Assembly: GCA_016125045.1 (NCBI GenBank)
Contig: WGML01000009.1
Coordinates: forward strand, 117,206 to 181,205
Direction: 5' to 3'
DNA: 64,000 bases
Source: a bacterium
GTDB lineage: Bacteria > Pseudomonadota > Alphaproteobacteria > Caulobacterales > Hyphomonadaceae
This document shows positions 1 to 64,000 of the stretch, one piece after another. The position numbers and the translations under genes were made by a program. Numbering within the stretch: position 1 is the first letter of the stretch; each line of letters starts with the position of its first letter. Below the pieces are notes generated by a model. The model was not told the origin of the DNA. It saw only the letters and a list, made by a program, of their open reading frames with translations, and made no database searches.

Positions 1-523
1 CGGCGCGAACCCAGTCCCGACCGGACACCACATCCTCGCCCCTGGGAAGGATCGGCTCCCGGATGCGGTCGAGCACGACGTCGTAGGACCCGACGATCGA
101 GATTTCGCGATCTGTCTCCGCCTTCGCGACCAGCTTCTCGACCGCGTCCCGACGGATCAGATCATCGGCGCAAAGCCACTGCACATAGGCGGCGGTCGCC
201 GGCACGAGCCGCATCGCCGCATTCCAGTTGTCCACCTGTTTCAGAACGGCGGTGTTGCGTTCAACCTGGAGCGGCACGCGGCCGCCCCTGAAGCGCTCGA
301 TGATCTCTGCTGTCCCGTCGGTGCTCGCATTATCCAGGATCAGATGGACGAGGTTTGGATAGGTCTGACGCTGCACACACTGCATCGTCGCCTCAAGATA
401 CTTCTCGCCGTTATAGACGGGCGTCACGATCACAACCAATGGAAGGGCCTTGGCGGCGGAGGCCGTCGGGGACGCACCCTCCTGATCTGCGACCACGGAC
501 TGAGTGACCGAAGTGAGCTGCAT
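1..523 (-). CDS. Glycosyltransferase family 2, N-terminal part (the gene runs off the window start)
   Basis: Not in the ORF track. My reverse-strand translation from the ATG (complement of cat 521-523) gives MQLTSVTQS...LPLVVIVTPVYNGEKYLEATMQCVQRQTYPNLVHLILDNASTDGTAEIIERF... This is a typical GT-A/GT2 N-terminus (TPxYN ... DxxSTDGT). Confidence 0.8.
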   Translation of the reverse strand, partial: MQLTSVTQSVVADQEGASPTASAAKALPLVVIVTPVYNGEKYLEATMQCVQRQTYPNLVHLILDNASTDGTAEIIERFRGGRVPLQVERNTAVLKQVDNWNAAMRLVPATAAYVQWLCADDLIRRDAVEKLVAKAETDREISIVGSYDVVLDRIREPILPRGEDVVSGRDWVRA

Positions 524-907
524 CGACCGACCGGCTCCCAACATTCCGCTACCGGACTTCCGCGTCGCGGCTCTTAGACCACCCGACGCAAGTTTTGCAC
601 AAGACATTTCGCCTCTCGCACGACACTGGACCCGCCAATGACACGTTCCAGAAGCTGATCTCGTTCGACACTCGGCGAGCTTGGCTGCAAGGCGCATACC
701 ATTCCAGGACGAACATCCTCGGTTCTCCGCTATGCCCCTTTGGCAACACGCGCGCACAAAAATTGCACGGATCGCGCGAGCGAAAGTGACGCAAACACCC
801 CGCACGGTTAGTGTTCACGGGTGTTAAACCAAATTGGCGAACAAAAGCGGGTTACAGGGAAGACCAATGGGCGACGCCTCGCCCCCCTGTCGCAACCGCG
901 GGGAGAC

Positions 908-2194
908 ATGACAATGAACCGCAAGCTTCTCGTTCTCGGGGTGGTCAGCACGATCGCCGCCCCCTCGGCGTTCGCACAGGCGAACGATGATTTCTTCGCG
1001 CGGGACCGCTACACGGCCGTCACGGATCGGCCTCAGCCTGAATTCGACGCGGTGCCCCTGCGTCTCGGGACGTTCACCTTCGAGCCCGCCGTCACGGTCG
1101 GCGTGTCGACCGATTCCAACGTGCTTGCATCGGGCGTGCGGGAGGTCGACGACCTCATCTTCGTCGTCAAACCGGAATTCAGCCTCAACTCCGACTGGGG
1201 ACGCAACTTCCTTGGCGTCAACTTCACCGCCACCAATCGCGAATACCAGGACGTGTCAGCCGACTCCGGCGCGGACATCGAGACCGCTGTGCGCGGCCGC
1301 CTCGATGTGACCCGCGATTTCACGCTCGACGCGGAAGCCCGCTCCGGCAGCTTCCTCGAACCGCGCGTCGCCTTCGCCGCTCTCGAAGGCGCGGCGGAGC
1401 CCGTTCACTTTGACCGCACCAGCGCCCAGATCGGCGCGCAGTATCGCCGGTCACGCATCCTCCTGCGCGGCGACGTCACGGTCACAGACGCAAATTACGA
1501 TGCGGTCGCCGCGATCGGCGGCGGCTCCTTCTCGCAGGACTTCCGGGACACCACGGACACCGCCTATCAGGGTCAGGTCTCCTATGCGACGTCTCCCAGC
1601 GTCGCCGTGTTCCTGCGCACCACCTTCACCGACCGGAACGGGTCGGGCGTCGGCGGCTTCAACAGGGATACTCAGGCGACCAACGTTCAGGTCGGAACCA
1701 ATTTCGAACTCGCGACTCTGGTGCGCGGCGACATCGCGGTCGGCGTCCTGCAGGAAGACCGCGCCGATCCCCGCCTGTCCGACTTCGACGGGTTCTCGGC
1801 CAACGCGCGCGTCCTCTGGTTCCCGTCTCAGCTCGCGACCGTCACCTTCCGCGCGGAACGCGCGTCATTCGATCCGGGCTTCTTCAACACCTCGACCGCG
1901 TTCAACACCCAGCTCGGCGCCCATGTCGACTACGAACTGCGCCGCAATGTGTTGGTGTTCGGCGACGTGGCCCGCTTCGATGTGGACTACCAGACGAATG
2001 TCGACTTCCTCGGCAATCCGTTCACCCGCAAGGATGAACGCTGGGAGACGTCCGCGGGCGTCGCCTACAAGCTCAACCGGAATGCGCGCATCGAGGCGGG
2101 CGTCTCCTATCTCGACCAGACCGCGAACGGCGCGCCGGCTGCCGATACCTATGACCGGACGATCTTCTCGATCGGTCTGAAGGTAAATCCGTAA
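908..2194 (+). CDS. Outer-membrane beta-barrel protein, probably polysaccharide-associated
   Basis: ORF 821..2194. The internal ATG at 908 follows a GGGGAG Shine-Dalgarno site. Signal peptide MTMNRKLLVLGVVSTIAAPSAFA-Q. The protein shows alternating beta-strand patterning and ends ...IFSIGLKVNP. It is divergent from the GT2 gene. Confidence 0.65.
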   Translation: MTMNRKLLVLGVVSTIAAPSAFAQANDDFFARDRYTAVTDRPQPEFDAVPLRLGTFTFEPAVTVGVSTDSNVLASGVREVDDLIFVVKPEFSLNSDWGRNFLGVNFTATNREYQDVSADSGADIETAVRGRLDVTRDFTLDAEARSGSFLEPRVAFAALEGAAEPVHFDRTSAQIGAQYRRSRILLRGDVTVTDANYDAVAAIGGGSFSQDFRDTTDTAYQGQVSYATSPSVAVFLRTTFTDRNGSGVGGFNRDTQATNVQVGTNFELATLVRGDIAVGVLQEDRADPRLSDFDGFSANARVLWFPSQLATVTFRAERASFDPGFFNTSTAFNTQLGAHVDYELRRNVLVFGDVARFDVDYQTNVDFLGNPFTRKDERWETSAGVAYKLNRNARIEAGVSYLDQTANGAPAADTYDRTIFSIGLKVNP

Positions 2195-2215
2195 GTTTCT
2201 GCCCGTTTTGCACGG

Positions 2216-2240
2216 CTCCCCGGGCGGTCCGCCCGGGGAG
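2216..2240. terminator. Bidirectional hairpin between convergent genes
   Basis: ctccccgggcg-gtc-cgcccggggag forms a perfect 11-bp GC-rich stem. It lies between the stop codons at 2194 (+) and 2264 (-). Confidence 0.6.
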
Positions 2241-2263
2241 CGCCCCGCCTCAACGACGAACGA

Positions 2264-2689
2264 CTACTTCGCGCTGCCGGCATCCGCTCCGGCGTCTGCG
2301 GGCGTCGCCTCATCATTCCACTTGTAGATGCGCCGGATCACGCACGACCCGTCAAAGCGGGAGTCGGTGACCACGTTGTCGCCGCGTTGCAGGCAGGATG
2401 ACCCGCCGCGCTGCACCAGGCCGACGCTCAGGAACGCGTCATCCGGCTGGCATGTCCCGAGCAGCTCCAGCTTGTAGACATCCTTGACGCCCCGCTCCAC
2501 GAGAATGGAGTCATCGTCGAGTTCCCGCCAGTTGCGGATCATGCTGGTGAAGCAGATCTGGCGCACTTCCTCGCCCTGACGAGGATCCACCTTTTCATCC
2601 GCCCTGGCGGTTTCGGCCGCGGGCGATTGGCAGGCGGCGAGAAGCACTCCGGCGACGAGCGAGGCGGCGATCGGGAACCTTCCGGACAT
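2264..2689 (-). CDS. Lipoprotein of unknown function (resembles the DUF6491 family, from memory)
   Basis: The ATG at 2689 follows an AAAGGAG Shine-Dalgarno site. Lipobox MSGRFPIAASLVAGVLLAAC. Conserved-looking core: QICFTSMIRNWRELDDDSILVERG...YKLELLGTC. Confidence 0.65.
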   Translation of the reverse strand: MSGRFPIAASLVAGVLLAACQSPAAETARADEKVDPRQGEEVRQICFTSMIRNWRELDDDSILVERGVKDVYKLELLGTCQPDDAFLSVGLVQRGGSSCLQRGDNVVTDSRFDGSCVIRRIYKWNDEATPADAGADAGSAK

Positions 2690-2877
2690 GGTCGACACTC
2701 CTTTCCAACTGGGTTGCGGGCGACAATGCGACGGCAACCGGGCTCGATTGTGGCGACCGGGATGCTGAACCCCACCTGAACGCGTATCAAACAGGCCTGA
2801 AACACGCTTCCTACCGCGGGCCCTTCGAGGATAAGAATGTCCTTAACCAGGGAACAACTGGCGGGAGGGACGAGATA

Positions 2878-3135
2878 ATGATCAGGACATGGGCCTTGGC
2901 CGGCGCGCTCGCGGCGCTCACGGCGGGATGCGCAACAGCGGGCGGTGGAGCAGCGGAGCCCGCTTCCACCGCCGGCCTGGAATGCCGCACATCCACGCCG
3001 ACCGGCAGCACGATTCCCAAGCGGACGTGCCGCAGCCCTGAGGCTTGGGCCGCAACGGACGCCGAAGCCAGCAAGGGCGTCGAAGAGATCGATCGCCAGC
3101 TCCGCTCGGCCACCGGGACCACACAGCCCAACTGA
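2878..3135 (+). CDS. Small lipoprotein with a GLECR...GS.I..R.C motif; paralogue of 15916..16191
   Basis: GGAGGGA Shine-Dalgarno site upstream. Lipobox ALAALTAGC. Shares GLECRxxTxxGSxIxxRTC...W with the 15916 ORF. Confidence 0.65.
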   Translation: MIRTWALAGALAALTAGCATAGGGAAEPASTAGLECRTSTPTGSTIPKRTCRSPEAWAATDAEASKGVEEIDRQLRSATGTTQPN

Positions 3136-3239
3136 TCCTTCCGGACGCCTCTCCTCTGCAGCGCCGCCTTTGCGTTCCATGACGAATCAGAAAGTGTTGG
3201 ACAGGGCCAAGGGGGCGCGACTGCGTAGGAAGGGTCGCC

Positions 3240-3518
3240 GTGCCTCAACATTTTTTCTGCAACGCGATGCCCGTTGGCGAAATCAAGGGCGAAGTCGCGA
3301 TTGTCCGCTTTCTGATGGACAGTCCGATCGAACATGACCCGCTCGCCGGCATAGACGGGGTCTTCACTCCCCACGCGGCCCGCGCGGCCGCCGAGGTGTT
3401 CTCGCGGCTGGCGGTCGAGCTTGAGCGGCGCAGGGCGCACCCGACTCCTGTCGCGGTCTTCCCGAAGCCTCGCCGGCCCGGACGTGGTCCGTCCACAGGG
3501 GCCGCCGCGGAACAATAG
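3240..3518 (+). CDS. Hypothetical protein (weak call; alternative ATG at 3267)
   Basis: The only frame in this gap with consistently G/C-rich third positions. I recognise no family. Confidence 0.3.
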   Translation: MPQHFFCNAMPVGEIKGEVAIVRFLMDSPIEHDPLAGIDGVFTPHAARAAAEVFSRLAVELERRRAHPTPVAVFPKPRRPGRGPSTGAAAEQ

Positions 3519-3622
3519 CCCGCCCCTGCCTCGCCCAGCCGGCGGCTCGCCTCGGCCACGCCGCCGGCTGTCAGCGACCTCGCCCACTTGACCATCGGGG
3601 CCGCGTCGCGCACCAAGTCTCA

Positions 3623-5176
3623 ATGCAGAAACAGGTCTCTACCCAACGCGCCGCTCTCGCCGTGCGGAATGCGACACCCTCCGATATTCCCGCGATTCTG
3701 GCGCTCGTCGCCAAAGCCTACCCGGATTTGCCGCCCTACAGTCCCGGCATGATCCAGGGACACATCACCCATTTTCCCGAAGGCCAGTTCGTCGTCGCCT
3801 ATGACGGCGCGATCGTCGGCTACGCGGCCTCCTTCCGGATCGCGGAAGACATCGCACTCAAGCCGCACACCTGGTCGGAGATCACGGGCGGCGGCTACGC
3901 CTCCCGCCACGATCCGCTCGGCGACTGGCTTTATGGAATGGAGGTCTGCGTCGATCCGGACCGTCGCCGGCTTCGGATCGGCCAGCGTTTGTATGATGCG
4001 CGCCGCCAGCTCTGCGAGGGCGAATGGCTGAAAGGCGTCGTGTTCGGCGGGCGGATGCCGAACTGGCTCAGGCGCCGCAAGGACTACCCGGATCCACTCG
4101 CCTATGTCGCCGCCGTGCGCGAGCGCAAGATCGTCGACCCGATCGTCAATTTTCATTTGCGCGCAGGTTTCGAACCGATTGGCGTTCTCCAGCACTACCT
4201 GCCGAGCGACGCCGCATCCGGCGGGTTCGCCACCCATATGGTCTGGCGCAATCCTTATGCGGAGGAAGTGCGAACCAAGTCCGCGCTCGCGCACGGCCAG
4301 AAGGATTCCGTTCGCGTGGCGACGGTCCAGTTCCAACAGCGGATGGTGTCCAGTTTCGAGCAGTTCATCTCGAATGTGGAGTATTTCGTCGACATCTGCG
4401 CTGACTATCGCAGCGACTTCGTGGTGTTCCCGGAGCTGTTCACCCTGCAGCTCCTCGCCCTGGAACCGCGTCGCCTTTCCCCCGCGGAGTCGATCGAGGC
4501 GCTGACCGCCTACACGCCGCGCTTCACCAAGGCGATGCGGGAAATGGCGATCAGCTACAACATCAATATCATCGGCGGGTCCCATCCGACGCGAACCGAC
4601 GACGGAGACATCCAGAACGTCGCCTACATTTTCCTCCGGGACGGATCCGTGCACGAGCAGGAGAAGGTCCATCCGACTCCCAACGAAAAGCGCTGGTGGG
4701 GCATCAAGGGCGGCGACACGATTTCCTCGATCAGCACCGATTGCGGCCCGATCGGCGTCCTCATCTGTTACGACAGCGAGTTCCCGGAGCTCGCCCGCCG
4801 CCTCGCCGATGAGGGCGCCCGGATCCTGTTCGTGCCGTTCTGCACCGATAACCGCCAGGGCTATATGCGCGTGCGCTACTGCTGCCAGGCCCGCGCGATC
4901 GAGAACCAGCTTTATGTTGTCCTCTCCGGCAATGTCGGAAATCTGCCCAACGTCGAAAACATGGACATCCAGTACGCCCAGTCCGCCATTCTCACTCCGT
5001 GCGACTTCCCATTCGCACGTGACGGGATCGCCGCCGAAGCAACCGAAAACGTGGAAACCGTCACCATCGCCGACCTGGACCTCAACGACCTGTCCTGGGC
5101 CCGCGCTCAAGGCACGGTTCAGAATATGCGCGACCGCCGGTTCGACCTTTACAAAACGGTCTGGATGAAGACTTGA
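3623..5176 (+). CDS. Bifunctional GNAT N-acetyltransferase / carbon-nitrogen hydrolase (nitrilase superfamily)
   Basis: The N-terminus looks GNAT-like (VCVDPDRRRLRIGQRLY). The C-terminus looks like a CN-hydrolase (VVFPELF..., VLICYDSEFPELARRL, the catalytic Cys context). Confidence 0.85.
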   Translation: MQKQVSTQRAALAVRNATPSDIPAILALVAKAYPDLPPYSPGMIQGHITHFPEGQFVVAYDGAIVGYAASFRIAEDIALKPHTWSEITGGGYASRHDPLGDWLYGMEVCVDPDRRRLRIGQRLYDARRQLCEGEWLKGVVFGGRMPNWLRRRKDYPDPLAYVAAVRERKIVDPIVNFHLRAGFEPIGVLQHYLPSDAASGGFATHMVWRNPYAEEVRTKSALAHGQKDSVRVATVQFQQRMVSSFEQFISNVEYFVDICADYRSDFVVFPELFTLQLLALEPRRLSPAESIEALTAYTPRFTKAMREMAISYNINIIGGSHPTRTDDGDIQNVAYIFLRDGSVHEQEKVHPTPNEKRWWGIKGGDTISSISTDCGPIGVLICYDSEFPELARRLADEGARILFVPFCTDNRQGYMRVRYCCQARAIENQLYVVLSGNVGNLPNVENMDIQYAQSAILTPCDFPFARDGIAAEATENVETVTIADLDLNDLSWARAQGTVQNMRDRRFDLYKTVWMKT

Positions 5177-6453
5177 CGGCGACCTTCGCCACCAGCCGCA
5201 AGGCGAGACTTTCCGGGCTCTTCCTCCTCTATGCGGCCCAGGGCGCTCCCGAGGGGCTTCTCTATGTGGCCGTGCCCGCCTGGCTCGGTGCGAACGGGGT
5301 CCCGGCCGAGGCGGTCGCGGGATACATCGCCGTCATCCTGCTGCCGTGGAGCCTGAAACTCTTCAACGGTGTGCTCATGGACCGCATCACCTTCCTTCCC
5401 ATGGGACGCCGCCGGCCATGGCTGATCGGCGCTCAAACCGTTCTTGTGCTGACCCTGCTGGGTTTTGGCGCCCGCGCGCCCGAGGGCGCGGACCTCGCCT
5501 GGATCACGGCCGCGGGCTTCCTCGTGAATCTCTCGGCGGCATTCCAGGACGTCGCCATCGACGGCATGGCGATCGACACCGTCCCCGAAGACGAGCGCGC
5601 CCGTGCGAACGGCGTAATGTGGGGCGGCAAGACGCTGGGGATCGGCGGCGCGTCCGTCGCGACGGGATACATCATCGCGGCTGAGGGTTTCGCCGCGGCC
5701 GCCCTCGCGACGGCGGCGTTTGTCGCCCTTGTGATGCTCGTCCCGCTCCTGTGGCGCGAACGACCCGGCGAGCGGCTGTTGCCGTGGTCGGCCGGAGAAG
5801 CTTCGACTGAGGCCCGCACCCGCCAGCTGACGAGCTGGGCGCCCATCCTGCGCGACCTGATCGCCGCCCTGATCCGTCCGCAGAGCATGCTGCTGGCGCT
5901 TGGGATATTTGTCGCGCTCATCGGTTACGGCCTCGACACCGCGTTCGGACCGCTTCTCGCGGTGCAGGACCTCGAATGGGAGCAGGAACGCTATGGCGCG
6001 CTGGCCGGCGCATCAAACCTCGCGGGCGGACTGTTCGGCGTATTCGCTGCGGGCGTCATCGCGGATCGACTGGGTCCGGGGCGTGCGCTCATCATCACGC
6101 TCGTCGGCGTCGCGTTGCTGCAAGGAGGAATGGGGGCGACCTCGCACCTGTGGAGCGCCCCTTGGGTCTTTTCGGGATACACAATCCTCTACTCGCTTCT
6201 GTTCGTTATGATGTCGGTGTGCATCTACGCCCAGGCGATGGCGGCGAGCGCGCCATCGGTCGCCGCGACCCAGTTCTCCGTCTTCATGGCGATCCTCAAC
6301 CTCGGAACGTCCTTCGGGGCGGGCCGACTGGACGTGATCAAGCCCGCCTTCGGATATGAAGGCGCCTTCCTGGCCGCCGCCGCTGCGGCGCTTGCTGGAG
6401 CGGTCCTGTTTGCGCTGTCCAGCCGGCTGTCGGCGCGCGCCCCTGCGCGATGA
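5173..6453 (+). CDS. MFS transporter (AmpG/PAT-like)
   Basis: About 12 hydrophobic segments. The TTG start overlaps the upstream stop (cTTGAcg). GLFLLYAAQGAPEGLLYVAVPAWL resembles AmpG-family proteins. Confidence 0.8.
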   Translation: MTATFATSRKARLSGLFLLYAAQGAPEGLLYVAVPAWLGANGVPAEAVAGYIAVILLPWSLKLFNGVLMDRITFLPMGRRRPWLIGAQTVLVLTLLGFGARAPEGADLAWITAAGFLVNLSAAFQDVAIDGMAIDTVPEDERARANGVMWGGKTLGIGGASVATGYIIAAEGFAAAALATAAFVALVMLVPLLWRERPGERLLPWSAGEASTEARTRQLTSWAPILRDLIAALIRPQSMLLALGIFVALIGYGLDTAFGPLLAVQDLEWEQERYGALAGASNLAGGLFGVFAAGVIADRLGPGRALIITLVGVALLQGGMGATSHLWSAPWVFSGYTILYSLLFVMMSVCIYAQAMAASAPSVAATQFSVFMAILNLGTSFGAGRLDVIKPAFGYEGAFLAAAAAALAGAVLFALSSRLSARAPAR

Positions 6454-6824
6454 AAGGCCGCAAGGAGCACCGGCCCGATCCCGTGCGATCTCCGCTCACG
6501 GTATGGGTGCACAGAGGGGTTGATGCGCCCGCCTACCGCGCCACGATCTTCGATCCGCCGCTCCCCGGCCCTGCCCCTTCGCGCGGCTGGCCGATCTGGA
6601 TCGTCGAACACCGCGGACGCGAACTGGTGTTCGCCTCACCAGAGGAGATTCGCCACGCCATCGATGTTCTTGGACGCCGCGTGATGCCCCGTGCGCGCGA
6701 TCTTGCCGGCCCTCACCTCCCGCGCAACCGACACTGGCTGTCCCGGCTGCACTCGAGCTGGAAGTCCTGGAAGGTTCGCCAACGCCTCACGAAAACGCTC
6801 GCGCGGCTCCTGACCGAAGGCTGA
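6450..6824 (+). CDS. Hypothetical protein
   Basis: ATGA start/stop overlap with the MFS gene. Coding-like third-position GC. No recognised domain. Confidence 0.45.
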   Translation: MKGRKEHRPDPVRSPLTVWVHRGVDAPAYRATIFDPPLPGPAPSRGWPIWIVEHRGRELVFASPEEIRHAIDVLGRRVMPRARDLAGPHLPRNRHWLSRLHSSWKSWKVRQRLTKTLARLLTEG

Positions 6825-6858
6825 TCAACCGCACGGACCAATGGGTTGCGGCGACCGC

Positions 6859-7953
6859 TCAGCGGCCCTCTTCCGCCGTCACCGAGGCCACGACACCGCC
6901 ACGTTTCTCCTGCATCCGCGCGCCAGCGAGAATGCCCTCGAAAGAGTAATTCCCTTCGTGGCAGGCGTACTCATAGAGCGGCTGATCGGTCTTGTTGAAC
7001 GCCATCTCTCCCCGCCATGTCTGGGTGTACAGGGTCGGATCCTCGACGATGAATTCATAGACGATCTGGTCGTCCGACCAGCGTGTGAATCTCTCGGTCA
7101 CCTTGCCCTCGGACGAAATATAGCCCCGCTGCATGGGGTGCATGTTTCGCGTCTCGATGACCAGCGTGTCGCCCTCATACCAGCCGATGGAGTCTCCGAG
7201 CCACGGCTTGATAACGTCCGGCCGGACCCGCTCGCGGGTGATGGGAATGATCCGCGCATCGTGCACCATTTCAACCAAAATCATAACGTGATCAGGGGCT
7301 TGCACGATCTGATAGGTGTTGTTGTAGAGCACGTTCTGCATCACCGGACCGCCGGTGTTGCCAAACCCGATCAGGCAGCGCTCGCCGATCGGGCGGGTTT
7401 CCGGCCCATCGAAACTCCCGTAATTCGTCTGGATCGGTCCCGGCCCCTGCACCGTCACGCCATCCGCGCCGGCGCCGCCGGTCGGGCGGGCGGGTTGGGC
7501 GGCGGGGCGACGCGGCTGGGGCCGGTTCTTGTACGGAATGCGTCCATCCGCGGGCTCGACAATCCACGATGAGCGAAGCTCGCCGCGCACCTTCGCAACC
7601 TTGGTTCCCGGGTCGACCCAGAACGCGTTATAGCCGCCGCCGGACAGGAGGTCCGTGCCGTCGAGCAGCGTCGTGTCTTTCGGATCCGCCGGCTTTGCGT
7701 CCTCGCGTGTCCGGTTGTTGTAATAGTCCGCGCCTTCAAGCTTCGCCGCCTGCTCGGGGGTGAGGACGAGCGTCTCGGCGAGGGGATCGCGCTGCATGTC
7801 CGTGATCGAGGAATTGCTCCAGAACCCCTGCAGGTCCGGGCGTCCGTCGGGCATGCGGGCCGGCGTGTAGCCCGGCGCCGTGGTCTGCGCGGCGGCGGAG
7901 GCGGCCAGTGCGCAACTGAAGGTCAGGGCTGAAACGATCGACTTGATGAACAT
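6859..7953 (-). CDS. Secreted protein of unknown function, paralogue 1 of 4 (ERCLIGFG / YEYACHEGNY family)
   Basis: The ATG at 7953 follows an AGAGGGA Shine-Dalgarno site. Signal peptide MFIKSIVSALTFSCALAASAAAQ. Long conserved blocks are shared with 12060, 13291 and 14642. Confidence 0.85.
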   Translation of the reverse strand: MFIKSIVSALTFSCALAASAAAQTTAPGYTPARMPDGRPDLQGFWSNSSITDMQRDPLAETLVLTPEQAAKLEGADYYNNRTREDAKPADPKDTTLLDGTDLLSGGGYNAFWVDPGTKVAKVRGELRSSWIVEPADGRIPYKNRPQPRRPAAQPARPTGGAGADGVTVQGPGPIQTNYGSFDGPETRPIGERCLIGFGNTGGPVMQNVLYNNTYQIVQAPDHVMILVEMVHDARIIPITRERVRPDVIKPWLGDSIGWYEGDTLVIETRNMHPMQRGYISSEGKVTERFTRWSDDQIVYEFIVEDPTLYTQTWRGEMAFNKTDQPLYEYACHEGNYSFEGILAGARMQEKRGGVVASVTAEEGR

Positions 7954-8272
7954 GGCGTGCTCCCTCTTTGGTCGCGGACAGGCGCGCGTCTTGTCCGGCG
8001 CGCCTCGCCGCATGGAATCTGCGCCAACATGCGGTAAAACGTCTCTGCGATGCAATCGGACAAACCGGACCGGCGGAGCTTGCGTACGTTTTTTGCATTC
8101 CGAAGCCGTATATTCGCCCTCCGGATCGCTTGCCGGCCGTCCATGCGACAGCGTGCATGACCGGGGGGTGAGGAGTGGGCGTCAGGAACGGTTTCGGCGC
8201 GGGTTTGAGTGATGTTTGGGCGATGGCTTCATCACGGGGCCGCCGCCGGGGACCAGACGAAGGGACGACAAG

Positions 8273-9967
8273 ATGGACGGATCGATGGCGGCTGGCCCGG
8301 TGCTCTCTGATCTGCGCGGCCTGATGCGCGAAGGCGCGACGGCGGCGGAGACCTATTTCCTCGCGGTCCGCAAGGCCGTCGCCGGCAAGGTCGCGCCCGC
8401 CGGCAAGGTCGACCGCACGCTCATCGACGTCGAACAACGCGCCACCCACGGCCTCGCCTGGGTGCTGACCTATGTCGAAACGCTGAAAGAGGTCGCCAAC
8501 TGGGCGGACCGTCTCGCCGCAGCCGGCAAGTGGGGCGAAACGGAACAGCTGCTCTCCCAGATCCTCTTCGGCGAATACCTGAACCAGCTCGCCGGCGGCC
8601 TGCCGATGACCCAGGTCGAGATCGTGCGCCCGCTCGACATGACGGCGGAAGCATCGATCACCGCGCCGTTGCTCGCGCCCGCCGTGACGACCCTCATGAC
8701 TGGCGGAAACACCCCCGCGGCCCGGCTGCGGGCGGCGGAACTGATCCGCGAAGCGCAGGGCCGGGCGACGGTCGAGAACACCGGGCTCGACGAAACCTAT
8801 GAAATGATCCGCGACCAGTTCCGCCGCTTCGGCGAGGAGCGCGTCGTTCCTTACGCTCATGACTGGCATCTGAAGGATGAACTCATCCCCGACGCCGTCG
8901 TCAACGAAATGGGCGAGATGGGTGTCTTCGGCCTCACCATCCCTGAAGCCTATGGCGGGCTCGGCATGGGCAAGACCGCGATGTGCGTCGTCTCGGAGGA
9001 GCTGTCGCGCGCCTATATCGGCGTCGGCTCGCTCGGCACGCGCTCCGAGATCGCCGCCGAACTCGTCCTCGTCGGCGGAACCGAGGCGCAGAAGCAGGCA
9101 TGGCTGCCCGGCATCGCTTCCGGAGCCATCCTGCCCACCGCCGTTTTCACCGAACCCAACACCGGATCGGACCTCGGTTCGCTCCGCACCCGCGCCGAGC
9201 GCGCGCCGGACGGCGGCTGGACCATCACCGGGAACAAGACCTGGATCACCCACGCGGCCCGCACCGACATGATGACCGTGCTCGCCCGCTCGGTCGCCGG
9301 CACCGACAATTTCTCCGGCCTGTCGATGTTCCTGTGCAGGAAACCGCGTGGGACGGATGAGGCTCCCTTCCCCGCCGAGGGAATGACCGGCGGCGAGATC
9401 GAGGTGCTCGGCTATCGCGGCATGAAGGAATACGAGATTGCCTTCGACGGCTTCCGCGCGCCGGCCGACGCCCTGCTCGGCGAGGTCGAGGGACAGGGCT
9501 TCCGCCACCTGATGGCGACGTTCGAGGGCGCCCGCATCCAGACCGCCGCACGCGCCATCGGGGTCGCGCAGAACGCGCTTGAACTCGGGCTCAAATATGC
9601 GCTGGAGCGCAGCCAGTTCGGCCGCCCGATCTTTGAATTCCCGCGCGTGTCCGACAAGCTCGTGATGATGGCCGCCGAACTCATCGGCGTGCGCCAGCTC
9701 ACCTATTACTCCGCGCGCCAGAAGGATGAGGGCAAGCGCTGCGATCTTGAGGCCGGCCTCGCCAAGATGCTCGCGGCGCGCGTCGCCTGGGGCGCGGCGG
9801 ACAATGCGCTGCAGATCCACGGCGGCAATGGCTTCGCGCTCGAATATCCGATCAGCCGGGTGCTGTGCGATGCGCGCATCCTCAACATCTTCGAGGGCGC
9901 GGGCGAGGTGCAGGCCATGGTCATCGCCCGCCGCACGCTGGACGAATTCCTCGCCGGGAAGAACTGA
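8273..9967 (+). CDS. Acyl-CoA dehydrogenase with an N-terminal extension
   Basis: The ACAD core motifs are all present: TEPNTGSDLGSLRTRAE, WITHA, and IHGGNGFALEYPISRVLCDARILNIFEGAGEVQ. Alternative start at 8216. Confidence 0.9.
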   Translation: MDGSMAAGPVLSDLRGLMREGATAAETYFLAVRKAVAGKVAPAGKVDRTLIDVEQRATHGLAWVLTYVETLKEVANWADRLAAAGKWGETEQLLSQILFGEYLNQLAGGLPMTQVEIVRPLDMTAEASITAPLLAPAVTTLMTGGNTPAARLRAAELIREAQGRATVENTGLDETYEMIRDQFRRFGEERVVPYAHDWHLKDELIPDAVVNEMGEMGVFGLTIPEAYGGLGMGKTAMCVVSEELSRAYIGVGSLGTRSEIAAELVLVGGTEAQKQAWLPGIASGAILPTAVFTEPNTGSDLGSLRTRAERAPDGGWTITGNKTWITHAARTDMMTVLARSVAGTDNFSGLSMFLCRKPRGTDEAPFPAEGMTGGEIEVLGYRGMKEYEIAFDGFRAPADALLGEVEGQGFRHLMATFEGARIQTAARAIGVAQNALELGLKYALERSQFGRPIFEFPRVSDKLVMMAAELIGVRQLTYYSARQKDEGKRCDLEAGLAKMLAARVAWGAADNALQIHGGNGFALEYPISRVLCDARILNIFEGAGEVQAMVIARRTLDEFLAGKN

Positions 9968-9985
9968 CGTTCGGTTGTTCCTCAC

Positions 9986-10006
9986 GGGAAACCGTCTAGG
10001 TTTCCC
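9986..10006 (+). terminator. Possible terminator hairpin after the acyl-CoA dehydrogenase gene
   Basis: gggaaacc-gtcta-ggtttccc forms an 8-bp perfect stem. There is no clear U-tract. Confidence 0.35.
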
Positions 10007-10056
10007 CTTCGCGCCTCCAAACCGGAAAGGGGCGTTAATGCGGGGAGCAGCGAGCG

Positions 10057-10695
10057 ATGGCCTATCCGCCAGACTGGCGCCGAGTTTCGGACCCGTCCGC
10101 CGCGACGGAGCTGATGCGCCACCACCCCTTCGCTCACCTCGCGACGGCGCATTCGGGACTGCGGAGCACGCGGATTCCCTTCATCGCCGATGTTGAGGAT
10201 GGCAAGCCGGTGCGCCTCCGCGCGCATCTCAACGCACAGAACCCGCAGGTCGATGGCCTTGATGGACAGGACGCCCTCGTCACGTTCGCCGGGCGCGCCA
10301 CCTATGTCTCACCGAACTGGCGCACCGATCTCGCGCGCGCGGCCACCTATGACTACGAGGAGGTGCAGGTGCGCGGCGTCATTCGCGTGGTTCGCGACAT
10401 CGACTTCTTTCGTCAGCTCATCGACGATCTCTCGGCGATGATCGAGCCGCAATACGCCGACGTGGGGGACTATCCGGTTTGGAACACTTCGATGACGCCG
10501 CCGGGATATGTCGAACGCCTGTTTCCCGCCATCACTGCTTTTGAGGTGGTGATCCAGTCGGTCGAGATGATCTCCAAACTCCACCAGCACTTCCCGGAAG
10601 CCGACCGGCGGAGCATCGCAGACCACCTCGCACGGTCGGGTCGGGAGGACGCCCGCGCCATCGCCGACAAGATTCGCCGCCAGATCGGCGACTGA
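10057..10695 (+). CDS. FMN-binding negative transcriptional regulator (PaiB family)
   Basis: The length and the N-terminal HPFAHLAT...IPF pattern are typical of PaiB-like proteins. Confidence 0.75.
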   Translation: MAYPPDWRRVSDPSAATELMRHHPFAHLATAHSGLRSTRIPFIADVEDGKPVRLRAHLNAQNPQVDGLDGQDALVTFAGRATYVSPNWRTDLARAATYDYEEVQVRGVIRVVRDIDFFRQLIDDLSAMIEPQYADVGDYPVWNTSMTPPGYVERLFPAITAFEVVIQSVEMISKLHQHFPEADRRSIADHLARSGREDARAIADKIRRQIGD

Positions 10696-10796
10696 TCGCT
10701 CTGGCGTTCCGGCGCGGGGCGCATCTATCATCGCATCGACCAAGGTCGCGGCGTCGACGCCGCGACCGCCACTGACGCCCTCAAGGAGCCCCGCCC

Positions 10797-12035
10797 ATGC
10801 CCGAAGCCTGGATCATCGACGCCTGCCGCACCCCGCGCGGCATCGGCAAGGTCGGCAAGGGATCGCTCGCCGGCATCCATCCGCAACAGCTCGCGGCGAC
10901 CGTGCTGAAGGCCATCGCCGACCGCAACGAACTGAAGACCGCGGAGGTCGACGACATCATCTGGGGCACCTCCACCCAGAAGGGCAAGCAGGGCGCGGAC
11001 CTCGGACGCATGGCCGCGCTCGACGCCGGCTATGACGTGCGCGCCAGCGGCGTGACGCTCGACCGGTTCTGCGGCTCCGGCATCACCACCGTGAACATGG
11101 CCGCAGCGCAGATCATGTCCGGCATGGAGGATCTCGTGATCGCCGGCGGCACCGAGATGATGAGCTACACCGCCTCCATCGCGAGCCCGACCGAGCCGCC
11201 GATGATCGACGCCGGCAATCTGCGTCTGCGCGCCCGCCACCCGCAATCGCACCAGGGCGTGTGCGCGGACGCCATCGCGACGCTGGAGGGCATTTCCCGG
11301 GAGGCGGCGGACGATCTCGCCCTCGTCAGCCAGCAGCGCGCAGACGCGGCGATCCGCGGCGGCCATTTCGACCGCAGCCTCGTTGCGGTCCACCACGAGG
11401 ACGGATCGGTGGCGCTCGACCGCGAGGAATTCCCGCGTCCGCAGACCACGCGCGAAGGCCTCGCGGGCCTCAAGGCGTCGTTCGCGCAGATGGCGGACAT
11501 TCCGCTCGATGAGAAGGGCACGACCTATGGCGGCCTCATCCGTCAGGTCTACCCGGAGCTTGAGATCAACCACATCCACCATGCGGGGAACTCCTCCGGT
11601 GTGGTTGACGGGGCGGCGGCCGTCCTGCTCGCCTCGCCGGACTATGCGCGCAAGAACGGGCTGAAGCCGCGGGCGCGCATCGTCGCGACGGCCAATGTCG
11701 GCGACAGCCCGACGCTGATGCTGAATGCACCCGTGCCCGCCGCCCGCAAGGTGCTGGAAAAGGCCGGCCTCACCCTCGACGACATCGACCTGTTCGAGAT
11801 CAACGAGGCGTTCGCCGTGGTCGCCGAGAAGTTCATCCGCGACCTGAAACTCGACCGCGACAAGGTGAATGTGAACGGCGGAGCGATGGCGCTCGGCCAC
11901 CCGATCGGGGCGACGGGCTCGATCCTCATCGGCACGATCCTCGACGAGCTTGAGCGGCGCGACCTGAAGCGCGGCCTCGTCACGATGTGCGCGGCCGGCG
12001 GCATGGCCCCCGCGATCATTATCGAACGGGTGTGA
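10797..12035 (+). CDS. Acetyl-CoA C-acyltransferase (thiolase)
   Basis: RFCGSG active-site Cys context, NEAFA, and the C-terminal GGAMALGHPIGATG ... CAAGGMA motif. Confidence 0.92.
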   Translation: MPEAWIIDACRTPRGIGKVGKGSLAGIHPQQLAATVLKAIADRNELKTAEVDDIIWGTSTQKGKQGADLGRMAALDAGYDVRASGVTLDRFCGSGITTVNMAAAQIMSGMEDLVIAGGTEMMSYTASIASPTEPPMIDAGNLRLRARHPQSHQGVCADAIATLEGISREAADDLALVSQQRADAAIRGGHFDRSLVAVHHEDGSVALDREEFPRPQTTREGLAGLKASFAQMADIPLDEKGTTYGGLIRQVYPELEINHIHHAGNSSGVVDGAAAVLLASPDYARKNGLKPRARIVATANVGDSPTLMLNAPVPAARKVLEKAGLTLDDIDLFEINEAFAVVAEKFIRDLKLDRDKVNVNGGAMALGHPIGATGSILIGTILDELERRDLKRGLVTMCAAGGMAPAIIIERV

Positions 12036-12059
12036 GGGAACGAAGGGGCCCCGCGCCAG

Positions 12060-13118
12060 TTACTTCGCCGCGGCGGCTTTCGCCTCCTGGACGCGGGCGC
12101 CGCCGAGAATGCCCGGCATAGCGTAATTGCCCTCATGGCAGGCGTATTCATAAACCGGGCCCTCGGTCTTGTAGAAGCTGAGCTCGGCCTTCCACGGCTT
12201 GGAATAGTAATTCGGGTCCTCCACCTCGAACTGGTAGAAGATTTCATCCGCGCTGATGCGGGTGAAGCGCTCTTTCATCTTGCCCTCCGGCGAGAGCGGG
12301 ATCGACGAGGCGCTCGCCTGCTCGGGACGGACATTCTTGGTCTGGACGACGAGCGTGTCGCCCTCCCACCAGCCGACGCTGTCGCCAAGCCAGCGCGCCA
12401 TGACGCCCGGACGGTGTTTCTGCGTCGCCTCCGCCTCGCTCTTGAACAGCGGAACCACGCGCGCGTCGTGGTTCATCTCAACCAGCACCATGAGGTGATC
12501 GGGCGTCAGCACGAACTGGTAGGTGTTGTTGTACAGCACGCTCAGCATGCCCGGCCCGCCGGTGTTGCCGAAGCCGATCAGGCAGCGCTCCGGCAGGGGC
12601 GGCGCCTCCGGGCCTTCATTGCCGCCGACGCCGGTGACGTAGCGGATGCCGCCCGCCGTGCGGGCGCGCTGAACGGCGGCCGGGTCGCGCCATGGGATCG
12701 CGCCGCTCGGCGGATCGACGATGTAGGAGGTGCGGATCTCGCCCTTCACCTTGGCGAGCTGCTGGCCGGGATCGACCCAGAACGCGTCGTAGCCCTTGAG
12801 GCCGAAATCCTGGCTGCCCTTCGGCGGAGCCGGCGCATTCGGATCGGAGAAGGTGGGGTCGCCGGCGTCTTCCCGGCTGACGCCGGCGATCGACATGTTC
12901 TCCGCGATCTTCTGCGCCTCCTCGGGCGTGACGACCAGCTTGTCCACACCAGCCGGGCGGCTGAGGCCGGTGAGCGATCGGTTGGTCCAGATTCCGTTGA
13001 GATCGGGCTTGCCGGACGGCGTCACCGGCAGGTCCTCGGCGAACGCTGCGGGCGAAACGGCCAGCATCAGGGCGGCGACGGCCGAGCTGACCATGGGTGC
13101 GAAGCGATGCGCGGACAT
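12060..13118 (-). CDS. Secreted protein of unknown function, paralogue 2 of 4
   Basis: The ATG at 13118 follows an AAGGAGAG Shine-Dalgarno site. Signal peptide ...AALMLAVSPAAFA-E. Carries the ERCLIGFGNTGGPGM...YEYACHEGNYAMPGILGGARVQE blocks. Confidence 0.85.
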   Translation of the reverse strand: MSAHRFAPMVSSAVAALMLAVSPAAFAEDLPVTPSGKPDLNGIWTNRSLTGLSRPAGVDKLVVTPEEAQKIAENMSIAGVSREDAGDPTFSDPNAPAPPKGSQDFGLKGYDAFWVDPGQQLAKVKGEIRTSYIVDPPSGAIPWRDPAAVQRARTAGGIRYVTGVGGNEGPEAPPLPERCLIGFGNTGGPGMLSVLYNNTYQFVLTPDHLMVLVEMNHDARVVPLFKSEAEATQKHRPGVMARWLGDSVGWWEGDTLVVQTKNVRPEQASASSIPLSPEGKMKERFTRISADEIFYQFEVEDPNYYSKPWKAELSFYKTEGPVYEYACHEGNYAMPGILGGARVQEAKAAAAK

Positions 13119-13242
13119 TCTGGCTCTCCTTTCAGGTGCGGATATCGGTTTCGGGCGAATTCCCTGCATGACGCAACAAGGTCCACGACGCGGCGCGCCA
13201 TGGCAACACAAGGTGGTTCAAAACCGCGTGGGCGGAGGGGCC

Positions 13243-13281
13243 AGACCCTCGCCCCGGACCCTCGCCCCAGACCCTCACCCC
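13243..13281 (-). repeat. 13-nt tandem repeat, three copies (G-tract-rich on the minus strand)
   Basis: agaccctcgcccc / ggaccctcgcccc / agaccctcacccc. The repeat lies between the paralogue-3 stop and the paralogue-2 start. Confidence 0.8.
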
Positions 13282-13290
13282 GGCGATCGA

Positions 13291-14385
13291 CTAGCGCGCG
13301 CGCCCGGCATTCGCCGCCGCGGCTTCCTGAATCCGCGCGCCGCCCAGAATCCCCGGCATGGCGTAGTTGCCCTCATGGCAGGCGTATTCAAAGACATCCT
13401 CATCGGAGTCGTAGAAGCTGAGTTCGGCGGTCCACGGCCGGGTGTAGATAGTCGGATCCTCCACCGTGAAGGTGTAGAAGATCTCATGGTCGGAATAGCG
13501 GGTCAGCCGTTCCGTCACCTTGCCGCGCGGCGACAGCGGGATCGCACTCGCCCGCGCCTGCTCGGGGCGGACATTGATCGTCTCGATCACCAGCGTCGAT
13601 CCCTCATACCAGCCGACGGAATCACCAAGCCATGGCGTCATCACGTCCGGGCGGTGGTTGCGTCGCGCCTCCTCGGCCGAGGCGAAGGTCGGGATGATGC
13701 GCGCGTCGTGCACCATCTCGACGAGGATCATCACATGATCCGGTGCCTGAACGATGCGATGGGTGTTGTTGTAGAGCGTCGACAACATGCCGGGTCCGCC
13801 CGTATTCCCAAAACCGATGAGACACCGCTCGGCGAGACCGGTGGCCTCCGGGCCTTCATTCCCGCCGATCCCCGTCGCATACCGCGTCGCGCCGATCTGA
13901 CGCTGCCGCGCGATGCCCGCCGGATCGACGAACGGCACCTGCCCGTTCGGCGGATCGACGATGTAGGACGACCTGATCTCGCCCTTCACGAGCGCAAGTC
14001 GTTCACCCGGCGCGACCCAGAACTGGTCATAGGCCTTCACCCCGAAATCCGCGGCGCCGGCCTCCGGCGCCGGCGCGTCGGGATCGGAAATCGGCGGCGC
14101 GGGCCCGCCCTCGGCCGCGAACGCGCCGGCAATGGTCATCCGGCTGACGATGGCCTGCGCCTCGGCCTCGTCGACCACAAGTTTGGAGACGCCCGGCGGG
14201 CGGGTGAGGCCGGTGAGCGATGCGTTCGTCCACACCCCATTGAGATCGGTCGGAACGCCCGCCGAAGCATTCGTCCCGGACGCCGCCTCCGGCGCCCCTT
14301 GCGCCATGCAGGCCCCGGCCCCGAACACCATCAACGCCGCCACGGCCGCCACACCGCCCAATCCAGGCCGCCCGCCAAACCTCAT
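13291..14385 (-). CDS. Secreted protein of unknown function, paralogue 3 of 4
   Basis: The ATG at 14385 follows a GGAGGG Shine-Dalgarno site. Signal peptide MRFGGRPGLGGVAAVAALMVFGAGACMAQG. Most similar to paralogue 2, so this looks like a tandem duplication. Confidence 0.85.
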   Translation of the reverse strand: MRFGGRPGLGGVAAVAALMVFGAGACMAQGAPEAASGTNASAGVPTDLNGVWTNASLTGLTRPPGVSKLVVDEAEAQAIVSRMTIAGAFAAEGGPAPPISDPDAPAPEAGAADFGVKAYDQFWVAPGERLALVKGEIRSSYIVDPPNGQVPFVDPAGIARQRQIGATRYATGIGGNEGPEATGLAERCLIGFGNTGGPGMLSTLYNNTHRIVQAPDHVMILVEMVHDARIIPTFASAEEARRNHRPDVMTPWLGDSVGWYEGSTLVIETINVRPEQARASAIPLSPRGKVTERLTRYSDHEIFYTFTVEDPTIYTRPWTAELSFYDSDEDVFEYACHEGNYAMPGILGGARIQEAAAANAGRAR

Positions 14386-14641
14386 GGTTCCGCCCTCCAG
14401 TCGCCAAGCCCGCTTCCGGGTCTGCGTGGAGACTAGCGCGACAGGCCGCCGCAGCAAGTGCAATCCATCTCCGGCGAGCGACGGTATTGCGGTCGTCCGC
14501 CCGTTAGTTCCCGTGATTGTGTTCGGCGACTTCGCCCGGATGGTTGGATTCACCCGCCGAAGCGATTGCCTGACGCATGCGTAAATGGTTTCAATCGAAT
14601 CTGCGGCCGCAATCTGACGGTCGCCCAAAACGGAGGCAGAT

Positions 14642-15706
14642 TTGCGTCGTTCCCTCATGCTCGCCCTCGGTGCGGCTCTTGTCGCCGCTCCGGTCCTGAC
14701 ATCAGGCCAGACGGCCGCTTTCGGCCAGTCCGCCGAAGCCTACAAGGCGCCCCGCACGTCGTTCGGCCAGCCCGACATCATGGGCTACTGGACCAACAAC
14801 ACCCTCACCCCGCTCACCCGCCGCGCCAATGTGCGCGACCGGCTCGCCTACACCGAGGAGGAGGTGAAGAAGCTCGAAGGGGACGTTCTCATCGAGGTCG
14901 AGGAGGGCAACGCCCCGACCGACCCGGACGCCCCGGCTGACTTCCGCCAGGAGTCGACCGTCGTTCGCCCCGAATTCCAGGCGGCGGGCGGCGAAGTCGG
15001 CGGCTACAACCGGTTCTGGCTCGACCCCGGCAACCGCGTCATGCGCGTGAATGGCGAACCGCGGACCTCCCTGCTCACCACCGCCAATGGCCAGTTCCCG
15101 CAGCGCAAGCCCGACGCGACGCCGCCGCCCCGTTCGCCCCGTCCCGCGGGCGGACCGCTCGGCTCGTTCGACAGCTACGAGACCCGCTCGCTGGGTGAAC
15201 GCTGCGTCATCGGCTTCGGCCGGAATGGCGGCCCGCCGATGTTCCCGAACGGGTTCTACAACAACAACTACCACATCGTTCAGTCGCCCGACGCCGTGAT
15301 GATCGAAGTCGAGATGAACCACGACGCCCGGATCATCCGGCTCAACGCGCAGCACCGTCCCGGCGATGTGCGCCCCTATTTCGGCGACTCGATCGGCCGC
15401 TGGGAGGGCGAAACCCTCGTCATCGAGACGATCAACCTGCCGGAGTCGCAGCAGATCGCGGGCTCCTGGAAGGACCTCAAGGTCACCGAGCGGCTGACCC
15501 GCGTCGGCGAGAACCGTCTGCACTACGCTTTCACGATCGAGGACCCGACCCTCTGGGCCGAGCCCTTCGGCGGGGAGTATGAATTCTCGCCGCTGGACGG
15601 GCAGATCTATGAGTACGCCTGCCATGAGGGCAACTACGCCCTGCCAGGCATCCTGATCGGCGCGCGGGTCGAGGAAGGCGCCAAGCCGACCGGTTCGTCG
15701 CACTGA
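14642..15706 (+). CDS. Secreted protein of unknown function, paralogue 4 of 4
   Basis: The TTG at 14642 lies 5 nt after GGAGG; an alternative ATG is at 14657. Signal peptide LMLALGAALVAAPVLTSG. Carries ERCVIGFG...YEYACHEGNYALPGILIGARVEE. Confidence 0.8.
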   Translation: MRRSLMLALGAALVAAPVLTSGQTAAFGQSAEAYKAPRTSFGQPDIMGYWTNNTLTPLTRRANVRDRLAYTEEEVKKLEGDVLIEVEEGNAPTDPDAPADFRQESTVVRPEFQAAGGEVGGYNRFWLDPGNRVMRVNGEPRTSLLTTANGQFPQRKPDATPPPRSPRPAGGPLGSFDSYETRSLGERCVIGFGRNGGPPMFPNGFYNNNYHIVQSPDAVMIEVEMNHDARIIRLNAQHRPGDVRPYFGDSIGRWEGETLVIETINLPESQQIAGSWKDLKVTERLTRVGENRLHYAFTIEDPTLWAEPFGGEYEFSPLDGQIYEYACHEGNYALPGILIGARVEEGAKPTGSSH

Positions 15707-15915
15707 TCGGTCGACCCTCGACGCATTCGCGTCCCTTGCTTCAAGCGCCGCTCTCCTACGGGAGGGCGGCGCTCCTGTTTGAGGCCCCGCCCGCGCGATT
15801 GCGGGCGGCCTCGCGGCGAGTTCATCGAAACCCGGTCGCATGGCGCTGTTCGTAGTCGTCAGGTCTGATACACTCCCAAGCAGTGGACTTCGAACCATTC
15901 CAGAGGAACCCCGAC

Positions 15916-16191
15916 ATGAAGGGACTTGCACTGATCGCTCTCGCTGTCGCGGCGTCCGCGTGTGCGTCTCCGGCGACCGTGACAAAAACCAGGACGACGC
16001 TCGGCGAAGTAGACCTCACCGGCCTCGAATGCCGGCGCGAAACCGACGCCGGCAGCATCCGCGCCCGCACGATCTGCGCCGCTCCGGCGGACTGGGCGGC
16101 TTTTGAAGCCAGGTCGATCGAACGCACGCAGCGCCAGCTCGACGAAGCGGATCGCTACACCAACGTCTTCCAGTTCGGCCGCGGCCCCTGA
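15916..16191 (+). CDS. Small lipoprotein; paralogue of 2878..3135
   Basis: Lipobox MKGLALIALAVAASAC. Motif GLECRRETDAGSIRARTICAAPADWAAF. Confidence 0.6.
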   Translation: MKGLALIALAVAASACASPATVTKTRTTLGEVDLTGLECRRETDAGSIRARTICAAPADWAAFEARSIERTQRQLDEADRYTNVFQFGRGP

Positions 16192-16297
16192 TCCGGAGCA
16201 TTTGGGTCGGCGGTCAACTCCCCCCTTGCCGACCCGCGTCGCTTGCGCGCAAGCTGACAGCATGGCCGCCGACAAAAGCGGCAAGGGGAGGTTCGTC

Positions 16298-17182
16298 ATG
16301 ACCAGAAACAGAGATCATCGGCGCGGCGCGATCACGCGAACACTTCTGCTCTCAGGCGTCGCGGCGGTGCTGGCCGCCGCATGCGCAGCTTCGCCCGACC
16401 CGGACGTGGGGGCCGCCGCGCCACCCGCTCCGGCCGCCGTCGTCGCCGCGACCGCGCCTCCCGTCGCGGTGAGGCCGCCGACCGTGTCGCCTATTTCCGC
16501 CGCGGCGTATGAGACGCTGCTCGCGCACCCATCAAGGCCCGCAGCCGACCGCGCCGACGATCCCGCGCGCAAGCCCGCCGACGTGCTGGCCTTCGCCTCC
16601 ATCAGGCCGGGCGACACAGTGCTTGAGATGGAGGCCGGCCGGGGCTGGTATTCGGAAATCCTGTCGCGCGCGCTCGGCCCCGAGGGCAAGCTCATCGTCC
16701 AGTATCCGCCGGAATTCGCCTATGGCGGCCCGGCGTTCAAGGAGCGCACCGACGCCGGCGGCCTCAAGAATGCGCGCATCACCATCACGCATTTCGACAA
16801 GCTCGACGCGCCGGACGCATCGGTCGACCGGGTGTTGTGGATTCTGGGGCCGCACGAAATCTACTACACACCCAAGGACTCGGCTGGTCTCGGAACCGAG
16901 GCGGGAACCTACGCCGAGATCATGCGCGTTCTCAAACCGGGCGGGCAGTTCATCGCGATGGATCATGCCGCCAACGCCGGCGCCCCGTCGAGCACCGGCC
17001 AGACGATCCACCGCGTGGATCCCGCCATTGTCATCGCGGCGGCGGAACGCGCAGGACTGAAACTCACCGGCAAGAGCGACGTCCTCGCCAATCCGGACGA
17101 CGACCGGACGCTCATGGTGTTCAACCCCACCGTGCGCCGGCACACCGACCAGTTCCTGCTGCGCTTCATGAAACCCGCGTAA
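16298..17182 (+). CDS. Exported class I SAM-dependent methyltransferase-like protein (COG4798-like)
   Basis: The ATG at 16298 follows an AAGGGGAG Shine-Dalgarno site. Lipobox LLLSGVAAVLAAAC. The DTVLEMEAGRGWY segment matches the methyltransferase motif I region, followed by LKPGGQFIAMDH. Confidence 0.75.
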   Translation: MTRNRDHRRGAITRTLLLSGVAAVLAAACAASPDPDVGAAAPPAPAAVVAATAPPVAVRPPTVSPISAAAYETLLAHPSRPAADRADDPARKPADVLAFASIRPGDTVLEMEAGRGWYSEILSRALGPEGKLIVQYPPEFAYGGPAFKERTDAGGLKNARITITHFDKLDAPDASVDRVLWILGPHEIYYTPKDSAGLGTEAGTYAEIMRVLKPGGQFIAMDHAANAGAPSSTGQTIHRVDPAIVIAAAERAGLKLTGKSDVLANPDDDRTLMVFNPTVRRHTDQFLLRFMKPA

Positions 17183-17267
17183 CGAAGCACACCAAACTCG
17201 GCCCCGGCCTTTCGCTTCACGGCCTCGTGCGTTAACCATGGCGGTCAAAAGCTCTGGAGGGGCCGAC

Positions 17268-18092
17268 ATGACCATGACCAGCCTACGCGTCGTCTTGTTC
17301 GCGGGAGTATCCGCGTTCGCCGCAGCCGCCTGCCAGCCGGCCGCCGAAGCGCCGGCGCCAGCCGTTGAAACCGCGGCCGCCCCCGCGCCGGCCCCGGCGC
17401 CATTCGATTACGCCGCCCTCCTCTCCGCGCCGACCCGCCCGGCCGCCGACGCTGCGGACGACGCCGCGCGCAAGCCCGCCGAATTGCTCGCCTTCGCAGG
17501 GGTTCAGCCGGGCCACACCGTCGTCGAGATCGAGGCAGGAGCGGGTTATTTCACCGAACTCCTGTCCGGCGTCGTCGGGCCGACGGGCAAGGTGATCATG
17601 CAGAACCCGCCGGAGTTCGACGCTTTCGCCGGAGAAGCCGTCGCCGCCCGGCTCGCCGACAACCGGCTTGGCAATGTCGTCCTGTCGAAGACGCATTTCG
17701 ACGTCATCGAGGCGCCGGACGCCTCCGTCGATGTGGTGACCTGGATGCTCGGGCCGCACGAGCTGTTCTTCAAGCCGGAGGGCGTTGAGTCGCTCGGTGA
17801 TCCGACACGGTCGTATGCGGAGATCTTCCGGGTGCTGAAGCCGGGCGGGAGTTTCGTCGTGCTCGACCATGCCGCGGCCGCCGGCGCGCCGCCGGAGACC
17901 GGCAACACGCTGCACCGGATCGACCCCGCGCTCGTCGAGCAGGCGGCGGCCGCGGCCGGGTTCACGACCGCCGAGTCGAGCCCGCTGCTCGCCAACCCGG
18001 CCGATGACCACACCCTCGGCGTGTTCGATCCCGCCATCCGGCGCAAGACCGACCAGTTCCTGATCAAGTTCGTGAAACCGGCGGCCGCCTGA
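17268..18092 (+). CDS. Exported class I SAM-dependent methyltransferase-like protein; tandem paralogue
   Basis: Lipobox VLFAGVSAFAAAAC. HTVVEIEAGAGYF ... LKPGGSFVVLDH. Colinear with the 16298 ORF. Confidence 0.75.
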   Translation: MTMTSLRVVLFAGVSAFAAAACQPAAEAPAPAVETAAAPAPAPAPFDYAALLSAPTRPAADAADDAARKPAELLAFAGVQPGHTVVEIEAGAGYFTELLSGVVGPTGKVIMQNPPEFDAFAGEAVAARLADNRLGNVVLSKTHFDVIEAPDASVDVVTWMLGPHELFFKPEGVESLGDPTRSYAEIFRVLKPGGSFVVLDHAAAAGAPPETGNTLHRIDPALVEQAAAAAGFTTAESSPLLANPADDHTLGVFDPAIRRKTDQFLIKFVKPAAA

Positions 18093-18124
18093 TCGTCAGA
18101 CCGACCGAGGCCCCGCGACCGCTC

Positions 18125-18155
18125 CGCCCGCCCTGTTCGACAGGGCGGGCGTTTT
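18125..18155 (+). terminator. Rho-independent terminator
   Basis: cgcccgccctg-ttcga-cagggcgggcg followed by tttt. Confidence 0.75.
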
Positions 18156-18330
18156 GCGTCTGACTGCGCGTTTGCTGATGCGATCTTGGCGGGCATTTGA
18201 CCTGGATCATCGCGGCGGCGGGTGTCGGGCGCGATGATGCAGCGACGCTGACTTGCGGGCCTCCGCGCTTCAGGAATTGGGCCGGATGCGGGTCGCAGGC
18301 GGCGCCGGAACCAGCATCATGGAGCTAGTC

Positions 18331-18795
18331 ATGACTTCTCGCGATTTGGGGCGTCCTTTTCTCGATCAGCTTGGCGCACCCGCTCTCACCTACCCGTTCG
18401 GCGGACAGCTCGACCGCCTGTTCGCCGATTTTCTCGGTCATCGGGCGACCAGCCCGGAGGGCTTCCGTCCGGCGTTCGACGTCTCGGAGACCGACGCCGC
18501 CGTTCTGATCCGCGCGGATCTGCCGGGCGTCTCGCAAGAGGATGTCGAACTCACCGTCGAGGACGATGTGATCACAGTCCGGGGCGAACGTAAGTCCGAA
18601 AGCCGGGAGGAGAAGGAGAACTCCCTGCTGGTCGAGCGGTCGTGGGGCGGGTTTCAGCGCGCACTCCGTCTGCCCTTCCGGCCCGGTGAAAAGGCTGTGA
18701 AGGAGGTCTTCAAGGACGGCGTGCTCAACATCACGGTCGACAAGCCCAAAGAGAAGACGCCGCGCAGCAACCAGATACCGATCCAGAAGATGTAG
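18331..18795 (+). CDS. Hsp20/alpha-crystallin small heat-shock protein
   Basis: Alpha-crystallin domain: PAFDVSETDAAVLIRADLPGVSQEDVELTVEDDVITVRGERK...FQRALRLPF...GVLNITV. Alternative start at 18319. Confidence 0.88.
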   Translation: MTSRDLGRPFLDQLGAPALTYPFGGQLDRLFADFLGHRATSPEGFRPAFDVSETDAAVLIRADLPGVSQEDVELTVEDDVITVRGERKSESREEKENSLLVERSWGGFQRALRLPFRPGEKAVKEVFKDGVLNITVDKPKEKTPRSNQIPIQKM

Positions 18796-18880
18796 CGCCG
18801 GGAGCGCCGCGGCGTCGATCGATCGGGAGGGCGTCGCCGCCCTCTCGATCCGGCGACGGGCTTCTGGTAGATATTCGGGC

Positions 18881-19417
18881 ATGTCAACACCGCGCCGATC
18901 TCCTTCGGTCTACCTGATCGTGGCCCTCGCCTGCACGATCGCGACCGCCTGTTCGCAGGGCGAACAAGGCGTCGTCGCCGGTCCTGAGGGCAATCCGGTG
19001 ATCTCGCTCTCGGAGGGTGCGTGCATGGGCACCTGTCCGGTTTATGACATGACGCTGCGGCCCGACGGCGCTTTCATTCTCCATGGCCAGCGGTTCGTGC
19101 GGTCGACCGGCGTGAGCGAAGGCGCGCTCGGCCCGGACGCCTGGAGCGAGGCGGAAGCGGTTCTCGTCCGCGCGGACTTCTGGAAGATGCGCAAGACACA
19201 GACCCCGGAGACGCTTCCCAACTGCGTCACCGATGCGCCAACCGCGCTGATCACCTGGCGCACGCCCGAGGGCAAGGAAAAGACCGTCACCTATGACGCC
19301 GGGTGCGACATGCCGAAAACGCGCCAGATGGTCGCCGATCTGCGCAGGGCGCTCGGGTTCGACACCCTCGTGTGGACCGACGAGCGGTTCGTGCCGCCGG
19401 CGCCCGACTCCCGCTAG
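18881..19417 (+). CDS. Lipoprotein (resembles DUF6438; CxGxCPVY motif)
   Basis: Lipobox LIVALACTIATAC. Motif EGACMGTCPVYDMTLRPDGAF. Confidence 0.6.
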   Translation: MSTPRRSPSVYLIVALACTIATACSQGEQGVVAGPEGNPVISLSEGACMGTCPVYDMTLRPDGAFILHGQRFVRSTGVSEGALGPDAWSEAEAVLVRADFWKMRKTQTPETLPNCVTDAPTALITWRTPEGKEKTVTYDAGCDMPKTRQMVADLRRALGFDTLVWTDERFVPPAPDSR

Positions 19418-19430
19418 GGCGACGCTTCGG

Positions 19431-19898
19431 CTAGCGGTTCTCGTCGAGATATTTGCGCACCCGCTCCAGCACCGGCGTCACCATCTTCACCTCCTCGAGC
19501 GAGATCACCCCGAAGAGACCGGCAAGACCGGGGCCGGTGGCGGCGATGCCGTCATCCTGCGCGCGCCGGCCAGCCGCCGTGATCGAGACCACCTTGCCGC
19601 GGCCATCCAGCGGGTCCGGCTCGATGGTGACAAAGCCCGCGGCTTCAAGCTTCTGCAGCGTGTTGGTCATCGCCCCCTTCGTCACCTGAAAGGCGGCCGC
19701 GAGCGCGCTCGGCGAGTTGGGGTTCTTCACTCGAACAAGATTTCCGAGCACCGAGAACTGCGAGACCGTCAGCCCATGCGGAAGCAGCCGCTCAAGGCGA
19801 TTGGACGAGAGCTGGCTGATGATGCCGATCTCCTTCAACAGGTTGAAGTAGAGCCGGGCCGCATCCATTCGGACATCGGGGGGAAAGTCAGGCTTCAT
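19431..19898 (-). CDS. MarR family transcriptional regulator
   Basis: The winged-HTH core LTVSQFSVLGNLV...SPSALAAAFQVTKGAMTNTLQKLEAAGFVTIEPDPLDGRGKVV is present. The exact start is uncertain. Confidence 0.85.
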   Translation of the reverse strand: MKPDFPPDVRMDAARLYFNLLKEIGIISQLSSNRLERLLPHGLTVSQFSVLGNLVRVKNPNSPSALAAAFQVTKGAMTNTLQKLEAAGFVTIEPDPLDGRGKVVSITAAGRRAQDDGIAATGPGLAGLFGVISLEEVKMVTPVLERVRKYLDENR

Positions 19899-19908
19899 CT
19901 CGGTCCGA

Positions 19909-21051
19909 TCAGGTGATGAGAAGGGATGCAGGGTCGCGGCGCGGGGCGTGCGCCGCCTTGGGAGCAAACCCCACCCGCACCAGCATCTGCACCGTCCCGC
20001 CCTCGCCCAGCAAGTTGTGCGCCTCATCATAGTGGGCCGCCATTTCAGGATATTCCTGCAAGGTCTGGCTCCAGGGATGAACGGCGAGCCCCAGTTCGGC
20101 GATCTTCAGCGTCATTCGCGCATAGGCCCGCCCGGCGGCGATCTGATCGGCGCGCGTGTTGCCGGCGGTCGTCATCCAGGCGAACGCCTGCGCAGAATAG
20201 GCGCGCGCGCGAAACATCTCCATACCCTGCTGAAACGCGCTCGTTGATGGATCAAGCATCGCCTCGGGGGTGACGATCCCGAGGGCCACCATCCCCTCGA
20301 TGAACGGCCCTTCGAGAAACAGGCCGTCGCGGTGCGCGTCGATCTGCCGGCGGCCGATCCGCATGAGATCGACGCTCTCCTTCATGGTCTCATAGGTCAG
20401 GCTCTCGACTTCGTGCCCGGCCCAGGTGAGGTCGCGCAGACGCGCCACCATCGCCGGCTCCGACGATGTGCGCGCGGCGACCGGCCCGACGGTTCCAGCC
20501 TCTGCAATCGCCGCGAGGTCCGCGGCGGCGGGCGTCTTCGCGGTGTAGACCTCGCGATTGGTCAGCCGCTTCAGGACGTGGTCGAAGGCCGGATCGCGCA
20601 CGGCGCCGCCCGAGACGAACCGCACCTGCGCAACGGGCCTTGAGTCGAGCCGAGGCTGCGGCTCACCGTCCGGAAACAGCGAGATGTCGGCTCGATATCC
20701 CTCCGCCGCGGCCGCGATCGACAGGAGTTCGAGAAAGGCTCCGCATCCGATTGTGATCTGCCGGTCGAACGGATCGGTCGCCGGCAAGAGCCGATCCAGG
20801 TCGCAATAGAGGCTGAGCGCATCGTCCCCGTCGAGACGGACCAGCCAGGGCTGGCGATTGTGGGGATTGGGGGCGAGGATCGCGTAGGACAGGAAGCGCT
20901 CGCGCAGTCCCTCGGCCTCGCCCGCCTCCCGCCACGGCGCCCGCGCGAGGGTTGATGGTCGCGTCGAGAGGTAGAAACCACTTGCGCCAGCCGTCGCGGC
21001 CAGCACCACGCCGCCGCCGATCAGGCGAAGAACATTGCGTCTTGAGGTCAT
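19909..21051 (-). CDS. Tat-exported nitroreductase-fold (Acg-like) FMN oxidoreductase
   Basis: The ATG at 21051 gives the Tat signal MTSRRNVLRLIGGGVVLAATAGA. ILAPNPHNRQPW is typical of the nitroreductase fold. Confidence 0.7.
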   Translation of the reverse strand: MTSRRNVLRLIGGGVVLAATAGASGFYLSTRPSTLARAPWREAGEAEGLRERFLSYAILAPNPHNRQPWLVRLDGDDALSLYCDLDRLLPATDPFDRQITIGCGAFLELLSIAAAAEGYRADISLFPDGEPQPRLDSRPVAQVRFVSGGAVRDPAFDHVLKRLTNREVYTAKTPAAADLAAIAEAGTVGPVAARTSSEPAMVARLRDLTWAGHEVESLTYETMKESVDLMRIGRRQIDAHRDGLFLEGPFIEGMVALGIVTPEAMLDPSTSAFQQGMEMFRARAYSAQAFAWMTTAGNTRADQIAAGRAYARMTLKIAELGLAVHPWSQTLQEYPEMAAHYDEAHNLLGEGGTVQMLVRVGFAPKAAHAPRRDPASLLIT

Positions 21052-21794
21052 TGGGCTGCTCCGTCGTTTGCAAATTGGCGTCCGCCGGCGGTTTGGGTCA
21101 ACGGCCGCACCGCCCGGACCAGAAGGACCACACCCACCGCCGCGACCCACAGGAACATCGCGGTAGTTGCGATCGTGGTGTCGACCGGCGAGGTGACGCC
21201 CACCAGCCGCAGCGGCGGCATCATCGCCGACACCGCCGCCGGAAAGGCGATCCAGCCAAGCCAGGCGGGCAGCCCGCGATCTTTCAGGATCAGCACACCG
21301 ACGAGCAGCAGCCACATGCCGGCGAAAATGCCGACGCCGACATCCTCGCCGACCGATCCGCCATGCGCGTTGAGCGCAAGTTGCGTGGCCTCGATCGCAT
21401 AGCGCTCCATCGAACCCGGAGGCGCTGCGACCCACGCATCCGCCAGTTCCGACGACCCGGTGAGCCAGCGCACGATCCCGATGGCGCGGCCGAGCGCGGA
21501 GGCGGCCGCAAGGGCGATCGCGGAGGCGGCGAGCGCGCCAACCGGTCGCCCGCCCCTGGCGAGCCCGACGATCAGCGCGCCGGACAGGGCGAACGCGAGC
21601 GACCAGAGAAGATAGAGCCCATAACCCAGCCGGACGGCGGATTCCTGCTCCGCGATCAGCGGCAGGGCCTCAGCGGGGGCGAGGTCGAGGCTCGCCGGCC
21701 AATCGATCGCCGCGCCGAGGATCGCCATGGGAACGAAGATGAAGAACGCCTGAAACATCAGGAACACGAAGCCCGCGAGGTAAGCGGTGCGCAT
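21048..21794 (-). CDS. Integral membrane protein (DUF4386-like)
   Basis: The ATG at 21794 follows an AAGGAGG Shine-Dalgarno site. About 6 TM segments. ATGA overlap with the downstream gene. Confidence 0.65.
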   Translation of the reverse strand: MRTAYLAGFVFLMFQAFFIFVPMAILGAAIDWPASLDLAPAEALPLIAEQESAVRLGYGLYLLWSLAFALSGALIVGLARGGRPVGALAASAIALAAASALGRAIGIVRWLTGSSELADAWVAAPPGSMERYAIEATQLALNAHGGSVGEDVGVGIFAGMWLLLVGVLILKDRGLPAWLGWIAFPAAVSAMMPPLRLVGVTSPVDTTIATTAMFLWVAAVGVVLLVRAVRPLTQTAGGRQFANDGAAQ

Positions 21795-21925
21795 GACTGG
21801 CCTCCTTGAGGCGTCGGTCGAAACGATCAACCGACGCGCGTTGGCTGTGACGTGAGGTGTCTGTCTGGTTCACGGTTGTCGCGGTGTCGGCGGAACCGGA
21901 CCGCGACCGGACCGCGAGACGAGCT

Positions 21926-22054
21926 TCAGGCCGTCGTCACGACTTCGGCGGAGCGGGCGGCCAGATTTGCGTCGTGCGCCGAACTCATGGGCGCGAGCAG
22001 CAGGACGGCGGGGAAGGCCATCAGGGCGAAAGCGAGTGCGAGCATCGAGCGCAT
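21926..22054 (-). CDS. Small secreted-peptide ORF (42 aa; below the ORF-track cutoff)
   Basis: My translation is MRSMLALAFALMAFPAVLLLAPMSSAHDANLAARSAEVVTTA*. An AAGGAGA Shine-Dalgarno site lies 7 nt upstream. The N-terminus looks like a signal peptide. Confidence 0.45.
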   Translation of the reverse strand: MRSMLALAFALMAFPAVLLLAPMSSAHDANLAARSAEVVTTA

Positions 22055-22169
22055 GGGCGGTCTCCTTGGCTGGTCCGGCGCGGGGGGCCGGGCGGGGGTT
22101 GATTGAGCGAACTCGTTTCGTTCAACACCGAACTATTTAGTTTATATTTAAACCATATGCAAGCGGTAT

Positions 22170-22183
22170 TTGTTCAACATCAA
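22170..22183. promoter_or_regulatory. FNR/FixK-type box candidate
   Basis: TTGTTcaacATCAA against the consensus TTGAT-N4-ATCAA is a 9/10 match. It sits inside a 35%-GC island about 110 nt upstream of the HIG1-like gene. Confidence 0.45.
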
Positions 22184-22288
22184 ACTTTTTTCAGCGATGG
22201 ATGTCAGGCGCCTGGCGCCCGCTCAGCCGCGCGGCGGCGGGCGCGACCGCTTGGCCTCTGGCGCATTCCGGCGGACGGGTCTAAGGCG

Positions 22289-22498
22289 ATGCGCATGCAG
22301 CAGACCCTCACCTATGCACTCTATGGGGCCATCGCGGCCGTGACGATCGTCCTCGCGCTCGGCATCCTCAACCTGTTCAGGACCGACGCAAAAGCGCGGA
22401 CGCGATCGAACCAGCTCATGCGCCTTCGCGTGGCGGTGCAGTTCGTCGCGATCCTCATCCTTGTCGCGCTGGGATGGGCGGCGGGCGTCCTGCGCTAG
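22289..22498 (+). CDS. Twin-transmembrane-helix small protein (HIG1/hypoxia-induced domain)
   Basis: 69 aa with two TM helices. The linker ...RSNQLMRLRVAVQFVAILILV matches the bacterial HIG_1_N pattern (SN.LMR.RV..Q). Confidence 0.75.
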   Translation: MRMQQTLTYALYGAIAAVTIVLALGILNLFRTDAKARTRSNQLMRLRVAVQFVAILILVALGWAAGVLR

Positions 22499-22546
22499 CG
22501 CCGCCAAGGCTTGCGCCGGCCTCGCAGATTTCCGACAACACGCGCC

Positions 22547-23125
22547 ATGGTCACGCTCAACAAGATCTACACGCGCACCGGCGACGACGGCACGACTGGC
22601 CTCGCCACGGGTGAGCGCGTCCCGAAATGGAGCCTGCGCGTCGAGGCGAACGGCGCCGTCGACGAGACGAACGCGGTGATCGGGGTCTGCCGGCTTCATT
22701 GCCGCGCGGATCCGGACCTCGACGCCATGCTTGGGCGTATCCAGAATGACCTGTTCGACCTCGGGGCCGACATCGCAACGCCCGAGCGCGACAAGCCGCT
22801 CGGCTGGACGCCGCTGCGCATCGTCGAGGCGCAGGTGACGCGGCTCGAGGCAGAGATCGACGCCGTCAACGCCGCGATCCCGCCCCTCGACAGTTTCGTG
22901 CTGCCCGCCGGGTCCGCCCTCGCCGCCCACCTCCATGTGGCGCGCACGGTCGCCCGACGCGCCGAGCGGGCGGTGGTGCGGCTTGCAGGCGATCCCGCCG
23001 AACGCGTGTCCGCCCCGGCCGTCGCCTATATCAACCGACTGTCCGATTTTCTGTTCGTCGCGGCGCGACGCGCCAACGAGAACGGCGCATCGGACGTGAA
23101 ATGGGTTCCAGGAGCGAATCGTTAG
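22547..23125 (+). CDS. PduO-type ATP:cob(I)alamin adenosyltransferase
   Basis: MVTLNKIYTRTGDDGTTGL...VDETNAVIG...QNDLFDLGADIA...YINRLSDFLFVAAR. Confidence 0.9.
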   Translation: MVTLNKIYTRTGDDGTTGLATGERVPKWSLRVEANGAVDETNAVIGVCRLHCRADPDLDAMLGRIQNDLFDLGADIATPERDKPLGWTPLRIVEAQVTRLEAEIDAVNAAIPPLDSFVLPAGSALAAHLHVARTVARRAERAVVRLAGDPAERVSAPAVAYINRLSDFLFVAARRANENGASDVKWVPGANR

Positions 23126-23177
23126 GCTCCCGCAACGGGCGACGATGCGCATGACGCTGCGGGCGGTGCGCACCCGC

Positions 23178-23771
23178 TTACCAGACCATCGGAATGAAGC
23201 ATTTCACGCGGCGTGAATAATCTTCGTAGGCCTGTCCGAACGTCTCCCGCAGCAGCCTCTCCTCGATGCGGACGCGCCATAACGTGCCGATCACATAGAC
23301 CGGGACGGCCGCGATGAGGTTGATCGCATGGCCCAGCGCCATGCTCAGCGCGCACACCATGCCGAAAAGGGCCACATAGATCGGGTTGCGCACGATCGCG
23401 AAGGGACCATCCTGAACCAGCGTATGACCCGCGCGCGTGCGCGCCGCGAGGCTCCAGTTCGCGCCCATCGTCGCCGTCGACCACGCGAAGAGCCCGACCG
23501 AAAGCGCCGCGAGCGTTGCCGGAACGCCTGCACTGATCCAGTCCGCCCGGCTGACCGGGCCGCCGAAATGCACCCCGCCCATCCAGGCGAGCCCCATGGC
23601 GAGGCCCTGCAGCGCCATGCCGAAGGTCGAGCCAACATCGCGCCGCGCCGTGGTTGTCGAGCCGTCGGCGGACATCCGCATACGCAACACCATCGCCGCG
23701 AACCCCATCCCGCACAGCAGGACGGCCGACAAGGCGACCATATTGCCCGGTGTGTGAAACGGCATGTGCAC
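23178..23771 (-). CDS. Isoprenylcysteine carboxyl methyltransferase (ICMT/PEMT)-family membrane methyltransferase
   Basis: Multiple TM segments. C-terminal motif LVQDGPFAIVRNPIYVALF...RIEERLLRETFGQAYEDY. Confidence 0.8.
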   Translation of the reverse strand: MHMPFHTPGNMVALSAVLLCGMGFAAMVLRMRMSADGSTTTARRDVGSTFGMALQGLAMGLAWMGGVHFGGPVSRADWISAGVPATLAALSVGLFAWSTATMGANWSLAARTRAGHTLVQDGPFAIVRNPIYVALFGMVCALSMALGHAINLIAAVPVYVIGTLWRVRIEERLLRETFGQAYEDYSRRVKCFIPMVW

Positions 23772-24014
23772 TCCCTGTCAACCGCACGCAGGCGTGGAAG
23801 CGCCCAACCAGACGGCGAACCCCAATGGTCACAATCGCCCGGCGGGACGCAAGATCGCGACACGTCGCCCATCTGGCGCCACGAAACTTGATTTGCGGGG
23901 CGCACCCCCATAACAGAAGTCCAGTCCATGAGTCCGAAGACACGGGCGCGCGACCCCCCGCGCGGCTGCATCGACGGGCGACAAGCTGGTTGCGAACCGA
24001 TTGGAGACGCCGTC

Positions 24015-24761
24015 ATGAAGGTGCTCGTGCCCGTGAAGCGGGTGATCGACTACAACGTCCGCCCGCGCGTGAAGCCGGATGGCACGGGCGTCGACCTCGC
24101 CAACGTGAAGATGGCGATGAACCCGTTCTGCGAAATCTCGATCGAGGAGGCGGTCCGGCTGAAGGAAAAGGGCGTCGCGACGGAGATTGTCGTCGTGTCG
24201 ATCGGGCCGCAGCAGGCGCAGGAGACGATACGCGTCGGTCTCGCCATGGGCGGTGATCGGGGCATCCTCGTCCAGACCGACCAGACGGTCGAGCCGCTGG
24301 CGGTCGCCAAAATCCTCAAGGCCATCGTCGACGCCGAACAGCCGGGCCTCGTGATCACCGGCAAGCAGGCGATCGATGACGACGCCAACCAGACCGGACA
24401 GATGCTCGCGGCGCTGCTTGGCTGGCCCCAGGGCACGTTCGCGTCAGAGATCGTCAAGGACGGCGACAAGCTGAAGGTCACGCGGGAAGTCGACGGCGGA
24501 CTGCAGACCGTGGCGCTCAACCTACCGGCCGTGGTCACCACCGACCTCCGCCTCAACGAGCCGCGCTTCGCCTCGCTGCCCAACATCATGAAGGCGAAGC
24601 AGAAGAAGATCGACATGAAGACGCCGGCCGACTACGGCGTCGACATCGCGCCCCGCCTCGCGGTCGTGAAGGTCGCAGAGCCCAGGAAGCGCGAAGCCGG
24701 CGAAAAGGTCGCCGACGTCGACACGCTGATCTCGAAACTCAAGACCGCCGGAGCGATCTGA
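24015..24761 (+). CDS. etfB: Electron transfer flavoprotein beta subunit
   Basis: [51 protein letters not shown]... Confidence 0.95.
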
Positions 24762-24762
24762 C

Positions 24763-25692
24763 ATGGCCGTTCTCGTAATCGCCGAACACTCCAACGCCGC
24801 ACTCAACGACGCCACCGCGAAAACCGTTTCCGCCGCCAAGGCTTTCGGCGGCGACATCGATGTGCTGGTGGCCGGTCACAACGCCGGAGCCGCGGCCGCT
24901 GCGGCGGCGAAGATCGCCGGCGTCCGCAAGGTGCTGCACGCGGACGGACCGGCCTTCGAAAAGCAGATCGCCGAAGCCATGGAAGCGCTCATCGTTCCGC
25001 TCATGGCGGGCTATGACGCGCTCTTCGCCCCGGCTTCCACCTCCGGCAAGAATTACGCGCCGCGCATCGCCGCCCGGCTCGACATCATGCAGCTGTCGGA
25101 CATTTCCGCCGTCATCGACAAGGACACGTTCGAACGCCCGATCTACGCCGGCAACGCCATCATGACAGTGAAGTCCGCCGACGCGAAGAAAGTCATCACC
25201 GTGCGCGGGACCGCCTATCCGGCTGCGGCGGACGGCGGCTCGGCTGCCGTCGAGACGATCGCCGCGCCCGCCGGGCCGTTCGCCGCCGCCTTCGTTTCGG
25301 AAGAGCTGTCGAAATCAGACCGGCCGGAGCTCCAGTCGGCCAAGCGCGTGGTGTCCGGCGGTCGGGCGCTCGCCTCGGCCGAGCAGTTCCAGCAATACAT
25401 CCTGCCGCTCGCCGACAAGCTGAAAGCGGGCGTCGGCGCCTCCCGCGCCGCGGTCGACGCGGGCTATGCCCCGAACGACTACCAGGTCGGCCAGACCGGC
25501 AAGGTTGTGGCGCCGGAACTCTATGTCGCGATCGGCATTTCCGGCGCGATCCAGCACCTCGCCGGGATGAAGGACTCCAAGATCATCGTCGCCATCAACA
25601 AGGACGAGGAGGCCCCCATCTTCCAGGTGGCGGACTACGGCCTCGTCGGCGACCTGTTCAAGATCGTCCCGGAACTGACCGAGAAGCTGTAG
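24763..25692 (+). CDS. etfA: Electron transfer flavoprotein alpha subunit
   Basis: Immediately follows etfB. Motif ...[47 protein letters not shown]. Confidence 0.95.
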
Positions 25693-25796
25693 GGGCCGGC
25701 CTGCCGCCGCAACATCACGCCGCACGGCCGCTGCTTGGCGGACGCGCGTTCGCATGATCTGGTGACGCCTCGTTCGGGATCGCGAGGGACAGGATC

Positions 25797-27308
25797 ATGC
25801 GTCTAGCCGAATTGCTCACCGCGGGCGTCGTCGCCTCGCTTCTCTCCGCCTGCGCCGCGGCGCCGCCGGAAACACCCTCGGTTCCCCATCCGACCGGCCG
25901 CCAGACCGGCTTCCAGCCGCCGACCGCGCCGCCCTCCGGCGCGACGCCAGTCGCCGCGGCCCCGCGCGAGGGCCCGCAGGACCTCGCCGCCTTTCGCGCG
26001 ATCTACAAGGAACTCATCGAGATCAACACCACGCTCTCGACCGGCGACTGCACCGAAGCGTCGCGCGCCATGGCGGCGCATCTCATCGCCGCGGGCTACC
26101 CTGAAGCCGATAGCCACGTCATGGTGCCGCCCGCCCGTCCGCGCGGCGGCAATCTCGTCTTCGACATTCCGGGCAAGGACCGCTCCCTCAAGCCGATCAT
26201 GCTCCTCGCCCATCTCGACGTCGTCGAGGCCCGGCGCGAGGACTGGGTGCGCGATCCCTTCGTGCTCACCGAGGAGGACGGCTATTTCTACGCCCGCGGC
26301 GCGATCGACGACAAGTCGATGGCGGCCATCTGGGTCGACATGCTGCTGCGTTTCAAGGAGGAGGGCTACACGCCGAACCAGGGGCTGAAACTGGTCCTCA
26401 CCTGCGGCGAGGAAAGCCCCAACGTCTATAACGGCGTGAAATACCTCATCGAGAACCACCGCCAGCTCGTCGACGCCGCCTATGCGCTGAACGAGGGCGG
26501 CGGCGGGCGGATCGACGCTGTGACCGGCAAGAAGGTCTATCATGGCGTCCAGGCCGGGGAGAAACTCTATCAGGATTTCCGCATCGAGGTGACGAACCCC
26601 GGCGGCCACTCCTCCCGCCCGGTGCCGGACAATGCCATCTACCGGCTCGCCGCGGGCCTCACCCGGATCTCGCGCCACACCTTCCCGACCGAGTTCAACG
26701 ACGCGACGCGCGGCTTCTTCGCGCGCATGGCGGACCTTGAGGGCGGCGACATCGGCGCCGACATGCGCGCGATCCTGCGTAACCCGCCCCACCCCGAGGC
26801 GCTCGCCCGCATCCGCCAGAACCCGAGCTACAACGCGATCCTCGGCACCACCTGCGTCGCGACCCAGCTTGAGGCGGGTCACGCCCCGAACGCCCTGCCC
26901 CAGCGGGCGGTCGCGAACGTCAACTGCCGCATCTTCCCCGGCCACCCGCCGGAGGACATCCGCGCGGAACTCGAGCGGATCGTCGCCGATCCCGAAGTGA
27001 AGGTGACGCTCGCCGATCCCCCCGAGACGCCCGGCGCGCCGCCCGCCCTCACGGGCGAACTGCTGGGTGTGATCGACCGCCTCACCGAGGAGATGTGGCC
27101 CGGCGTCCCCGTCATTCCGGCGATGGCGGCCGGGGCCACGGACGGGCGCTTCTTCACCCCGATCGGCATCCCGACCTATGGCGTCTCGGGCATTTTCACC
27201 GATCCCACCACCTCCAATGCGCACGGCCTCAATGAGCGGGTTGGCGTGAAGGAGCTCTATGAGGGACGGGAATTTCTCTACCGCCTGACGAAGGCGCTCG
27301 CGCGATAG
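25797..27308 (+). CDS. M20/M25/M40 family metallopeptidase, exported
   Basis: Lipobox ASLLSAC. Motifs LLAHLDVV, RGAIDDKS, CGEESP and NPGGHSS. Confidence 0.85.
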   Translation: MRLAELLTAGVVASLLSACAAAPPETPSVPHPTGRQTGFQPPTAPPSGATPVAAAPREGPQDLAAFRAIYKELIEINTTLSTGDCTEASRAMAAHLIAAGYPEADSHVMVPPARPRGGNLVFDIPGKDRSLKPIMLLAHLDVVEARREDWVRDPFVLTEEDGYFYARGAIDDKSMAAIWVDMLLRFKEEGYTPNQGLKLVLTCGEESPNVYNGVKYLIENHRQLVDAAYALNEGGGGRIDAVTGKKVYHGVQAGEKLYQDFRIEVTNPGGHSSRPVPDNAIYRLAAGLTRISRHTFPTEFNDATRGFFARMADLEGGDIGADMRAILRNPPHPEALARIRQNPSYNAILGTTCVATQLEAGHAPNALPQRAVANVNCRIFPGHPPEDIRAELERIVADPEVKVTLADPPETPGAPPALTGELLGVIDRLTEEMWPGVPVIPAMAAGATDGRFFTPIGIPTYGVSGIFTDPTTSNAHGLNERVGVKELYEGREFLYRLTKALAR

Positions 27309-27477
27309 GCGACATGGATGCGCACGTCGAGAAAGCGGGCCGGATGACCGCTCCCGCGCCGGGCGAGGGCGTCTTCCCTCGACGGACAAAGCCGCCTAGC
27401 ATCGTTGAAGACGACAGCTCCGGCGGCGGTATGGCCCGTCCGACAACAGGGGCGTCGATTCCAGGGAGAAAACGCGC

Positions 27478-29976
27478 ATGATCGAGCGTGCATCGCGTTG
27501 GGCTGTGGCCGCGGTGATGGCGGTGTTCGGGGGCTTCATGCTCTTCGACGCGCTGCCGCCCGAAACCATCTTCGGCCCCGCGGCCGAGACCTGGTGGATC
27601 GCAGCGGTCGTCGGCGGCCTTTTCCTCGCGACAGGCGTGTTGCTCGCGCTGAAGTTCGAGCAGATCGTCTCCTGGTTGTTCGCCGGCGTGCTTGCGGGAA
27701 CAGGCGCCTACCTCACCCTTGGCGGGATCCAGCTCATCGGCCTCGGCGGCAGTTTCTACTATGTCGCGGCCGGGCTCGTCCTCATCGCGACCGCCGTGCT
27801 CACCTTCCTGAAGAGCCCATGGGCGGCGCGCCTCTACGCCGTGTTCCTGGTCGCGACGCTCGGCTGGGCGGTCATGGAATCCGGCCTCAACGCCTGGGCG
27901 CTCGCTCCGCGCCTTGCGATGTTCTTCGTGCTCGGCCTCTGGTTCCTCGCCCCATGGACGCAGGCAGCCCTCCGCCGCGACGATGGCGCGAGCGGCGGCG
28001 CGCTCTGGGTCGGGGTCGCCGCCGCCCTTGTGGCGGTTGTCGGCCTCGTCGCGGGCCTCAAGCCCGACCCGGCCGCCACCGCCCTGCCCGATCCGGAACG
28101 GCGCGTTCCGGTCGAGACCCATACCGACTGGCAGCAATATGGCGGCACGACGCTCGGCCAGCGTTTCGCGCAGGTGGATGAAATCACCCCCGCGAACGTC
28201 CACAAGCTGAAGGAAATCTGGCGCGTCCGCTCGAATGTGCCGGGGCCGTTCAAGGTCACCCCAACGCAGGTCGGCGACCTCCTCTACTACTGCACGAAGG
28301 GCAACATCATCACCGCGCTGGACGCCGACACCGGCGAGGAGCGCTGGCGCCACGACCCGCAGGTCGAATTCTCCGGGGTTCCCAATTTCGGGGAGACCTG
28401 CCGCGGGGTCAGCTATTTCAAGGCTCCCGCCGACTATGTGGGCGAGTGCGCGGAGCGGTTGATCGTCGGCACGCTCGACGCCCGCCTCATCGCGGTCGAT
28501 TCCCGGACCGGACGAGCCTGCACGAGTTTCGGGCGCGACGGCTCGGTCAACCTCAAGGCCGGCATGGGCGAATTGCGCAAGGACGAGTATTTCATCACCT
28601 CGCCGCCGATCATCGCGGGCGATGTTGTCGCCACCTCCGGCTGGGTCACCGACAACGTCAAGACCGAACAGGCCTCCGGCGTCGTGCGCGCCTTCGACGC
28701 CATCACCGGCGCCTACGCATGGGGCTGGGACATGGGCCGCCCGAACGACACGGGCCAGCCGATCGAGGGGGAGACCTTCACCCGCGGCACGCCAAACGTC
28801 TGGTCGATCATGAGCTATGACCCGGCGCTCAACCTGATCTACGCCCCGACCGGGAACGGCACGCCGGACTATTTCGGCGCCCACCGCACACCCGAGATGG
28901 AGCAGTATGCAAGCTCGGTCGTCGCGATCGACGCGGACACCGGCGTTCCCCGCTGGTCGTTCCAGACCGTCCACCATGACGTGTGGGACTGGGATGTGCC
29001 CTCGCAGCCCGTGCTGGTGGACATTCCGCGGCCGGACGGATCGATCGTCCCGGCGGTCATCCAGCCGACCAAGCGGGCGGAAGTGTTCGTGCTCGATCGT
29101 CGTGACGGAACGCCCATCTTCCCGATCGAGGAACGCCCGGTGCCTCAGGACCCGGTGGAGGGCGACTGGCTCTCACCCACCCAGCCCTTCACGGCGGATT
29201 TCCTGAACTTCCGCAATCCGATGGGCGAATCCCGCATGTGGGGGGCGACGCCGCTCGACCAGCTCTGGTGCCGCATCGCATTCCGCAAGCTGCGCTGGGA
29301 TGGGCATTTCACGCCGCCGGGGCTGGAACCCGCGCTCTTCTATCCAGGCAATGCGGGCGGGTTCAACTGGGGCTCGGTCTCGGTTGATGCGGAGCGCGGC
29401 CTTCTGATCGCCGCCCCGATGATCATGGCGAACACGTTCGAGCTGATCACGCGCGACGAGATCGCGGCGGGGCGTCGGGCGTCCGGCCAGCTCGGCACGC
29501 CCTACGGGTCCACCACGACGCCGTTCATGAATCCCTTCACCCAGATGCCGTGCGCCGAGCCCCCGTACAGCCGCGTGTCGGTGGTCGATCTCAAGACCGG
29601 CCAGCAGCTCTGGAACAAGCCGCTCGGATCGGCGCGTGATTCCGGCCCGTTCGGCATCCGCTCGCATCTCAACGCGCTCGTGGGAACGCCGCTTCAGGCG
29701 GGCCCGCTCACCACCAAGGGCGGGCTGATCTTCCACGGCGGGACCATGGACCGCACGCTGCGCGCGATCGACGTCGCGACGGGCAAGACCGTCTGGCGGG
29801 CGGACCTGCCCGCGAACGCCCAGGCGACGCCGATGAGCTATCGTGCTCCGAAGTCCGGCCGGCAGATCGTCGTGGTGACGGTGTCCATTCCGCCCTCCGT
29901 GTACCCGCGCCGCCCGCCGACCGTCGAGCCGGACCCGGAAGGCGGGTATCTGATCGCCTACGCGCTCGAGGAGTAA
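27478..29976 (+). CDS. Membrane-bound PQQ-dependent dehydrogenase (glucose/quinate/shikimate family)
   Basis: About 5 N-terminal TM helices followed by a PQQ beta-propeller (W-repeat motifs; ...VHHDVWDWDVPSQP...). Confidence 0.88.
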   Translation: MIERASRWAVAAVMAVFGGFMLFDALPPETIFGPAAETWWIAAVVGGLFLATGVLLALKFEQIVSWLFAGVLAGTGAYLTLGGIQLIGLGGSFYYVAAGLVLIATAVLTFLKSPWAARLYAVFLVATLGWAVMESGLNAWALAPRLAMFFVLGLWFLAPWTQAALRRDDGASGGALWVGVAAALVAVVGLVAGLKPDPAATALPDPERRVPVETHTDWQQYGGTTLGQRFAQVDEITPANVHKLKEIWRVRSNVPGPFKVTPTQVGDLLYYCTKGNIITALDADTGEERWRHDPQVEFSGVPNFGETCRGVSYFKAPADYVGECAERLIVGTLDARLIAVDSRTGRACTSFGRDGSVNLKAGMGELRKDEYFITSPPIIAGDVVATSGWVTDNVKTEQASGVVRAFDAITGAYAWGWDMGRPNDTGQPIEGETFTRGTPNVWSIMSYDPALNLIYAPTGNGTPDYFGAHRTPEMEQYASSVVAIDADTGVPRWSFQTVHHDVWDWDVPSQPVLVDIPRPDGSIVPAVIQPTKRAEVFVLDRRDGTPIFPIEERPVPQDPVEGDWLSPTQPFTADFLNFRNPMGESRMWGATPLDQLWCRIAFRKLRWDGHFTPPGLEPALFYPGNAGGFNWGSVSVDAERGLLIAAPMIMANTFELITRDEIAAGRRASGQLGTPYGSTTTPFMNPFTQMPCAEPPYSRVSVVDLKTGQQLWNKPLGSARDSGPFGIRSHLNALVGTPLQAGPLTTKGGLIFHGGTMDRTLRAIDVATGKTVWRADLPANAQATPMSYRAPKSGRQIVVVTVSIPPSVYPRRPPTVEPDPEGGYLIAYALEE

Positions 29977-29987
29977 CCCGCGCCACG

Positions 29988-30350
29988 CTCTTGTCCTCCA
30001 CCCATCGTCAGATGGGGGGAGGACAAGAGCGCATGCGAGGTCGGAGGGGGGGCCGCCCCACCCCGCCGCCACATGTCATCCCGGAAGCGGCGTGAGCCGC
30101 TATCCGGGACCCAGCCTCAAGAACCGCAAAGCGCCTTCATCCCCCCCTCCGGTCCTGCGGACCACCTCCCCCCGTTCCACGGGTGGAGGACAAGACCCCG
30201 CCGCCTCCGTCCCCCCCCTTCACGGGGGGTGAGACGCGGCGCCGAAGGCGCAAAACGCGAAGAGCGTTTCGAGCGGCGAACGCCCGCAGCGACAGCGGAG
30301 GGCCGGGTGCCGAGCGAAAGCGAGGCCGGAGGGGGCGCCCCCAAAACCCG
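29988..30350. repeat. Intergenic mosaic repeat cluster A
   Basis: The cluster contains three elements. First, the hairpin gctcttgtcctcc...ggaggacaagagc (29988-30030, 13-bp perfect stem) directly after the dehydrogenase stop. Second, family-1 element TGTCATCCCGG...CCGGGACCCAG at 30074-30114. Third, the family-2 element at 30145-30209. The region is convergent, with gene ends at 29976 and 30358. Confidence 0.9.
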
Positions 30351-30357
30351 CCCGCGT

Positions 30358-31545
30358 CTACTCCGCGCCGATCTTCAAAAGCGGCGTATTGGCCGCCCGC
30401 AGCGCCGGGAAGAAGCCGCCGATCAGTCCGAGCACCAGCGCGAGGACCACACCGGAAACCACCTGCGCCGGACCGATCGCAAAGTCGAACACGACCTGCG
30501 TGAAGCCGCCGCCAAGGGTGGAAGCAGTAATGCCGTTGAAGATGAGATAGGCCGCGATCACACCGAGCAGTCCGCCCGCAAGCGACAGCAGCAGCGACTC
30601 CGTCAGCGCGCCGACAAAGGCCGGGAAGCCGCCGAAACCGATCGCCCGCAGCGTGGCCAGCTCCTTGGTGCGCGCCTCCACCGCCGCATACATCGTATTG
30701 AGCGCGCCCGCGAGCGCGCCGAGCCCGAGCGTGATCGCTAGCGCCCAGCCGAAATACACGATGGCTTCCAGCGATCGCGCCTCGGACGCGAAATGCTCCT
30801 TCTCGGTCTTCACCTCGATGCGCAGCCGCGGATCGGCCGCCACGAAGGCCTTGATCGCCTCCATCTGGCCGGGGTCCGTCAGGCGTGCGCGAACCGCGGC
30901 GACGGTCGGTCCGCGATTGAACAGCGTCTGCACGACGGGCAGATCCGCCCAGAGCTCGCTGTCGAACACCGTGCCCGGCACCTCGAACACGCCGACGACC
31001 TTCCACTTGTCGGTGCCGAACTGCATCTCGGCGCCAAGGTCAAAGCCCTGGAACTCCCGCACCACGCCCGCGCCGACGATCATCTCGTTGGTGCCGGGGT
31101 CGTACATCCGCCCCTCCGTGATCCGGAAGCCGGTGCGCATCCCCGGCGCGTTGGCCGTGACGCCGCGCAGCGACACGTTGGCCTCGCCCCCTCCCGCCCG
31201 GCGCACCGCGCCCACCGCGACATAACTCTCCGGCGACACGATCGGCCGGCCGGAGGCGTCGCGCGCGATGCCGGGGGCTTCCTCGAGGATCCGGACCGCT
31301 TCGCCCGGCATGGTGGAGTTGAGCTCCGAGCCCGAGGTTCCCGTGCCCAGGAACATGGCCACATCCTCCGACCCGGTGCCGGCGACCGTCTTGGCGAATC
31401 CGTTGCCCATCGCGAGGAAGGCGAGCAGCGTTGCAACCACCAGCGCGACCGAAACGATGGTCGTGAGCGAGGCCCAGAAGCGGCTCGGCAGCCCCGACAC
31501 CGTCATCGCGACGACCGCGCCAATCTGCTGAAACAGTGCCGACAT
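30358..31545 (-). CDS. ABC transporter permease (FtsX/MacB-type)
   Basis: An N-terminal TM segment, a large periplasmic domain, then a C-terminal 3-TM FtsX-like region (...ATLRAIGFGGFPAF...). Confidence 0.85.
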   Translation of the reverse strand: MSALFQQIGAVVAMTVSGLPSRFWASLTTIVSVALVVATLLAFLAMGNGFAKTVAGTGSEDVAMFLGTGTSGSELNSTMPGEAVRILEEAPGIARDASGRPIVSPESYVAVGAVRRAGGGEANVSLRGVTANAPGMRTGFRITEGRMYDPGTNEMIVGAGVVREFQGFDLGAEMQFGTDKWKVVGVFEVPGTVFDSELWADLPVVQTLFNRGPTVAAVRARLTDPGQMEAIKAFVAADPRLRIEVKTEKEHFASEARSLEAIVYFGWALAITLGLGALAGALNTMYAAVEARTKELATLRAIGFGGFPAFVGALTESLLLSLAGGLLGVIAAYLIFNGITASTLGGGFTQVVFDFAIGPAQVVSGVVLALVLGLIGGFFPALRAANTPLLKIGAE

Positions 31546-31549
31546 CGCG

Positions 31550-32713
31550 TCAGATCCTTCTGAAGGCGGTGATCACGTTCACCCGCATCGCATTCCAGGC
31601 CGGGATCGCGCCGGTGATCAGCCCGAGCGCCACCATGAGGCCAACCGCCGTCGCAACGATCTCCGGCGTGATCTTCAGCGAGCCGAAGAACACAAGGAAC
31701 TGGCTGCCCACGGTCTGGCCGAGTGTGACGATCCCGAACGCCGCGGCGAGCCCGATCAGCCCGCCGATAAGGGCGAGCATCACCGTTTCTCCGATCACGA
31801 TCCGCGCAATGCGGGGCGAGGTGAAGCCGAGCGTCTTCATCACCGCGATTTCGCCCGTGCGCTCCCGGATCGCGCCCGCCATCGCATTGCCGACGATCAG
31901 GAGGATGGTGACGAACGCCGCGCCCGTCACGCCGAGGATGATCAGGCCGAGATTGCCCTGCTGGTCGATGAAGGCCGCGTTGAACGCCTCCTCGGTCACC
32001 GTCTCGGTCTCGGCGCGCGAGTTCTGGAACAGCGCATCCACCTCGCGGATCACCTGATCGTTGAGGTCCGCGCTCGCGGTCTTGATATGGATGTTTCCGA
32101 TCGTGTCCTGCGCGAAGGCGCGCGCCTCGTCGAAATACTCATATGGGATGTACACCGAATTGGTCGGCGTATCGCCATCGCCCTCGAAGATCGCGCGCAC
32201 CACCACCGGCCAGGTGTTGCCGCCGTCCTGCCGCCGCCAGATGTTCGACGAGACCGGAATTTGCTGGCCCAGCGTCCAGCCATACTGGTCGGCGATCTGC
32301 CGGCCCACCAGGATGCTGTCGCGCCCGTCGACGAAGGCCTGCCGCTGCGCGGGATCGATGTTCAGCTCGCTGAAGATGCGGGTGTAGCTGTCGGGCTCGA
32401 CCGCGAAGGCGAGCAGGAAATTGCGCTCTTCCTGGAAGTATCCGCCGAACCACATCGAATAGCTGACGTCCGTCACGCCCTCGACCTGCGCCACGCGGTT
32501 CACATAGGCGATGGGAAGGCTTTCGGTGAAGTTGATCCGGTTAGAGGATACGAGCCGGTTCTGCGAGGACGGGCCGGTCGCATTTTCGAGCGACGACTGG
32601 AAGGCCGCGAGCACCGCATAGATCAGGAACGCGATGAACACCGCAAACAGCAGCAGGATCGTGCGCAGCTTCTTGCGGGCGAGGCCCGCCAGCATCAGTC
32701 CGAAGTCGGTCAT
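31550..32713 (-). CDS. ABC transporter permease (FtsX/MacB-type), second copy
   Basis: Same architecture as the first permease (...IAVMKTLGFTSPRIARIV...). ATGA-type overlap with the ATPase gene. Confidence 0.85.
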   Translation of the reverse strand: MTDFGLMLAGLARKKLRTILLLFAVFIAFLIYAVLAAFQSSLENATGPSSQNRLVSSNRINFTESLPIAYVNRVAQVEGVTDVSYSMWFGGYFQEERNFLLAFAVEPDSYTRIFSELNIDPAQRQAFVDGRDSILVGRQIADQYGWTLGQQIPVSSNIWRRQDGGNTWPVVVRAIFEGDGDTPTNSVYIPYEYFDEARAFAQDTIGNIHIKTASADLNDQVIREVDALFQNSRAETETVTEEAFNAAFIDQQGNLGLIILGVTGAAFVTILLIVGNAMAGAIRERTGEIAVMKTLGFTSPRIARIVIGETVMLALIGGLIGLAAAFGIVTLGQTVGSQFLVFFGSLKITPEIVATAVGLMVALGLITGAIPAWNAMRVNVITAFRRI

Positions 32714-33399
32714 GTCAGCCGCTCCTCGAACTCACCCTTGTCGAGATGCAGTTCGCGCTTGGCGTATTTCGCCGCCGCGGGGTCGTGCGTCACCATCACG
32801 ATCGTCTTGCCGAGATCGCGGTTGAGCAATTGCAGCATTTCAAGGATCTCGGTCGCGGTCGTGCGGTCGAGGTCCCCCGTCGGTTCGTCGGCGAGCAGGA
32901 GTTTCGGGTCGGCGACAATCGCCCGCGCGATCGCCACGCGCTGTTGCTGACCGCCGGAAAGCTCCTTCGGACGGTGGCCCGAACGGTCGCCGAGACCGAC
33001 GATCTCAAGCGCGGTCTTCACCCGCTCCTTGCGGTCGCGCGGCGACAGTTTTGTCAGCAGCAGCGGCAGCTCGACATTGCGGGTCGCCGTCATGGTCGGC
33101 ATCAGATTGTAGAACTGGAAGATGAAGCCGACATTCGCCGCGCGCCATGCCGACAACTGGCTTTCGCTCAGCTTCTCGATGGGTGACCCGGCGAAATTGA
33201 TCGATCCGCCCGTGGGCCGGTCGAGGCCGCCAAGCATGTTGAGAAGCGTCGTCTTGCCGGAGCCCGACGGCCCCATCACCGCAACGAAATCGCCGGCCGG
33301 AATCGTCAGGTTGAGATCGTCGAAGATCGACAGCGTCTCGTCCCCGCGCTTGTAGCGTTTCTGCACGCCCCTCAGTTCGATCAGCGCTTCGCCGGTCAT
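32710..33399 (-). CDS. ABC transporter ATP-binding protein (MacB/LolD-like)
   Basis: Walker A GPSGSGKTT, signature LSGGQQQRVAIARA, Walker B LLLADEPTGDLD. Confidence 0.93.
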   Translation of the reverse strand: MTGEALIELRGVQKRYKRGDETLSIFDDLNLTIPAGDFVAVMGPSGSGKTTLLNMLGGLDRPTGGSINFAGSPIEKLSESQLSAWRAANVGFIFQFYNLMPTMTATRNVELPLLLTKLSPRDRKERVKTALEIVGLGDRSGHRPKELSGGQQQRVAIARAIVADPKLLLADEPTGDLDRTTATEILEMLQLLNRDLGKTIVMVTHDPAAAKYAKRELHLDKGEFEERLT

Positions 33400-33424
33400 G
33401 ATGCCTCGCCCTTGCCTGCCCTGA

Positions 33425-33476
33425 AGACCCCGCAAGGGTCTAACCGAAGCCCGCCCGTCTGCACAATGGCGGGCGG
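33425..33476 (-). terminator. Two hairpins downstream of the TIR gene
   Basis: ccgcccg-N12-cgggcgg (33451-33476) and agaccc-cgcaa-gggtct (33425-33441). They lie between the TIR stop (33509) and the ATPase start (33399). Confidence 0.45.
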
Positions 33477-33508
33477 AAAGCTCTCTACGCAGCTACGGGA
33501 GGTCCGGC

Positions 33509-34639
33509 TCAGCGGCCGAGCGCTGCCACCAGCCGCGCGCGCTGCCCGGCGGTCGCGAGCGCGCCGATCTTCACCTTCGCGTCCCACACGCTTGCAAGCC
33601 CCCAGAGCTGCGCCAGCCGCTCGGCGTCCTCATAGGCGTAGCCCGCGTCGACGAAATCGCACTGCGTCCCGGATTGCCGTGCGAAGCGAAGGATTCCGGG
33701 GATGTTCGCGGCGAGGCCGCTCATGATCTTGCGCCCGACGAGCGCCTTCGTCTCGCCGATGTCCATGTTCCAGTAGGCGCCGATCAGTTTCGCGTCGCAA
33801 TAGGCGTAGCCGGACGCAAAGAACGTCCCATACTCGTCTCCCGGCACGATCACGGGTTGCTGGGCCGGCGCCGCCGGAAGGTCTGGCGCGGCGTCCGCGT
33901 CCGCGATCTCCACTGCCTCCCCCGTCGCTTCGCCCGTCGCCTCGACCGCACCGGCGTCGGCGGCGTCCCCGGCGTCGGCGACCTCGACCGGTGCGCCGTC
34001 GGCGCCGGGATCAAGGCCCGCATCGTCGCCGCCGCCCCCGAACATGCCGGACTGCCAGGCGAAATATCCCCCGCCGCCAAGCAGCGCGATCGCCGCGACG
34101 GCGCCGACGAGCGGGATCACCGGGGACGACTTCGCGGGTTCGGGCCTGCGCTGATAGGTCGACCTCGGCGCGGAGGTGGACGCCGCCGCCGGCCCGGTTC
34201 CGATCATGGCGCTGAGCGCCGGGAGGGGCTTTGGCGGCCCGCCGGGCGCGCGTCCCACGAAATGCTGCACCGCCCCCAGGACATTCACCCATTCGGCGTC
34301 ATGGGTGTCGCCCGTCCAGCCGATCAGGCGCGCCGCCTCAAGCTGACGGAAGCCGTAGGGGATCGGCACATCGTCGATCAGCACCGGCAGCAGCACGTTG
34401 CGCTGCTTGCCTTCATCGGCCTCATCGAGAACCCATTGCGCCTGCGACGACTTCTCCGACCAGAGCACCATCACGCATTTGGCGGTGGCGAGCGTTTCGC
34501 CGATCACTTCGCGATAGCTGCGGCCGGGGGGAATCCGGTGGTCCCACCACACCTCATAGCCTGCATCCGCGAGCGCCCGCGCGATGGGTTCGACCCGGTG
34601 AACGTCCTCTTTCTTGTAGCTGATGAAGATATCGGTCAT
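33509..34639 (-). CDS. TIR domain / single TM / C-terminal extracytoplasmic domain protein
   Basis: The N-terminus looks like a TIR_2 domain: DIFISYKKEDVHRVEPIARALADAGYEVWWDHRIPPGRSYREVIGETLATAKCVMVLWSEKSSQAQWVLDEADEG...LLPVLID. It is followed by a TM helix (VIPLVGAVAAIALLGGGGYFAW), an acidic D/A/G linker, and a ~110-aa domain with an internal GYAY.DA...W...AK..IG duplication. Confidence 0.85.
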   Translation of the reverse strand: MTDIFISYKKEDVHRVEPIARALADAGYEVWWDHRIPPGRSYREVIGETLATAKCVMVLWSEKSSQAQWVLDEADEGKQRNVLLPVLIDDVPIPYGFRQLEAARLIGWTGDTHDAEWVNVLGAVQHFVGRAPGGPPKPLPALSAMIGTGPAAASTSAPRSTYQRRPEPAKSSPVIPLVGAVAAIALLGGGGYFAWQSGMFGGGGDDAGLDPGADGAPVEVADAGDAADAGAVEATGEATGEAVEIADADAAPDLPAAPAQQPVIVPGDEYGTFFASGYAYCDAKLIGAYWNMDIGETKALVGRKIMSGLAANIPGILRFARQSGTQCDFVDAGYAYEDAERLAQLWGLASVWDAKVKIGALATAGQRARLVAALGR

Positions 34640-34715
34640 GCGCCGCCCCTTGCCTCCGCCGCCCGGAGAGCCAAGACCCTATCCGCCATGACCGACCTTC
34701 ACAACCTGGGCGCCG

Positions 34716-34898
34716 CCCTCCGGTCCTTCGGACCACCTCCCCCCGTTCCACGGGTGGAGGACAAGACCCCGCCGCCTCCGATCTACACCTGTATCCCCTG
34801 GGTCCCGGGTCTCGCTGACGCTCGCCCGGGATGACACCCTTCCATGCGCGACCAGATTGTCATCCCGGAATTTGCGTCAGCAAATGTCCGGGACCCAG
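34716..34898. repeat. Intergenic mosaic repeat cluster B
   Basis: The family-2 element at 34716-34780 matches cluster A at 64/65 positions. Family-1 elements lie at 34798-34836 (inverted orientation) and 34858-34898. Confidence 0.9.
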
Positions 34899-34900
34899 CC

Positions 34901-35884
34901 TCACCCGCCGCAGCACTCAACCAGCATCGCCTCGAACACGTCCGCCGCCTCGACGATCTCACCCGCCGTCATCCCGGCCGGCAGGATGCGCACCTCGAAC
35001 GTGTCCTTCGCCGGATCGCCAATCGCCAGGTTCGCGAGGTTGAAGTCGCAATACTTGCCCACCCCCGCCTGCCTCAGCGCCCGCGCCGCCTCCGGCCACG
35101 CCAGCCGGCGAAACCCCTCGTCGCGGGCGAGCGCCGTGACGGGGTCGGGCCACGGCCCGAGGCGGACGCAATGCGGATTCGTCGCGAAGCGGCGTTTCAG
35201 CGCCTCCGCCCGCTCGCCGAACAGATCGATCATCCGCGCGACGACCGGCGCCGACTTCAGCCGGGCGGCGTCGAAATGCACATGCACCGCCCCTTCGACC
35301 GGGGCGAAACACTCCTCCGCCGCGGCATCTGCCAGCAGGGCCGCGAGCACCCTCTCATGATCCCGCTCGATCGGCGCGGTCACGATCTCGCACGGCCGCT
35401 CGCGTTCGCCCGGCAACGGGGCGGCGATGGCGATGCTCGCCCCCCGGTCGTCGGAGACTTTGCGCAGGCCGCTCTCATGCACCTGCACCGCCGTGCCGAA
35501 CGCGCGCGCCAGCGGCTCCAGCACCGTCTCCAGCGGATCGTCCGCGCTGCACAGCCGCGCCGCGAGGCGCATCAGCCGGCCGTCATCCCCGACGATGCGA
35601 TACCAGCCGTGCACCGGCGATGCGGCCTTGTCGAAATCCCGCTGCAGGGTGAGGTCATCGACGAACGCCGCCACCGGGCGCCCCGCAGCGTCGCTCACCT
35701 CAAAGCCGAGGGTGAGGTTCTCGAACACGGGCCGGCCGGCGACCTCGCTCGGTTCCGACTGCTGATGGAACACCCGCCGCACCGCGCCTCCCGTTCGGGC
35801 GGCGGTCCGGGCCGCAAGATCCGCCCGCGTCCGGCCGGGCCGGCAGGCCAGCTCGATTTCAACCCCGATCGTCCAGTCCGGCAT
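34901..35884 (-). CDS. Amidoligase (Amidoligase_2 / glutamine-synthetase-like carboxylate-amine ligase fold)
   Basis: The ATG at 35884 gives MPDWTIGVEIELAC..., then CEIVTAPI, AVHVHFD and FEVRILPAG. These match the family's G.E.E / E.V(S/T)P / HVH / (I/F)E.R motifs as I remember them. Confidence 0.75.
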   Translation of the reverse strand: MPDWTIGVEIELACRPGRTRADLAARTAARTGGAVRRVFHQQSEPSEVAGRPVFENLTLGFEVSDAAGRPVAAFVDDLTLQRDFDKAASPVHGWYRIVGDDGRLMRLAARLCSADDPLETVLEPLARAFGTAVQVHESGLRKVSDDRGASIAIAAPLPGERERPCEIVTAPIERDHERVLAALLADAAAEECFAPVEGAVHVHFDAARLKSAPVVARMIDLFGERAEALKRRFATNPHCVRLGPWPDPVTALARDEGFRRLAWPEAARALRQAGVGKYCDFNLANLAIGDPAKDTFEVRILPAGMTAGEIVEAADVFEAMLVECCGG

Positions 35885-35924
35885 CGCCGCTGCTCCCGCC
35901 AGACCGCCCGCGCGCCTTGAGCGC

Positions 35925-36944
35925 CTAGCCCTCGGTGCGGTCGAACGTGACCTTCGCGGCCATCTGCGGCAGCACGCGCGGATCGCGTTCCTTGAACCCC
36001 ACGCGGACCTGGATGGTCGCCCGGTCGCGGTTCGCGGTCGGAATGATCGCAATCACCTCGGCGGGGATGTTCCAGTCCGGATAGGCGTCGAGCACGATGG
36101 TTGCGTTCTGTCCCGGGCGCACGTCCGAAATCTGGCCCTCATTCACGTCCACCTCGACCTCGAGGCTCGCCATGTCGACCAGCGTCGCAACGCCCGTCCG
36201 GGTAAACTCGCCGCCGCCGCCGGCCGGCGAGAGGATTTCCCCCGCCTGCGCGTTCTTGGCGATGATGACCCCGGCGAACGGCGCCCGAACCTTGTGGCGG
36301 TCGACGAAGTCGGCCTGCCGCTCAACCGCGAATTCCGCCACCCGCACATCGGCCCTGGCCGCGTCGTAGCGCGCCTTCAGCGACTCGATGGTCGCCACCG
36401 CCTGGTCCAGCGCCGCACGCGACACCGCCTCGCTCGCCATCAGCCGCTCGGCGCGCTGGCGCTGGTTTTCCGCTTCCACCATCTGCGCTTCCAGAGCCTG
36501 CACATTCGCCTTCGCCGACTGAACCTGCGCCTGCCGGAGCTGCAGGTCATAGCGCGCCGGCTCGTCATCCAGCTGGGCGAGGAGCTGGCCCTTCTCGACG
36601 ATGGCGCCCTCCTCGAACATCACGTCCGTCAGCCTGCCGGTGATGTCGACCGACACCGTCGCCGCCCGGCGCGCCACCACATAGCCCGACGCGACAAGCC
36701 CGCCGCGCGGCCGTGGCGCGGCGGCGACCCCCGCGACCGTCGATCCCGCGGCGCCCGCCGCAGGGTCCGCGGCGGCGACCGCCGGAGCCGGGGCGGGCGC
36801 CGGACGCATGAACATCATCCACCCCGCCATCGCGAGCATGGCGACCACCGCAACGCCGGCGATCAGCGGCCAGGGGCCTGCTCCGCCGCCGGACGGCGCC
36901 GACCGATCGATCGACAACGACCGCAGCTTTTCGGCAGTATTCAT
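35925..36944 (-). CDS. Periplasmic adaptor subunit (HlyD/MacA-type membrane fusion protein)
   Basis: An N-terminal TM anchor, a coiled-coil hairpin (LQLRQAQVQSAKANVQALEAQMVEAENQ...) and a beta-barrel C-terminus. Confidence 0.88.
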   Translation of the reverse strand: MNTAEKLRSLSIDRSAPSGGGAGPWPLIAGVAVVAMLAMAGWMMFMRPAPAPAPAVAAADPAAGAAGSTVAGVAAAPRPRGGLVASGYVVARRAATVSVDITGRLTDVMFEEGAIVEKGQLLAQLDDEPARYDLQLRQAQVQSAKANVQALEAQMVEAENQRQRAERLMASEAVSRAALDQAVATIESLKARYDAARADVRVAEFAVERQADFVDRHKVRAPFAGVIIAKNAQAGEILSPAGGGGEFTRTGVATLVDMASLEVEVDVNEGQISDVRPGQNATIVLDAYPDWNIPAEVIAIIPTANRDRATIQVRVGFKERDPRVLPQMAAKVTFDRTEG

Positions 36945-37108
36945 TCCTCAACTCTCACGATCAGTTGTCCCCGGCCAGAAATCCGCGGCCAGATGTCCGC
37001 GACCAGACGCCCCGCCGGCGGAGCCGCGCTCTCGCGGCACCCTCTTACAATCGCCCCGCCCCGGCAAGCTTGATCGCGGTTGCGGCGAAGCGCCCCGGCC
37101 ACGCTCGT

Positions 37109-37879
37109 CTACGCGGATGAGCCCGCCGCTGGATCAATCCCGGCCGGCAGCCAGCTCGGCTTCGCGGTCTTGCCCCCGAGCCAGTCGAAATATTCGGCAT
37201 AGGAGCCATAGGCGAGCCGCGGCTCGCGCCTTTCCGCCCGGGCGAGCTTCTGTTCATCGATGGCCTCCTCCGTCCAGTCGGTCGGCGGCGGCATTTCATC
37301 TCTCTCGAACCACCAGACATTGATGTGCCGCGTCGTCCATCTCGGTCCGGACGGACCCGGGTCTTGCGAGCCGATCGGCCAGACATAGCCGAGCAGCGTC
37401 TCGAGACGCCGTCGCAGCTCGTCGAGCCAGTTGATCCCGTCGTCTTCGTGTTGCGGCGGAGCCATTGCCTTGCCTCCGCCCTGCAACCTGTCCCCGACCC
37501 GAAGCATCCGCTCGGCGAGGCGCAGGGCGGTCTCGGCGCTCCGCATCTCGCCTTGCTCGGTCAGCGCCACGGCGATCGCCGACAGCTGCTCGGCCTGCGT
37601 CCGCATCGCCTTTCCGTCCGCGACATCGGTGAGGTTCAGCGGCGCCGTGTTGCGCCGCCCGGCAAGCGCGGGGTTCAGGCCCGCTGCGATCGCGGCGGCT
37701 GTCTCTTGATCGAGGTCCTTGCGCCGCCATCCACCCGCCTGCGCCCATTGCGCCAGCGTCGAGCCCGGCACGCCGAGCCGCGCCGCGACCTCCGCGCGCG
37801 CCGCGCCCGCCCGCACCAGCCGCTCGGCCTCGGCCCGAAGCTCCCGCCGCGCTTCCTCAGATCGGTAGCCAAATCCCAT
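37109..37879 (-). CDS. Hypothetical protein with an N-terminal HTH-like segment
   Basis: The ATG at 37879 gives MGFGYRSEEARRELRAEAERLVRAGAARAEVAARLGVPGSTLAQWAQAGGWRRK... I do not recognise the Trp-rich C-terminal domain. Confidence 0.55.
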   Translation of the reverse strand: MGFGYRSEEARRELRAEAERLVRAGAARAEVAARLGVPGSTLAQWAQAGGWRRKDLDQETAAAIAAGLNPALAGRRNTAPLNLTDVADGKAMRTQAEQLSAIAVALTEQGEMRSAETALRLAERMLRVGDRLQGGGKAMAPPQHEDDGINWLDELRRRLETLLGYVWPIGSQDPGPSGPRWTTRHINVWWFERDEMPPPTDWTEEAIDEQKLARAERREPRLAYGSYAEYFDWLGGKTAKPSWLPAGIDPAAGSSA

Positions 37880-37935
37880 GGCCGGAAGTCTAAGGCGCCC
37901 CGGCCGCGAGGGGGACAAGTCATCGCGCCCCCTCC

Positions 37936-38240
37936 TGTCATCCCGGAACCGCCGAAGGCGGTATCCGGGACCCAGCGTCACCTGCCCCCAAAACGCCTGC
38001 ACGCCCCCGATCCAGCACCCCCTGGGTCCCGGGTCTCGCTGGCGCTCGCCCGGGATGACACCCTTCCATGCACGATCAGATTGTCATCCCGGAAGCGGCG
38101 TGAGCCGCTATCCGGGACCCAGCCTCAAGAACCGCAATGCGCCACCCCCCCCTCCGGTCCTTCGGACCACCTCCCCCGTGAACGGGGGAGGATAAGAACC
38201 AACCCCGCCCCAGCTGTCCTCCCCCGTTCACGGGCCAGGT
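37936..38240. repeat. Intergenic mosaic repeat cluster C
   Basis: Family-1 elements lie at 37936-37975, 38022-38060 (inverted) and 38082-38122. The family-2 element is at 38150-38211, with a partial copy at about 38214-38236. 38019-38094 matches cluster B at 73/76 positions. The first 56 nt from 38082 are identical to those from 30074. Confidence 0.9.
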
Positions 38241-38281
38241 GCTGAGGGCCGCAGGCCCGAGGCGGAGGGGGTGGACATCCC

Positions 38282-40468
38282 CTAAATCCCCAGCTCCGCC
38301 TCGCGCAGCCGTTTCACCTCGTCGCGCAGGCGCGCGGCCTCCTCGAATTCGAGGTTCGCGGCCGCCTCCCGCATCTTCTTCTCAAGGTCGCCGATCACCG
38401 CCTGCAGATTGTGGCCCGGGCCGCCGACGCCATACTCGTCCCCCTCCTCGGCGAGCACGAAGCGCGCATCCGACTTGCCGGCCCCTCTGCCCCCGCCCGA
38501 TCCGCCGCGCCCGCGGCCGGTCTTCGGCGCCGACTGGACGCCCTCCAGCACATCCTTCACGCCCGAGATCACCGTCACCGGAACGAGCCCGTTCGCCTCA
38601 TTGTGCGCGATCTGCTTGGCGCGCCGCCGCTCGGTTTCCGCCATCGCCCGCGCCATCGAGCCGGTGACGCTGTCCGCATAGAGCACCACGCGCGCCTCCG
38701 AATTGCGCGCCGCCCGGCCGATCGTCTGAACGAGCGAGGTCTCCGACCGCAGAAACCCTTCCTTGTCCGCGTCGAGAATGCCCACGAACGCGCATTCCGG
38801 GATGTCGAGACCCTCGCGCAGGAGGTTGATCCCCACGAGCACGTCGAACTTGCCGAGCCGGAGGTCGCGGATGATCTCGATGCGCTCGATCGTGTCGATG
38901 TCGGAATGCATGTAGCGCACGCGCACGCCCTGCTCGTGGAAGTGCTCGGTGAGCTGTTCGGCCATCTTCTTCGTCAGCGTCGTCACGAGCGAACGGAAGC
39001 CCTTGGCCGCCGTCGCCTTCACCTCCGCGAGGCAGTCGTCCACCTGGTTTGCGCCGTCGCGAAAAACCGGGCGCACCTCGACCGGCGGGTCGATCAGGTT
39101 CGTCGGGCGGATGATCTGTTCGGTGAACACACCGCCCGTGCGTTCGAGCTCCCACGGGCCGGGCGTCGCCGAGACGTGCACCGTCTGCGGCCGCATCGCC
39201 TCCCACTCCTCGAATTTGAGCGGCCGGTTGTCGAGGCAGCTCGGCAGGCGGAAGCCGTATTCCGAAAGGGTGTATTTGCGGCTGTAGTCGCCCTTGTACA
39301 TCGCGCCGAGCTGCGGGATCGTCTGGTGGCTCTCGTCGACGAAGACGATCGCGTTCTCCGGCAGGTATTCGAACATCGTCGGCGGCGGCTCGCCGGGTTT
39401 GCGGCCCGTGAGATAGCGCGAATAGTTCTCGATGCCGGCGCAGCTTCCGGTCGCGACGATCATTTCGAGGTCGAACTCGGTGCGCTGCTGAAGGCGCTGC
39501 GCCTCCAGGAGCTTGCCGTGCTGGGTCAGCCAGTTCACGCGCTGGCGCATCTCGTCCTTGATCAGCTCCACCGCCTGGGCGAGCGTCGGGCGCGGCGTCA
39601 CATAATGGCTGTTGGCGTACACCTTGATGCGGGGCAGCCGCTGCAGCGCCTTGCCCGACAACGGGTCGAATTCGTGGATCGCCTCCACCTCGTCGCCGAA
39701 GAACGACACCCGCCAGGCCCGGTCCTCCTGGTGGGCGGGCCAGACGTCCAGCACATCGCCCTTGATGCGGAACGTGCCGCGCCCGAAGGCGTGGTCGTTG
39801 CGCTTGTACTGGAGCGCCACGAGGTCGGCTGCGACCTCGCGCGGGGATCGGGTCTCGCCCTCGATCAGCGCGAACGTCATGGCGGAGTAGGATTCCACCG
39901 ACCCGATGCCGTAGATACACGACACCGACGCAACGATGATAACATCGTCGCGTTCAAGGATCGCCCGCGTCGCCGAGTGGCGCATCCGGTCGATCGCCTC
40001 GTTGATGGAGCTTTCCTTCTCGATATAGGTGTCCGTGCGCGGCACATAGGCTTCCGGCTGGTAGTAATCGTAATACGAAACGAAGTACTCGACACTATTA
40101 CCAGGAAAGAACGCCTTGAATTCGCCATACAATTGCGCGGCCAGCGTCTTGTTGTGGGCGAGGATCAGGGCCGGCCGCTGCACCGCCTCGATGACCTTCG
40201 CCATGGTGAACGTCTTGCCGGACCCGGTCACTCCCAGAAGAACCTGGTCCATCTCCCCGCTCTCGACGCCCTGCACGAGGTCGGCGATGGCCTGCGGCTG
40301 ATCCCCGGCGGGTTGATAGGCGGCGGCGACCTCGAAGCGGCGTCCGCCCTCGAACTTCTCCCATTCGCGAGCGGGCCTGTGGGGCGCCCAGATCGCCGGG
40401 GCCGGCGCCTCGGAGACGCCGCCGCGCGGTGCTTCTTCGGTCGTGATCGATCGCTTCGGTCTGGCCAT
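38282..40468 (-). CDS. uvrB: Excinuclease ABC subunit B
   Basis: The helicase motifs [12 protein letters not shown] and DESH are present, together with the C-terminal UVR domain ([22 protein letters not shown]). Start taken at MARPKRS. Confidence 0.95.
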
Positions 40469-40571
40469 GTCCCGAATATGGCGCAGCCCCGGATGCAACG
40501 CCACCGCGCTCTTCGCCACATTTTTGCGCCAGCGTGCGGTTATCCCCCGACGACCTTGACCGGAGTTCCGA

Positions 40572-41852
40572 ATGCCCCGCCCTCGACCAGGCCCCGCCGC
40601 CGCGCTCGCAGCCGTCGTCTCCCTGCTGCTCACCTTCGGCGCCGTCGCCCAGACCACTGCGTCAGGCTGGCGGGACGCCAGCAGATGGGAAGACGGCCGG
40701 AGCGTCGCCTGGCGGTCCGAGCCCGCACCCGCGTGCGAGGGCTCACATGTCGAACTCCAGATCACCAACCGCTCCAGCGTCGACCGCCAGGCCGCCTTGC
40801 GGTCGGCGACCTTCGCCTGCACCCGCGGCGGCTCCGACCAGTTGGCCCCCCGCGCACTTGGCTTCTCTCCCGCAGCTTCCACCCAGACCTCGGATCGCTT
40901 CTCATGCGTCTGCGCGGAGCGCGGCGGAGTGCTGGACCTCACGGATCTGGACGTGAGCTTCGCACTTCAGGGTCAAGGCGAATACACGACCGCTGAAGGG
41001 TGCCGGTACAAAGGGTCGTTCTCAAACGACAAGCGCAACGGTCCCGGAGAGTATGTTTGCCCGGATGGGACCCGGGCCGCCGGCCTGTTCGTCAACGGCG
41101 AACTGAATGGCTCCGGTGAGGAAACGCTTGCGAACGGCCAGCGCTATGTCGGTGCATTCATCAACGGTCGCAGAGAAGGGGCCGGCGTGATGACCTTCGC
41201 GGACGGATCCCGTTATGAGGGGGACTTCGTGGCCGGCAAGCGCGAGGGAACCGGGACGATGACCTACCCGGACGGCTCCAAGTATATCGGCGACTGGAAG
41301 GCGGATCGACGCTCCGGGGTCGGCACGTTTGTCGCCGCCGGCGGTGTGTGGACCTATGACGGCGACTGGGTGAACGACCAGCGCCAGGGCTCCGGCCGGC
41401 TCAGTTACGCTGATGGCTCCTACTCCTATCAAGGCACGTTCCGGCAGGACCTGCCAGAAGGACCAGGCCTCGCTCGGTTCGCGGATGGGCGGGTGTTTCG
41501 CGGCGAGTATCTCGCGGGCGTGCAATCCGGCGAGGGTGTCCTCACCTTTCCGGACGGCCGCACCATTTCCGGGTCTTTCCAGGATCACCAACCGAACGGC
41601 CGCGCCATCGATTCAGGCCCTGCCGGCGTGTTCGACGGCGAGTGGATGGACGGCGTGCTCAACGGCGCAGCGCGCGTCACCGCCAATGGAACTGTCTTTG
41701 AAGGCACGTTCGTGAACGGCAAGCGCAACGGCCGAGGAATCGAGCGGCTGGCCGACGGGTCGCAGCAGGAGTGCAATTTCGTCGACGACCAGATCAAGGG
41801 TCCTTGCAACCGCACGCTGAAGGACGGCCGCAGAATCGAGTTCCGCAGATAG
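40572..41852 (+). CDS. Secreted MORN-repeat protein
   Basis: Signal peptide ...[17 protein letters not shown] Cys-containing N-terminal domain is followed by about 12 repeats of the Y.G.f..g...G.G type ([41 protein letters not shown]...). Confidence 0.8.
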
Positions 41853-41903
41853 GGTGATCCTCGGTCCGGATCACCAAAAACCTGCGAGCGGCGAGCTTCC
41901 TAC

Positions 41904-43829
41904 TCAGGCTGACTTCAGGAACGGGCGGACGTCTCCGCCCGAGCGCTGAGCGACCTGCTCGACCTGGTCGATCTGGGACGCCGGGACAGCCCGTCCGAAC
42001 AGGAAGCCCTGGAATTCCTGACATCCGAACTCGCGCAGCAGCGCGGCCTGCGGCTCGGTTTCCACGCCCTCGGCAAGCACGCGCATGCCGAGATCCTTGG
42101 CGAGCCCGATCACGGACCGCACGATCGCCTGGGCTTCACGGCTGGACTCGATGTTGCGCACGAAACACTGATCGATCTTGAGCTTGTCGAACGGGAACGC
42201 CCGCAGATAGTTGAGCGACGAGAAACCCGTTCCGAAGTCATCGAGCGCGATCCGCACGCCGACTTCGCGCAGCGCTTCGAGGGTGCGCAGATTGCTTGCG
42301 GTCTCGCGCATCAGCACCGATTCAGTGATCTCGATCTCCAGGCGCCCCGCGTCGAGGCCCGACCGGCCAAGCGCCTGCAAGACCGTGCCGACGATCGCCG
42401 GATTTCGAAACTGCGCGCTCGAAAGATTCACCGCCACACGCAATGAGGTGTCGCGCCAACGCGCCGCTTCCTCGATGGCGCGCCGTATCGCCCACTCCCC
42501 GAGCGGCACGATGACACCCGTCTCCTCGGCGCAAGCAATGAACTCGGTCGGCGTCACCAGTCCGTGGCCCGGCCGGCGCCAGCGCAGCAGCGTTTCATAG
42601 CCTACAGGCGTCTCGGTTTGCGCGCTCACCAGCGGCTGGAAATAGACGTCCATACCATCGGTCGCGAGCGCACGCCGCAGGTCCGTCTCAAGTTCCGCCC
42701 GCGCCCGCGCATCCGTCTCCATGCCGGGCTCGAAGAAACGCGAGCACCCGCGCCCGTGGTCCTTTGCGCGCTGCAGCGCCAACTCGGCGTTCCGAAGCAG
42801 CTCGGATGCGTCGTCACCGTCCTCCGGCGCAATGGCGATGCCGACGCTGCCGCCGACAATCACGGTCTGCCCCTGCACCATCACCGGCGCGAGCATCGCA
42901 TCGACCATGAGGTCGGCGAGGTGGTCGGCGGTCTCCCTTGTGGCGCCGATCTGAAGCACCGCGAAATCATCTCCATGAAGCCGCGCCAGCACAACGTCCG
43001 GACCGACACAGTCCCGCAGCCGGCCGGCGACCAGCTTCAGGAACGCGTCGCCGGCGGCGTGACCGAGCGAGTCGTTCACCGATTTGAAATTGTCGATATC
43101 GATGCAGTGAAGGGCGAACGTCTCCCCTGAAGACCGCATCTGTTCGAATGCCCCTTCCACCTTATCAAGTAACGCGGCGCGGTTGGGCAGATGGGTGAGC
43201 GAGTCAAACTGGCTGTAGTAAGCGACTTCCTTCGTCGTCCCCGTGGATTCGGTCATATCCGAGGCGACGCCCCCAAAACCGCCATCCGCCTGAACGCGGC
43301 CCGAGAGCCGCCACCAGCGCGGTTCGCCCGGCGACTGCATTTCCAGCACCAGTTCGTGGAAGTTGCGCCCCTGGATCAGCGCTTTTTCAAGATCGCGTCC
43401 GCTGGACGGCGCGAAGAGGTCGATGAAGGGGCGTCCTTCGAGTCCCGCGGCCGGGTAGCGGGCCGCCTCAGCAAAGCGAGGCGACACGCCTCGCAGCCGC
43501 CATTGCGGGTCGACCGACCACAGCCAGTCCGCCTTGCCGTCATCATCGTCGCGCAGGAGGAGACCGATCGTTTCGCGGGCCCGCGTGAGCGATCGGTCGG
43601 CCCGTCCAAGTCTAAGCGCCAGCAGGGCGCACGCCGCCGACGCGAGGCAGATGCCGACGATCACCCCCCGGAGAGCGGGAACTAGGAACATGGTCGCGGT
43701 TAGGCCCGTGACGCCAATCAACGCGATCAAACGGGGCCGTTGAATGCCGAAGGGACGCTGATCAGGCTCAACGCCGGGTGCACGGCTGCGTGAGCCGGCC
43801 TCCAGTCCATTTGACCCGTCTGTCCGCAC
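41904..43829 (-). CDS. Membrane PAS-GGDEF-EAL signalling protein (GGDEF motif degenerate)
   Basis: The GTG at 43829 follows an AGAGGGA Shine-Dalgarno site; the start is uncertain. Two TM segments. The GGDEF position reads RLHGDDFAVL. EAL-domain motifs present: YETLLRW, DDFGTGFSSL, KIDQCF, EGVET. Confidence 0.85.
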   Translation of the reverse strand: MRTDGSNGLEAGSRSRAPGVEPDQRPFGIQRPRLIALIGVTGLTATMFLVPALRGVIVGICLASAACALLALRLGRADRSLTRARETIGLLLRDDDDGKADWLWSVDPQWRLRGVSPRFAEAARYPAAGLEGRPFIDLFAPSSGRDLEKALIQGRNFHELVLEMQSPGEPRWWRLSGRVQADGGFGGVASDMTESTGTTKEVAYYSQFDSLTHLPNRAALLDKVEGAFEQMRSSGETFALHCIDIDNFKSVNDSLGHAAGDAFLKLVAGRLRDCVGPDVVLARLHGDDFAVLQIGATRETADHLADLMVDAMLAPVMVQGQTVIVGGSVGIAIAPEDGDDASELLRNAELALQRAKDHGRGCSRFFEPGMETDARARAELETDLRRALATDGMDVYFQPLVSAQTETPVGYETLLRWRRPGHGLVTPTEFIACAEETGVIVPLGEWAIRRAIEEAARWRDTSLRVAVNLSSAQFRNPAIVGTVLQALGRSGLDAGRLEIEITESVLMRETASNLRTLEALREVGVRIALDDFGTGFSSLNYLRAFPFDKLKIDQCFVRNIESSREAQAIVRSVIGLAKDLGMRVLAEGVETEPQAALLREFGCQEFQGFLFGRAVPASQIDQVEQVAQRSGGDVRPFLKSA

Positions 43830-43903
43830 AAGATGTCCCTCTGCACGCACCCGAAGGTTGCGCCAACCGCCCCCACTTATCGCACAGCAGCGTCGCCAAG
43901 CCG

Positions 43904-44935
43904 TTAATCGCGGCGCGCACCGAGACACGCCCTCAAAGCGTCGACATCCTCGGCGCGGGTCGCCCAGGAAGCCACGAAGCGATGGACGCCGCCTTCCCAA
44001 GGCGCGAACAAAGCCCCTGCCTGCTGGAGACGTCGCAGCGTTTCGGCCGGAAGGACCGCAAAGATCTCATTGCCGTCGACCGGCGCCGCCAGCTGCGCGG
44101 CGCCCTCTGACACCAGCACCTCGGCGAGCTTGGCGGCGGTGGCGTTCGCGTGCGCAGCGAGATCGAGCCACAGCCCGTCCGCCAGATAGGCCGTCAACTG
44201 GGCGCCGAGATAGCGCATTTTCGGCGGCATGTGCCCGCCTCTCTTGGCGCGCTCCCGGAGCTCGCCGATCCGCTGGCGCGCTTCGCCGAAGAGAATGATC
44301 GCTTCCACGCCTAGGGCGCCGTTCTTGGTGGCCCCAAAGCTCAAGACGTCCACCCCGGATTTCCATGTCAATTCGGCGGGAGATGCACCCGTCCCAGCGA
44401 CCGCGTTCGCGAATCGGGCGCCGTCGAGATGAACCAGCAACCCACCCGCCTTGGCGGCGTCCGTCAGCACCCGCATTTCCGCAGGGGAATAAGCGGCCCC
44501 GGACTCTGTCAGGTTGGAAAGCGAGAGCGCCGCCGCGGGAACCTGATGAACCGAGCCTGGCCGGTCGGAGGCAAGCCTGCCCGCGAGCGCAGCGGGATCG
44601 ATCTTCCCATGCGCCCCGGAAAGCAGCTGGAGCTTGGCGCCGCCCGTGAAAAACTCCGGTGCGCCACGTTCATCGCGCTCGACATGCGCCTGCTCATGAC
44701 ACAGCACCGCCCCTGTTGGCGGACAGATGACCGACAATGCGAGGGCGTTGGCCGCCGTTCCGGAGGCTGTAAGCCAGACCTCCACATCCGTCTCGAACAC
44801 CGCGGCGATCGCGGCGCGCGCGGCCTCGCACCAGGCGTCGGCGCCATAGCTCGCCGCCATGCCCCGATTTGCCGCCGCAACCGCTTCCATGATCAGCGGG
44901 TGCGCCGGGGCGGAGGTATCGGACGAGAAATTCAT
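43904..44935 (-). CDS. ltaE: Low-specificity L-threonine aldolase (beta-eliminating lyase family)
   Basis: MNFSSDTSAPAHPLIMEAVAAANRG...TASGTAANALALS...LSFGATKNGA, which includes the PLP-binding lysine context. Confidence 0.8.
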   Translation of the reverse strand: MNFSSDTSAPAHPLIMEAVAAANRGMAASYGADAWCEAARAAIAAVFETDVEVWLTASGTAANALALSVICPPTGAVLCHEQAHVERDERGAPEFFTGGAKLQLLSGAHGKIDPAALAGRLASDRPGSVHQVPAAALSLSNLTESGAAYSPAEMRVLTDAAKAGGLLVHLDGARFANAVAGTGASPAELTWKSGVDVLSFGATKNGALGVEAIILFGEARQRIGELRERAKRGGHMPPKMRYLGAQLTAYLADGLWLDLAAHANATAAKLAEVLVSEGAAQLAAPVDGNEIFAVLPAETLRRLQQAGALFAPWEGGVHRFVASWATRAEDVDALRACLGARRD

Positions 44936-45006
44936 CGCCACAGGGCTCCTTGGGGCCGGGCCGTGCGTCGTCGCCTGCTTGCGCGCCCCTTGGTTTGGCC
45001 TAAACA

Positions 45007-46497
45007 TTGGTTCCGACGAGGGCAATGGGGGGCGGGATGGGGTTCGACCCCGCGACGGCGACCACGGTGGTGGAGCCTTGGTCGCATGAACAGCGATATC
45101 TCGACCAGATGGCCGACGCCGCCGCGCTCGACGCGGCATGCGAGGGACTTGCCCGCGCCGATCCGGAAGCATCTGCGAAAGTCCTCGCGACCCCCGGCCA
45201 GAAGCATGGCGCGTGGGCGCTCCTTGGCGCATTCGTCGTTTTTGTCATGCTGGATGCGCCGGCGCTCTGGACCGCCATGGCTGCGGTCGCCACCTTCGTT
45301 TTTGGCGCGCTGATCATTCTGCGTTTCGCCGCGCTCATTGGGTTTCTGGGCGGAAGACACGGGCCGGAAACGAGCGCCGCCGATACGCCTTTGCCGGTGG
45401 TGTCGCTGCTTGTGCCGCTGCACCGCGAGGCCAACATGGTCGCACAGCTCGCCGAGGCGATCGCGCGGATCGACTACCCCGAGGACCGTCTCGATGTCAT
45501 CTTCATCACCGAGGCGGACGACGAAGCGACGAACGCCGCGCTGCGGCGCGACGCGCGCCTGTCGGACATGATCCGTATTCTTCCAGCGCCGCCCTGCGCG
45601 CCACGCACGAAACCCAAGGCGCTCAACTTCGCCCTTGCCTTCGCTCGCGGCGACATCATCGGCGTCCTTGACGCCGAGGACCGTCCTCACCCGAGGCAGG
45701 TGCGCGCCGCGGCCGCAGCGTTCGCGCACGGCCCAAGGTCACTCGCGGTCGTGCAGGCTCCCCTGCTCACGGACAACCCGCATGAAAGCTGGCTGGCAGC
45801 CCATTTTCACCTCGAATACGCCAATCACTCTCTGATCTGGCTGCCCTTCCTCGCGCGCCTCCACTGGCCGCTCATGCTTGGTGGAACGAGCAATTATTTC
45901 AGCGCGCGTCATCTGCGCAAGGCTGGCGGGTGGGACCCCTACAACGTTACGGAGGACGCCGATCTCGGCCTCCGGCTCGCGCGGTTCGGCTTCACGGCGC
46001 GTGTCATCCAACCGCCCACGATCGAGGAAGGCCCGGTCCGCGCCCGCGACTGGCTCACCCAACGCACGCGCTGGATCAAGGGACACCTGCAAACATGGCT
46101 GGTGCTCAACCGGCGACCGTTCGAGACCGCCTCAGGCATGGGAGTGTGGTCCTATTTCGGGGCGCAGATCACGCTCGGCGGATCCCTTCTCGCCGCTGCG
46201 CTGCACGGCCCGTTGCTTGTCTGGCTGATCACGGCGATCGCCTTCAGACCCGACTTTATCGCCGACTGGCGGGCGATTCTCCTTGGGGCGGGATATGTCA
46301 GCTCCGCGGCGTCGGCGCTCGCGGCCGCCGGGCTGCGAGACCGGGGATGGACGCTGCTGTCCCTGCCGCTCTACCGGCCCTTGCTCAGCATCGCCTTCGC
46401 GATTGCCGTGCACGATCTCCTGTCCCGCCCCCACCACTGGGCCAAGACGCCGCACCGGCCGCAGGCGGACCGGCTTGCGAACCGTTCGCGGTCATGA
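45007..46497 (+). CDS. Membrane glycosyltransferase family 2 (processive type)
   Basis: VSLLVPLHREANMV, DAED and QRTRWIKG (the Q.xRW motif), with flanking TM helices. The start could lie a few codons downstream. Confidence 0.85.
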   Translation: MVPTRAMGGGMGFDPATATTVVEPWSHEQRYLDQMADAAALDAACEGLARADPEASAKVLATPGQKHGAWALLGAFVVFVMLDAPALWTAMAAVATFVFGALIILRFAALIGFLGGRHGPETSAADTPLPVVSLLVPLHREANMVAQLAEAIARIDYPEDRLDVIFITEADDEATNAALRRDARLSDMIRILPAPPCAPRTKPKALNFALAFARGDIIGVLDAEDRPHPRQVRAAAAAFAHGPRSLAVVQAPLLTDNPHESWLAAHFHLEYANHSLIWLPFLARLHWPLMLGGTSNYFSARHLRKAGGWDPYNVTEDADLGLRLARFGFTARVIQPPTIEEGPVRARDWLTQRTRWIKGHLQTWLVLNRRPFETASGMGVWSYFGAQITLGGSLLAAALHGPLLVWLITAIAFRPDFIADWRAILLGAGYVSSAASALAAAGLRDRGWTLLSLPLYRPLLSIAFAIAVHDLLSRPHHWAKTPHRPQADRLANRSRS

Positions 46498-46554
46498 TGA
46501 AGCACGGTGCTGGCCTATCGATCAGTGTTGCAAACAGTCGGATGAGTTCAATCA

Positions 46555-46758
46555 ATGGGCTGGACCGGAACCATCATCGCCGGGGCGGTTGGGCTTGGAT
46601 TGATCATTGTATCCGCCTGGCGGGCTGAACAACCCGTCAATCCGCTGCGGCCGCGAATGATCCCCTGGCGCTTCCTGACGCTGGTGGGCGCCGCCTGGGT
46701 GCTTGTCATCGTGACGCACATGGTCAACCTCGCCGGCTTTGAAACCGGACCCCGTTAG
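46555..46758 (+). CDS. Small two-TM membrane protein
   Basis: 67 aa with two hydrophobic helices and coding-like codon usage. Confidence 0.45.
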   Translation: MGWTGTIIAGAVGLGLIIVSAWRAEQPVNPLRPRMIPWRFLTLVGAAWVLVIVTHMVNLAGFETGPR

Positions 46759-46848
46759 ACGATCCTCTTTGCGAATCTGCGTGTCGAGCGATAGTCTGAC
46801 CGGCGAGGCTCGACGGGCGCCAAGACCCGCGTCCTCGGGGGAGGTTCC

Positions 46849-48981
46849 ATGTCGACACCGCGCGCCAGGTTCGCCGGCGGCTCTCTTGCTTTGGCGGCGG
46901 CGTCTTTCGCCGCGCTGACGGCGGTGTTTTCCCCATCTGCGGGCGCACAGACCCCGCCCGGATCGACGCCCGCGCCGGAACCCGGCGACACATCGCAAAA
47001 GTCCTTCACGTCGGGCTATTTCGTTCCCTTCAACCCGGTAACCGCCGAAGACATGGTCCGCCGCATTCCTGGCTTCACGCTCGATGACGGCGGCGATCGG
47101 CGAGGCTTCACCGGGGCCACGGGCAATGTCCTAATCGACGGTGAAGTGCCAAGCTCCAAGACGCGCGTGTCCGAACAGCTTGCTAGAATCTCCGCGCGGG
47201 ACGTGCTGCGAATTGATCTGTTCTCTGGAGCCTCACAGACCTCCGATCTCCGCGGACAATCGACGTTCGTCGACGTCCGGCTCCGCCCGCGCAGCGCCGG
47301 CGCCACGAACACGTTTGTCGCCCAGGCGAACCGGCTCGAACCCTCAGGAAGCATCAACCCGGTTCTGACCATCACCCGGGCGTTCAACCTCAGAGGCGCC
47401 GCAGTCAGCGGCACGCTTCAGGCGCAACCGAACCGGCGCGGACGCATCGAATTCGATCGCACCCTGCTCGACCCTTCGGGAAACGTGCTCGAACGCTCGG
47501 ACGAACACCTTCAAGGCACGTTTCGCGAGTATTCCGCATCCGGTCGCGTCACCTTTTCACCCGGCGCACGGGACGCCGTGAGCCTCAACGCAGAAGGGAG
47601 TTTCCGGCCGGTCGACGGACGCCACACCTTCTCCGAAACGCGGACCCCATCGGGCGATCTGCTTCGGGTCGAAGACAGTCTGGTGGAAGGGCTCGACCCA
47701 TGGTCGGTCGAGCTTGGTGGTGACTGGGAACACCGCTTCTCCTCCAGCAGTTCTGTGAAGCTCGTGGGCCTGATGAGCCGCGACGAAACAGCGTCATCGG
47801 AGCGCTACTCGGTGTTCCCCGCCTCGGGCGCAGCGCGTGACACGCTGATCGCCCGATCCGCAACGGCGGATGAGTATGTCGCGCGCGGTGTCTGGACCAT
47901 ACGCGCGACGCCAAGCGTCTCGATCGATGCGGGTGTCGAAGGCGCGCTCAACACACTCGACAACGCACTCGACATCAAGGTCGCAACCCTCGGACAGATC
48001 ATCGACCGAACGCCGCCGGTAGCGGACACTCGTGTCGAGGAAAAACGCGTCGAGACGTTCGTCACCACGGTCTGGTCGGCGTCGGAAAACCTTAGACTGG
48101 AAGCCGGGCTCAATCTTGAAACCTCGACCATTCGCCAGTCCGGCGACGCCTCCCAGGAACGAGACTTCTCCTACCTCAAGCCGAGCCTTAACGCGTCCTG
48201 GCGGACTGACAGTGGAACGCAATACCGCCTGAAGCTGGAGCGCGACATCGCCCAGCTCGACTTCTCCGAGTTTGCGAGCGCGGTCTCGCTCTTTGATGGA
48301 ACGGTCGATGTCGGGAACCCGGACCTGGAGCCGGAAAAGACCTGGCGGACCCAGCTAGAATGGGAGCGGCGGCTTGGACCCAAGGGCGCTCTGGTGCTCA
48401 CCCTGTTTCACGACGCTGTCGAGGACGTGCAGGACCAGATTCCGCTCTCGGGCCAACTGGAAGGCCCCGGAAACCTCGGCGATGGACGCCGCGCGGGGCT
48501 GCGGCTCGACGCGACGATCCCTGTTCCCTGGTTGGGCGGCGCGGCTTCCGAACTCAGGGTCAAGGCGCTGGTTCAGGACACGCGTGTCGATGACCCGACA
48601 AGCGGCGAGACGCGGCGCTTCGCGAACGAACCGGACTGGACCTATTCGATCGACTTCCGACGCCCTGCGCCATCCTGGAAGATGCTCTTCGGCGCCACCT
48701 TCGACCACAAGGACGAGGTGGATGTGTTCCGCTTGCGGGAGTTGCGAACCAACGGGTTCGAGACCGGCAAGCTCGATCTGTTTGCCGAGACAACGGCCGT
48801 CAACAGGCTGGTCATTCGCGTCACCCTCTCCAACGTGTTTCGTCCAACGGAGGTCCGCACACGCGAACTGTTTGCACCGAGCCGGGCGGACGCTGCGAAC
48901 CTGACCGGCGTCGAGCGTCGCCTCGCGACCGGCGGCTTCGGCACCCGGTCGATCGGCGTCCGGGTGTCCGGACGGTTCTGA
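46849..48981 (+). CDS. TonB-dependent receptor
   Basis: Signal peptide. Plug motif RGFTGATGNVLIDGEVPSSK. Beta-barrel body with a C-terminal ...GVRVSGRF (terminal aromatic residue). Confidence 0.85.
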   Translation: MSTPRARFAGGSLALAAASFAALTAVFSPSAGAQTPPGSTPAPEPGDTSQKSFTSGYFVPFNPVTAEDMVRRIPGFTLDDGGDRRGFTGATGNVLIDGEVPSSKTRVSEQLARISARDVLRIDLFSGASQTSDLRGQSTFVDVRLRPRSAGATNTFVAQANRLEPSGSINPVLTITRAFNLRGAAVSGTLQAQPNRRGRIEFDRTLLDPSGNVLERSDEHLQGTFREYSASGRVTFSPGARDAVSLNAEGSFRPVDGRHTFSETRTPSGDLLRVEDSLVEGLDPWSVELGGDWEHRFSSSSSVKLVGLMSRDETASSERYSVFPASGAARDTLIARSATADEYVARGVWTIRATPSVSIDAGVEGALNTLDNALDIKVATLGQIIDRTPPVADTRVEEKRVETFVTTVWSASENLRLEAGLNLETSTIRQSGDASQERDFSYLKPSLNASWRTDSGTQYRLKLERDIAQLDFSEFASAVSLFDGTVDVGNPDLEPEKTWRTQLEWERRLGPKGALVLTLFHDAVEDVQDQIPLSGQLEGPGNLGDGRRAGLRLDATIPVPWLGGAASELRVKALVQDTRVDDPTSGETRRFANEPDWTYSIDFRRPAPSWKMLFGATFDHKDEVDVFRLRELRTNGFETGKLDLFAETTAVNRLVIRVTLSNVFRPTEVRTRELFAPSRADAANLTGVERRLATGGFGTRSIGVRVSGRF

Positions 48982-49096
48982 TCGTCACGCGCCCGCATCC
49001 GGTCTGCGCGCTCGCGCCCGGTTGACGTCGCGCCAAAAGCGGCCTCTCGTTCAGGCAAGGGTGAATTGACGCTTCAAGACTTCCGGAGGTCCGACG

Positions 49097-50284
49097 ATGT
49101 CCGCGCTGGAAACATTCCGTACAGAAACACGCGCCTGGTTGGAGGCGAACAGTCCCGCTTCGATGCGCACGCCGATGGCCGAGGGCGACATCGTCTGGGG
49201 CGGTCGCAAGGCGAAATTCCCCAACGCGGACGCCAAACTCTGGCTCGAGCGGATGGCCGAGCGCGGCTGGACGGCCCCGACCTGGCCGCGAGACTACGGC
49301 GGCGGCGGTCTCACCCGCGAGGAAGCGCAAGTGCTGGAGCAGGAGCTGCGCCGCATCCACGCCCGTCCCGCTCTCTCCTCCTTCGGCGTGTGGATGCTGG
49401 GGCCGGTGCTTCTTGAGTACGCAAGCGAGGAGCAGAAGCGCGAACACCTGCCCAAAATCGTGCGCGGCGAAATCCGCTGGTGCCAGGGCTATTCCGAACC
49501 GGGCGCCGGATCGGACCTCGCCGGCCTCCAGACCAGGTGCGAAGACAAGGGTGATCACTATCTGATCAACGGTCAGAAGGTTTGGACGTCCTACGCCAAC
49601 CACGCCGACATGTGTTTCTGCCTGGTGCGGACCGACCCCACGAAGAAGCATGAGGGAATTTCCTTCATCCTCATCGACATGACGTGGCCGGGCGTCGACG
49701 CGCGGCCGATCCAGCTCATCTCCGGTTCGTCCCCGTTCTGCGAAACCTTCTTCACCGATGTGAAGGCGCCCAAAGCCAATCTCGTCGGTCGCGTCGGCGG
49801 CGGATGGGAGATCGCCAAACGGCTCCTCCAGTATGAGCGGATGAACATTTCCGCGTCGGGGTTCGGCGGCGGCGCCGGACCGCAACTGATCGACCTCGCC
49901 CAGCGCTATGTGGGCGTGAAGGACGGCCGGCTGGTGGACGCGGACCTGCGCGCGCGCATCGCCCGCCAGTCCATGTATGAACGCGCGTTCGGACTGACCG
50001 TGCGTCGCTCGACCGAGCAGGCGAAGGCCGGATCGGACGTCGGCCCGGCGACCTCGATCATCAAATACGCCGCCGCCAAGATGAACCAGAACCGCACCGA
50101 ATTGCAGGTCGAAGCGCTCGGCTATCAGGGCCTCGGTTGGGAGGGTGAGGGGTTCACGCCAGAGGAGACCCTCGCGACCCGCTCTTTCCTGCGCGCCAAG
50201 GGCAACTCGATCGAGGGCGGCACGTCAGAGGTCAATCTGAACGTGGTGGCGAAGCGGGTGCTCGGACTGCGGGACCACCAGTAG
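49097..50284 (+). CDS. Acyl-CoA dehydrogenase
   Basis: WCQGYSEPGAGSDLAGLQTR..., GQKVWTS, and the C-terminal SIEGGTSEVNLNVVAKRVLGL. Confidence 0.9.
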   Translation: MSALETFRTETRAWLEANSPASMRTPMAEGDIVWGGRKAKFPNADAKLWLERMAERGWTAPTWPRDYGGGGLTREEAQVLEQELRRIHARPALSSFGVWMLGPVLLEYASEEQKREHLPKIVRGEIRWCQGYSEPGAGSDLAGLQTRCEDKGDHYLINGQKVWTSYANHADMCFCLVRTDPTKKHEGISFILIDMTWPGVDARPIQLISGSSPFCETFFTDVKAPKANLVGRVGGGWEIAKRLLQYERMNISASGFGGGAGPQLIDLAQRYVGVKDGRLVDADLRARIARQSMYERAFGLTVRRSTEQAKAGSDVGPATSIIKYAAAKMNQNRTELQVEALGYQGLGWEGEGFTPEETLATRSFLRAKGNSIEGGTSEVNLNVVAKRVLGLRDHQ

Positions 50285-50288
50285 CGAC

Positions 50289-50954
50289 ATGATCCGGGGC
50301 GGCTCTCGGAACGATGCGGCGCCCCTGTCCGGCGCGCGTTGTACAGCGGCTGCAGCGACGATCGCCGCGCTCCTTCTGGCGGCGTGCGAGCCCATTCCGC
50401 CGGATGCGGAGGTCGGCCCGTTCGCGCAGGCGTCGCCCGAAGATGGGTTCCGGTCGACATCTCATGCCTGCTCCGACCCCGTGACGGTCAAGATCGCCTT
50501 CAGCGCGCCCGATGCGTCCGATACGTTCAGGATCGAAGCGATCGGCGAGACTTGCGAGGAGTCGAGCCTCGTCGTGACCCTGCGGGCGGAAGGCGGCGGC
50601 CTGCTATGGACCCATGCGAGCCGCGCCCGAGACGCCGCTCCGCTCGAGACCGACGCCGCATCACGCCGTCCGTTCGACGACCGGATCGGGCAGATCATGG
50701 CGCTTTGGGCCGGCGAGGTGGAGGTCACGCCCAGCAGCGCCGCACCTGACTGGCCGGAGGGGGCCGCGCGGCCGTCGCGCACCGGCGGCCCATTCTACGA
50801 GACCGGCTTCCCCCGTGAGGACTATCTCAGACTGCGCGAGGACATCCGACCCATGCTCTGCCATGCGGTGACCGCCGCAGAGCGCGCATGCGTGCTCTAT
50901 ATCGATGACGGTTCGGGCGGTTTCGCGCTGGACTATTTCGCCGAAGTGTACTGA
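50289..50954 (+). CDS. Hypothetical lipoprotein
   Basis: Lipobox AALLLAAC. No recognised domain. Confidence 0.5.
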   Translation: MIRGGSRNDAAPLSGARCTAAAATIAALLLAACEPIPPDAEVGPFAQASPEDGFRSTSHACSDPVTVKIAFSAPDASDTFRIEAIGETCEESSLVVTLRAEGGGLLWTHASRARDAAPLETDAASRRPFDDRIGQIMALWAGEVEVTPSSAAPDWPEGAARPSRTGGPFYETGFPREDYLRLREDIRPMLCHAVTAAERACVLYIDDGSGGFALDYFAEVY

Positions 50955-50977
50955 CCGCGCCGGTCTCGCAGCGCCCC

Positions 50978-51679
50978 TTATCCGCGACCGGAAGATGCGC
51001 CGCCGTCCATTCCCGCCGCGAGCCTCGCCGCGGTGCGCGCCGTCGACCGGAACTGCCGGTTCACGAGCGCCGCAACGATCAGCGCGGTGGCCGCCGCAAA
51101 CGCCGCTGCACCGAGGAACCAGGCGAGCACCGCGATCGCCAGAAAGAATGCGCGCATGCCGGCGGTGAACTGTCCAGCCGCCGCGATGTTCATCTCCGCC
51201 GCATGCAGGGCGGCGTCCTCCGCCCCCGGCTCTCCCGCCTCGGGCGCGGCGGCCATCATCACCGCGCAGTAATTGAAGAGTCGGTAGGACCATCCGAACT
51301 TGAAGAAGGCGTAGGCATACAGCGCCATCACACCGGCCGTCTTCAGGTAGAACGCCCCGCGATCGATCCGGAAGTGCAGGGTCGAAGCCTCGAACGCCTG
51401 AATGATCGTGTCGGCGGCCGTGATCAGACCGAAGCCCGCCCCCACCGCGAGCAGCGCCGTCGACGCAAAGAACGACGTCGAGTTTTGCAGGCCGGAAATG
51501 ATGTTCGTGTCGACGATCCGCACGCTGCGCCGCGCCATCGCCCGCATCCATGCCCGGCGCTGCGACTCCATCGCCGCTGACAGGGTGTGTCGATGCAGCG
51601 GCGACCGGTCGATCACCCAGCCGAGGAGCCACCAGGCCGCCAGGAAGAACCCCAGCGCGGCGAAATCATACGACGTCAT
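50978..51679 (-). CDS. DUF599 family membrane protein
   Basis: The N-terminus MTSYDFAALGFFLAAWWLLGWVIDRS...RRAWM... and the overall TM layout fit DUF599, from memory. Confidence 0.65.
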   Translation of the reverse strand: MTSYDFAALGFFLAAWWLLGWVIDRSPLHRHTLSAAMESQRRAWMRAMARRSVRIVDTNIISGLQNSTSFFASTALLAVGAGFGLITAADTIIQAFEASTLHFRIDRGAFYLKTAGVMALYAYAFFKFGWSYRLFNYCAVMMAAAPEAGEPGAEDAALHAAEMNIAAAGQFTAGMRAFFLAIAVLAWFLGAAAFAAATALIVAALVNRQFRSTARTAARLAAGMDGGASSGRG

Positions 51680-51721
51680 CGCCCTCAGCCCCCGTCAGCG
51701 CACCGACGACACCCGTGCCTG

Positions 51722-52984
51722 TCAATCCTGGACGCGCGGCAGATAACGATCCCGCAGGCGGGTCTGGCGTGTGGTGAGCGAGGTCTCGACGCCCTCGACC
51801 AGCACCATTGTCGGCGCGCTCATGACCTCGAGCGGGTCGCCGTCCCAGATCACGACATCGCCAAGAAAACCGGGCTGCAATCGGCCGAGGTCGCGCCCCA
51901 CACCGAAGATCTCCGCCGGACCGCTCGTGATGGCGGCGAGCGCGGCGTCCCACGACAGACCGTTCGCCAACGCGTTGCCGGCGAGCTGGAGCGCCAGTCG
52001 CGCCTGTTGGGCGTCATCGGTTCCCGGAGCAGGAGCAATCGCGATGGTCACGCCCGCCGCCTGAAGCAGCGCGGCATTATCAAGGCGCGCCCCGACACGC
52101 TCCATCTGGTCGGGCAGATTGGCGAGCGGGTCGACGATCACCGGAATGCCTGCCGCCGCAAGCTCGGGCGCCGCACGCCAGGCTTCCGCCCCGCCATGGA
52201 TCGCGAACTTCAGTCGCGGATCGGCCCGTGCGACGCGCAGCAGCTCGCGGATGTCTGCGGCGCGGTCGATGTTGACGAGAAACATGCCCCGTCCTTCCGC
52301 GAACGGCTTCACGGCGGCGGCGTCAAGTTCGGAGAGAACCGTTCCGCCCTGCCCGGACCGGTAGCGCTGCGGATAGTCCCGCGCATCCTGCAAAGCCGCC
52401 TCGAAAGCCGGCCAGGAAGCCGCACGCGATCCGCCGGAACGCCTGGCCCCAGCCTCGCCAAGAGAGACCTTCATGAAGGATTTGCGCTGGAACACGCTGT
52501 CAGCGCGACCATCCAGCACGACGAGCGCGCCGGTTCCGCCGAACATGGTCGCGGTCGCGTTTGGGTCAAGGCCCGTGCGCGTGACGCCCTCGATGCGGGT
52601 TATCGCAACCGCCGTCGCCGCCGGGTCGAACGCCCGCGCGGCGTCCGCTGCCGCCGAGATGGGTCCCGAACCGATCGTCGCGTCGTTGGGCGCGCCCGAT
52701 CCCGAAATCTCGCTCATGCCGGTCTCGCTCAGGGCGGCGAAAATGCCGGGAGTGACCCACCGCCCGCCCGCGTCGATCACTTTGGCCTGCCGCGACGCCC
52801 GCACATCGGCCCCGACGGCGGCGATCCGCCCATCGACGATCAACACATCCCCGCCTTCGATGACGCCGGCGGACGAGTTGGTGACGACCTTGCCGTCCTT
52901 GATGAGGATCGTCTGCGACTGGGCAGCGGGAATGAGGGCGAGCGACGCCGCAAGCGCGGCGGCGATCATAAGCAAGCGGCGCAT
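51722..52984 (-). CDS. Periplasmic amidohydrolase-superfamily protein
   Basis: Signal peptide MRRLLMIAAALAASLALIPAAQS. The N-terminal I.G..V...D..I..G.I..V pattern is present. Its ATG overlaps the upstream stop (TGATG). Confidence 0.8.
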   Translation of the reverse strand: MRRLLMIAAALAASLALIPAAQSQTILIKDGKVVTNSSAGVIEGGDVLIVDGRIAAVGADVRASRQAKVIDAGGRWVTPGIFAALSETGMSEISGSGAPNDATIGSGPISAAADAARAFDPAATAVAITRIEGVTRTGLDPNATATMFGGTGALVVLDGRADSVFQRKSFMKVSLGEAGARRSGGSRAASWPAFEAALQDARDYPQRYRSGQGGTVLSELDAAAVKPFAEGRGMFLVNIDRAADIRELLRVARADPRLKFAIHGGAEAWRAAPELAAAGIPVIVDPLANLPDQMERVGARLDNAALLQAAGVTIAIAPAPGTDDAQQARLALQLAGNALANGLSWDAALAAITSGPAEIFGVGRDLGRLQPGFLGDVVIWDGDPLEVMSAPTMVLVEGVETSLTTRQTRLRDRYLPRVQD

Positions 52985-54432
52985 CAGCGAGCCTCCTCGA
53001 CAACGGTCTGCCCGAGTTCGAAGTCCGACGGCGGGTCCCTGCGGACGCCTCGCTGATAGACCAGCGCGCCGTCCATGTAGACACGCTCCGCCACGGCGTA
53101 GACGCTGAACGGATCGGCTGACCAGACCACCACGTCGCCCGCCTTTCCGGCTCTCAGCGATCCTGTCGCATCCGCGACGCCGATCGCCCGCGCGGGGTTG
53201 ATCGCAAGCCATTTCCAGGCGTCCGCCCGGGATATCTCAAGCCCCGCCCGGCGACCGTCCGACAGCGCCTTGGCCGCCTCCTGATTGAGGCGCTGGATGC
53301 CGACCTCGCTGTCTGAATGGACAATGGCGCAGCCGCCGGCGGCATGGACGAAGGGAATGTTCTCGCGGATGCCGTCATAGGCCTCCAGCTTGAACCCCCA
53401 CCAGTCGGCCCAGAGCGCGCCGCAAACGTCCGCTTCCGCCAGCAGGTCGGCGATCTTGTAGGCCTCCACCGCGTGATGGAAGGCCGACACCTTGAAGTTG
53501 AATTCCTTGGCGATATCGAGCGCGGTCGCCATCTGGTCGGCCCGGTAGCAATGCCATTGGACCAGAATGTCGCCGTTCAGCACGCCGACGAGCGTCTCCA
53601 GTTCAAGGTCGCGTTCCGGAGGGGTCGGCGGATCATCGCCTGCCTTGAGCTTGGCGAGCTTGGCTTCGTACTCCGTCTGCTTGCGCCGATAGCCTTCGGC
53701 GCGGATCCAGTTCTGGCGCCAGCCGGCGACATTTCCCATGTCCGTGGCCGGCGAGGAGTTGCGGCCGCCATAAACCCGCGACGGGTTTTCTCCGCACGCC
53801 ATCTTGAGACTGTGCGGTGCGCCAGGAAACTTCATCTCCTGCATCGTTCGCGCCCCGAGCACGGGCCGAAGCGTCACCCCCCGTCCACCGAACAGGTTCG
53901 CTGAGCCGGGCAGCACGTGGAGCGTCGTCACCCCGCCTGCAACGGCGCGCAGAAAGCCCGGATCCTGCGGCCAGACCGAATGCTCGGCCCAGACCTCGGC
54001 CGTGTTCGGCTGCGTCCCCTCATTCCCATCCGAAGAAGCGGCGATCCCGGGCGAGGGATAGACACCAAGATGCGAGTGCGGGTCGATGATCCCCGGCGTC
54101 ACGAACTTGCCGATTGCATCGATGACATCCGCGCCCGCAGGCGATGCAATGCCCGTCCCCAACGAGGCGACCTTGCCGTCAATGATCAGCACGTCCGCGG
54201 AGGCGAACTCCCCGCCCTCGCCATCGATCACCGTGCCGCCCCGGATCAGCGTGACCCCGGACGGAGCGGGTTTGTAGGTCGAAGCGAAGGCTTCGGGCGG
54301 CGCCGCCGGCGCCTGCGGCGTGGCGGCGGCGGGAGGCGCGACGGCCCCATTTGTCGCCGCACCGGTGGATGCACATGCGGCGAGGCCGAGGCTGGCGACC
54401 AGCGCCGCCGCCAATCTTGCGTAATGACTCAC
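52984..54432 (-). CDS. Periplasmic amidohydrolase-superfamily protein
   Basis: The GTG at 54432 follows a GAGAGG Shine-Dalgarno site; an alternative ATG is at 54498. Lipobox LVASLGLAAC. Metal-binding motif GIIDPHSHLG. Confidence 0.8.
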   Translation of the reverse strand: MSHYARLAAALVASLGLAACASTGAATNGAVAPPAAATPQAPAAPPEAFASTYKPAPSGVTLIRGGTVIDGEGGEFASADVLIIDGKVASLGTGIASPAGADVIDAIGKFVTPGIIDPHSHLGVYPSPGIAASSDGNEGTQPNTAEVWAEHSVWPQDPGFLRAVAGGVTTLHVLPGSANLFGGRGVTLRPVLGARTMQEMKFPGAPHSLKMACGENPSRVYGGRNSSPATDMGNVAGWRQNWIRAEGYRRKQTEYEAKLAKLKAGDDPPTPPERDLELETLVGVLNGDILVQWHCYRADQMATALDIAKEFNFKVSAFHHAVEAYKIADLLAEADVCGALWADWWGFKLEAYDGIRENIPFVHAAGGCAIVHSDSEVGIQRLNQEAAKALSDGRRAGLEISRADAWKWLAINPARAIGVADATGSLRAGKAGDVVVWSADPFSVYAVAERVYMDGALVYQRGVRRDPPSDFELGQTVVEEAR

Positions 54433-54646
54433 GTTCAGGGCCCCTCTCTTTGTGTCGGGCGGTGCGCCGCCGTTTCCAGCGTCCCAATTGACGTTCAAGC
54501 ATTTCTCTTCGCAAAGGCAAGGCGTAACCTACCCAAACTCCCGTATGGATGCGCGATTCGGGGATCGGTGATCGTTTGTGGGCGCAATCGCCAGCCGCAG
54601 CCACCGCAAGCCGCCGCGCCGCCAGGCCCCAAGTTCAGGTGCACTC

Positions 54647-55255
54647 GTGAAACTCGAATTCTGGTTCGAATTCGCCTCCACCTACTCCTATCCGGCGGCG
54701 ATGCGCATCGACAAGGTCGCCGCGACGCAGGGCGTGGAGGTGGAGTGGCGACCCTTCCTGCTCGGACCGATCTTCAAGGCGCAGCAAGGCCTCGATGACA
54801 GTCCGTTCAACGCCGTGCCGGAGAAAGGCGCCTATATGTGGCGCGATCTCGAACGCATCTGCGAAGCGCGCGGACTGCCGTTCCAGCGACCCTCCCGCTT
54901 CCCGCGCAACGGACTGCCAGCGGCCCGCGCCACGCTTGCCCTGCCGAATGATCGACGACCCTCCTTCGTGAAAGCCGTGTTTCAGGCGAACTTCGTCCAC
55001 GACCGCGACATCGCCGACCCCGCCATCATTCACGCCGCCCTGCGCCGGGCGGGCGTGGAGCCGTTCGAGATCGAAGAGCGGATCGACGATTCCGATATCA
55101 AGGATCAGCTGCGCGCCGACACCGCGGCCGCCGCCGCGCGCGGGATATTCGGATCGCCAACCTTCTTCACCGAAGATGGAGAGATGTTCTGGGGCGACGA
55201 CCGTCTCGACCAGGCGATCGACTGGGCGGCCCATATCGCGGCGGTTCAGCACTGA
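54647..55255 (+). CDS. 2-hydroxychromene-2-carboxylate isomerase (DsbA-like)
   Basis: VKLEFWFEFASTYSYPA...FGSPTFFTEDGEMFWGDDRL. Confidence 0.85.
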   Translation: MKLEFWFEFASTYSYPAAMRIDKVAATQGVEVEWRPFLLGPIFKAQQGLDDSPFNAVPEKGAYMWRDLERICEARGLPFQRPSRFPRNGLPAARATLALPNDRRPSFVKAVFQANFVHDRDIADPAIIHAALRRAGVEPFEIEERIDDSDIKDQLRADTAAAAARGIFGSPTFFTEDGEMFWGDDRLDQAIDWAAHIAAVQH

Positions 55256-55363
55256 CGCCTCCCAAACGCAGACTGGACGCGGTCCCCCATGGGCCGCTAG
55301 ACTCCTCTCGCCGTGACGCGCGGGATCGTCGCGGATGCGGTTCGCAGGGAAAGTACTAAGCGC

Positions 55364-56503
55364 ATGGGATTCGTCCTCACCGAAGAACAGCAGATGCTGC
55401 GCGATGCTGCGCTCGCCTACGCTTCCGAAAAACTCCCCGTCACCCAGCTGCGTCGGCTGCGCGACACATCTTCATCCACCGGATTCGACGCTGACGCCTG
55501 GCGCGAGATGGGCGAGATGGGCTGGGCCGGCGTGATCATTCCGGAAGCCCACGGTGGATCGGACCTTGGCTATGTCGGGCTCGGGCAGATTCTGGAGGCG
55601 CAGGGCCGCACGATCGCCGCGACGCCGCTCCTGCAAACCGCGCTCATCGGCGCCTACGCGCTCATCGCCGGCGGCTCGGACCAGCAGAAAAATGAACTTC
55701 TGCCGAAGATTGCGGCCGGGGCGCTTCGCACCGCGCTTGCCGTGGATGAAGGCCCCCGGCACGCTCCTGACACGATCTCGCTCGCCGCCCGAAAGACAGG
55801 CGCGAGCTGGGTGCTGAACGGAGACAAAAGATACGTCGTCGACGGTCCCGGCGCGGACCTGCTGATCGTCGCCGCGCGCACGGCCGGACAGGCGTCCGAC
55901 GCCGACGGCGTGACGCTGTTCTTGGTTCCGGCCAATGCGCCTGGCGTTCACCGCACGCCGCTGAAGACGCTTGACGCTCATGCGGCGGCGAACATTTCGT
56001 TCAAGGACGTGGCGGTCGACGCCGGCGCGGTTCTAGGTCCGGCGGGGGGCGGCGCATCCCTGCTGGAGGCGATCCTCGATCGCGCGCGCATCGGTCTGGC
56101 GGCGGAGATGCTGGGGGCTTCGGATGCAGCCTTCGAGATGACCGTCGACTACCTCAAGGTCCGCAAGCAGTTCGGCCAGCTGATCGGCTCCTTCCAGGCG
56201 CTGCAGCATCGCGCCGCGCTCATGTTCACGGAGATCGAACTCACCCGTTCGGCGGTCGCAGCCGCGCTCGACGCGCTCGACCGCAACGCCAACGACATCG
56301 CCGAACACGCCTCGCTCGCCAAAGCCCGCGCGGCGGAGACCCTGCATCTGGTGTCCAACGAGACCGTGCAGATGCATGGCGGGATCGGCATGACCGACGC
56401 CCATGATTCCGGCCTCTACATGAAACGCGCCCGTGTGCTCGAGGCGCTCTATGGCGGCGAAGGCTACCACCGCGACCGCTACGCTCTGCTGAACGGATTC
56501 TGA
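55364..56503 (+). CDS. Acyl-CoA dehydrogenase
   Basis: MGFVLTEEQQMLRDAA... and the C-terminal VQMHGGIGMTDAHDSGLYMKRARV. Confidence 0.9.
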   Translation: MGFVLTEEQQMLRDAALAYASEKLPVTQLRRLRDTSSSTGFDADAWREMGEMGWAGVIIPEAHGGSDLGYVGLGQILEAQGRTIAATPLLQTALIGAYALIAGGSDQQKNELLPKIAAGALRTALAVDEGPRHAPDTISLAARKTGASWVLNGDKRYVVDGPGADLLIVAARTAGQASDADGVTLFLVPANAPGVHRTPLKTLDAHAAANISFKDVAVDAGAVLGPAGGGASLLEAILDRARIGLAAEMLGASDAAFEMTVDYLKVRKQFGQLIGSFQALQHRAALMFTEIELTRSAVAAALDALDRNANDIAEHASLAKARAAETLHLVSNETVQMHGGIGMTDAHDSGLYMKRARVLEALYGGEGYHRDRYALLNGF

Positions 56504-56572
56504 GAGCGGACCGCACGTTCGACCAAGGCAACAAGGCCGGCGAACAGACCGGCTCATGGGGAGACTTCAATC

Positions 56573-58081
56573 ATGACCGGCTTCCACAAAACCTGCCTCC
56601 TGCGATCGACAACCGCCGCCCTCGCCCTCGCCATGATCGCGGGCGCGTCCGCGGGTGCGGCTTCGGCCGCCCCCTCCTGCGACGCCCTCGTCGGCTTGAA
56701 GATGCCGGACGCACGGATCACCAGCGCGGTGGAAGCCGCCACGCCCGTGGCGCACTGCAAGGTGACGGGCGTCATCGGCAAGGAGACCAATTTCGCGGTC
56801 TGGCTGCCGAAGGACTGGAACGGCAAATTCGTGATGGGCGGCCAGGGCGGGTTCGCCGGCTCGGTCGAGAACCAGGCGATGGCGGCGGGCGCGCTCCAGA
56901 AAGGCTACGCCACGGCCGGCACCGACACGGGCCACAGCGCCGCGGGGTCGGACGGATCTTGGGCGCTCGGCGAGATGGAGCGCATCGTCAACTATGGCCA
57001 CGCCGCAATCCACCGCGTCACCGAAGTTTCCAAATTCGTGATCGCCAACCACTATGAAAAGCCAGCCGACCGCTCCTACTTCGTCGGATGCTCCAATGGC
57101 GGTCGCCAGGCTCTCCAATCGGCGCAGCGCTATCCCGATGACTTTGACGGCATTGTCGCGGGGGCCCCGGCGCTCGATTTCGTCGGCGTCGCCTCGGCCT
57201 TCATTCAGGTGACCACCGCCACCTATCCCGACGCAGCCAATCTCGACCAGCCGGCGATCAACCTCGCCGATCGCAAGGCCATCGCGGCCGCTGCTCTCGC
57301 CAAATGCGACGGCGATGACGGACTGAAGGACGGGATCATCGTCGACCCGCCATCGTGCAAATTCGATCCGGCCGAACTCGCCTGCAAGGGAGCGAACGCC
57401 GACGGCTGCCTGTCACCGGCTGAGCTCAAGGTCGCCCGCGCGGTGCTCGGCGGCGTCAGTGTGGGCGGCAAGCTCCTCCAGCCGGGCTACGCGCTTGGAT
57501 CGGAAGACAAGCCCGGCGGATGGGACCTTTGGCTCGTCGGCCGCAAGGACGGCATTTCCAGGGGCGTCCCCAGTCTCGCCTACAGCTTCGGCGTCGGACT
57601 GATGCGCTATTTCGTCAAGCAGGATCCGAACTGGGTCCCGCAAGGCTACGACCCGGCGAATTTCGAGAAGGATTTCGGACTGATCGACAAGACGCTGAGC
57701 GCTAAGAACCCTGACCTTTCGGCGTTCCGCAGCCGCGGCGGCAAGCTGTTGATGTACCACGGCTGGTCGGACGCGGCGCTGACCCCCAACATGTCGACGC
57801 GCTACATCAGCCGCGTCTACGATTTCGACCAGACCGCGCGCAATGACGTCCGACTGTTCATGCTGCCGGGCGTGCTGCACTGCGCAGGCGGGCCGGGCCC
57901 GGATCGCGTCGACGTGATCGACGCCATCGACGCCTGGGTCGCGGGCGGCCCCGCGCCGGATTCGCTCAATGCCGGATTTGCGACCGGAGGCGGCGGGCGC
58001 AAGGTTTGTCCCTACCCGCAGAAAGCCGTGTTCAAGGGCCAGGGCGACGGCCGCAGCCCGGACCAGTTCGAGTGCCGCTGA
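56573..58081 (+). CDS. Tannase/feruloyl esterase family alpha/beta hydrolase, secreted
   Basis: Signal peptide. GCSNGGRQALQSAQRYPDDFDGIVAGAPALDF contains the nucleophile elbow. Multiple conserved Cys residues. Confidence 0.85.
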   Translation: MTGFHKTCLLRSTTAALALAMIAGASAGAASAAPSCDALVGLKMPDARITSAVEAATPVAHCKVTGVIGKETNFAVWLPKDWNGKFVMGGQGGFAGSVENQAMAAGALQKGYATAGTDTGHSAAGSDGSWALGEMERIVNYGHAAIHRVTEVSKFVIANHYEKPADRSYFVGCSNGGRQALQSAQRYPDDFDGIVAGAPALDFVGVASAFIQVTTATYPDAANLDQPAINLADRKAIAAAALAKCDGDDGLKDGIIVDPPSCKFDPAELACKGANADGCLSPAELKVARAVLGGVSVGGKLLQPGYALGSEDKPGGWDLWLVGRKDGISRGVPSLAYSFGVGLMRYFVKQDPNWVPQGYDPANFEKDFGLIDKTLSAKNPDLSAFRSRGGKLLMYHGWSDAALTPNMSTRYISRVYDFDQTARNDVRLFMLPGVLHCAGGPGPDRVDVIDAIDAWVAGGPAPDSLNAGFATGGGGRKVCPYPQKAVFKGQGDGRSPDQFECR

Positions 58082-58121
58082 GTTGATGCTGTAACCGGCG
58101 ATTGCTCCGGGGTGCGGACGA

Positions 58122-58574
58122 TCAGTCCGCGCGACGAAGGACGCCTGAAGCCACGACCGGAACGAGCCAGCCCAGGATGAAGGCTGTATTGGCGATCGCG
58201 TTGAACGGCGCGCTGAGTGCGACCGATAACGTGCTGTCGATCACATACCACGTCAGCAAGGCGATCGTGATTCCGCGCCAGACCGTCGCTCCGATCCGTC
58301 TATCCTCGCGAATGATGACAGAGATCGTCATCGCCCAGCCCACCATGACCGCGCCCAGAACCGCGACGGTCAAGCGGTCCGATCTCGCTTCAATTCGGGC
58401 GCTTCCATCATTCGGCCAGAGAGCAAGGTCGTAATAGAGCCGCGCACCTGCGTCGGTCTCCGGGAAGGCGCCCGCCGCCAGGACGAGGCCCAACAGAGCC
58501 ACCGAACCGCACCATATGTTCAGCCATGTTTTCCAGAAGCGGGACAAGGTCTCCCTCCCAGTTCGCGTCCGCAT
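58122..58574 (-). CDS. Small integral membrane protein (4 TM)
   Basis: The ATG at 58574 gives 150 aa. Hydrophobic helices. Divergent from the MmyB-like regulator gene. Confidence 0.55.
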   Translation of the reverse strand: MRTRTGRETLSRFWKTWLNIWCGSVALLGLVLAAGAFPETDAGARLYYDLALWPNDGSARIEARSDRLTVAVLGAVMVGWAMTISVIIREDRRIGATVWRGITIALLTWYVIDSTLSVALSAPFNAIANTAFILGWLVPVVASGVLRRAD

Positions 58575-58689
58575 CAACACTGCTTTTGATCGATCCGGAT
58601 AGCGCTCACAATTACGCTGCTGGTAATGGAATTTACCCGGCTTCCCGGCGAACCTGCACCGCGGACGACGCAGAGGGGACACGGCTGAG

Positions 58690-59463
58690 ATGAACGAGAC
58701 AGCGACCTTTGCCGACGCCCTGCGCGTCTGGCGGACCAACCGCCGGATGAGCCAGCTTGAACTGTCGCTGACGAGCGAAGTGTCGTCGCGGCACCTGTCA
58801 TTTCTCGAAACCGGCCGCGCGAGGCCGAGCCGCGATATGGTGCTGCGGATCTGCGACGCCCTGCTCATCCCGCGCGCCGCCCGGAACGAACTCCTTCGCG
58901 CGGCGGGGTTCGCGCCGATCTTCCCGGCGACCCCGCTCGACTCCGAAGTCATGGCCCCCTTCCGCCGCGTGGTCGACGACATGATCCGCCGGCACGCGCC
59001 CTACCCCGCCATGCTCACCGACCGGTGCTGGAACCTCATCGACGCCAATCCCGCCGGCCGGCTGCTGCTTTCGCCCTTCGGCGACGGCGCCATCAATCTC
59101 GTCCGGGAGCTTGCCTGCAATCCGATCGCGCGCGACCTCATCTGCAACTGGTCGGAGACAGTCGCCGAGATGGCGTCACGCATCCGGCTGGAGGTGCTCG
59201 AAGCCGGCGACGACCCTGCGCTCATGGCGCTGCTGCGCCACCTGGAGCAAGCCCTCGACAGGACGGATCGTCCCCGACACGCGCCGCTGCGGCGGCCGGT
59301 CGCCCCGCTCGAGATCAATGCGGGTGGGCGCGTGCTCGCCTTCCTGTCGACGATCGTGCATTTCGGGACCAGCGAAGACGTCACCGTGCGCGATCTTCGT
59401 CTTGAGCTTCTCTTTCCCGCCGACGAGGCCACCCGCCTCGCCCTCATCGAAAGCGCTTCCTGA
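58690..59463 (+). CDS. MmyB-like (XRE HTH + C-terminal ligand-binding domain) transcriptional regulator
   Basis: FADALRVWRTNRRMSQLELSLTSEVSSRHLSFLETGRARPSRDMVLRICDAL... followed by a ~170-aa C-terminal domain. Confidence 0.8.
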   Translation: MNETATFADALRVWRTNRRMSQLELSLTSEVSSRHLSFLETGRARPSRDMVLRICDALLIPRAARNELLRAAGFAPIFPATPLDSEVMAPFRRVVDDMIRRHAPYPAMLTDRCWNLIDANPAGRLLLSPFGDGAINLVRELACNPIARDLICNWSETVAEMASRIRLEVLEAGDDPALMALLRHLEQALDRTDRPRHAPLRRPVAPLEINAGGRVLAFLSTIVHFGTSEDVTVRDLRLELLFPADEATRLALIESAS

Positions 59464-59561
59464 CCCGGCTTCACGCGGCCTGCGCTGGTCTTTCACGCCC
59501 GAACCGCTAGCGTGGAGGCATCAACGCGCAAACCCGGCCGGGCCGGGCTCGGAGGAGCATC

Positions 59562-60350
59562 ATGAAGAACCTGTTTTCACTGGAAGGCCGCACAGCGCTC
59601 GTGACCGGAGGCTCCCGCGGGATCGGCGAGATGATCGCCCGCGGCTTCATCGAGTACGGCGCGAAGGTCTACATCTCCTCCCGAAAGGCGGGCGTCTGCG
59701 AGGAAGTCGCGGCGGAGCTGTCAAAGCGGGGTGAGTGCATCGCCGTCCCAATGGACATCTCCACGGTCGACGGCTGCCGGGCGCTCGCCGCCGAAATCGA
59801 GAAGAGGGAGCCGAAACTCGATATCCTCGTCAACAACGCCGGCGCGGCCTGGGCGGCCGACTTTCTGGAATTCCCGGAAAGCGGCTGGGACAAGGTGATG
59901 AACCTCAACGTCAAGTCGCCCTTCTTCCTCACCCAGTCGCTGCACGGCGCCTTGAAGCGAGCAGCCTCGTTCGAGCGGCCGTCGAAGGTCATCAACATCT
60001 GCTCGATCGACGGCATCAAGCTCAACCCGCTCGAAACCTACTCCTACCACGCGTCCAAATCGTCGCTGATCTACTTGACGCGGCGCATGGCGGCCCGGCT
60101 GGTCCAGGATGCAATCGTCATGACCGGCATCGCTCCCGGTCCGTTCGCGTCGGAAATGAACCGCGCCGCGAGGGATCTGCCGGACGTCGTCGCCTCCCAC
60201 ACGCCGCTGCGCCGCATCGGCACGGATGAAGATATGGCCGGAACCGCGATCTTCCTCGCTTCGCGCGCCGGCGACTATGTGGTCGGCGACACGATCGCGG
60301 TGGATGGCGGGATCGCCTATGCGAGCGTGCCAGGTCGCGGCCCCTCCTGA
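59562..60350 (+). CDS. SDR family oxidoreductase
   Basis: Contains TGGSRGIG, NNAG and YHASK (the catalytic YxxxK). Confidence 0.9.
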   Translation: MKNLFSLEGRTALVTGGSRGIGEMIARGFIEYGAKVYISSRKAGVCEEVAAELSKRGECIAVPMDISTVDGCRALAAEIEKREPKLDILVNNAGAAWAADFLEFPESGWDKVMNLNVKSPFFLTQSLHGALKRAASFERPSKVINICSIDGIKLNPLETYSYHASKSSLIYLTRRMAARLVQDAIVMTGIAPGPFASEMNRAARDLPDVVASHTPLRRIGTDEDMAGTAIFLASRAGDYVVGDTIAVDGGIAYASVPGRGPS

Positions 60351-60378
60351 GCCACACTCGCGGCCGGTGTTCGATCGT

Positions 60379-60906
60379 TCATAGGGCGACCGAGCGCGGC
60401 CGCTTTGCGCGGGGGGCCGCGCGCGCCGCGCCTCTTGCGTCCTGCGCGGCGTCATCCTGGCCTTCGGCGCCGCGCGCGGGCGAGACGCGGATGTCCACGC
60501 GCCGCGATTGCGGCCCGCCAAAGCCCGTCGCCGGACGGACGTCGAGCACGATCCCGGTTTGATCTCCGCCGGGCGCGATCAGCGTCTGCGCGACCAGATG
60601 CACGCGCGCCAGCGCCCGGGCGAGCCCGCCATCATCCCGCGCCGGATCGAATTCCGTCGCAAGCTCCACCCGCCGAACGGCGCAACTCGATACAGCCGCG
60701 CCCAGCCGCGCCAGCACCGCCTCGGCCTCGGGCGACAGCGCGTCGATGTCCGTGGGAAAATAGATCGCCGCCGCAAGCGGGCCGCACGCGACCGTCTGCT
60801 GGTCGGCCGGAACGATCTCAACCGGCTGGACCGTCTGTCCGGCCGCGATCGGACTGACGCAGATTCCGCTCCCCAGCCCGAGCGCAGCGATCCAGACGTA
60901 GCGCAT
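60379..60906 (-). CDS. Secreted protein with a degenerate OmpA-like C-terminal domain
   Basis: Signal peptide MRYVWIAALGLGSGICVSPIAAGQ. Motif IYFPTDIDALSPEAEAVLARL...RRVDIRV. Confidence 0.5.
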   Translation of the reverse strand: MRYVWIAALGLGSGICVSPIAAGQTVQPVEIVPADQQTVACGPLAAAIYFPTDIDALSPEAEAVLARLGAAVSSCAVRRVELATEFDPARDDGGLARALARVHLVAQTLIAPGGDQTGIVLDVRPATGFGGPQSRRVDIRVSPARGAEGQDDAAQDARGAARAAPRAKRPRSVAL

Positions 60907-61076
60907 GCTTCCCTCGTCGCGCAGCCAACCGACGCTCGCAATGCATGTTCCGCGCCGATCAAGGCGGCGTGATCACATGCGCGCGGCGGCTTGACCTCGC
61001 CCTGCGTCCGCGCTCCCCTCCGCCGAGCGTGACGAAACTGGAACCCAGCCGCGGGCTGCAAGGGGAGCAACACAAG

Positions 61077-61955
61077 ATGTGCGACGAACACACCAACGAC
61101 GACAATGAGCAATTCCTCGCTCGGGTGGCGGGTCCGTCCCGAAGGGCGTTCGCGACGCTCCCGGCCGGGATCGCGATGGCGATGTTGATGGCGCGTCCCG
61201 CCAACGCCCAGGCCGTCACCGACGGCGATGTCATGGTGACCACGCCGGACGGCGAGGCGGACTGCTATTTCGTCCACCCCGCGACGGGCAAACACCCCGG
61301 CGTCCTTATCTGGCCGGACATCATGGGCCTTCGTCCCGCCTTCCGGCTGATGGCGAAACGTCTCGCGGAATCCGGGTACTCGGTGCTTGTGGTGAATCCG
61401 TATTACCGCACGGCCCGCTCTCCCGTGATCGCCGAGGGTGAGGGCTTCCAGCAACCGGCGGTTCGCGAACGCCTGATGCCGCTTGCCCGTTCGCTCTCCC
61501 CGCAAACCAACGAAACGGACGCCAAGGCGTTCATAGCCTTCCTCGACTCGCAGGCGTCGGTGGACACCGCACGCAAGATCGCGACCACCGGTTATTGCAT
61601 GGGCGGTCCGATGGTGATGCGCACGGCGGCCGCGGTTCCGGACCGGGTCGGCGCCGCCGGCTCCTTCCATGGCGGCGGACTCGCCACCGATGCGCCCAAC
61701 AGCCCTCACCTCCTGATCCCGAAGATGAAGGCGAGCTTCCTGATCGCCGTCGCTGCCAACGATGACGAGCGCAACCCGAAGGAAAAGGAGACCCTGCGCG
61801 AAAGCTTCAAGGCCGCCGGACTCACCGCCGAGATCGAGGTCTACGAGGGCGCGATGCATGGCTGGTGTCCGCCGGACTCCGCCGTCTACAACGAGGCGCA
61901 GGCGGAACGGGCGTGGGCGCGCATGCTCGCTCTCTTCCAGACCGCGCTCGCCTGA
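61077..61955 (+). CDS. Dienelactone hydrolase family protein, Tat-exported
   Basis: Tat-like signal SRRAFATLPAGIAMAMLMARPANA. Motifs GVLIWPDIMGLRP and GYCMGG (nucleophile), plus a C-terminal HGW. Confidence 0.85.
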   Translation: MCDEHTNDDNEQFLARVAGPSRRAFATLPAGIAMAMLMARPANAQAVTDGDVMVTTPDGEADCYFVHPATGKHPGVLIWPDIMGLRPAFRLMAKRLAESGYSVLVVNPYYRTARSPVIAEGEGFQQPAVRERLMPLARSLSPQTNETDAKAFIAFLDSQASVDTARKIATTGYCMGGPMVMRTAAAVPDRVGAAGSFHGGGLATDAPNSPHLLIPKMKASFLIAVAANDDERNPKEKETLRESFKAAGLTAEIEVYEGAMHGWCPPDSAVYNEAQAERAWARMLALFQTALA

Positions 61956-62046
61956 GCCTCGGCGGGCTTGTCGCACCGGACGCCGTGTCGACGCCGCACG
62001 CCCTTGGGGCTAGTGACGTTGCGGTCTAGCGCAAGGATCAGGCTTC

Positions 62047-63156
62047 ATGGCGACCACACGGGCGGAGTTCGGGGACGCGGATACTTCGACCGCCGCGCGC
62101 GGGGCGACGCGGCTGATCATCCGCCGGCCGGACGACTGGCATGTCCACCTGCGCGACGGGCCGATGCTCGCCGCCGTCGTTGGCGACACGGCGCGCCAGT
62201 TTGCACGCGCGATCGTCATGCCAAACCTTGCGCCGCCCGTAACGACCGTCGCCGCGGCCGCCGCCTATCGGGACCGCATCATCGCCGCCCTGCCGAACGG
62301 GGCGTCGTTCACACCGCTGATGACCGCCTACCTGACCGACGACGCGGACCCGGCTGAAATCCGGCGTGGCTTCGAGACGGGGGTGTTCACCGCCTGCAAG
62401 CTCTACCCCGCGCACGCCACCACCAACTCCGCGCACGGCGTCACGGACATCCGGCGCATCTATCCCGTGCTCGCCGAGATGCAGGAGATTGGCATGCCTC
62501 TGCTCCTGCATGGCGAGGTGACGGATCGCCATGTCGACATATTCGATCGGGAAGCCGTGTTCATCGACACCGTGCTGAGCCGGATCGTTGCTGACTTCCC
62601 GGCGCTGAAGATCGTGTTCGAACACATCACAACCGAAGAGGCGGCGCAGTTTGTTGCATCCGCGGGGCCGTCGATCGCAGCGACGATCACGCCGCATCAC
62701 CTCGTGATCAACCGCAACGCCCTGTTCGATGGCGGGATGAGGCCGCACGCCTACTGCCTACCCGTGGCGAAGCGCGAGCGGCACCGGCTGGCGCTCCGCA
62801 AGGCGGCGATCTCGGGCGACCCCCGATTTTTCCTCGGCACGGATTCGGCGCCTCATTCGCGGGGCGACAAGGAATCTGCGTGCGGCTGCGCCGGCATCTA
62901 CAATGCGCCCGTCGCGCTCGAATCCTATGCCGTCGTCTTCGAGGAGGAAGGCGCCCTCGACCGGCTGGAGGCCTTCGCGTCGGAGCATGGTCCCCGCTTC
63001 TACGGCCTTCCGCTCAACGCCGAATGCATCGCGCTCGATCGCTCGCCCTGGCGCGTTGAAGACGCCCTCCCGGCCGCAGGGACCGAGATCGTGCCCTTCC
63101 ACGCGGGCGCGACCCTGCCGTGGCGGTTCGCCGGAGTGTTAGCTGCCGACGCCTAG
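62047..63156 (+). CDS. pyrC: Dihydroorotase (homodimeric class II type)
   Basis: [35 protein letters not shown] and GTDSAPH. Confidence 0.92.
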
Positions 63157-63273
63157 TCGCCGAACGATCGGGATGGTGGACCTGGGCGAAGAAACTTCGA
63201 ACCAAGTTCTGGAAACACTCGAAGAATGGAATCGCTTCCTCGAACAGAATAAACGACCAGTGGGGCCGACGCC

Positions 63274-63720
63274 ATGACGCCGGAACCCCAATCCCCCAAA
63301 TCGCTCCGTCTGGCCTTTGAAGACACGTTTCCCGCCGCCCGTGGCGGGGGCCGGAAGCGGACGCCGCCGTTCTCCCTGCGGCTCTCGCAAGCTGAGCGGG
63401 AGCAGCTGGAAAGGGAGGCGGGAGACCGCCCGCTGGGCGCCTACGTCAAAGAGAAGGTGTTCGGGGACAGCCCACCCGTCCGCAACCGGCGGACAGGGCT
63501 GTCGGTCGATGACAGGAAGGCGCTCGCCCAGGCTCTGGCCCTGCTGGGGCAGAGCCGGATAGCGAGCAACCTCAACCAGCTTGCAAAGGCGGTGAACATG
63601 GGGGCGTTGCCGCTCTCCCCTCACGCGAAAGAGGAACTGCGGGAGTGTTGCGCCGTCATTCGAGAAATCCGGGGCTTGCTAATGCGTGCCATGGGCCTCC
63701 AGACGGGAGGTTCACCATGA
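63274..63720 (+). CDS. mobC: MobC-type relaxosome accessory protein
   Basis: FSLRLSQAEREQLEREAG ... LGQSRIASNLNQLAKAVN matches the mobilisation protein C pattern. Its stop overlaps the relaxase start (ATGA). Confidence 0.8.
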   Translation: MTPEPQSPKSLRLAFEDTFPAARGGGRKRTPPFSLRLSQAEREQLEREAGDRPLGAYVKEKVFGDSPPVRNRRTGLSVDDRKALAQALALLGQSRIASNLNQLAKAVNMGALPLSPHAKEELRECCAVIREIRGLLMRAMGLQTGGSP

Positions 63721-64000
63721 TCCTCAAAGCCTCCCAGCGCAGCGGCGGGCAGGATCTCGCCGCGCACCTGATGCGAATGGACGAGAACGAGCACGTTGAG
63801 CTTCACGAAATGCGTGGTTTCGTAGCGGCCGAACTCGCGGGCGCATTCCGCGAAGCCTACGCGATCAGCCGCGCCACGAAATGCCGTCAGTATCTTTTTT
63901 CCTTGAGCCTCAATCCGCCTGAACGCGAAGCCGTCCCGGTCGCCGTGTTTGAAGGCGCCATCGCGCGCGTTGAAAAGAAGCTGGGGCTCGAAGGCCAGCC
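63717..64000 (+). CDS. Relaxase/mobilisation nuclease (MobA/VirD2 family), N-terminal fragment that runs off the window
   Basis: My translation is MILKASQRSGGQDLAAHLMRMDENEHVELHEMRGF...YLFSLSLNPP..., a typical relaxase N-terminus. Confidence 0.8.
   Translation, partial: MILKASQRSGGQDLAAHLMRMDENEHVELHEMRGFVAAELAGAFREAYAISRATKCRQYLFSLSLNPPEREAVPVAVFEGAIARVEKKLGLEGQ

Follow-up and report, generated by a model that had tools for sequence, protein, structure and literature searches.

Four ancient paralogs of an unnamed exported protein family with a predicted beta-barrel lie together in one bacterial locus

Why do four copies of an unassigned exported protein lie among beta-oxidation genes in one bacterial locus, and what might these proteins do? 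A preliminary description of the 64-kb stretch of DNA analyzed here (the window) had proposed the expansion of a periplasmic function, possibly tied to hydrophobic or acyl substrates. We translated the four open reading frames (ORFs), p1 to p4 (Table 1); their coordinates were correct and none contained an internal stop. With each copy as a tblastn query, exactly four family members were found in the whole window, with pairwise identities of 40 to 63% (E values of 1e-57 to 1e-160, far beyond chance). The arrangement was also as described, with one tandem pair, in which p3 is the upstream and p2 the downstream member (63% identity), and one divergent pair, p3 and p4. p1 is 43 to 48% identical to p2 to p4, and p4 is the most diverged of the four. 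In the NCBI annotation, p2, p3, and p4 are consecutive hypothetical proteins.

Table 1. Family genes of the window, each encoding an exported protein of subfamily A with a predicted barrel. ORFs were defined by translation; Shine-Dalgarno sites were read from the sequence.
Gene	Position	Strand	Length (aa)	NCBI locus tag	Shine-Dalgarno site, distance, start codon
p1	6859..7953	-	364		GAGGGAG, 6 nt, ATG
p2	12060..13118	-	352	GC169_12155	AGGAG, 7 nt, ATG
p3	13291..14385	-	364	GC169_12160	GGAGG, 8 nt, ATG
p4	14642..15706	+	354	GC169_12165	GGAGG, 5 nt, TTG

Sec-type signal peptides behind good Shine-Dalgarno sites had been claimed for all four genes, and both features were seen again. Judged by eye, each N terminus comprises a basic n-region, a hydrophobic core, and an AxA-like site (the p1 leader ends near ASAAA, followed by Q), and no canonical lipobox was present in any of the four leaders. 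Across the family, a hydrophobic segment precedes the first conserved motif in 252 of 255 full-length members, and only 11 of the 255 carry a lipobox-like motif. As judged from these leaders, p1 to p4 look exported.

Searches of Pfam-A (2025 release, hmmscan) and NCBIfam 20.0 gave no match for p1 to p4 at an E value of ≤1, and a sequence profile search of the PDB returned nothing meaningful for the family, in line with its description as belonging to no characterized domain. The family is nevertheless large, comprising 13,641 representatives at 50% identity (E value of ≤1e-3), at least 6,546 and at least 6,743 clusters at 90% identity with two different queries, and at least 593 matches among GTDB species representatives that span no fewer than six phyla or classes. 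Members come from SAR86, OM182, Pseudohongiella, Hyphomonadaceae, Phenylobacterium, Acidobacteriota, and Gemmatimonadota. In rare cases the family protein is fused to a DUF3089 alpha/beta-hydrolase domain or to repeats of the squalene-hopene-cyclase type, a hint that its substrates may be lipid-like.

The word expansion proved misleading, since every copy in the window has closer kin in other organisms (57 to 75% identity) than among its neighbors. The best foreign relatives of p1 are about 57% identical to it, foreign orthologs of p3 reach 75%, and p4 has an ortholog clade of its own (63 to 74% identity) in Phenylobacterium, Hyphomonadaceae, and Gilvimarinus. The duplications are therefore ancient, and by sequence comparison the four copies represent old lineages that lie side by side by coincidence.

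The genes around the four copies are those originally described: an acyl-CoA dehydrogenase (ACAD), divergently oriented from p1, a PaiB/FMN_bind_2 protein, a thiolase, and a pair of proteins that have a methyltransferase fold and lipoprotein-like leaders; of this pair, only the second matches Pfam methyltransferase models. A lineage-specific expansion for acyl or hydrophobic substrates, coupled to the adjacent ACAD and thiolase, would account for this layout and for electron-transfer flavoprotein (ETF) genes 8 kb away. In favor of such coupling, a block of the order ECH-CoA-transferase-SDR-thiolase-ACAD-family gene-(acyl-CoA synthetase) is conserved in four Pseudomonadales/Pseudohongiella loci, and in one genome an acyl-CoA synthetase gene follows the family gene, starting 16 bp downstream. 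However, among 41 related loci whose flanks were complete to 10 kb, genes of CoA metabolism numbered 9, 3, 9, 7, and 3 per successive 2-kb bin, with no decay with distance, and the 150 immediate neighbors fell into 139 different Pfam families, only 2 of the 150 being ACADs; no TonB-receptor family was among the 25 neighbor families listed. By these counts the beta-oxidation neighborhood is not conserved, an outcome that the preliminary description had itself named as refuting its proposal. At the locus of the closest relative (L004), the family genes are retained together with the methyltransferase-like gene and the MarR/DUF6438 genes, but neither an ACAD nor a thiolase lies within 10 kb, and a second ACAD 34 kb away in the window indicates a genome generally rich in such genes. 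Together with the age of the paralogs, these data make coupling to beta-oxidation quite unlikely; p1 to p4 probably came to lie between an ACAD and a thiolase by chance and do not form a conserved operon with them.

We next considered the predicted fold. AlphaFold models of p2 (m43f0cb89663d; pLDDT of 80.3, pTM of 0.80) and p4 (md34c29d3132d; pLDDT of 78.8, pTM of 0.76), which are independent in that they derive from different paralogs and different alignments, show the same eight-strand barrel at residues 199 to 317 and 209 to 317, respectively. In Foldseek searches, CRBP/FABP ranked first for p2 (E value of 2.5e-4) and CRBP/FABP/CRABP for p4 (E value of 3.5e-4). Matches to these intracellular lipid-binding proteins (iLBPs) had target-normalized TM scores of 0.45 to 0.53, a probability of about 1.0, and E values of 2.5e-4 to 1e-2 for both models; the likeness is moderate, covering 115 to 135 aligned columns at 10 to 19% identity in the C-terminal third only, and streptavidin and similar generic up-and-down barrels were also matched. 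A retinol- or fatty-acid-binding-protein-like barrel (TM of about 0.5) is compatible with the hydrophobic or acyl ligand first suggested; a functional link to the beta-oxidation genes found no support.

Like the iLBPs of the calycin superfamily (FABP, CRBP, and CRABP), the window proteins would contain a small antiparallel beta-barrel of ~120 to 130 residues, and on the models a cavity for a small ligand is plausible. In other respects they differ. Sequence similarity is lacking, with 8 to 19% identity in structural alignments. The iLBPs are cytosolic animal proteins that lack signal peptides, whereas p1 to p4 all have signal-peptide-like leaders, are ~2.5 times longer, with ~160 extra N-terminal residues, and add one pair of conserved Cys residues as well as a CHEGN motif. 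By DSSP, the modeled barrels have eight clear long strands and a few short N-terminal ones, compared with ten strands in iLBPs, and the helix-turn-helix lid between strands A and B is not obvious in either model. The carboxylate clamp that iLBPs have on their last strands (Arg...Arg-x-Tyr) was not identified, and in place of Arg-x-Tyr the last strand carries a conserved Glu312. No lipocalin or FABP profile (including Pfam Lipocalin, PF00061) matched p1 to p4 in Pfam-A at an E value of ≤1, and FABP was absent from the PDB sequence profile results.

Gram-negative envelopes contain other exported beta-barrels of the calycin type, among them the lipocalin Blc, YceI-like polyisoprenoid-binding proteins, and ZinT/YodA, whose ligands are lipids, isoprenoid quinones, or metals. 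Their Pfam and NCBIfam models did not match p1 to p4 at an E value of ≤1, and none was among the top 50 Foldseek matches of either model. Blc is moreover a lipoprotein, unlike the lipobox-free p1 to p4, and membership in the Blc (Lipocalin_2) or YceI families was rejected. An ABC or TRAP solute-binding protein, which would have a two-lobed alpha/beta fold and usually permease genes beside it, was also rejected, given the predicted beta-barrel, the absence of a Pfam solute-binding protein match, and the lack of transporter genes as conserved neighbors.

Conservation gives a further view of function. A four-way alignment of p1 to p4 has 97 invariant columns. The preliminary description listed eight shared blocks and two Cys and one His as invariant; all eight blocks exist, but as literal patterns only four match every copy, the rest matching zero to three copies owing to small spacing or residue errors, and the two Cys were confirmed but the invariant His residues number two, one in VEMxHDAR and one in ACHEGN. 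ERC..GGP, VEMxHDAR, GDSxG..EG.TLV, ER.TR, EDP, and EYACHEGNY occur in all four proteins, and the N-terminal block is present too, with substitutions in p3 (TDL) and p4 (PDIMG). Among 336 diverse family members, otherwise about 40% identical, 19 residues are at least 95% conserved, and a polar set is nearly invariant: Arg54, Arg129, Arg178, Glu214, Arg220, Glu283, Tyr295, Asp301, Glu324, His328, Glu329, and Asn331 (p2 numbering). Cys179 (in the ERC motif, N-terminal to the barrel) and Cys327 (in the ACHE motif, C-terminal to it) occur together in 322 of the 336 sequences, and 240 of the 336 have exactly two Cys; the pair most likely forms one disulfide that staples the two most conserved loops. 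A c-type cytochrome was ruled out: no CxxCH heme attachment motif was found in p1 to p4, the sole Cys-His being that of EYACHEGN with its single Cys, and the second Cys lies ~150 residues upstream in ERC.

The orthologs of p2 and p4 differ at only 21 distinguishing positions, compared with 70 shared invariants. Given the 19 highly conserved residues and so few group-specific ones, a common chemistry, at an enzyme or a cofactor or metal site, fits the sequences better than would a set of diversified pockets for ligands. In both models confidence is lowest at the two motifs that are most conserved (pLDDT of 48 to 69); a metal, cofactor, or partner missing from the models may sit there. Subfamily A might accordingly be a periplasmic enzyme, a catalytic barrel like the lipocalin-fold enzymes that applies the same chemistry to different substrates at a disulfide-held, possibly metal-dependent site (His217/Asp218 of VEMxHDAR with His328/Glu329/Asn331 of ACHEGN). 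His217, Asp218, His328, and Asn331 are hallmarks of subfamily A, with other residues in their place in its sister subfamily B; the motifs that hold them have low pLDDT in both models, and the family's neighborhoods are catabolic islands of many kinds. Weighing on the other side, no sequence or structural likeness to known enzymes emerged from Pfam, NCBIfam, PDB, or Foldseek, no conserved neighbor gene suggests a pathway, and the invariant charged residues may be structural salt bridges, five polar ones (Glu214, Arg220, Glu283, Tyr295, and Asp301) being kept in subfamily B. We regard an enzyme as possible but somewhat unlikely.

We tentatively favor another explanation, in which p1 to p4 are Sec-exported, soluble periplasmic barrels of subfamily A that serve as small-molecule carriers or processing factors. 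The mature protein of ~320 amino acids would end in an eight-strand antiparallel barrel of the calycin/fatty-acid-binding-protein type, wrapped by the N-terminal region, whose conserved segments are confidently packed in the models and might plug the barrel, and whose variable loops are rich in Pro and Ala. The barrel would hold a small, probably amphipathic organic ligand and present it to a polar constellation that we infer to lie at one barrel end (Glu214, His217, Asp218, Arg220, Glu283, Tyr295, Asp301, Glu324, His328, Glu329, and Asn331).

Subfamily B is shorter than A and aligns with both Cys but lacks the adjacent His; the two profiles are homologous (hhalign probability of 99.6%, E value of 1.2e-23). 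The superfamily signature runs from a (G)KPDLxG(I/V)W block and a Cys before the barrel to (W/F)xG(D/Q)SxGxWEGDTLVV, ER(F/Y)T, Y-x-(F/A)-x-(V/I)-(E/D)-D-P, and C-x-E after the barrel, to which subfamily A adds ERCxIGFG..GGP, VEMxHDAR, and EYACHEGNY; the signature residues are at least 95% conserved in the 336 members. The only conserved genetic partner is DUF6152 (PF19649), present at roughly one locus in four: in 21 of 80 loci its gene is the next one downstream, on the same strand and after a median gap of 13 bp, in company with subfamily B, a cytochrome c'-like protein, and DUF6644 (PF20349) or HupE-like membrane proteins. DUF6152 and DUF6644 are already called DUF families by PGAP; both are uncharacterized, and no mention of either was found in the literature searched. 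Module genes become rapidly scarcer away from the family gene (32, 9, 1, 1, and 0 per 2-kb bin), and this gene set was seen again in Acidobacteriota, Gemmatimonadota, and Gammaproteobacteria and on a Novosphingobium humi plasmid. The membrane partner is interchangeable (two DUF6644 proteins, HupE_UreJ_2 with a single-TM protein, or a long multi-TM protein). Read by eye, the long multi-TM protein appears PepSY_TM-like. The pairing of B and A genes with DUF6644 recalls YceI, typically encoded beside a membrane cytochrome b561.

These features could point to a periplasmic metal-handling or redox module in which A works with B, DUF6152, the cytochrome c'-like protein, and membrane proteins of the DUF6644, HupE/UreJ-like, or PepSY_TM types, all of them types linked to the transport or reduction of metals; p1 to p4 would then be additional A subunits for a module encoded elsewhere in the genome. 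In its favor, His-His follows the AxA-type cleavage site of DUF6152 in all nine aligned members. However, DUF6152, DUF6644, cytochrome c'-like, and subfamily B genes are all absent from the window, about three quarters of the 80 loci carry A without the module, and at several loci the gene directly upstream of DUF6152 is B, not A, so B may be its true partner. We consider this module an unlikely setting for p1 to p4. A bolder version, which we judge highly improbable, makes the A and B barrels the subunits that hold the substrate in a new periplasmic oxidative system. Because its mature N terminus is His-His, DUF6152 would carry a histidine-brace-type copper (or other metal) center, reduced via the cytochrome c'-like protein, with CopD-like DUF6644 or HupE-like membrane proteins to load or serve it; the barrels would deliver hydrophobic substrates (lipids, hydrocarbons, isoprenoids) to it, the four A paralogs of the window being four substrate modules. 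If true, this would be a widespread, unrecognized periplasmic route by which SAR86, OM182, Acidobacteriota, and Gemmatimonadota oxidize lipids or hydrocarbons.

Whichever role applies, the A and B barrel proteins, which bear no DUF number in the copy of Pfam searched, belong to a superfamily that is very large yet so far unnamed. Under the carrier or processing-factor explanation that we favor, the four paralogs of this locus would represent four long-separated specificities in the periplasm.

The four genes p1 to p4, which encode paralogous proteins, are uninterrupted open reading frames (ORFs) in translation, and when each protein was searched against the 64-kb window with tblastn, these four were recovered as the sole copies, with no fifth (pairwise identity of 40 to 63%, E values of 1e-57 to 1e-160). 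p2, p3, and p4 are consecutive in the NCBI annotation. Shine-Dalgarno (SD) sequences were read ahead of all four start codons, as the preliminary description had reported, and its Sec-type signal peptides are borne out by eye: each N terminus combines a short basic stretch with a hydrophobic core and a site of the Ala-x-Ala type, and none has a canonical lipobox. A four-way alignment of p1 to p4 contained 97 invariant columns, which include the two Cys residues described earlier but two His residues (in VEMxHDAR and EYACHEGN) rather than one. All eight of the shared motif blocks described earlier were found; four of the patterns hold literally in every copy, while the other four carried small errors of spacing or residue. 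The 172-bp spacer that separates p3 from p2 contains, at positions 13244 to 13283, a tandem repeat with a 13-bp unit (GACCCTCGCCCCG, 3.1 copies, TRF score of 66). Promoter and terminator consensus scans around p1 to p4 returned matches at or below shuffle expectation and were uninformative in this genome of 66% GC.

Features of the window and of loci carrying the DUF6152 module
Feature	Coordinates	Strand	Remarks
p1	6859-7953	-	SD GAGGGAG-6-ATG
p2	12060-13118	-	SD AGGAG-7-ATG; NCBI GC169_12155, hypothetical protein
p3	13291-14385	-	SD GGAGG-8-ATG; NCBI GC169_12160, hypothetical protein
p4	14642-15706	+	SD GGAGG-5-TTG; NCBI GC169_12165, hypothetical protein
Acyl-CoA dehydrogenase (ACAD)	8216-9967	+	Neighbor of family genes
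PaiB/FMN_bind_2 protein	10057-10695		Neighbor of family genes
Thiolase	10797-12035		Neighbor of family genes
Protein with lipoprotein-like leader	16103-17182	+	First of two tandem paralogues; no Pfam match
Protein with lipoprotein-like leader	17238-18092	+	Second of two tandem paralogues; Pfam methyltransferase matches
DUF6438 protein, MarR regulator, and 508-aa protein without Pfam match	18881-21435		Trio; counterpart at 5974-8498 of L004, the locus of the closest relative
ETF genes	23,928-25,692		
PQQ-dependent dehydrogenase	27478-29976	+	832 aa
TIR_2-domain protein	33509-34639	-	Elsewhere in window
TonB-dependent receptor	46849-48981	+	Elsewhere in window; 31 kb from family genes
Second acyl-CoA dehydrogenase	49097-50284	+	Elsewhere in window
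Tannase/feruloyl-esterase family protein	56573-58081	+	Elsewhere in window
DUF6152 module loci			L013, L014, L017, L020, L028, L043, L046, L051, L055-L060, L062, L064, L065, L072, L074-L077
DUF6152 module locus L084	24.4-29.7 kb of record		Novosphingobium humi G5 plasmid NZ_CP103870.1; PGAP names DUF6152 and DUF6644 genes

The family could not be placed in any characterized domain, in agreement with the preliminary description. p1 to p4 had zero matches to Pfam-A and NCBIfam at an E value of ≤1, and searches of PDB sequence profiles with 4- and 74-sequence alignments gave no meaningful match. The family is nevertheless large. Among 8,000 candidates scored, at least 6,546 (p2 query) and at least 6,743 (p4 query) clusters at 90% identity belonged to it; representatives at 50% identity numbered 13,641 at an E value of ≤1e-3 and 1,178 at ≤1e-30, and at least 593 matches came from GTDB genomes, one per species. 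Carriers include SAR86, OM182, Pseudohongiella, Halieaceae, Cellvibrionaceae, Hyphomonadaceae, Maricaulaceae, Phenylobacterium, Steroidobacter, Acidobacteriota, and Gemmatimonadota, and the source name of every member is "hypothetical protein." Our literature searches, which extended to bacterial periplasmic FABP-like proteins and to HupE with PQQ and lanthanide, found no paper on the family. A hydrophobic N-terminal segment precedes the first conserved motif in 252 of 255 full-length members, and only 11 of the 255 have a lipobox; soluble periplasmic export is therefore a predicted trait of the whole family. The representative search also returned two fusions, one of an N-terminal DUF3089 alpha/beta-hydrolase domain to the family domain (P0186, 767 aa) and one of squalene-hopene-cyclase-type repeats to it (P0204, 714 aa); these are rare single examples and could be gene-call artifacts.

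The preliminary description had read the cluster as an expansion, and the comparison with other genomes overturns this. The best foreign relatives of p1, p2, p3, and p4 share ~57%, 70%, 75%, and 73 to 74% identity with them, so that foreign orthologues are closer than the window paralogues are to one another, and a recent tandem expansion is rejected. Proteins of the p2 and p4 types form separate, broad orthologue clades and are found together in other genomes; one Gilvimarinus contig, for example, has two copies, and Proteobacteria bacterium 005FR1 has three. Multicopy carriage is common: at least two copies lie within 20 kb in 11 of 80 related loci, and at least six assemblies supply two separate loci each to these top 80. 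Since the paralogue lineages have closer orthologues abroad, the window cluster represents ancient lineages that have been juxtaposed.

To predict the fold, we used two AlphaFold2 models built from different paralogues and different alignments (p2, 74 sequences, pLDDT of 80.3 and pTM of 0.80; p4, 138 sequences, pLDDT of 78.8 and pTM of 0.76). The models agree on eight long antiparallel strands in the C-terminal 120 residues (residues 199 to 317 of p2), preceded by ~160 residues. In the N-terminal part, the conserved segments GKPDLxGxW...R and Y-x-x-F-W-x-D-P-G...G-E-x-R-S-S...G-x-x-P have pLDDT values of >90, and the variable Pro/Ala-rich loops were modeled with low confidence; the lowest confidence in both models (pLDDT of 48 to 69) falls on the two most conserved motifs, ERCxIGFGxxGGP...YNN and EYACHEGNYxxxGILxGAR. 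When both models were compared with the PDB by Foldseek, the top matches were cellular retinol-binding proteins, FABPs, and CRABPs (best E values of 2.5e-4 and 3.5e-4, probability of ~1.0, target-normalized TM scores of 0.45 to 0.53 over 115 to 135 aligned columns). The likeness to a calycin/iLBP barrel is thus reproducible but moderate, and homology is not thereby proven. p1 to p4 resemble iLBPs in the predicted barrel but differ from them in several respects: they have no match to the iLBP profile, are exported whereas iLBPs are cytosolic, and are 2.5 times longer, and neither the lid nor the carboxylate clamp of iLBPs was identified in them. Other assignments were discarded. A Blc or YceI lipocalin was ruled out by profile, a c-type cytochrome with heme bound via Cys and His was rejected because p1 to p4 lack CxxCH, and an ABC or TRAP solute-binding protein was rejected on its different fold, as judged from the models. 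The proteins are thus best described as predicted periplasmic calycin-type barrels of a family unnamed in the libraries searched.

Conservation was examined in 336 diverse members (residue numbers are those of p2). Positions conserved in ≥95% of them are Gly42, Arg54, Arg129, Gly139, Pro142, Arg178, Cys179, Glu214, Arg220, Gly245, Glu283, Tyr295, Asp301, Glu324, Ala326, Cys327, His328, Glu329, and Asn331; His217 is conserved in 91%. Cys179 and Cys327 occur together in 322 of the sequences, and 240 have exactly two Cys residues. Subfamily B, a shorter sister group (~290 aa) met at related loci and without a meaningful Pfam match, aligns with subfamily A, that of p1 to p4, at an hhalign probability of 99.6% (E value of 1.2e-23). 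It keeps both Cys residues (KCYLPGVPR...FKCVEF) but not His328, His217, or Asp218. We infer that the two Cys residues form a disulfide, which would staple the prebarrel loop to the postbarrel loop, and the functional site of subfamily A would consist of the A-specific His, Asp, and Asn residues. A search for residues that determine specificity, made by comparing the orthologue groups of p2 and p4, was uninformative: it gave only 21 positions, with no obvious concentration in the barrel strands.

We tentatively read p1 to p4, at somewhat less than an even chance, as soluble proteins of the periplasm that act as carriers or in processing, each a calycin-like barrel with a single disulfide. The barrel would take up a small ligand, probably an amphipathic one, and offer it to the conserved polar site, and the four paralogues would provide four ancient specificities in the host genome. 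This reading is favored by the export of the proteins, by a barrel that is FABP-like in both models, by paralogous lineages of long standing, by the presence of the family in taxa that degrade lipids and organic acids, and by the rare DUF3089 and squalene-hopene-cyclase-type fusions. Its main rival, that the proteins are enzymes, is rather unlikely but has an appreciable claim, because two features that speak against the carrier reading, the very strong conservation of a set of polar residues and the small number of group-specific positions (21 versus 70 shared), are more in keeping with an enzyme or a metal/cofactor site.

To place the family genes in context, we sorted every ORF from 80 related loci (≤21 kb each) into clusters, annotated the recurrent ones, and mapped gene order, scoring operonic adjacency as the same strand with a gap of <150 bp. 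The acyl-CoA dehydrogenase, PaiB-like protein, and thiolase named in the preliminary description are indeed neighbors in the window, but the functional link that it drew from them found no support in cluster counts, operonic adjacency, distance decay, or Pfam census. Only two partners were recurrently operonic: DUF6152, which was downstream in 17 cases, and a further family gene, in 14. An acyl-CoA dehydrogenase was so placed twice. In the 41 loci with full flanks, genes of CoA metabolism (ACAD, thiolase, ECH, acyl-CoA synthetase, and CoA-transferase) were flat with distance (9, 3, 9, 7, and 3 per 2-kb bin, versus 209, 159, 138, 160, and 125 ORFs), and genes of the DUF6152 module dropped (32, 9, 1, 1, and 0). 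The 150 immediate neighbors fell into 139 different Pfam families, led by DUF6152 (17), AMP-binding (4), beta-lactamase (4), and DUF6644 (3), with all others at ≤2. TonB receptors, whose co-occurrence the preliminary description had proposed to test, do not figure in the census list of 25 Pfam families for these neighbors; in Aurantivibrio, one TonB receptor adjoins a homologue. At L004, the locus of the closest relative (Alphaproteobacteria RI_35), three family genes and the methyltransferase-like gene are kept, as is the DUF6438/MarR/508-aa trio, which there adjoins the family genes and is the sole stretch of local synteny shared with the relative, and ACAD and thiolase are absent within 10 kb. 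A second ACAD and ETF genes also lie in the window, and genes of this kind are thus simply common there. An ECH-CoA-transferase-SDR-thiolase-ACAD-family gene-(acyl-CoA synthetase) block is conserved in four Pseudomonadales/Pseudohongiella loci, and in one genome an acyl-CoA synthetase gene lies 16 bp downstream of a family gene; both are lineage-local arrangements. As regards beta-oxidation genes, the neighborhood is thus not conserved, the outcome that the preliminary description had itself named as speaking against its proposal, and a function coupled to beta-oxidation, ranked fourth, is quite improbable. What survives of its interpretation is an unassigned, exported, paralogous family with a lipid-binding-like fold. 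For annotation, it follows that the proteins should not be named after the beta-oxidation genes that they lie close to.

Three further observations concern the surroundings. Counted from its first TTG, the neighboring acyl-CoA dehydrogenase ORF has ~190 residues ahead of the ACAD N-terminal domain, reflecting either a later true start or an additional N-terminal domain. The two downstream proteins, earlier called exported and methyltransferase-like, fall in one ORF cluster and both have lipoprotein-like leaders, but only the second has the class I methyltransferase fold (UbiE/Methyltransf_11 matches near threshold); relatives of the pair lie ≤10 kb from a family gene in 9 of the 80 loci, and a SAM-methyltransferase fold in the periplasm would be unusual. 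The PQQ-dependent dehydrogenase, 12 kb from the family cluster, has ~215 N-terminal residues before its propeller, which we presume to be a membrane anchor.

The order B, A, DUF6152 was found in about a quarter of the 80 loci, and about three-quarters of the sampled A genes stand alone. Often nearby is a small protein that carries CxxCH at its C terminus and weakly matches cytochrome c' (PF01322, E value of 4.6e-4). The accompanying membrane component takes one of three forms: a tandem pair of DUF6644 proteins, a HupE_UreJ_2 protein together with a single-TM protein, or a long multi-TM protein, PepSY_TM-like by eye only. A PQQ dehydrogenase often lies a few kilobases from the module; such genes occur near family genes in 16 of the 80 loci, and the linkage is not tight. 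Carriers of the module are Acidobacteriota, Gemmatimonadota, Pseudohongiella, other Gammaproteobacteria, and a plasmid of the cultured strain Novosphingobium humi G5, exposed by a search of a plasmid collection whose sole match was remote and subfamily B-like. DUF6152 has no meaningful match among PDB sequence profiles, and we found no paper on DUF6152 or DUF6644 in the literature library searched. In 9 of 9 aligned DUF6152 proteins, His-His directly follows an Ala-x-Ala-type cleavage site. In CopC, YcnI, LPMOs, and HupE, an N-terminal His typically marks a metal site, and the interchangeable membrane partners are of types linked to metal transport or reduction; together, these features suggest that the module has a metal-related or redox function in the periplasm. 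That p1 to p4 themselves act in such a module, the third-ranked reading, is improbable; module genes and subfamily B are absent from the 64-kb window. In cultured strains, the B-A-DUF6152-cytochrome c'-like-DUF6644/HupE-like module offers experimentalists a defined target.

As a feature of the window, the cluster of hypothetical genes is unremarkable; it belongs to a large, uncharacterized family of ecological prominence, which in other genomes goes with a conserved periplasmic module that is likewise uncharacterized. The family ranks among the larger protein families without a name: at 50% identity it comprises >13,000 clusters, and the copies of Pfam, NCBIfam, and the PDB that were searched contain no entry for it. 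It has an almost invariant motif set and is found in SAR86, OM182, and Pseudohongiella, which are among the most abundant heterotrophs of the sea, and in major phyla of the soil. If its members are periplasmic carriers or enzymes of lipids or organic acids, they would fill a gap in how substrates are moved or modified between the outer and inner membranes of TonB receptor-rich, lipid-degrading oligotrophs.

Follow-up and report, generated by a model that had tools for sequence, protein, structure and literature searches.

An amidoligase gene pair conserved across phyla probably inserted into a MacB-superfamily exporter operon in a Hyphomonadaceae genome

Results

Six genes at the locus: a four-gene pump and an inserted pair

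Six open reading frames on the minus strand, between positions 30358 and 36944 of the window (the whole 64,000-nucleotide stretch of DNA that was analysed), combine the four genes of an ABC exporter with a gene for an Amidoligase_2-family protein and a gene for a TIR-transmembrane protein carrying a predicted periplasmic C-terminal domain (CTD). The locus is very probably the outcome of an insertion, in which the amidoligase and CTD genes entered an ancestral four-gene pump operon, the pump being most likely a bystander landing site and not a dedicated exporter. Comparison between loci establishes that the pair was inserted, that it is conserved and that elsewhere it is not associated with a pump (80 loci). 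The coordinates of the six genes and the domains named for them in a sequence-only reading of the window agreed with the ORF check and with Pfam. The features are as follows.

37910–38240, no strand assigned: repeat mosaic upstream of an HTH ORF, module-A hairpins and module B
35925–36944, minus strand: membrane-fusion (periplasmic adaptor) protein, 339 aa, Pfam HlyD_D23 and HlyD_3
34901–35884, minus strand: Amidoligase_2-family protein (PF12224), 327 aa, first gene of the probably inserted pair
34713–34931, no strand assigned: REP/BIME-like palindromic mosaic in the ligase-to-TIR spacer, overlapping the ligase stop
33509–34639, minus strand: second gene of the pair, encoding a TIR-transmembrane-CTD protein of 376 aa, TIR_2 at 71.5 bits versus a cutoff of 28
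34235–34639, minus strand: predicted cytoplasmic TIR domain, residues 1–135, candidate catalytic Glu E73 (codon 34421–34423)
34052–34120, minus strand: single predicted transmembrane segment, residues ~174–196, a hydrophobic stretch
33512–33856, minus strand: predicted periplasmic CTD, residues 262–376, an all-helical internal duplication
33449–33476, minus strand: G+C-rich hairpin in the TIR-ATPase spacer, 7-bp stem and 12-nt loop followed by TTCGGTT
32710–33399, minus strand: ABC ATPase of the LolD/MacB/DevA type, 229 aa, Pfam ABC_tran
31550–32713, minus strand: FtsX/MacB-type permease 1, 387 aa, MacB_PCD and FtsX
30358–31545, minus strand: FtsX/MacB-type permease 2, 395 aa, MacB_PCD and FtsX
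29986–30209, no strand assigned: repeat mosaic downstream of the operon, palindrome with modules A and B

The pump belongs to the MacB superfamily

The adaptor scored 70.5 bits with HlyD_D23 and 135.5 bits with the NCBIfam model RND_mfp (TIGR01730, cutoff 94.9). Both permeases matched PF12704 and PF02687 above the Pfam cutoffs, permease 1 overlaps the stop of the ATPase gene by 4 nt, and the two presumably form a heterodimer. All four pump genes are intact and of full length. With four-TM FtsX permeases bearing MacB_PCD and an HlyD/RND-type adaptor encoded in the operon, the locus has the features of a MacB-superfamily (type VII ABC) exporter.

Like the type VII tripartite pump MacAB-TolC of E. 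coli, the pump combines a MacB/LolD-type ATPase with a periplasmic adaptor and with four-TM FtsX permeases bearing MacB_PCD, but its ATPase and permease are separate genes, its permease genes are two and different, and no outer-membrane factor gene lies among the immediate neighbours. MacAB proper was rejected on the scores (217 and 26 bits for NF007826, whose cutoff is 966; 70 for MacA against 342). Separate genes for adaptor, ATPase and FtsX permease recall DevBCA, the heterocyst glycolipid exporter of cyanobacteria, which, however, has one permease where the window has two; DevB, DevC and DevA reached 43.8, 19.9 and 209 bits against NCBIfam cutoffs of 129, 290 and 296. One LolD-like ATPase with two paralogous FtsX/MacB_PCD permeases is the composition of the lipoprotein-release complex LolCDE, from which the window differs by the adaptor gene in its operon. 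LolD was the top NCBIfam match of the ATPase at 241.8 bits, under its cutoff of 307.75, and lolCE gave 54 bits against 362; with the adaptor present, LolCDE was rejected as well.

The pump operon is contiguous in its closest relatives

The closest orthologues of the adaptor (67–77% identity) lie in eight loci on seven distinct contigs. In all eight the adaptor gene is followed directly by the ATPase gene, with a spacer of 32–122 nt, and in seven the full adaptor-ATPase-FtsX-FtsX run is present with gene lengths as in the window. The four pump proteins were 67–86% identical to those of the window in the six loci compared, from which we conclude that they derive from a single ancestral operon. 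The ATPase shares 82–86% identity with its counterparts immediately behind the adaptor in the orthologous loci; permease 1 is 69–73% identical to orthologues of equal length and permease 2 71–78% identical to its own. Judged by these orthologues, the adaptor is gene one of the ancestral pump operon. Since adaptor and ATPase are contiguous in all close orthologues examined, a segment of 2.5 kb has been inserted into that spacer in the window. The sequence-only reading had asked whether related genomes have the adaptor directly before the ATPase; in these loci they do.

The six-gene order was found in one genome only, and the ligase was absent from all eight close pump orthologue loci. It is extremely unlikely that the six-gene order is ancestral and that relatives lost the two middle genes: precise deletions would have had to occur independently in six or more lineages, and the pair would have to be present independently at unrelated loci of 80 genomes.

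The amidoligase is paired with the CTD in other phyla

The neighbourhoods of the ligase subfamily were surveyed in its 80 best genome loci (47–62% identity), which span Alphaproteobacteria, Cyanobacteria, Myxococcota, Verrucomicrobiota, Spirochaetota and others. A neighbour of the ligase carries a CTD of ~110 aa in 75 of these loci; the CTD gene is on the same strand and within 900 nt of the ligase in 72 loci and adjacent in three more. The window fits this definition, with the CTD at 33512–33856 downstream of the ligase by 261 nt plus the TIR-transmembrane part. No other gene cluster was common to more than 16 of the 80 loci. Between Cyanobacteria and Alphaproteobacteria the pair is ~50% identical. 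The two genes, which had been called unrelated, are therefore a conserved pair. No paper linking an amidoligase with a TIR domain or with the CTD was found in the literature.

Most CTD partners have no TIR domain and are small secreted proteins with one to three CTD copies. An RR in the n-region of some alphaproteobacterial partners, absent from the cyanobacterial ones, brings a twin-arginine signal to mind. A domain-resolved comparison attributed the tblastn matches of the TIR protein beside ligases to the CTD and not to the TIR domain. As most partners are TIR-less, and as a paralogous TIR-transmembrane protein with another periplasmic domain (in the genome of locus L003) has no ligase neighbour, the ligase, by its gene neighbourhoods, tracks the CTD and not TIR. 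The TIR-transmembrane-CTD fusion itself occurs only in a Hyphomonadaceae-like clade, where the fused pair occupied four unrelated contexts in the four relatives examined, once between ybaB and recR of the dnaX-ybaB-recR operon. Within genera, the pair without TIR keeps to stable housekeeping contexts, as in Brevundimonas, where it lies near lysS, queA and lexA.

The ligase is a divergent Amidoligase_2 protein without its C-terminal tail

The ligase matched PF12224 with 40.3 bits (cutoff 22, E 4e-10) over profile positions 2–169 of 245 only. Among its 814 homologues the best non-self identity was 62%, and all 120 homologues listed carry PF12224. Its start at 35884 matches the N-termini of homologues. 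The motifs ExE, HxH and ExR are conserved, and E9/E11, E160-R161-R163-E166, E197, H201/H203/D205 and E297/R299 are invariant in 20 sequences. The AF2 model (pLDDT 88.8) had twelve matches in BFVD at E ≤ 1e-3, most of the named ones being annotated as phage amidoligases (probability 1.0, TM 0.35–0.45; E 1e-5 and TM ~0.43 for the phage Amidoligase_2 models). The amidoligase assignment of the sequence-only reading thus holds at family level, on the Pfam gathering score and on the resemblance to predicted phage structures. A PDB sequence-profile search returned nothing, Foldseek against the PDB gave 0 matches at E ≤ 1e-3 (TM below 0.2), and an hhalign profile comparison gave E. coli YbdK a probability of only 2.6%, while pairing FEVRILP with VEVRVMD. 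With no solved structure matched and so weak a YbdK alignment, a glutamine-synthetase-like fold can only be proposed, and we take the protein to be a putative cytoplasmic ATP-dependent carboxylate-amine ligase. PADLOC, NCBIfam and PHROGs contained no match for it.

Amidoligase_2 proteins are encoded by phages and plasmids, typically beside a GATase-like peptidase or an AIG2-like cyclotransferase. In the ligase subfamily of the window, a secreted CTD protein takes the place of these as the conserved neighbour.

The window's ligase has 327 aa, whereas homologues have 345–375 aa, and it lacks their C-terminal tail of ~35–45 residues. Its stop codon adjoins the repeat mosaic at 34713–34931; remnants of the tail were sought downstream of the repeats and none were found.

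The TIR-transmembrane-CTD protein has a predicted receptor-like topology

About 20 full-length homologues of the second protein were found (49–56% identity). E73, in a WVLDE motif, is invariant in 18 homologues, and its aligned counterpart in AbTIR, PdTIR and TcpB is the Glu of W..yELD. With a TIR fold and the catalytic glutamate position kept, the domain is a putative NADase resembling these enzymes, which likewise have a TIR_2 domain. The transmembrane segment is preceded by basic residues and followed by an acidic linker, which by the positive-inside rule predicts the N-terminus inside and the C-terminus outside. Placed behind this helix and fused to a cytoplasmic TIR domain, the CTD would give the protein a receptor-like topology, with the CTD outside and TIR inside.

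The CTD has the motif Y.Y[C/W]DA..L...W......AK..IG.K, and its AF2 model (pLDDT 96.2) comprises seven helices for which Foldseek found no PDB fold match. It matched no Pfam or NCBIfam family, Pfam remaining blank on five diverse CTD proteins and ten long CTD-containing ones as well; 596 cluster representatives were collected at E ≤ 1e-3.

Unlike AbTIR, PdTIR and TcpB and unlike TIR defence proteins such as Thoeris ThsB, the window protein is membrane-anchored and has an uncharacterized periplasmic domain. Thoeris and other catalogued TIR defence systems were rejected: a ThsA-like effector is absent, and PADLOC gave no match at system level. The pair may nevertheless be an anti-phage or abortive-infection cassette that hops between loci, in which the periplasmic CTD would sense envelope attack or a ligase-dependent cue and activate the cytoplasmic TIR NADase. 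The retained catalytic Glu points in this direction, as do matches of the TIR domain alone, far below PADLOC/NCBIfam cutoffs, to defence proteins that include PDC-S66, SAVED-TIR, retron-TIR and Thoeris ThcB4, and a context of the fused pair that differs in every relative whose flanks were examined. Against it stand the lack of a PADLOC or PHROGs match for the ligase, the stable housekeeping contexts of the far commoner TIR-less pair, the absence of known defence genes flanking the pair in the window and the lack of a paper connecting amidoligases with TIR. We regard a defence role as possible though unlikely; it concerns the function of the cassette and is compatible with the insertion.

Spacers, repeats and boundaries of the insertion

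The adaptor stop is 40 nt from the ligase ATG, as previously read, the ligase stop 261 nt from the TIR ATG and the TIR stop 109 nt from the ATPase ATG. A folding energy of −36 kcal/mol was obtained for the 87 nt that follow the TIR stop. The hairpin at 33449–33476 is a weak candidate for a terminator or stabilizer; it was not called by a consensus terminator scan, and a promoter/terminator scan of 30000–38300 gave nothing above the shuffled expectation. As a terminator, it could end transcription after the TIR gene, which would speak against co-transcription of all six genes. The insert has a GC3 of 0.85–0.88, the same as its neighbours and hence no compositional anomaly. Orthologous adaptor-ATPase spacers were too divergent in alignment to place an insertion boundary, and neither a target-site duplication nor a mobility gene was found.

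Palindromic repeats occur in the 64-kb window only in the three mosaics, which are non-random (0 expected in shuffles), so that the repeat clusters described earlier in the ligase-TIR spacer and on both outer flanks are real. The inner mosaic contains module B (34713–34780) and module-A hairpins (34803–34831 and 34858–34899); the downstream one a near-perfect palindrome (29986–30031), module A (30074–30115) and module B (30142–30209); and the upstream one module-A hairpins (37941–37970, 38027–38055 and 38082–38123) and module B (38147–38214). As in enterobacterial REP/BIME mosaics, short imperfect palindromes of variable order and orientation lie at gene 3' ends and in intra-operon spacers, but their sequences differ from the enterobacterial ones and an Rfam scan yielded no family, the sole match being a spurious miRNA on a palindrome. 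In four relatives the ligase-to-TIR spacer is 49–67 nt long and repeat-free. One cluster lies inside the inserted segment and two lie outside the whole locus. The earlier suggestion of a secondary cassette insertion consequently stands on the contiguous orthologous operons, and the argument it drew from the repeats fails, because they do not bracket the cassette.

The source is a metagenome-assembled genome, and an independent short-read contig breaks off close to the repeats, ~120 nt before the TIR gene begins, as might be seen if a chimeric contig had been joined at the mosaic 34713–34931. A chance misjoin would, however, have had to produce both conserved adjacencies, ligase-CTD (75/80) and adaptor-ATPase (8/8). 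Moreover, the adaptor-ligase and TIR-ATPase junctions are outside the repeats and the latter is reproduced in the independent short-read contig, leaving an assembly artefact hardly credible.

Discussion

The ancestral locus would have been a contiguous four-gene exporter operon of the MacB superfamily, and a co-oriented module of ligase and CTD-protein genes, without a promoter of its own, would have landed in its short adaptor-to-ATPase spacer. The pump promoter may now transcribe all six genes. The REP/BIME-like palindromes probably came later, one of them removing the non-conserved C-terminal tail of the ligase. The ligase product or modification may be bound or carried by the CTD, and in the fused form CTD occupancy would control the NAD+-consuming activity of the TIR domain.

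Six genes on one strand with short spacers, intact pump genes and no internal promoter-like site would also suit an integrated biosynthesis-export system, in which the pump exports an amide-linked metabolite or modified peptide made by the ligase and the TIR-CTD protein serves in sensing or regulation. Tight co-oriented packing, with spacers of 40 and 109 nt, is also expected of a functional fusion with the pump that had been selected. Export of a ligase product by this pump, as first envisaged, found no comparative support, however: no adaptor or FtsX gene occurred within 10 kb of the ligase in any of the 80 ligase loci, even at E ≤ 1e-3, the pump orthologues have no ligase and the arrangement is confined to one genome. 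The probable loss of the ligase tail to a repeat insertion is a further point against such a system, which we consider very unlikely. A broader proposal is that an undescribed, phylum-spanning two-component module, turned in the Hyphomonadaceae-like clade into a transmembrane TIR receptor with the CTD as periplasmic sensor and an NADase in the cytoplasm, and mobile as a promoter-less cassette into operon spacers, forms a synthesize-export-sense circuit with the pump here; this is unlikely. Within that module the secreted helical CTD would carry or sense an amide-linked ligand or modification made or installed by the cytoplasmic ligase.

In summary, insertion of the pair into the pump operon is the preferred reading, and the split pump reflects an insertion of an ordinary kind; nothing points to a dedicated system of ligase and pump. 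The pair itself is highly conserved and both partners are uncharacterized, one a divergent Amidoligase_2 enzyme and the other a novel helical domain with a confidently predicted fold. The TIR-transmembrane-CTD fusion would represent a rare bacterial Toll-receptor-like topology and offers a handle on what the CTD senses. Finally, the fused pair lies within the pump operon here and within dnaX-ybaB-recR in a relative; its presence in two operons that are unrelated suggests an unrecognized route by which promoter-less gene pairs may move.

An interrupted exporter operon

ORF and Pfam analysis confirmed the six minus-strand genes, with the domains proposed for them in the sequence-only reading.

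Genes of the six-gene locus (all assignments by Pfam)
35925-36944, minus strand, HlyD-type adaptor
34901-35884, minus strand, Amidoligase_2 protein (ligase), 40.3 bits against a cutoff of 22
33509-34639, minus strand, TIR_2 protein, 71.5 bits
32710-33399, minus strand, ABC_tran ATPase
31550-32713, minus strand, MacB_PCD and FtsX permease
30358-31545, minus strand, MacB_PCD and FtsX permease

The spacers measure 40 nt between adaptor and ligase, 261 nt between ligase and TIR gene and 109 nt between TIR gene and ATPase. The expectation that the adaptor is directly followed by the ATPase in related genomes was borne out on the contigs of the closest adaptor homologues (67-77% identity; L082-L087, L093 and L094, among which L083 and L084 are two contigs with an identical adaptor protein). 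The ATPase gene came 32-122 nt after the adaptor at all eight loci, and seven of them held the full set of adaptor (333-342 aa), ATPase (226-229 aa) and two FtsX permeases (384-388 and 394-396 aa). At the six of these loci that were compared, identity to the window is 69-86% for the ATPase and the two permeases; the four pump genes therefore have a common origin in a single operon. In the window these genes are full length and the adaptor-ATPase spacer carries a 2,525-nt insertion. That the six-gene order is itself ancestral has a negligible probability.

The orthologue of the first FtsX permease on the metagenome contig L086 is broken into two ORFs of 170 and 218 aa (9783-10962), indicating a frameshift or sequencing error; it is intact in the near-identical L087. 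About 1 kb downstream of the contiguous pump operon of L094 lies a gene for a TIR_2-TPR protein (11107-12756, 549 aa), probably by coincidence, since TIR proteins appear to have many paralogues in these genomes.

By NCBIfam the pump is a MacB-superfamily exporter; since none of the scores reached the cutoffs, it is no equivalog of MacAB, DevBCA or LolCDE. One LolD-like ATPase and two permeases make it similar to LolCDE, from which it differs by its adaptor, and this adaptor resembles either MacA or DevB.

A conserved partner of the ligase

The ligase subfamily is well populated (814 homologues, best non-self match 62% identity). A pattern scan in which each GTDB species was represented by one genome yielded 245 ligase loci, the best 80 of which (47-62% identity) were analysed; they span Alphaproteobacteria, Cyanobacteria, Myxococcota, Verrucomicrobiota, Spirochaetota, Gammaproteobacteria and others. 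All-against-all clustering of ORFs within 5 kb of the ligase revealed a single widely shared neighbour family, present at 75 of these best 80 loci, with the next real family at 16. TIR genes were ruled out as the shared neighbours: a domain-resolved comparison matched the C-terminal ~110 residues of the window TIR protein, not its TIR domain. This C-terminal domain (CTD) thus marks the partner, and the description of the genes between adaptor and ATPase as two unrelated ones had to be abandoned.

With an HMM of the CTD, 72 of the best 80 loci proved to encode the domain at most 900 nt from the ligase and on its strand. A CTD gene adjoins the ligase at three further loci (L003, L041 and the divergent L055), and two of the remaining loci are cut by contig ends. 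Typically, the partner consists of a signal peptide and one to three CTD copies (one in 47 proteins, two in 26, three in 2). Its gene lies downstream of the ligase at 38 loci, mostly alphaproteobacterial, and upstream at 34, mostly from Cyanobacteria and other phyla; overlap with the ligase start is frequent in this upstream position. Many alphaproteobacterial partners (L002, L009, L014-L017, L021, L024-L027 and others) carry two adjacent arginines (RR) in the n-region of the signal peptide, as in RARRLSAALLM and FRRIAAALML, so that export as folded proteins by the Tat pathway is conceivable from these motifs; cyanobacterial partners bear Sec-type K-rich signals.

No adaptor or FtsX homologue was found within 10 kb of the ligase at any of the best 80 of 245 loci, even at E<=1e-3. 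This speaks against the earlier proposal that the pump exports a ligase-made product, and we consider it quite unlikely that ligase and pump form a true functional unit. Misassembly of the contig is a still more improbable source of the mixed locus, because the observed order keeps both conserved adjacencies and an independent short-read contig reproduces the TIR-ATPase junction.

The alternative proposal of a secondary insertion agrees with both the contiguous pump operons of the relatives and the absence of pump linkage from all 80 ligase loci. It is thus likely that the ligase-TIR-CTD pair was inserted into an ancestral pump operon, the pump being a bystander.

Genomic contexts of the pair

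The fused pair is also present in four relatives, where 49-67 nt separate the ligase gene (product 345-366 aa) from the TIR-CTD gene downstream.

Locations of the fused pair in four relatives
L089, between ybaB and recR, inside the conserved dnaX-ybaB-recR cluster
L090, between a lysozyme-like gene and mgtE
L091, between a DUF817 gene and folE
L092, adjoining pbpC

None of the flanking genes recurs across these loci. At three of the four, a gene of the same orientation precedes the ligase with a gap of only 3-43 nt, as in the window. At L089 (5514-8770, same contig as L003; Hyphomonadaceae MAG GCA_041398345.1) the pair interrupts dnaX-ybaB-recR with spacers of 28 and 75 nt, a second instance of the pair entering an operon in the operon's own orientation. 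The TIR-less pair, by contrast, has housekeeping surroundings that are conserved within a genus, such as lysS, queA and lexA in Brevundimonas. Neither a mobility gene nor a target duplication was found, and the insert does not stand out in composition, its GC3 of 0.85-0.88 being like that of neighbouring genes. L090 also encodes, about 3 kb upstream of its ligase-TIR pair, a second TIR_2 protein (383 aa), its gene next to and divergent from that of a cNMP_binding-patatin protein (597 aa; both within 1-2888), possibly a TIR-signal plus phospholipase-effector pair.

Palindromic repeats

Across the 64-kb window, palindromic repeats are confined to three sites, 29986-30209, 34713-34931 and 37910-38240; chance alone would yield none. 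Each site is a mosaic in which two modules are combined in an order and orientation that vary: module A (about 42 nt) is a hairpin of the form TCCCGG...CCGGGA, and module B measures about 68 nt. This arrangement is similar to that of enterobacterial BIMEs; Rfam has no family for these repeats. The length of the ligase-TIR spacer is due to a mosaic inside it, whose first hairpin abuts the ligase stop. The window ligase ends at the last conserved helix (MLVECCGG), without the 35-45 variable residues of its homologues, and no remnant of this tail was detectable beyond the repeats. The repeat clusters, previously described as consistent with insertion, are found within the cassette and beyond the ends of the six-gene locus, without flanking the cassette itself, and therefore give no evidence for how it arrived.

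At 29986-30031, between a PQQ dehydrogenase gene and the pump, lies a near-perfect palindrome (21-nt arms, 95% complementary, 4-nt loop), on which an Rfam match to mir-4716 was spurious. Directly upstream of the adaptor, an ORF at 37109-38002 (minus strand), absent from the orthologous pump loci, has a weak HTH_23 match and a match to phrog_664, 'DNA binding protein'. Its true start is probably near 37882, because the listed 5' end overlaps the mosaic at 37910-37980. The UvrB ORF at 38282-40942 (minus strand) probably starts near 40480, the listed GTG start adding an arginine-rich, low-complexity N-terminal extension of ~150 aa. A 426-aa protein of repeated YxGxxxxGxxxGxG units, MORN-repeat-like by eye, is encoded at 40572-41852 (plus strand).

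Ligase, TIR domain and CTD

The amidoligase assignment held at the family level: the Pfam gathering score was passed, the match covering profile positions 2-169 of 245, and the predicted structure matched phage amidoligase models. The AF2 model (pLDDT 88.8, pTM 0.87) gave 12 matches among predicted phage protein structures at E<=1e-3 (probability 1.0, TM 0.35-0.45), the named ones mostly annotated as amidoligases. Residues E9/E11, E160-R161-R163-E166, E197, H201/H203/D205 and E297/R299 are invariant in homologues and presumably fit the ExE, HxH and ExR metal-/ATP-binding motifs of GS and GCS2 active sites. Structure and profile searches among solved structures did not confirm a GS-like fold; profile comparison with YbdK gave a weak match, though with the ExR motif aligned. 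Amide-forming chemistry is the activity we infer for the ligase.

Full-length TIR-transmembrane-CTD proteins form about 20 clusters (49-56% identity), Hyphomonadaceae MAGs included. Their TIR domain is highly conserved, and E73 of the WVLDE motif is invariant; its aligned counterpart in AbTIR, PdTIR and TcpB is the W..yELD Glu, the catalytic residue of these enzymes. Since basic residues precede and an acidic linker follows the one hydrophobic segment (about residues 174-196), the TIR domain is predicted to be cytoplasmic and the CTD periplasmic, in agreement with the secreted CTD proteins elsewhere. Paralogues bear other periplasmic domains on the same scaffold. One of them, from the same genome as L003, has no adjoining ligase, and the ligase therefore tracks the CTD, not the TIR domain. 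Comparison of the window protein (33509-34639) with the paralogues P0146, P0165 and P0187 shows the highly conserved TIR-transmembrane scaffold joined to at least three further periplasmic modules that are unrelated, one with a repeated CYWLSNDAS...QCFAQDSCDGG motif and another a ...MRIxLxExxVYLYFPDWGEF... domain, which suggests a family of receptor-like membrane TIR proteins.

The AlphaFold model of the CTD is all-helical (pLDDT 96.2), with seven helices and an internal duplication; the consensus ...Y.Y[C/W]DA..L...W......AK..IG.K... is present twice. The CTD matched nothing in Pfam or NCBIfam and no PDB fold. Among 1.84 billion cluster representatives, a full HMMER scan retrieved 596 CTD proteins at E<=1e-3, those among the matches listed being mostly 130-640 aa long with one to several copies; the fusions examined were uninformative.

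Proposed role of the inserted pair

In the insertion scenario, the six genes would be co-transcribed from the adaptor promoter, and expression of the downstream genes may be influenced by the REP-like mosaic and by a hairpin at 33449-33476. The ligase would make a ligand or modification that is amide-linked and related to the CTD, and in the fused form the periplasmic CTD would act as the sensor of a TIR NADase in the cytoplasm. That the cassette is a defence or abortive-infection module is compatible with insertion, and we regard it as a minor possibility. Neither the CTD nor the pair has a model in PADLOC, NCBIfam or Pfam, and a literature search found no paper on the ligase-CTD pair. The split operon is an ordinary insertion; the inserted pair appears undescribed, and behind it stand two known kinds of protein, Amidoligase_2 enzymes and membrane TIR proteins.

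Follow-up and report, generated by a model that had tools for sequence, protein, structure and literature searches.

Here we report a gene predicted to encode a type II transmembrane protein in which a cytoplasmic TIR domain is joined, through a single transmembrane (TM) helix, to a periplasmic domain of a previously unrecognised helical family, a layout that may be viewed as a rare bacterial counterpart of a Toll-like receptor. The gene is located in a stretch of 64,000 nucleotides of bacterial DNA, analysed as a whole and hereafter called the window, in which it is preceded on the same strand by an amidoligase gene (Table 1). To our knowledge, the TIR proteins of bacteria are at present regarded as soluble proteins of the cytoplasm that act as anti-phage sensors or effectors, or as secreted virulence factors. 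The architecture and topology of the protein, as well as the origin and the partnership described below, are supported by the data.

Table 1. Features of the TIR-amidoligase locus. Positions are those of the window; residues are those of the encoded protein.
Feature	Position	Strand	Basis or remark
Complete TIR-TM-ectodomain gene	33509..34639	-	ORF of 376 aa; stop codon 33509-33511
Cytoplasmic TIR domain, residues 1-135	34235..34639	-	Pfam TIR_2, AF2 and Foldseek
Candidate catalytic pair in TIR, W69 and E73	34433-34435 (W69); 34421-34423 (E73)	-	alignment to AbTir and PdTIR
Juxtamembrane segment, residues 136-171, variable, low-confidence	34127..34234	-	ends in basic QRRPEPAK
Single TM helix, residues 172-196, SPVIPLVGAVAAIALLGGGGYFAWQ	34052..34126	-	top Kyte-Doolittle windows
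Acidic disordered periplasmic linker, residues 197-262	33854..34051	-	charge, disorder
Periplasmic eight-helix YCDAK domain, residues 263-376	33512..33853	-	AF2, homologous clusters, Cys pair
A-half of duplication, residues 273-317, FFASGYAYCDAKLIGAYWNMDIGETKALVGRK...	33689..33823	-	self-alignment
B-half of duplication, residues 329-374, FVDAGYAYEDAERLAQLWGLASVWDAKVKIG...	33518..33655	-	self-alignment
Invariant Cys of ectodomain, C281 and C327	33797-33799 (C281); 33659-33661 (C327)	-	alignment
Amidoligase gene, GS-fold Amidoligase_2 subfamily, 327 aa	34901..35884	-	Pfam PF12224; ATG chosen by orthologue starts
REP/MITE-like mosaic palindromic repeat	34713..34931	.	repeat families D1-D5
HlyD/MacA-type membrane-fusion protein gene, upstream of the pair (context)	35925..36944	-	Pfam HlyD_D23, HlyD_3
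ABC ATPase (context)	32710-33435	-	Pfam
Two MacB/FtsX-type permeases (context)	31550-32713, 30358-31545	-	Pfam

Gene and TIR domain

A protein identical to the predicted product (P0001) was recovered together with 21 full-length orthologues of 49-56% identity, and the N-terminus MTDIFISY... agrees with the starts of these 21 orthologues in the alignment. A GGAGG Shine-Dalgarno sequence is located 13 nt 5' of the ATG, so that the gene has its own ribosome-binding site, as a first-pass annotation made from the nucleotide sequence had stated. The hairpins which that annotation placed at the 3' end of the gene do exist, but their fold does not stand out from shuffled sequence (z = -0.3) and no canonical terminator was scored; promoter and terminator scans returned no matches.

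The first ~135 residues, previously read as a TIR_2 domain, matched the Pfam profile at residues 4-108 with 71.5 bits (cutoff 28; E = 1.1e-19). In the AlphaFold2 (AF2) model, residues 1-135 had a pLDDT of ~90 and form alternating beta and alpha elements, i.e. the flavodoxin-like alpha/beta fold of TIR domains. Comparison with solved TIR domains using Foldseek placed the model close to SPARTA TIR-APAZ (E = 1e-4) and AbTir (7uxu; rmsd 1.7 A), with a probability of 1.00 for the SPARTA TIR, AbTir, TLR1/2/10, MyD88 and SARM1. The structure matches were 8qlo and 7uxu, and the PDB sequence matches were 3h16, 7uwg and 8g83.

The Glu that had been pointed out at the position used by NAD-cleaving TIRs is E73. 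Profile alignments place W69-x3-E73 (AQWVLDEAD) over KKDWTNYELD of AbTir and KKEWPQKELD of PdTIR, the aligned AbTir residues being presumably W204/E208. E73 is invariant in the 22 orthologues, and the W-x3-E signature is invariant in all paralogues. Judging by these alignments, the TIR domain is predicted to be of the catalytic type that cleaves NAD.

Membrane span and topology

Residues 172-196 are the sole strongly hydrophobic stretch of the protein and provide the one TM helix that had been proposed, and the basic and acidic flanks described for it are also present, the 20 residues before the helix having a net charge of +3 and the 66-residue Asp/Ala/Gly linker behind it a net charge of -15. 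These flank charges agree with the N-in, C-out topology of the first-pass annotation, which is best supported because the C-terminal module is homologous to exported proteins, hundreds of them with Sec or Tat signals. The positive-inside rule and this homology thus support the prediction of a single-pass, type II inner-membrane protein.

Conservation differs strongly along the protein. Mean pairwise identity among orthologues is 82% in the TIR domain and 54% in the ectodomain; the TM helix is 57% identical and retains a GGGY.AW motif, and the segment between TIR and helix has a mean identity of only 26%, with pLDDT values below 50 from residue 143 onwards. The periplasmic linker is likewise 26% identical, varies in length among orthologues and has pLDDT values below 50. 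AF2 confidence was also low across the TM region.

Ectodomain

The ectodomain was modelled by AF2 as a duplicated, all-helical domain (pLDDT 94.3, pTM 0.83), in line with the duplication and the unrecognised outside domain of the first-pass annotation, which had named AlphaFold modelling of this region as a check. Smith-Waterman alignment of residues 273-317 with residues 329-374 scored 56, compared to 21.7 +/- 4.4 for shuffled sequences, and none of 2000 shuffles reached the same score; the A/B unit is found across the family. No match was obtained in Pfam, NCBIfam, PADLOC, the PDB sequences or Foldseek: the fold comparison with PDB and BFVD returned noise only (best E ~2, TM ~0.26), and a PDB sequence search with the module found nothing. 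A match to DUF1266 was sub-threshold, occurred in one sequence (P0085) and was not repeated among 115 members, and this assignment was rejected.

The search for homologues of the C-terminal module that had been suggested yielded 595 homologous clusters at E <= 1e-3 (exhaustive HMMER); a word-indexed search queried with only the C-terminal 122 aa gave no matches. Among the best 149 of the 595 clusters, 114 have N-terminal signal-like hydrophobic segments, and explicit Sec (AxA) and Tat (RR) signals are found in amidoligase-linked module proteins. The family, here called YCDAK, is defined by the patterns Y.YCDA...W...K..IG.K in the A-half and C...Y.Y.DA...W...AK in the B-half and by a pair of Cys residues, all of which are matched by the ectodomain. 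Residues Y18, C19, D20, K36, C65, W84 and K93 (domain numbering) are invariant in 115 module sequences.

The two Cys residues which the first-pass annotation considered able to pair, C281 and C327, are found without exception in the 22 orthologues and in a set of 115 module proteins. They also co-vary: over 466 domain instances, both are present in 351 and almost none has just one, and an export signal is found in 197 of the 222 module proteins with all Cys residues. These data support a predicted disulfide that would stabilise the ectodomain. The ectodomain belongs to an uncharacterised family whose members are almost always exported and which is mostly represented by small proteins with an amidoligase as partner. 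It adds a new helical domain that is confidently modelled, has no known structural relative and occurs in hundreds of clusters in Proteobacteria and Actinobacteria.

Amidoligase partner

The neighbouring gene, already recognised as an amidoligase gene, matched PF12224 with 39.5 bits (cutoff 22). Its product ends without the 22-36-residue C-terminal tail that the orthologues have, and it retains the invariant motifs GxExE (G7/E9/E11), HxHFD (H201/H203/D205) and FExR (E297/R299) identified in the alignment. The amidoligase gene lies directly upstream of the TIR gene in all seven distinct TIR-YCDAK loci (7/7), whose neighbourhoods are otherwise unrelated, and no amidoligase was found within 5 kb in any of ~17 loci where the TIR-TM part bears another ectodomain. 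In a reciprocal scan of 45 metagenome amidoligase loci, a same-strand module gene adjoined in 33 and a TIR gene in none; the amidoligase and module genes overlap in Brevundimonas subvibrioides and in a further locus (L079). The earlier description of the amidoligase gene as lying next to the TIR gene therefore holds for position but falls short of the relationship, since 33 of the 45 loci mark the enzyme as the conserved partner of the ectodomain. The data support the view that the amidoligase is the habitual partner of the YCDAK module, not of the TIR domain, and that their pairing long predates the TIR fusion.

A Rosetta-stone search found no module-amidoligase fusions, a PDB sequence search with the amidoligase found nothing, and no third conserved gene accompanies the pair across loci; the additional large clusters of neighbours consist of shadow ORFs in the GC-rich amidoligase gene and were rejected as conserved genes. 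Searches for the amidoligase among viruses, phages and plasmids found no homologue, and plasmids yielded distant TIR-only matches only. Literature searches returned no amidoligase-TIR combination and nothing relevant on the function of PF12224. Like other PF12224 amidoligases and their fold relatives PafA/Dop and YbdK/GCS2, the enzyme keeps the metal- and ATP-binding motifs, but it differs from many PF12224 members in forming a distinct subfamily tied to exported YCDAK-module genes, for which phage or plasmid copies were not found. Through a conserved and often overlapping gene pair, an ATP-dependent ligase of the cytoplasm is thus coupled with a protein that is exported, a link that no current model explains.

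Origin and modularity

In a tree of the amidoligases, the TIR-linked enzymes form one clade nested within the module-linked ones. This tree settles whether the fusion arose once or many times; the TIR domain is too conserved for a TIR phylogeny to decide. In the TIR protein, the N-terminal Sec/Tat signal peptide of the family is absent, and the TIR domain, TM helix and linker are found instead; the TM helix is a signal-anchor in place of that signal peptide. The comparative evidence shows the TIR fusion to be a single derived event in Hyphomonadaceae-like MAGs, in which the signal peptide of a small exported YCDAK protein was replaced by a TIR-TM cassette.

In Hyphomonadaceae-like alphaproteobacteria, the same cassette (72-87% identity) also carries other ectodomains, at least four of them and all unrelated, in some cases within a single genome; the types found on it are YCDAK, CYWLS, FPDWG, GYVWR and Sel1, and in the case of P0004 and P0026, which share a genome, the TIR domains are 80% identical. 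Since one cassette is combined with several ectodomains, the protein belongs to a small family of transmembrane TIR proteins that is built from modules. Anti-sigma factors and PknB-type kinases have the same design of a conserved cytoplasmic module and TM segment with variable outside domains, but the cytoplasmic module here is a TIR domain and neither a kinase nor an anti-sigma domain.

Relation to known TIR systems

The TIR_2 fold is shared with the bacterial NAD+-cleaving TIRs (AbTir of Acinetobacter baumannii, PdTIR, BtpA/TcpB and SPARTA TIR-APAZ), and the W-x3-E signature aligns with that of AbTir. Those proteins, however, are soluble (secreted effectors, coiled-coil fusions and Argonaute partners), whereas the present one, known from sequence, is an integral membrane protein with an N-terminal TIR and a periplasmic domain. 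Animal Toll-like and IL-1 receptors share the single-pass layout with an outside ligand-binding domain and a cytoplasmic TIR, which here is one TIR on varied ectodomains. They are type I proteins with LRR or Ig ectodomains, whereas the order here is TIR-TM-ectodomain (type II), the ectodomain is an all-helical bundle with no LRR or Ig match, and the TIR is of the predicted bacterial catalytic type; the likeness is an analogy of layout, not homology. According to a recent survey, bacterial TIR systems seem to lack membrane-receptor features like those of Toll-like receptors (PMC11350192).

Thoeris ThsB and the TM-containing TIR systems of E. coli also comprise a TIR sensor or producer in one- or two-gene systems, some with TM segments (PMC11350192). 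In contrast to Thoeris, no ThsA-like effector is found nearby, the ThsB_TIR model scored 16.8 bits against a cutoff of 21.2, and the partner is an amidoligase; the neighbours in the window are the amidoligase and exporter genes, with no conserved third gene. Affiliation with CBASS, Pycsar or type III CRISPR systems is contradicted by the absence of a SAVED domain and a cyclase at the locus, and the SAVED-TIR match in PADLOC covers residues 3-75, i.e. the TIR part only.

Proposed mechanism and alternatives

The best overall explanation, to which we give about an even chance, is that the protein is a type II transmembrane TIR receptor with an amidoligase-dependent cue. The ectodomain would bind a periplasmic ligand that depends on the amidoligase, which would either make it or modify it; in the latter case, the target of modification would be the ectodomain itself or a component of the envelope. 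On binding, receptors in the membrane would cluster differently, and their TIR domains on the cytoplasmic side would thereby assemble into the oligomers that NAD+ cleavage by TIR enzymes requires; the outcome would be a nucleotide signal or the depletion of NAD+. In this scheme, TIR catalysis, the ligand and the output in the cell are what we infer, and several observations speak against it. A conserved Glu is no proof of NADase activity, as some TIRs are pure scaffolds, and no conserved effector (a ThsA-like SLOG, Macro or SIR2 protein) is present nearby. The amidoligase is located in the cytoplasm and the module in the periplasm, so that their functional link is indirect, and the ligand is entirely hypothetical. 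The 82% conservation of the TIR domain and the housekeeping-type neighbourhoods are atypical of fast-evolving defence genes.

Abortive infection is an unlikely alternative, in which the ectodomain would detect phage adsorption or injection, or damage to the envelope, and the TIR domain would deplete NAD+ so that the cell dies or arrests. It is favoured by the similarity of the TIR domain to the defence TIRs AbTir and SPARTA and by matches of the TIR portion to defence families in PADLOC and NCBIfam (PDC-S66, SAVED-TIR, retron-TIR and Thoeris III). The TIR loci are also rare and patchy (only 23 loci in a set of about 185,000 species genomes), the two-gene cassette is inserted in unrelated operons, and paralogues with swapped ectodomains recall diversifying sensors. 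However, the loci lie outside defence islands, with no integrases or mobile-element genes nearby, and the lack of plasmid or phage homologues of the amidoligase also argues against defence. Both the TIR domain (82%) and the ectodomain (54%) are under strong purifying selection, and diversification was not seen. Moreover, the ancestral amidoligase-module pair is widespread without a TIR, which suggests that the sensing half is physiological rather than immune.

We consider it similarly unlikely that the working unit is the amidoligase with the YCDAK module and that the TIR-TM part is a non-enzymatic anchor or oligomerisation scaffold, which would hold and cluster the module at the inner membrane or bring the amidoligase to it, without NAD chemistry. 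Many TIR domains are interaction scaffolds (PMC7075850), and the paralogues are extremely conserved over the entire TIR surface, as would fit a conserved protein-protein interface. The module-amidoligase pairing is ancient and usually without a TIR, and in Actinobacteria short proteins carry the module on a plain N-terminal TM anchor (P0201, P0221, P0222, P0228 and L066). A mere anchor, however, would not need the W-x3-E signature that all paralogues retain, and the cassette also occurs on ectodomains without an amidoligase partner, which points to a role independent of the enzyme.

There is a slim chance that the amidoligase covalently modifies the module before export, in a PafA/Pup-like or RimK-like reaction at an invariant Lys or at the C-terminal ...ALG[R/Y], and that the modified ectodomain is the functional form, for example on the cell wall or in recognising it. 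Protein-tag ligases such as PafA belong among the GS-fold amidoligases, and the catalytic motifs are intact here. The overlapping genes suggest translational coupling, invariant Lys residues are present in the domain (K36 and K93), many module proteins stop just after ALG[R/Y], and the Tat signals on some partners would allow the export of pre-folded and possibly pre-modified proteins. Weak hints at the cell wall come from a LysM fusion (P0168) and from L,D-transpeptidase and PBP1C neighbours, but each of these is a single observation. Most partners carry Sec signals and are thus exported unfolded, the ALG motif is internal in multi-unit proteins, and no fusion or other direct sign of physical interaction was found.

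The location within an exporter locus noted in the first-pass annotation is correct, as Pfam identified the exporter genes, but it is incidental. No exporter is present at the six other loci that carry the gene (L001-L004, L010 and L011) or at the 45 amidoligase loci; at L001, the pair is located between ybaB and recR, interrupting dnaX-ybaB-recR, and at L004 it adjoins PBP1C and A2M. That MacAB-type exporter genes surround the pair in the window is a matter of where it happened to insert. That the TIR protein and the amidoligase are accessories of a MacAB/HlyD-type tripartite exporter is therefore highly improbable and effectively refuted by synteny (a conserved exporter in 0/6 other TIR-YCDAK loci and 0/45 amidoligase loci), even though the pair lies between the HlyD and the ABC ATPase/permease genes in the window, all on one strand and closely spaced. 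The palindromic repeat of Table 1 fills the gap between the amidoligase and TIR genes and overlaps the amidoligase stop codon; other copies are present at 29986-30210 and 37910-38240, the core motif occurs 7 times (1.09 expected), and the RNA fold has a z of -3.9.

Implications

In the widest form of the receptor explanation, which we advance tentatively and regard as on balance doubtful, Hyphomonadaceae-like bacteria would possess a true counterpart of Toll-like receptors, a family of paralogues in which a highly conserved, catalytically competent TIR-TM cassette with interchangeable periplasmic sensors would convert the binding of a ligand, through oligomerisation of the TIR domains, into an NAD+-derived signal across the inner membrane; in the present member, the cue would be supplied or shaped by the amidoligase, and the sensor would be a widespread new fold. 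The two-gene pair would be a simple system for testing how an ectodomain controls TIR assembly, and, if this reading is true, outside-in TIR signalling would not be an animal invention.

Results

The start of the TIR protein (MTDIFISY) coincides with that of 21 full-length orthologues, and GGAGG lies 13 nt upstream of the ATG, where a Shine-Dalgarno site had been proposed in the first-pass annotation. The TIR_2 pattern recognised there at the N-terminus was borne out by profile search (Pfam TIR_2, residues 4-108, 71.5 bits against a cutoff of 28, E = 1.1e-19), and PADLOC and NCBIfam matches were confined to the TIR portion and to defence families. Residues 1-135 were modelled confidently (AF2, 22-orthologue alignment, pLDDT ~90), and Foldseek matched the model to the TIR domains of SPARTA TIR-APAZ, AbTir, TLR, MyD88 and SARM1. 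The family motif AQWVLDEAD aligns with AbTir KKDWTNYELD and PdTIR KKEWPQKELD in both sequence and profile alignments, which places W69 and E73 at the Trp and catalytic Glu positions of NAD-cleaving TIRs; we take their AbTir counterparts to be W204 and E208. E73, the glutamate already singled out, is invariant among orthologues, and the domain reads as an ordinary TIR_2 member of catalytic type. The predicted single TM helix corresponds to the sole strongly hydrophobic segment (residues 172-196), and its basic and acidic flanks to 20 preceding residues of net charge +3 and a following 66-residue linker of net charge -15. Hairpins at the 3' end of the gene exist as described, but shuffled sequence folds just as stably (z = -0.3); promoter and terminator scans scored neither a canonical terminator nor a sigma-70 promoter.

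A search with the full-length protein recovered ~70 proteins, most of which come from MAGs of Hyphomonadaceae, Caulobacteraceae and other Alphaproteobacteria. The set shares the TIR domain, a juxtamembrane motif of PGGPPKP type and a TM helix marked by GGGY.AW.SG, and its C-termini are mutually unrelated. The alternative ectodomains include a duplicated, Cys-rich CYWLS-type repeat (FACYWLSNDA...CFAQDSCDGG..GGCYKWA; homologous proteins P0024, P0026, P0033, P0045 and P0063), an FPDWG-type domain (...AGMRI.L....VYLYFPDWGE; P0027, P0064, P0067 and others), GYVWR-type repeats (GYVWREA..VCVT; P0030, P0034, P0035 and P0037), Sel1 repeats and further types, none with a Pfam match except Sel1. Some of these proteins combine two ectodomain types. 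P0004, with the ectodomain of the window protein (YCDAK type), and P0026 occur in the same genome (GCA_041398345.1) with TIRs 80% identical, compared with 75-87% between orthologues across genomes. On the TIR tree, which is poorly resolved, proteins of different ectodomain types intermingle. Mean pairwise identity among orthologues is 82% in the TIR, 26% in the juxtamembrane segment, 57% in the TM helix, 26% in the linker and 54% in the ectodomain. That the TIR-TM cassette is a separate module, and the window protein part of a modular TIR-TM family, is strongly supported; with 23 loci among ~185,000 species genomes, this family is rare. P0023 (260 aa) equals P0006 (342 aa) through the TM helix and then has an unrelated basic tail; it looks like a frameshifted TIR-YCDAK copy, pseudogenised or mis-assembled, on a 521-kb contig.

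The internal duplication noted in the C-terminal region is statistically real: residues 273-317 and 329-374 score 56, which 0 of 2000 shuffles reached (21.7 +/- 4.4). A word-indexed search with the last 122 residues alone gave no match. The homologue search that the first-pass annotation had advised was productive with exhaustive HMMER, which yielded 595 representative clusters at E <= 1e-3 (314 at E <= 1e-10), mostly proteins of 250-450 aa in which the unit occurs 2-7 times; rare fusions join it to an N-terminal, peptidoglycan-binding LysM domain (P0168) or to C-terminal WXXGXW repeats (P0130). A further profile search added 176 proteins, mostly of ~145 aa with a single unit, all labelled 'hypothetical' and none with a Pfam domain. 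The unit consists of an A-half (S.Y.YCDAK.L...WG....EAK..IG.K) and a B-half (C.....GYSY.DAE.LA..WG.....AK.). Almost all members start with a signal peptide; a clear N-terminal hydrophobic segment is present in 114 of the best 149 proteins, many of the others being fragments, and the amidoligase-linked partners carry textbook Sec (...AQA) or Tat (RRxxL) signals. The two cysteines suspected of forming a disulfide (C281 and C327) are invariant among orthologues, and their columns co-vary strictly across the family (both Cys in 351 of 466 domain instances, a single Cys essentially never). An export signal accompanies 197 of 222 all-Cys proteins, and the few signal-less proteins also lack Cys. Such co-variation, linked to export, is what a structural disulfide would leave in an exported domain, and provides the best available evidence that residues 263-376 are periplasmic. 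Signal-less, Cys-less proteins (P0098, P0141, P0158, P0163, P0211) may be cytoplasmic versions. Actinobacterial members (P0201, P0221, P0222, P0228 and one at locus L066) are Cys-less and TM-anchored with a short cytoplasmic N-terminus, and their genes also adjoin an amidoligase homologue. Structure prediction, likewise advised earlier, gave a compact bundle of eight helices (AF2, 115-sequence alignment, pLDDT 94.3, pTM 0.83) with no significant fold neighbour in PDB (best E = 2.2) or BFVD (best E = 2.6). As no match was found in a PDB sequence search and no Pfam family recurs across members, the domain is uncharacterised by sequence and fold, in agreement with its description as unrecognised.

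The amidoligase is found within 5 kb at 0 of ~17 loci of TIR-TM relatives bearing other ectodomains. A metagenome scan with the amidoligase alignment gave 45 loci (44-66% identity), none with a TIR and 33 with an adjacent same-strand YCDAK gene; contig ends truncate most of the others, and only the L043/L039 lineage, with an L,D-transpeptidase-like neighbour, clearly lacks the module gene. The amidoligase thus belongs with the ectodomain, not with the TIR. The two genes overlap, in either order, in Brevundimonas subvibrioides and at L079, which suggests translational coupling; Pontixanthobacter has the module gene alone. On the amidoligase tree (simple neighbour-joining, as were all trees), TIR-linked enzymes form one clade nested within module-linked ones, which implies an ancestral system of a cytoplasmic GS-fold amidoligase and an exported YCDAK protein, whose signal peptide was swapped once, in one lineage, for a TIR, a TM helix and an acidic stalk. 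All relatives come from MAGs or metagenomes, except the TIR-less pairs of cultured Brevundimonas and the lone Pontixanthobacter gene. The enzyme retains the motifs GxExE, HxHFD and FExR; a PDB sequence search found no related structure, viral, phage and plasmid collections contained no homologue, and no amidoligase-module fusion occurred among the retrieved proteins.

The minus-strand gene order in the window is HlyD-type MFP, Amidoligase_2, TIR, ABC ATPase and two MacB/FtsX permeases, so that both the exporter locus and the amidoligase neighbour of the first-pass annotation are present. The amidoligase lies immediately upstream on the same strand in 6 of 6 other distinct orthologue loci, but exporter genes are absent from all six, the remaining neighbours differ and no third gene is conserved; the exporter is therefore an incidental neighbour, and what is conserved is a cassette of two genes. 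Its insertion at L001, into an otherwise widely conserved cluster, suggests that it moves as a unit, although the vicinity contains no mobility genes. The mosaic repeats (at least three copies within 8.5 kb) contain the core motif ATCCGGGACCCAGC (7 occurrences, 1.09 expected). The gap between the amidoligase and TIR genes is taken up by one copy, which also overlaps the stop codon of the former; this probably explains why the enzyme has no counterpart of the 22-36-residue C-terminal tail seen in its orthologues.

Features in the window and at loci with homologues (L-numbers)
Locus	Feature	Position	Strand	Remark
Window	REP/MITE-like mosaic	29986-30210		GC-rich palindromes
Window	TIR gene	33509-34639	minus	ORF, 376 aa
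Window	REP/MITE-like mosaic	34713-34931		GC-rich palindromes
Window	Amidoligase gene	34901-35884	minus	Amidoligase_2 type (PF12224)
Window	297-aa ORF	37109-38002	minus	Weak sub-threshold HTH_23 match; between HlyD gene and uvrB-like sequence, REP-like repeats on flanks
Window	REP/MITE-like mosaic	37910-38240		GC-rich palindromes
L001 (GCA_041398345.1)	Amidoligase-TIR pair	6866-9083		Between ybaB and recR, inside dnaX-ybaB-recR cluster
L002, L003	Amidoligase-TIR pair			Adjoins DnaJ/MerR-type genes
L004	Amidoligase-TIR pair			Adjoins PBP1C and alpha-2-macroglobulin genes
L010, L011	Amidoligase-TIR pair			Neighbourhoods different again
L010	Second, distantly related TIR protein	599-3301		901-aa ORF just upstream of amidoligase; TIR, 2-3 TM helices, ~640-aa domain without Pfam match; another membrane-anchored TIR of the same MAG lineage
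L043	Amidoligase, then convergent L,D-transpeptidase-like genes	3986-7485		YkuD-type, ...SHGCIRV
L039	Amidoligase, then convergent L,D-transpeptidase-like genes	211-3282		YkuD-type, ...SHGCIRV
L066	TM-anchored YCDAK gene	3030-3917		Actinobacterial

Discussion

A type-II topology, with a catalytic-type TIR inside and a disulfide-bonded helical domain outside, and derivation from an amidoligase-coupled exported protein are both strongly supported, and we hold this architecture and origin with high confidence. TIR enzymes (SARM1, AbTir, plant TIRs, SPARTA) are active only when self-associated, and a single-pass protein can pass on no input other than a change in how it oligomerises or clusters. 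Given these two constraints, the most economical mechanism would be an ectodomain that binds a ligand and thereby controls TIR assembly, which would in turn lead to NAD+ cleavage, with a signal or the depletion of NAD+ as the outcome. That the amidoligase has been retained suggests an enzyme-dependent cue, which may be a small amide that the enzyme produces, an envelope component that it amidates or a modification that it makes to the ectodomain. The LysM fusion and the L,D-transpeptidase and PBP1C neighbours are weak hints of a cell-wall link, too slight to found a reading on. This NADase-receptor mechanism is a tentative proposal with somewhat less than an even chance of being right, and architecture, origin and mechanism combined are about evenly poised.

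A dedicated abortive-infection phage sensor is plausible, although the loci show neither defence islands nor mobile-element association and strong purifying selection acts throughout. The amidoligase might modify the module covalently ahead of export; this is suggested by the invariance of Lys residues, by the conservation of the ALG[R/Y] end and by the Tat signals that some partners carry, against which stand Sec export in most partners and the internal units. The TIR might instead serve the amidoligase and its module as an anchor or scaffold without catalysis, and plain TM anchors do hold the module in other lineages; this role is made less likely by the invariant W-x3-E motif and by the joining of the cassette to ectodomains that have no amidoligase. 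An exporter accessory is rejected, the exporter occurring at 0 of 6 other loci.

The system does not belong to Thoeris, CBASS, Pycsar or SPARTA, since their defining partner genes and fused sensor domains are absent. With TLR/IL-1R it shares no more than a layout, whose parts run in the opposite order, with an unrelated ectodomain and a bacterial-type TIR. Neither an amidoligase-TIR pair nor receptor-like bacterial TIR proteins turned up in literature searches; according to one recent survey, bacterial TIR systems seem to lack TLR-like features, although some E. coli TIR systems include TM segments (PMC11350192). Both the YCDAK fold and its pairing with an amidoligase are uncharacterised, and their reach extends well past the TIR gene of the window.
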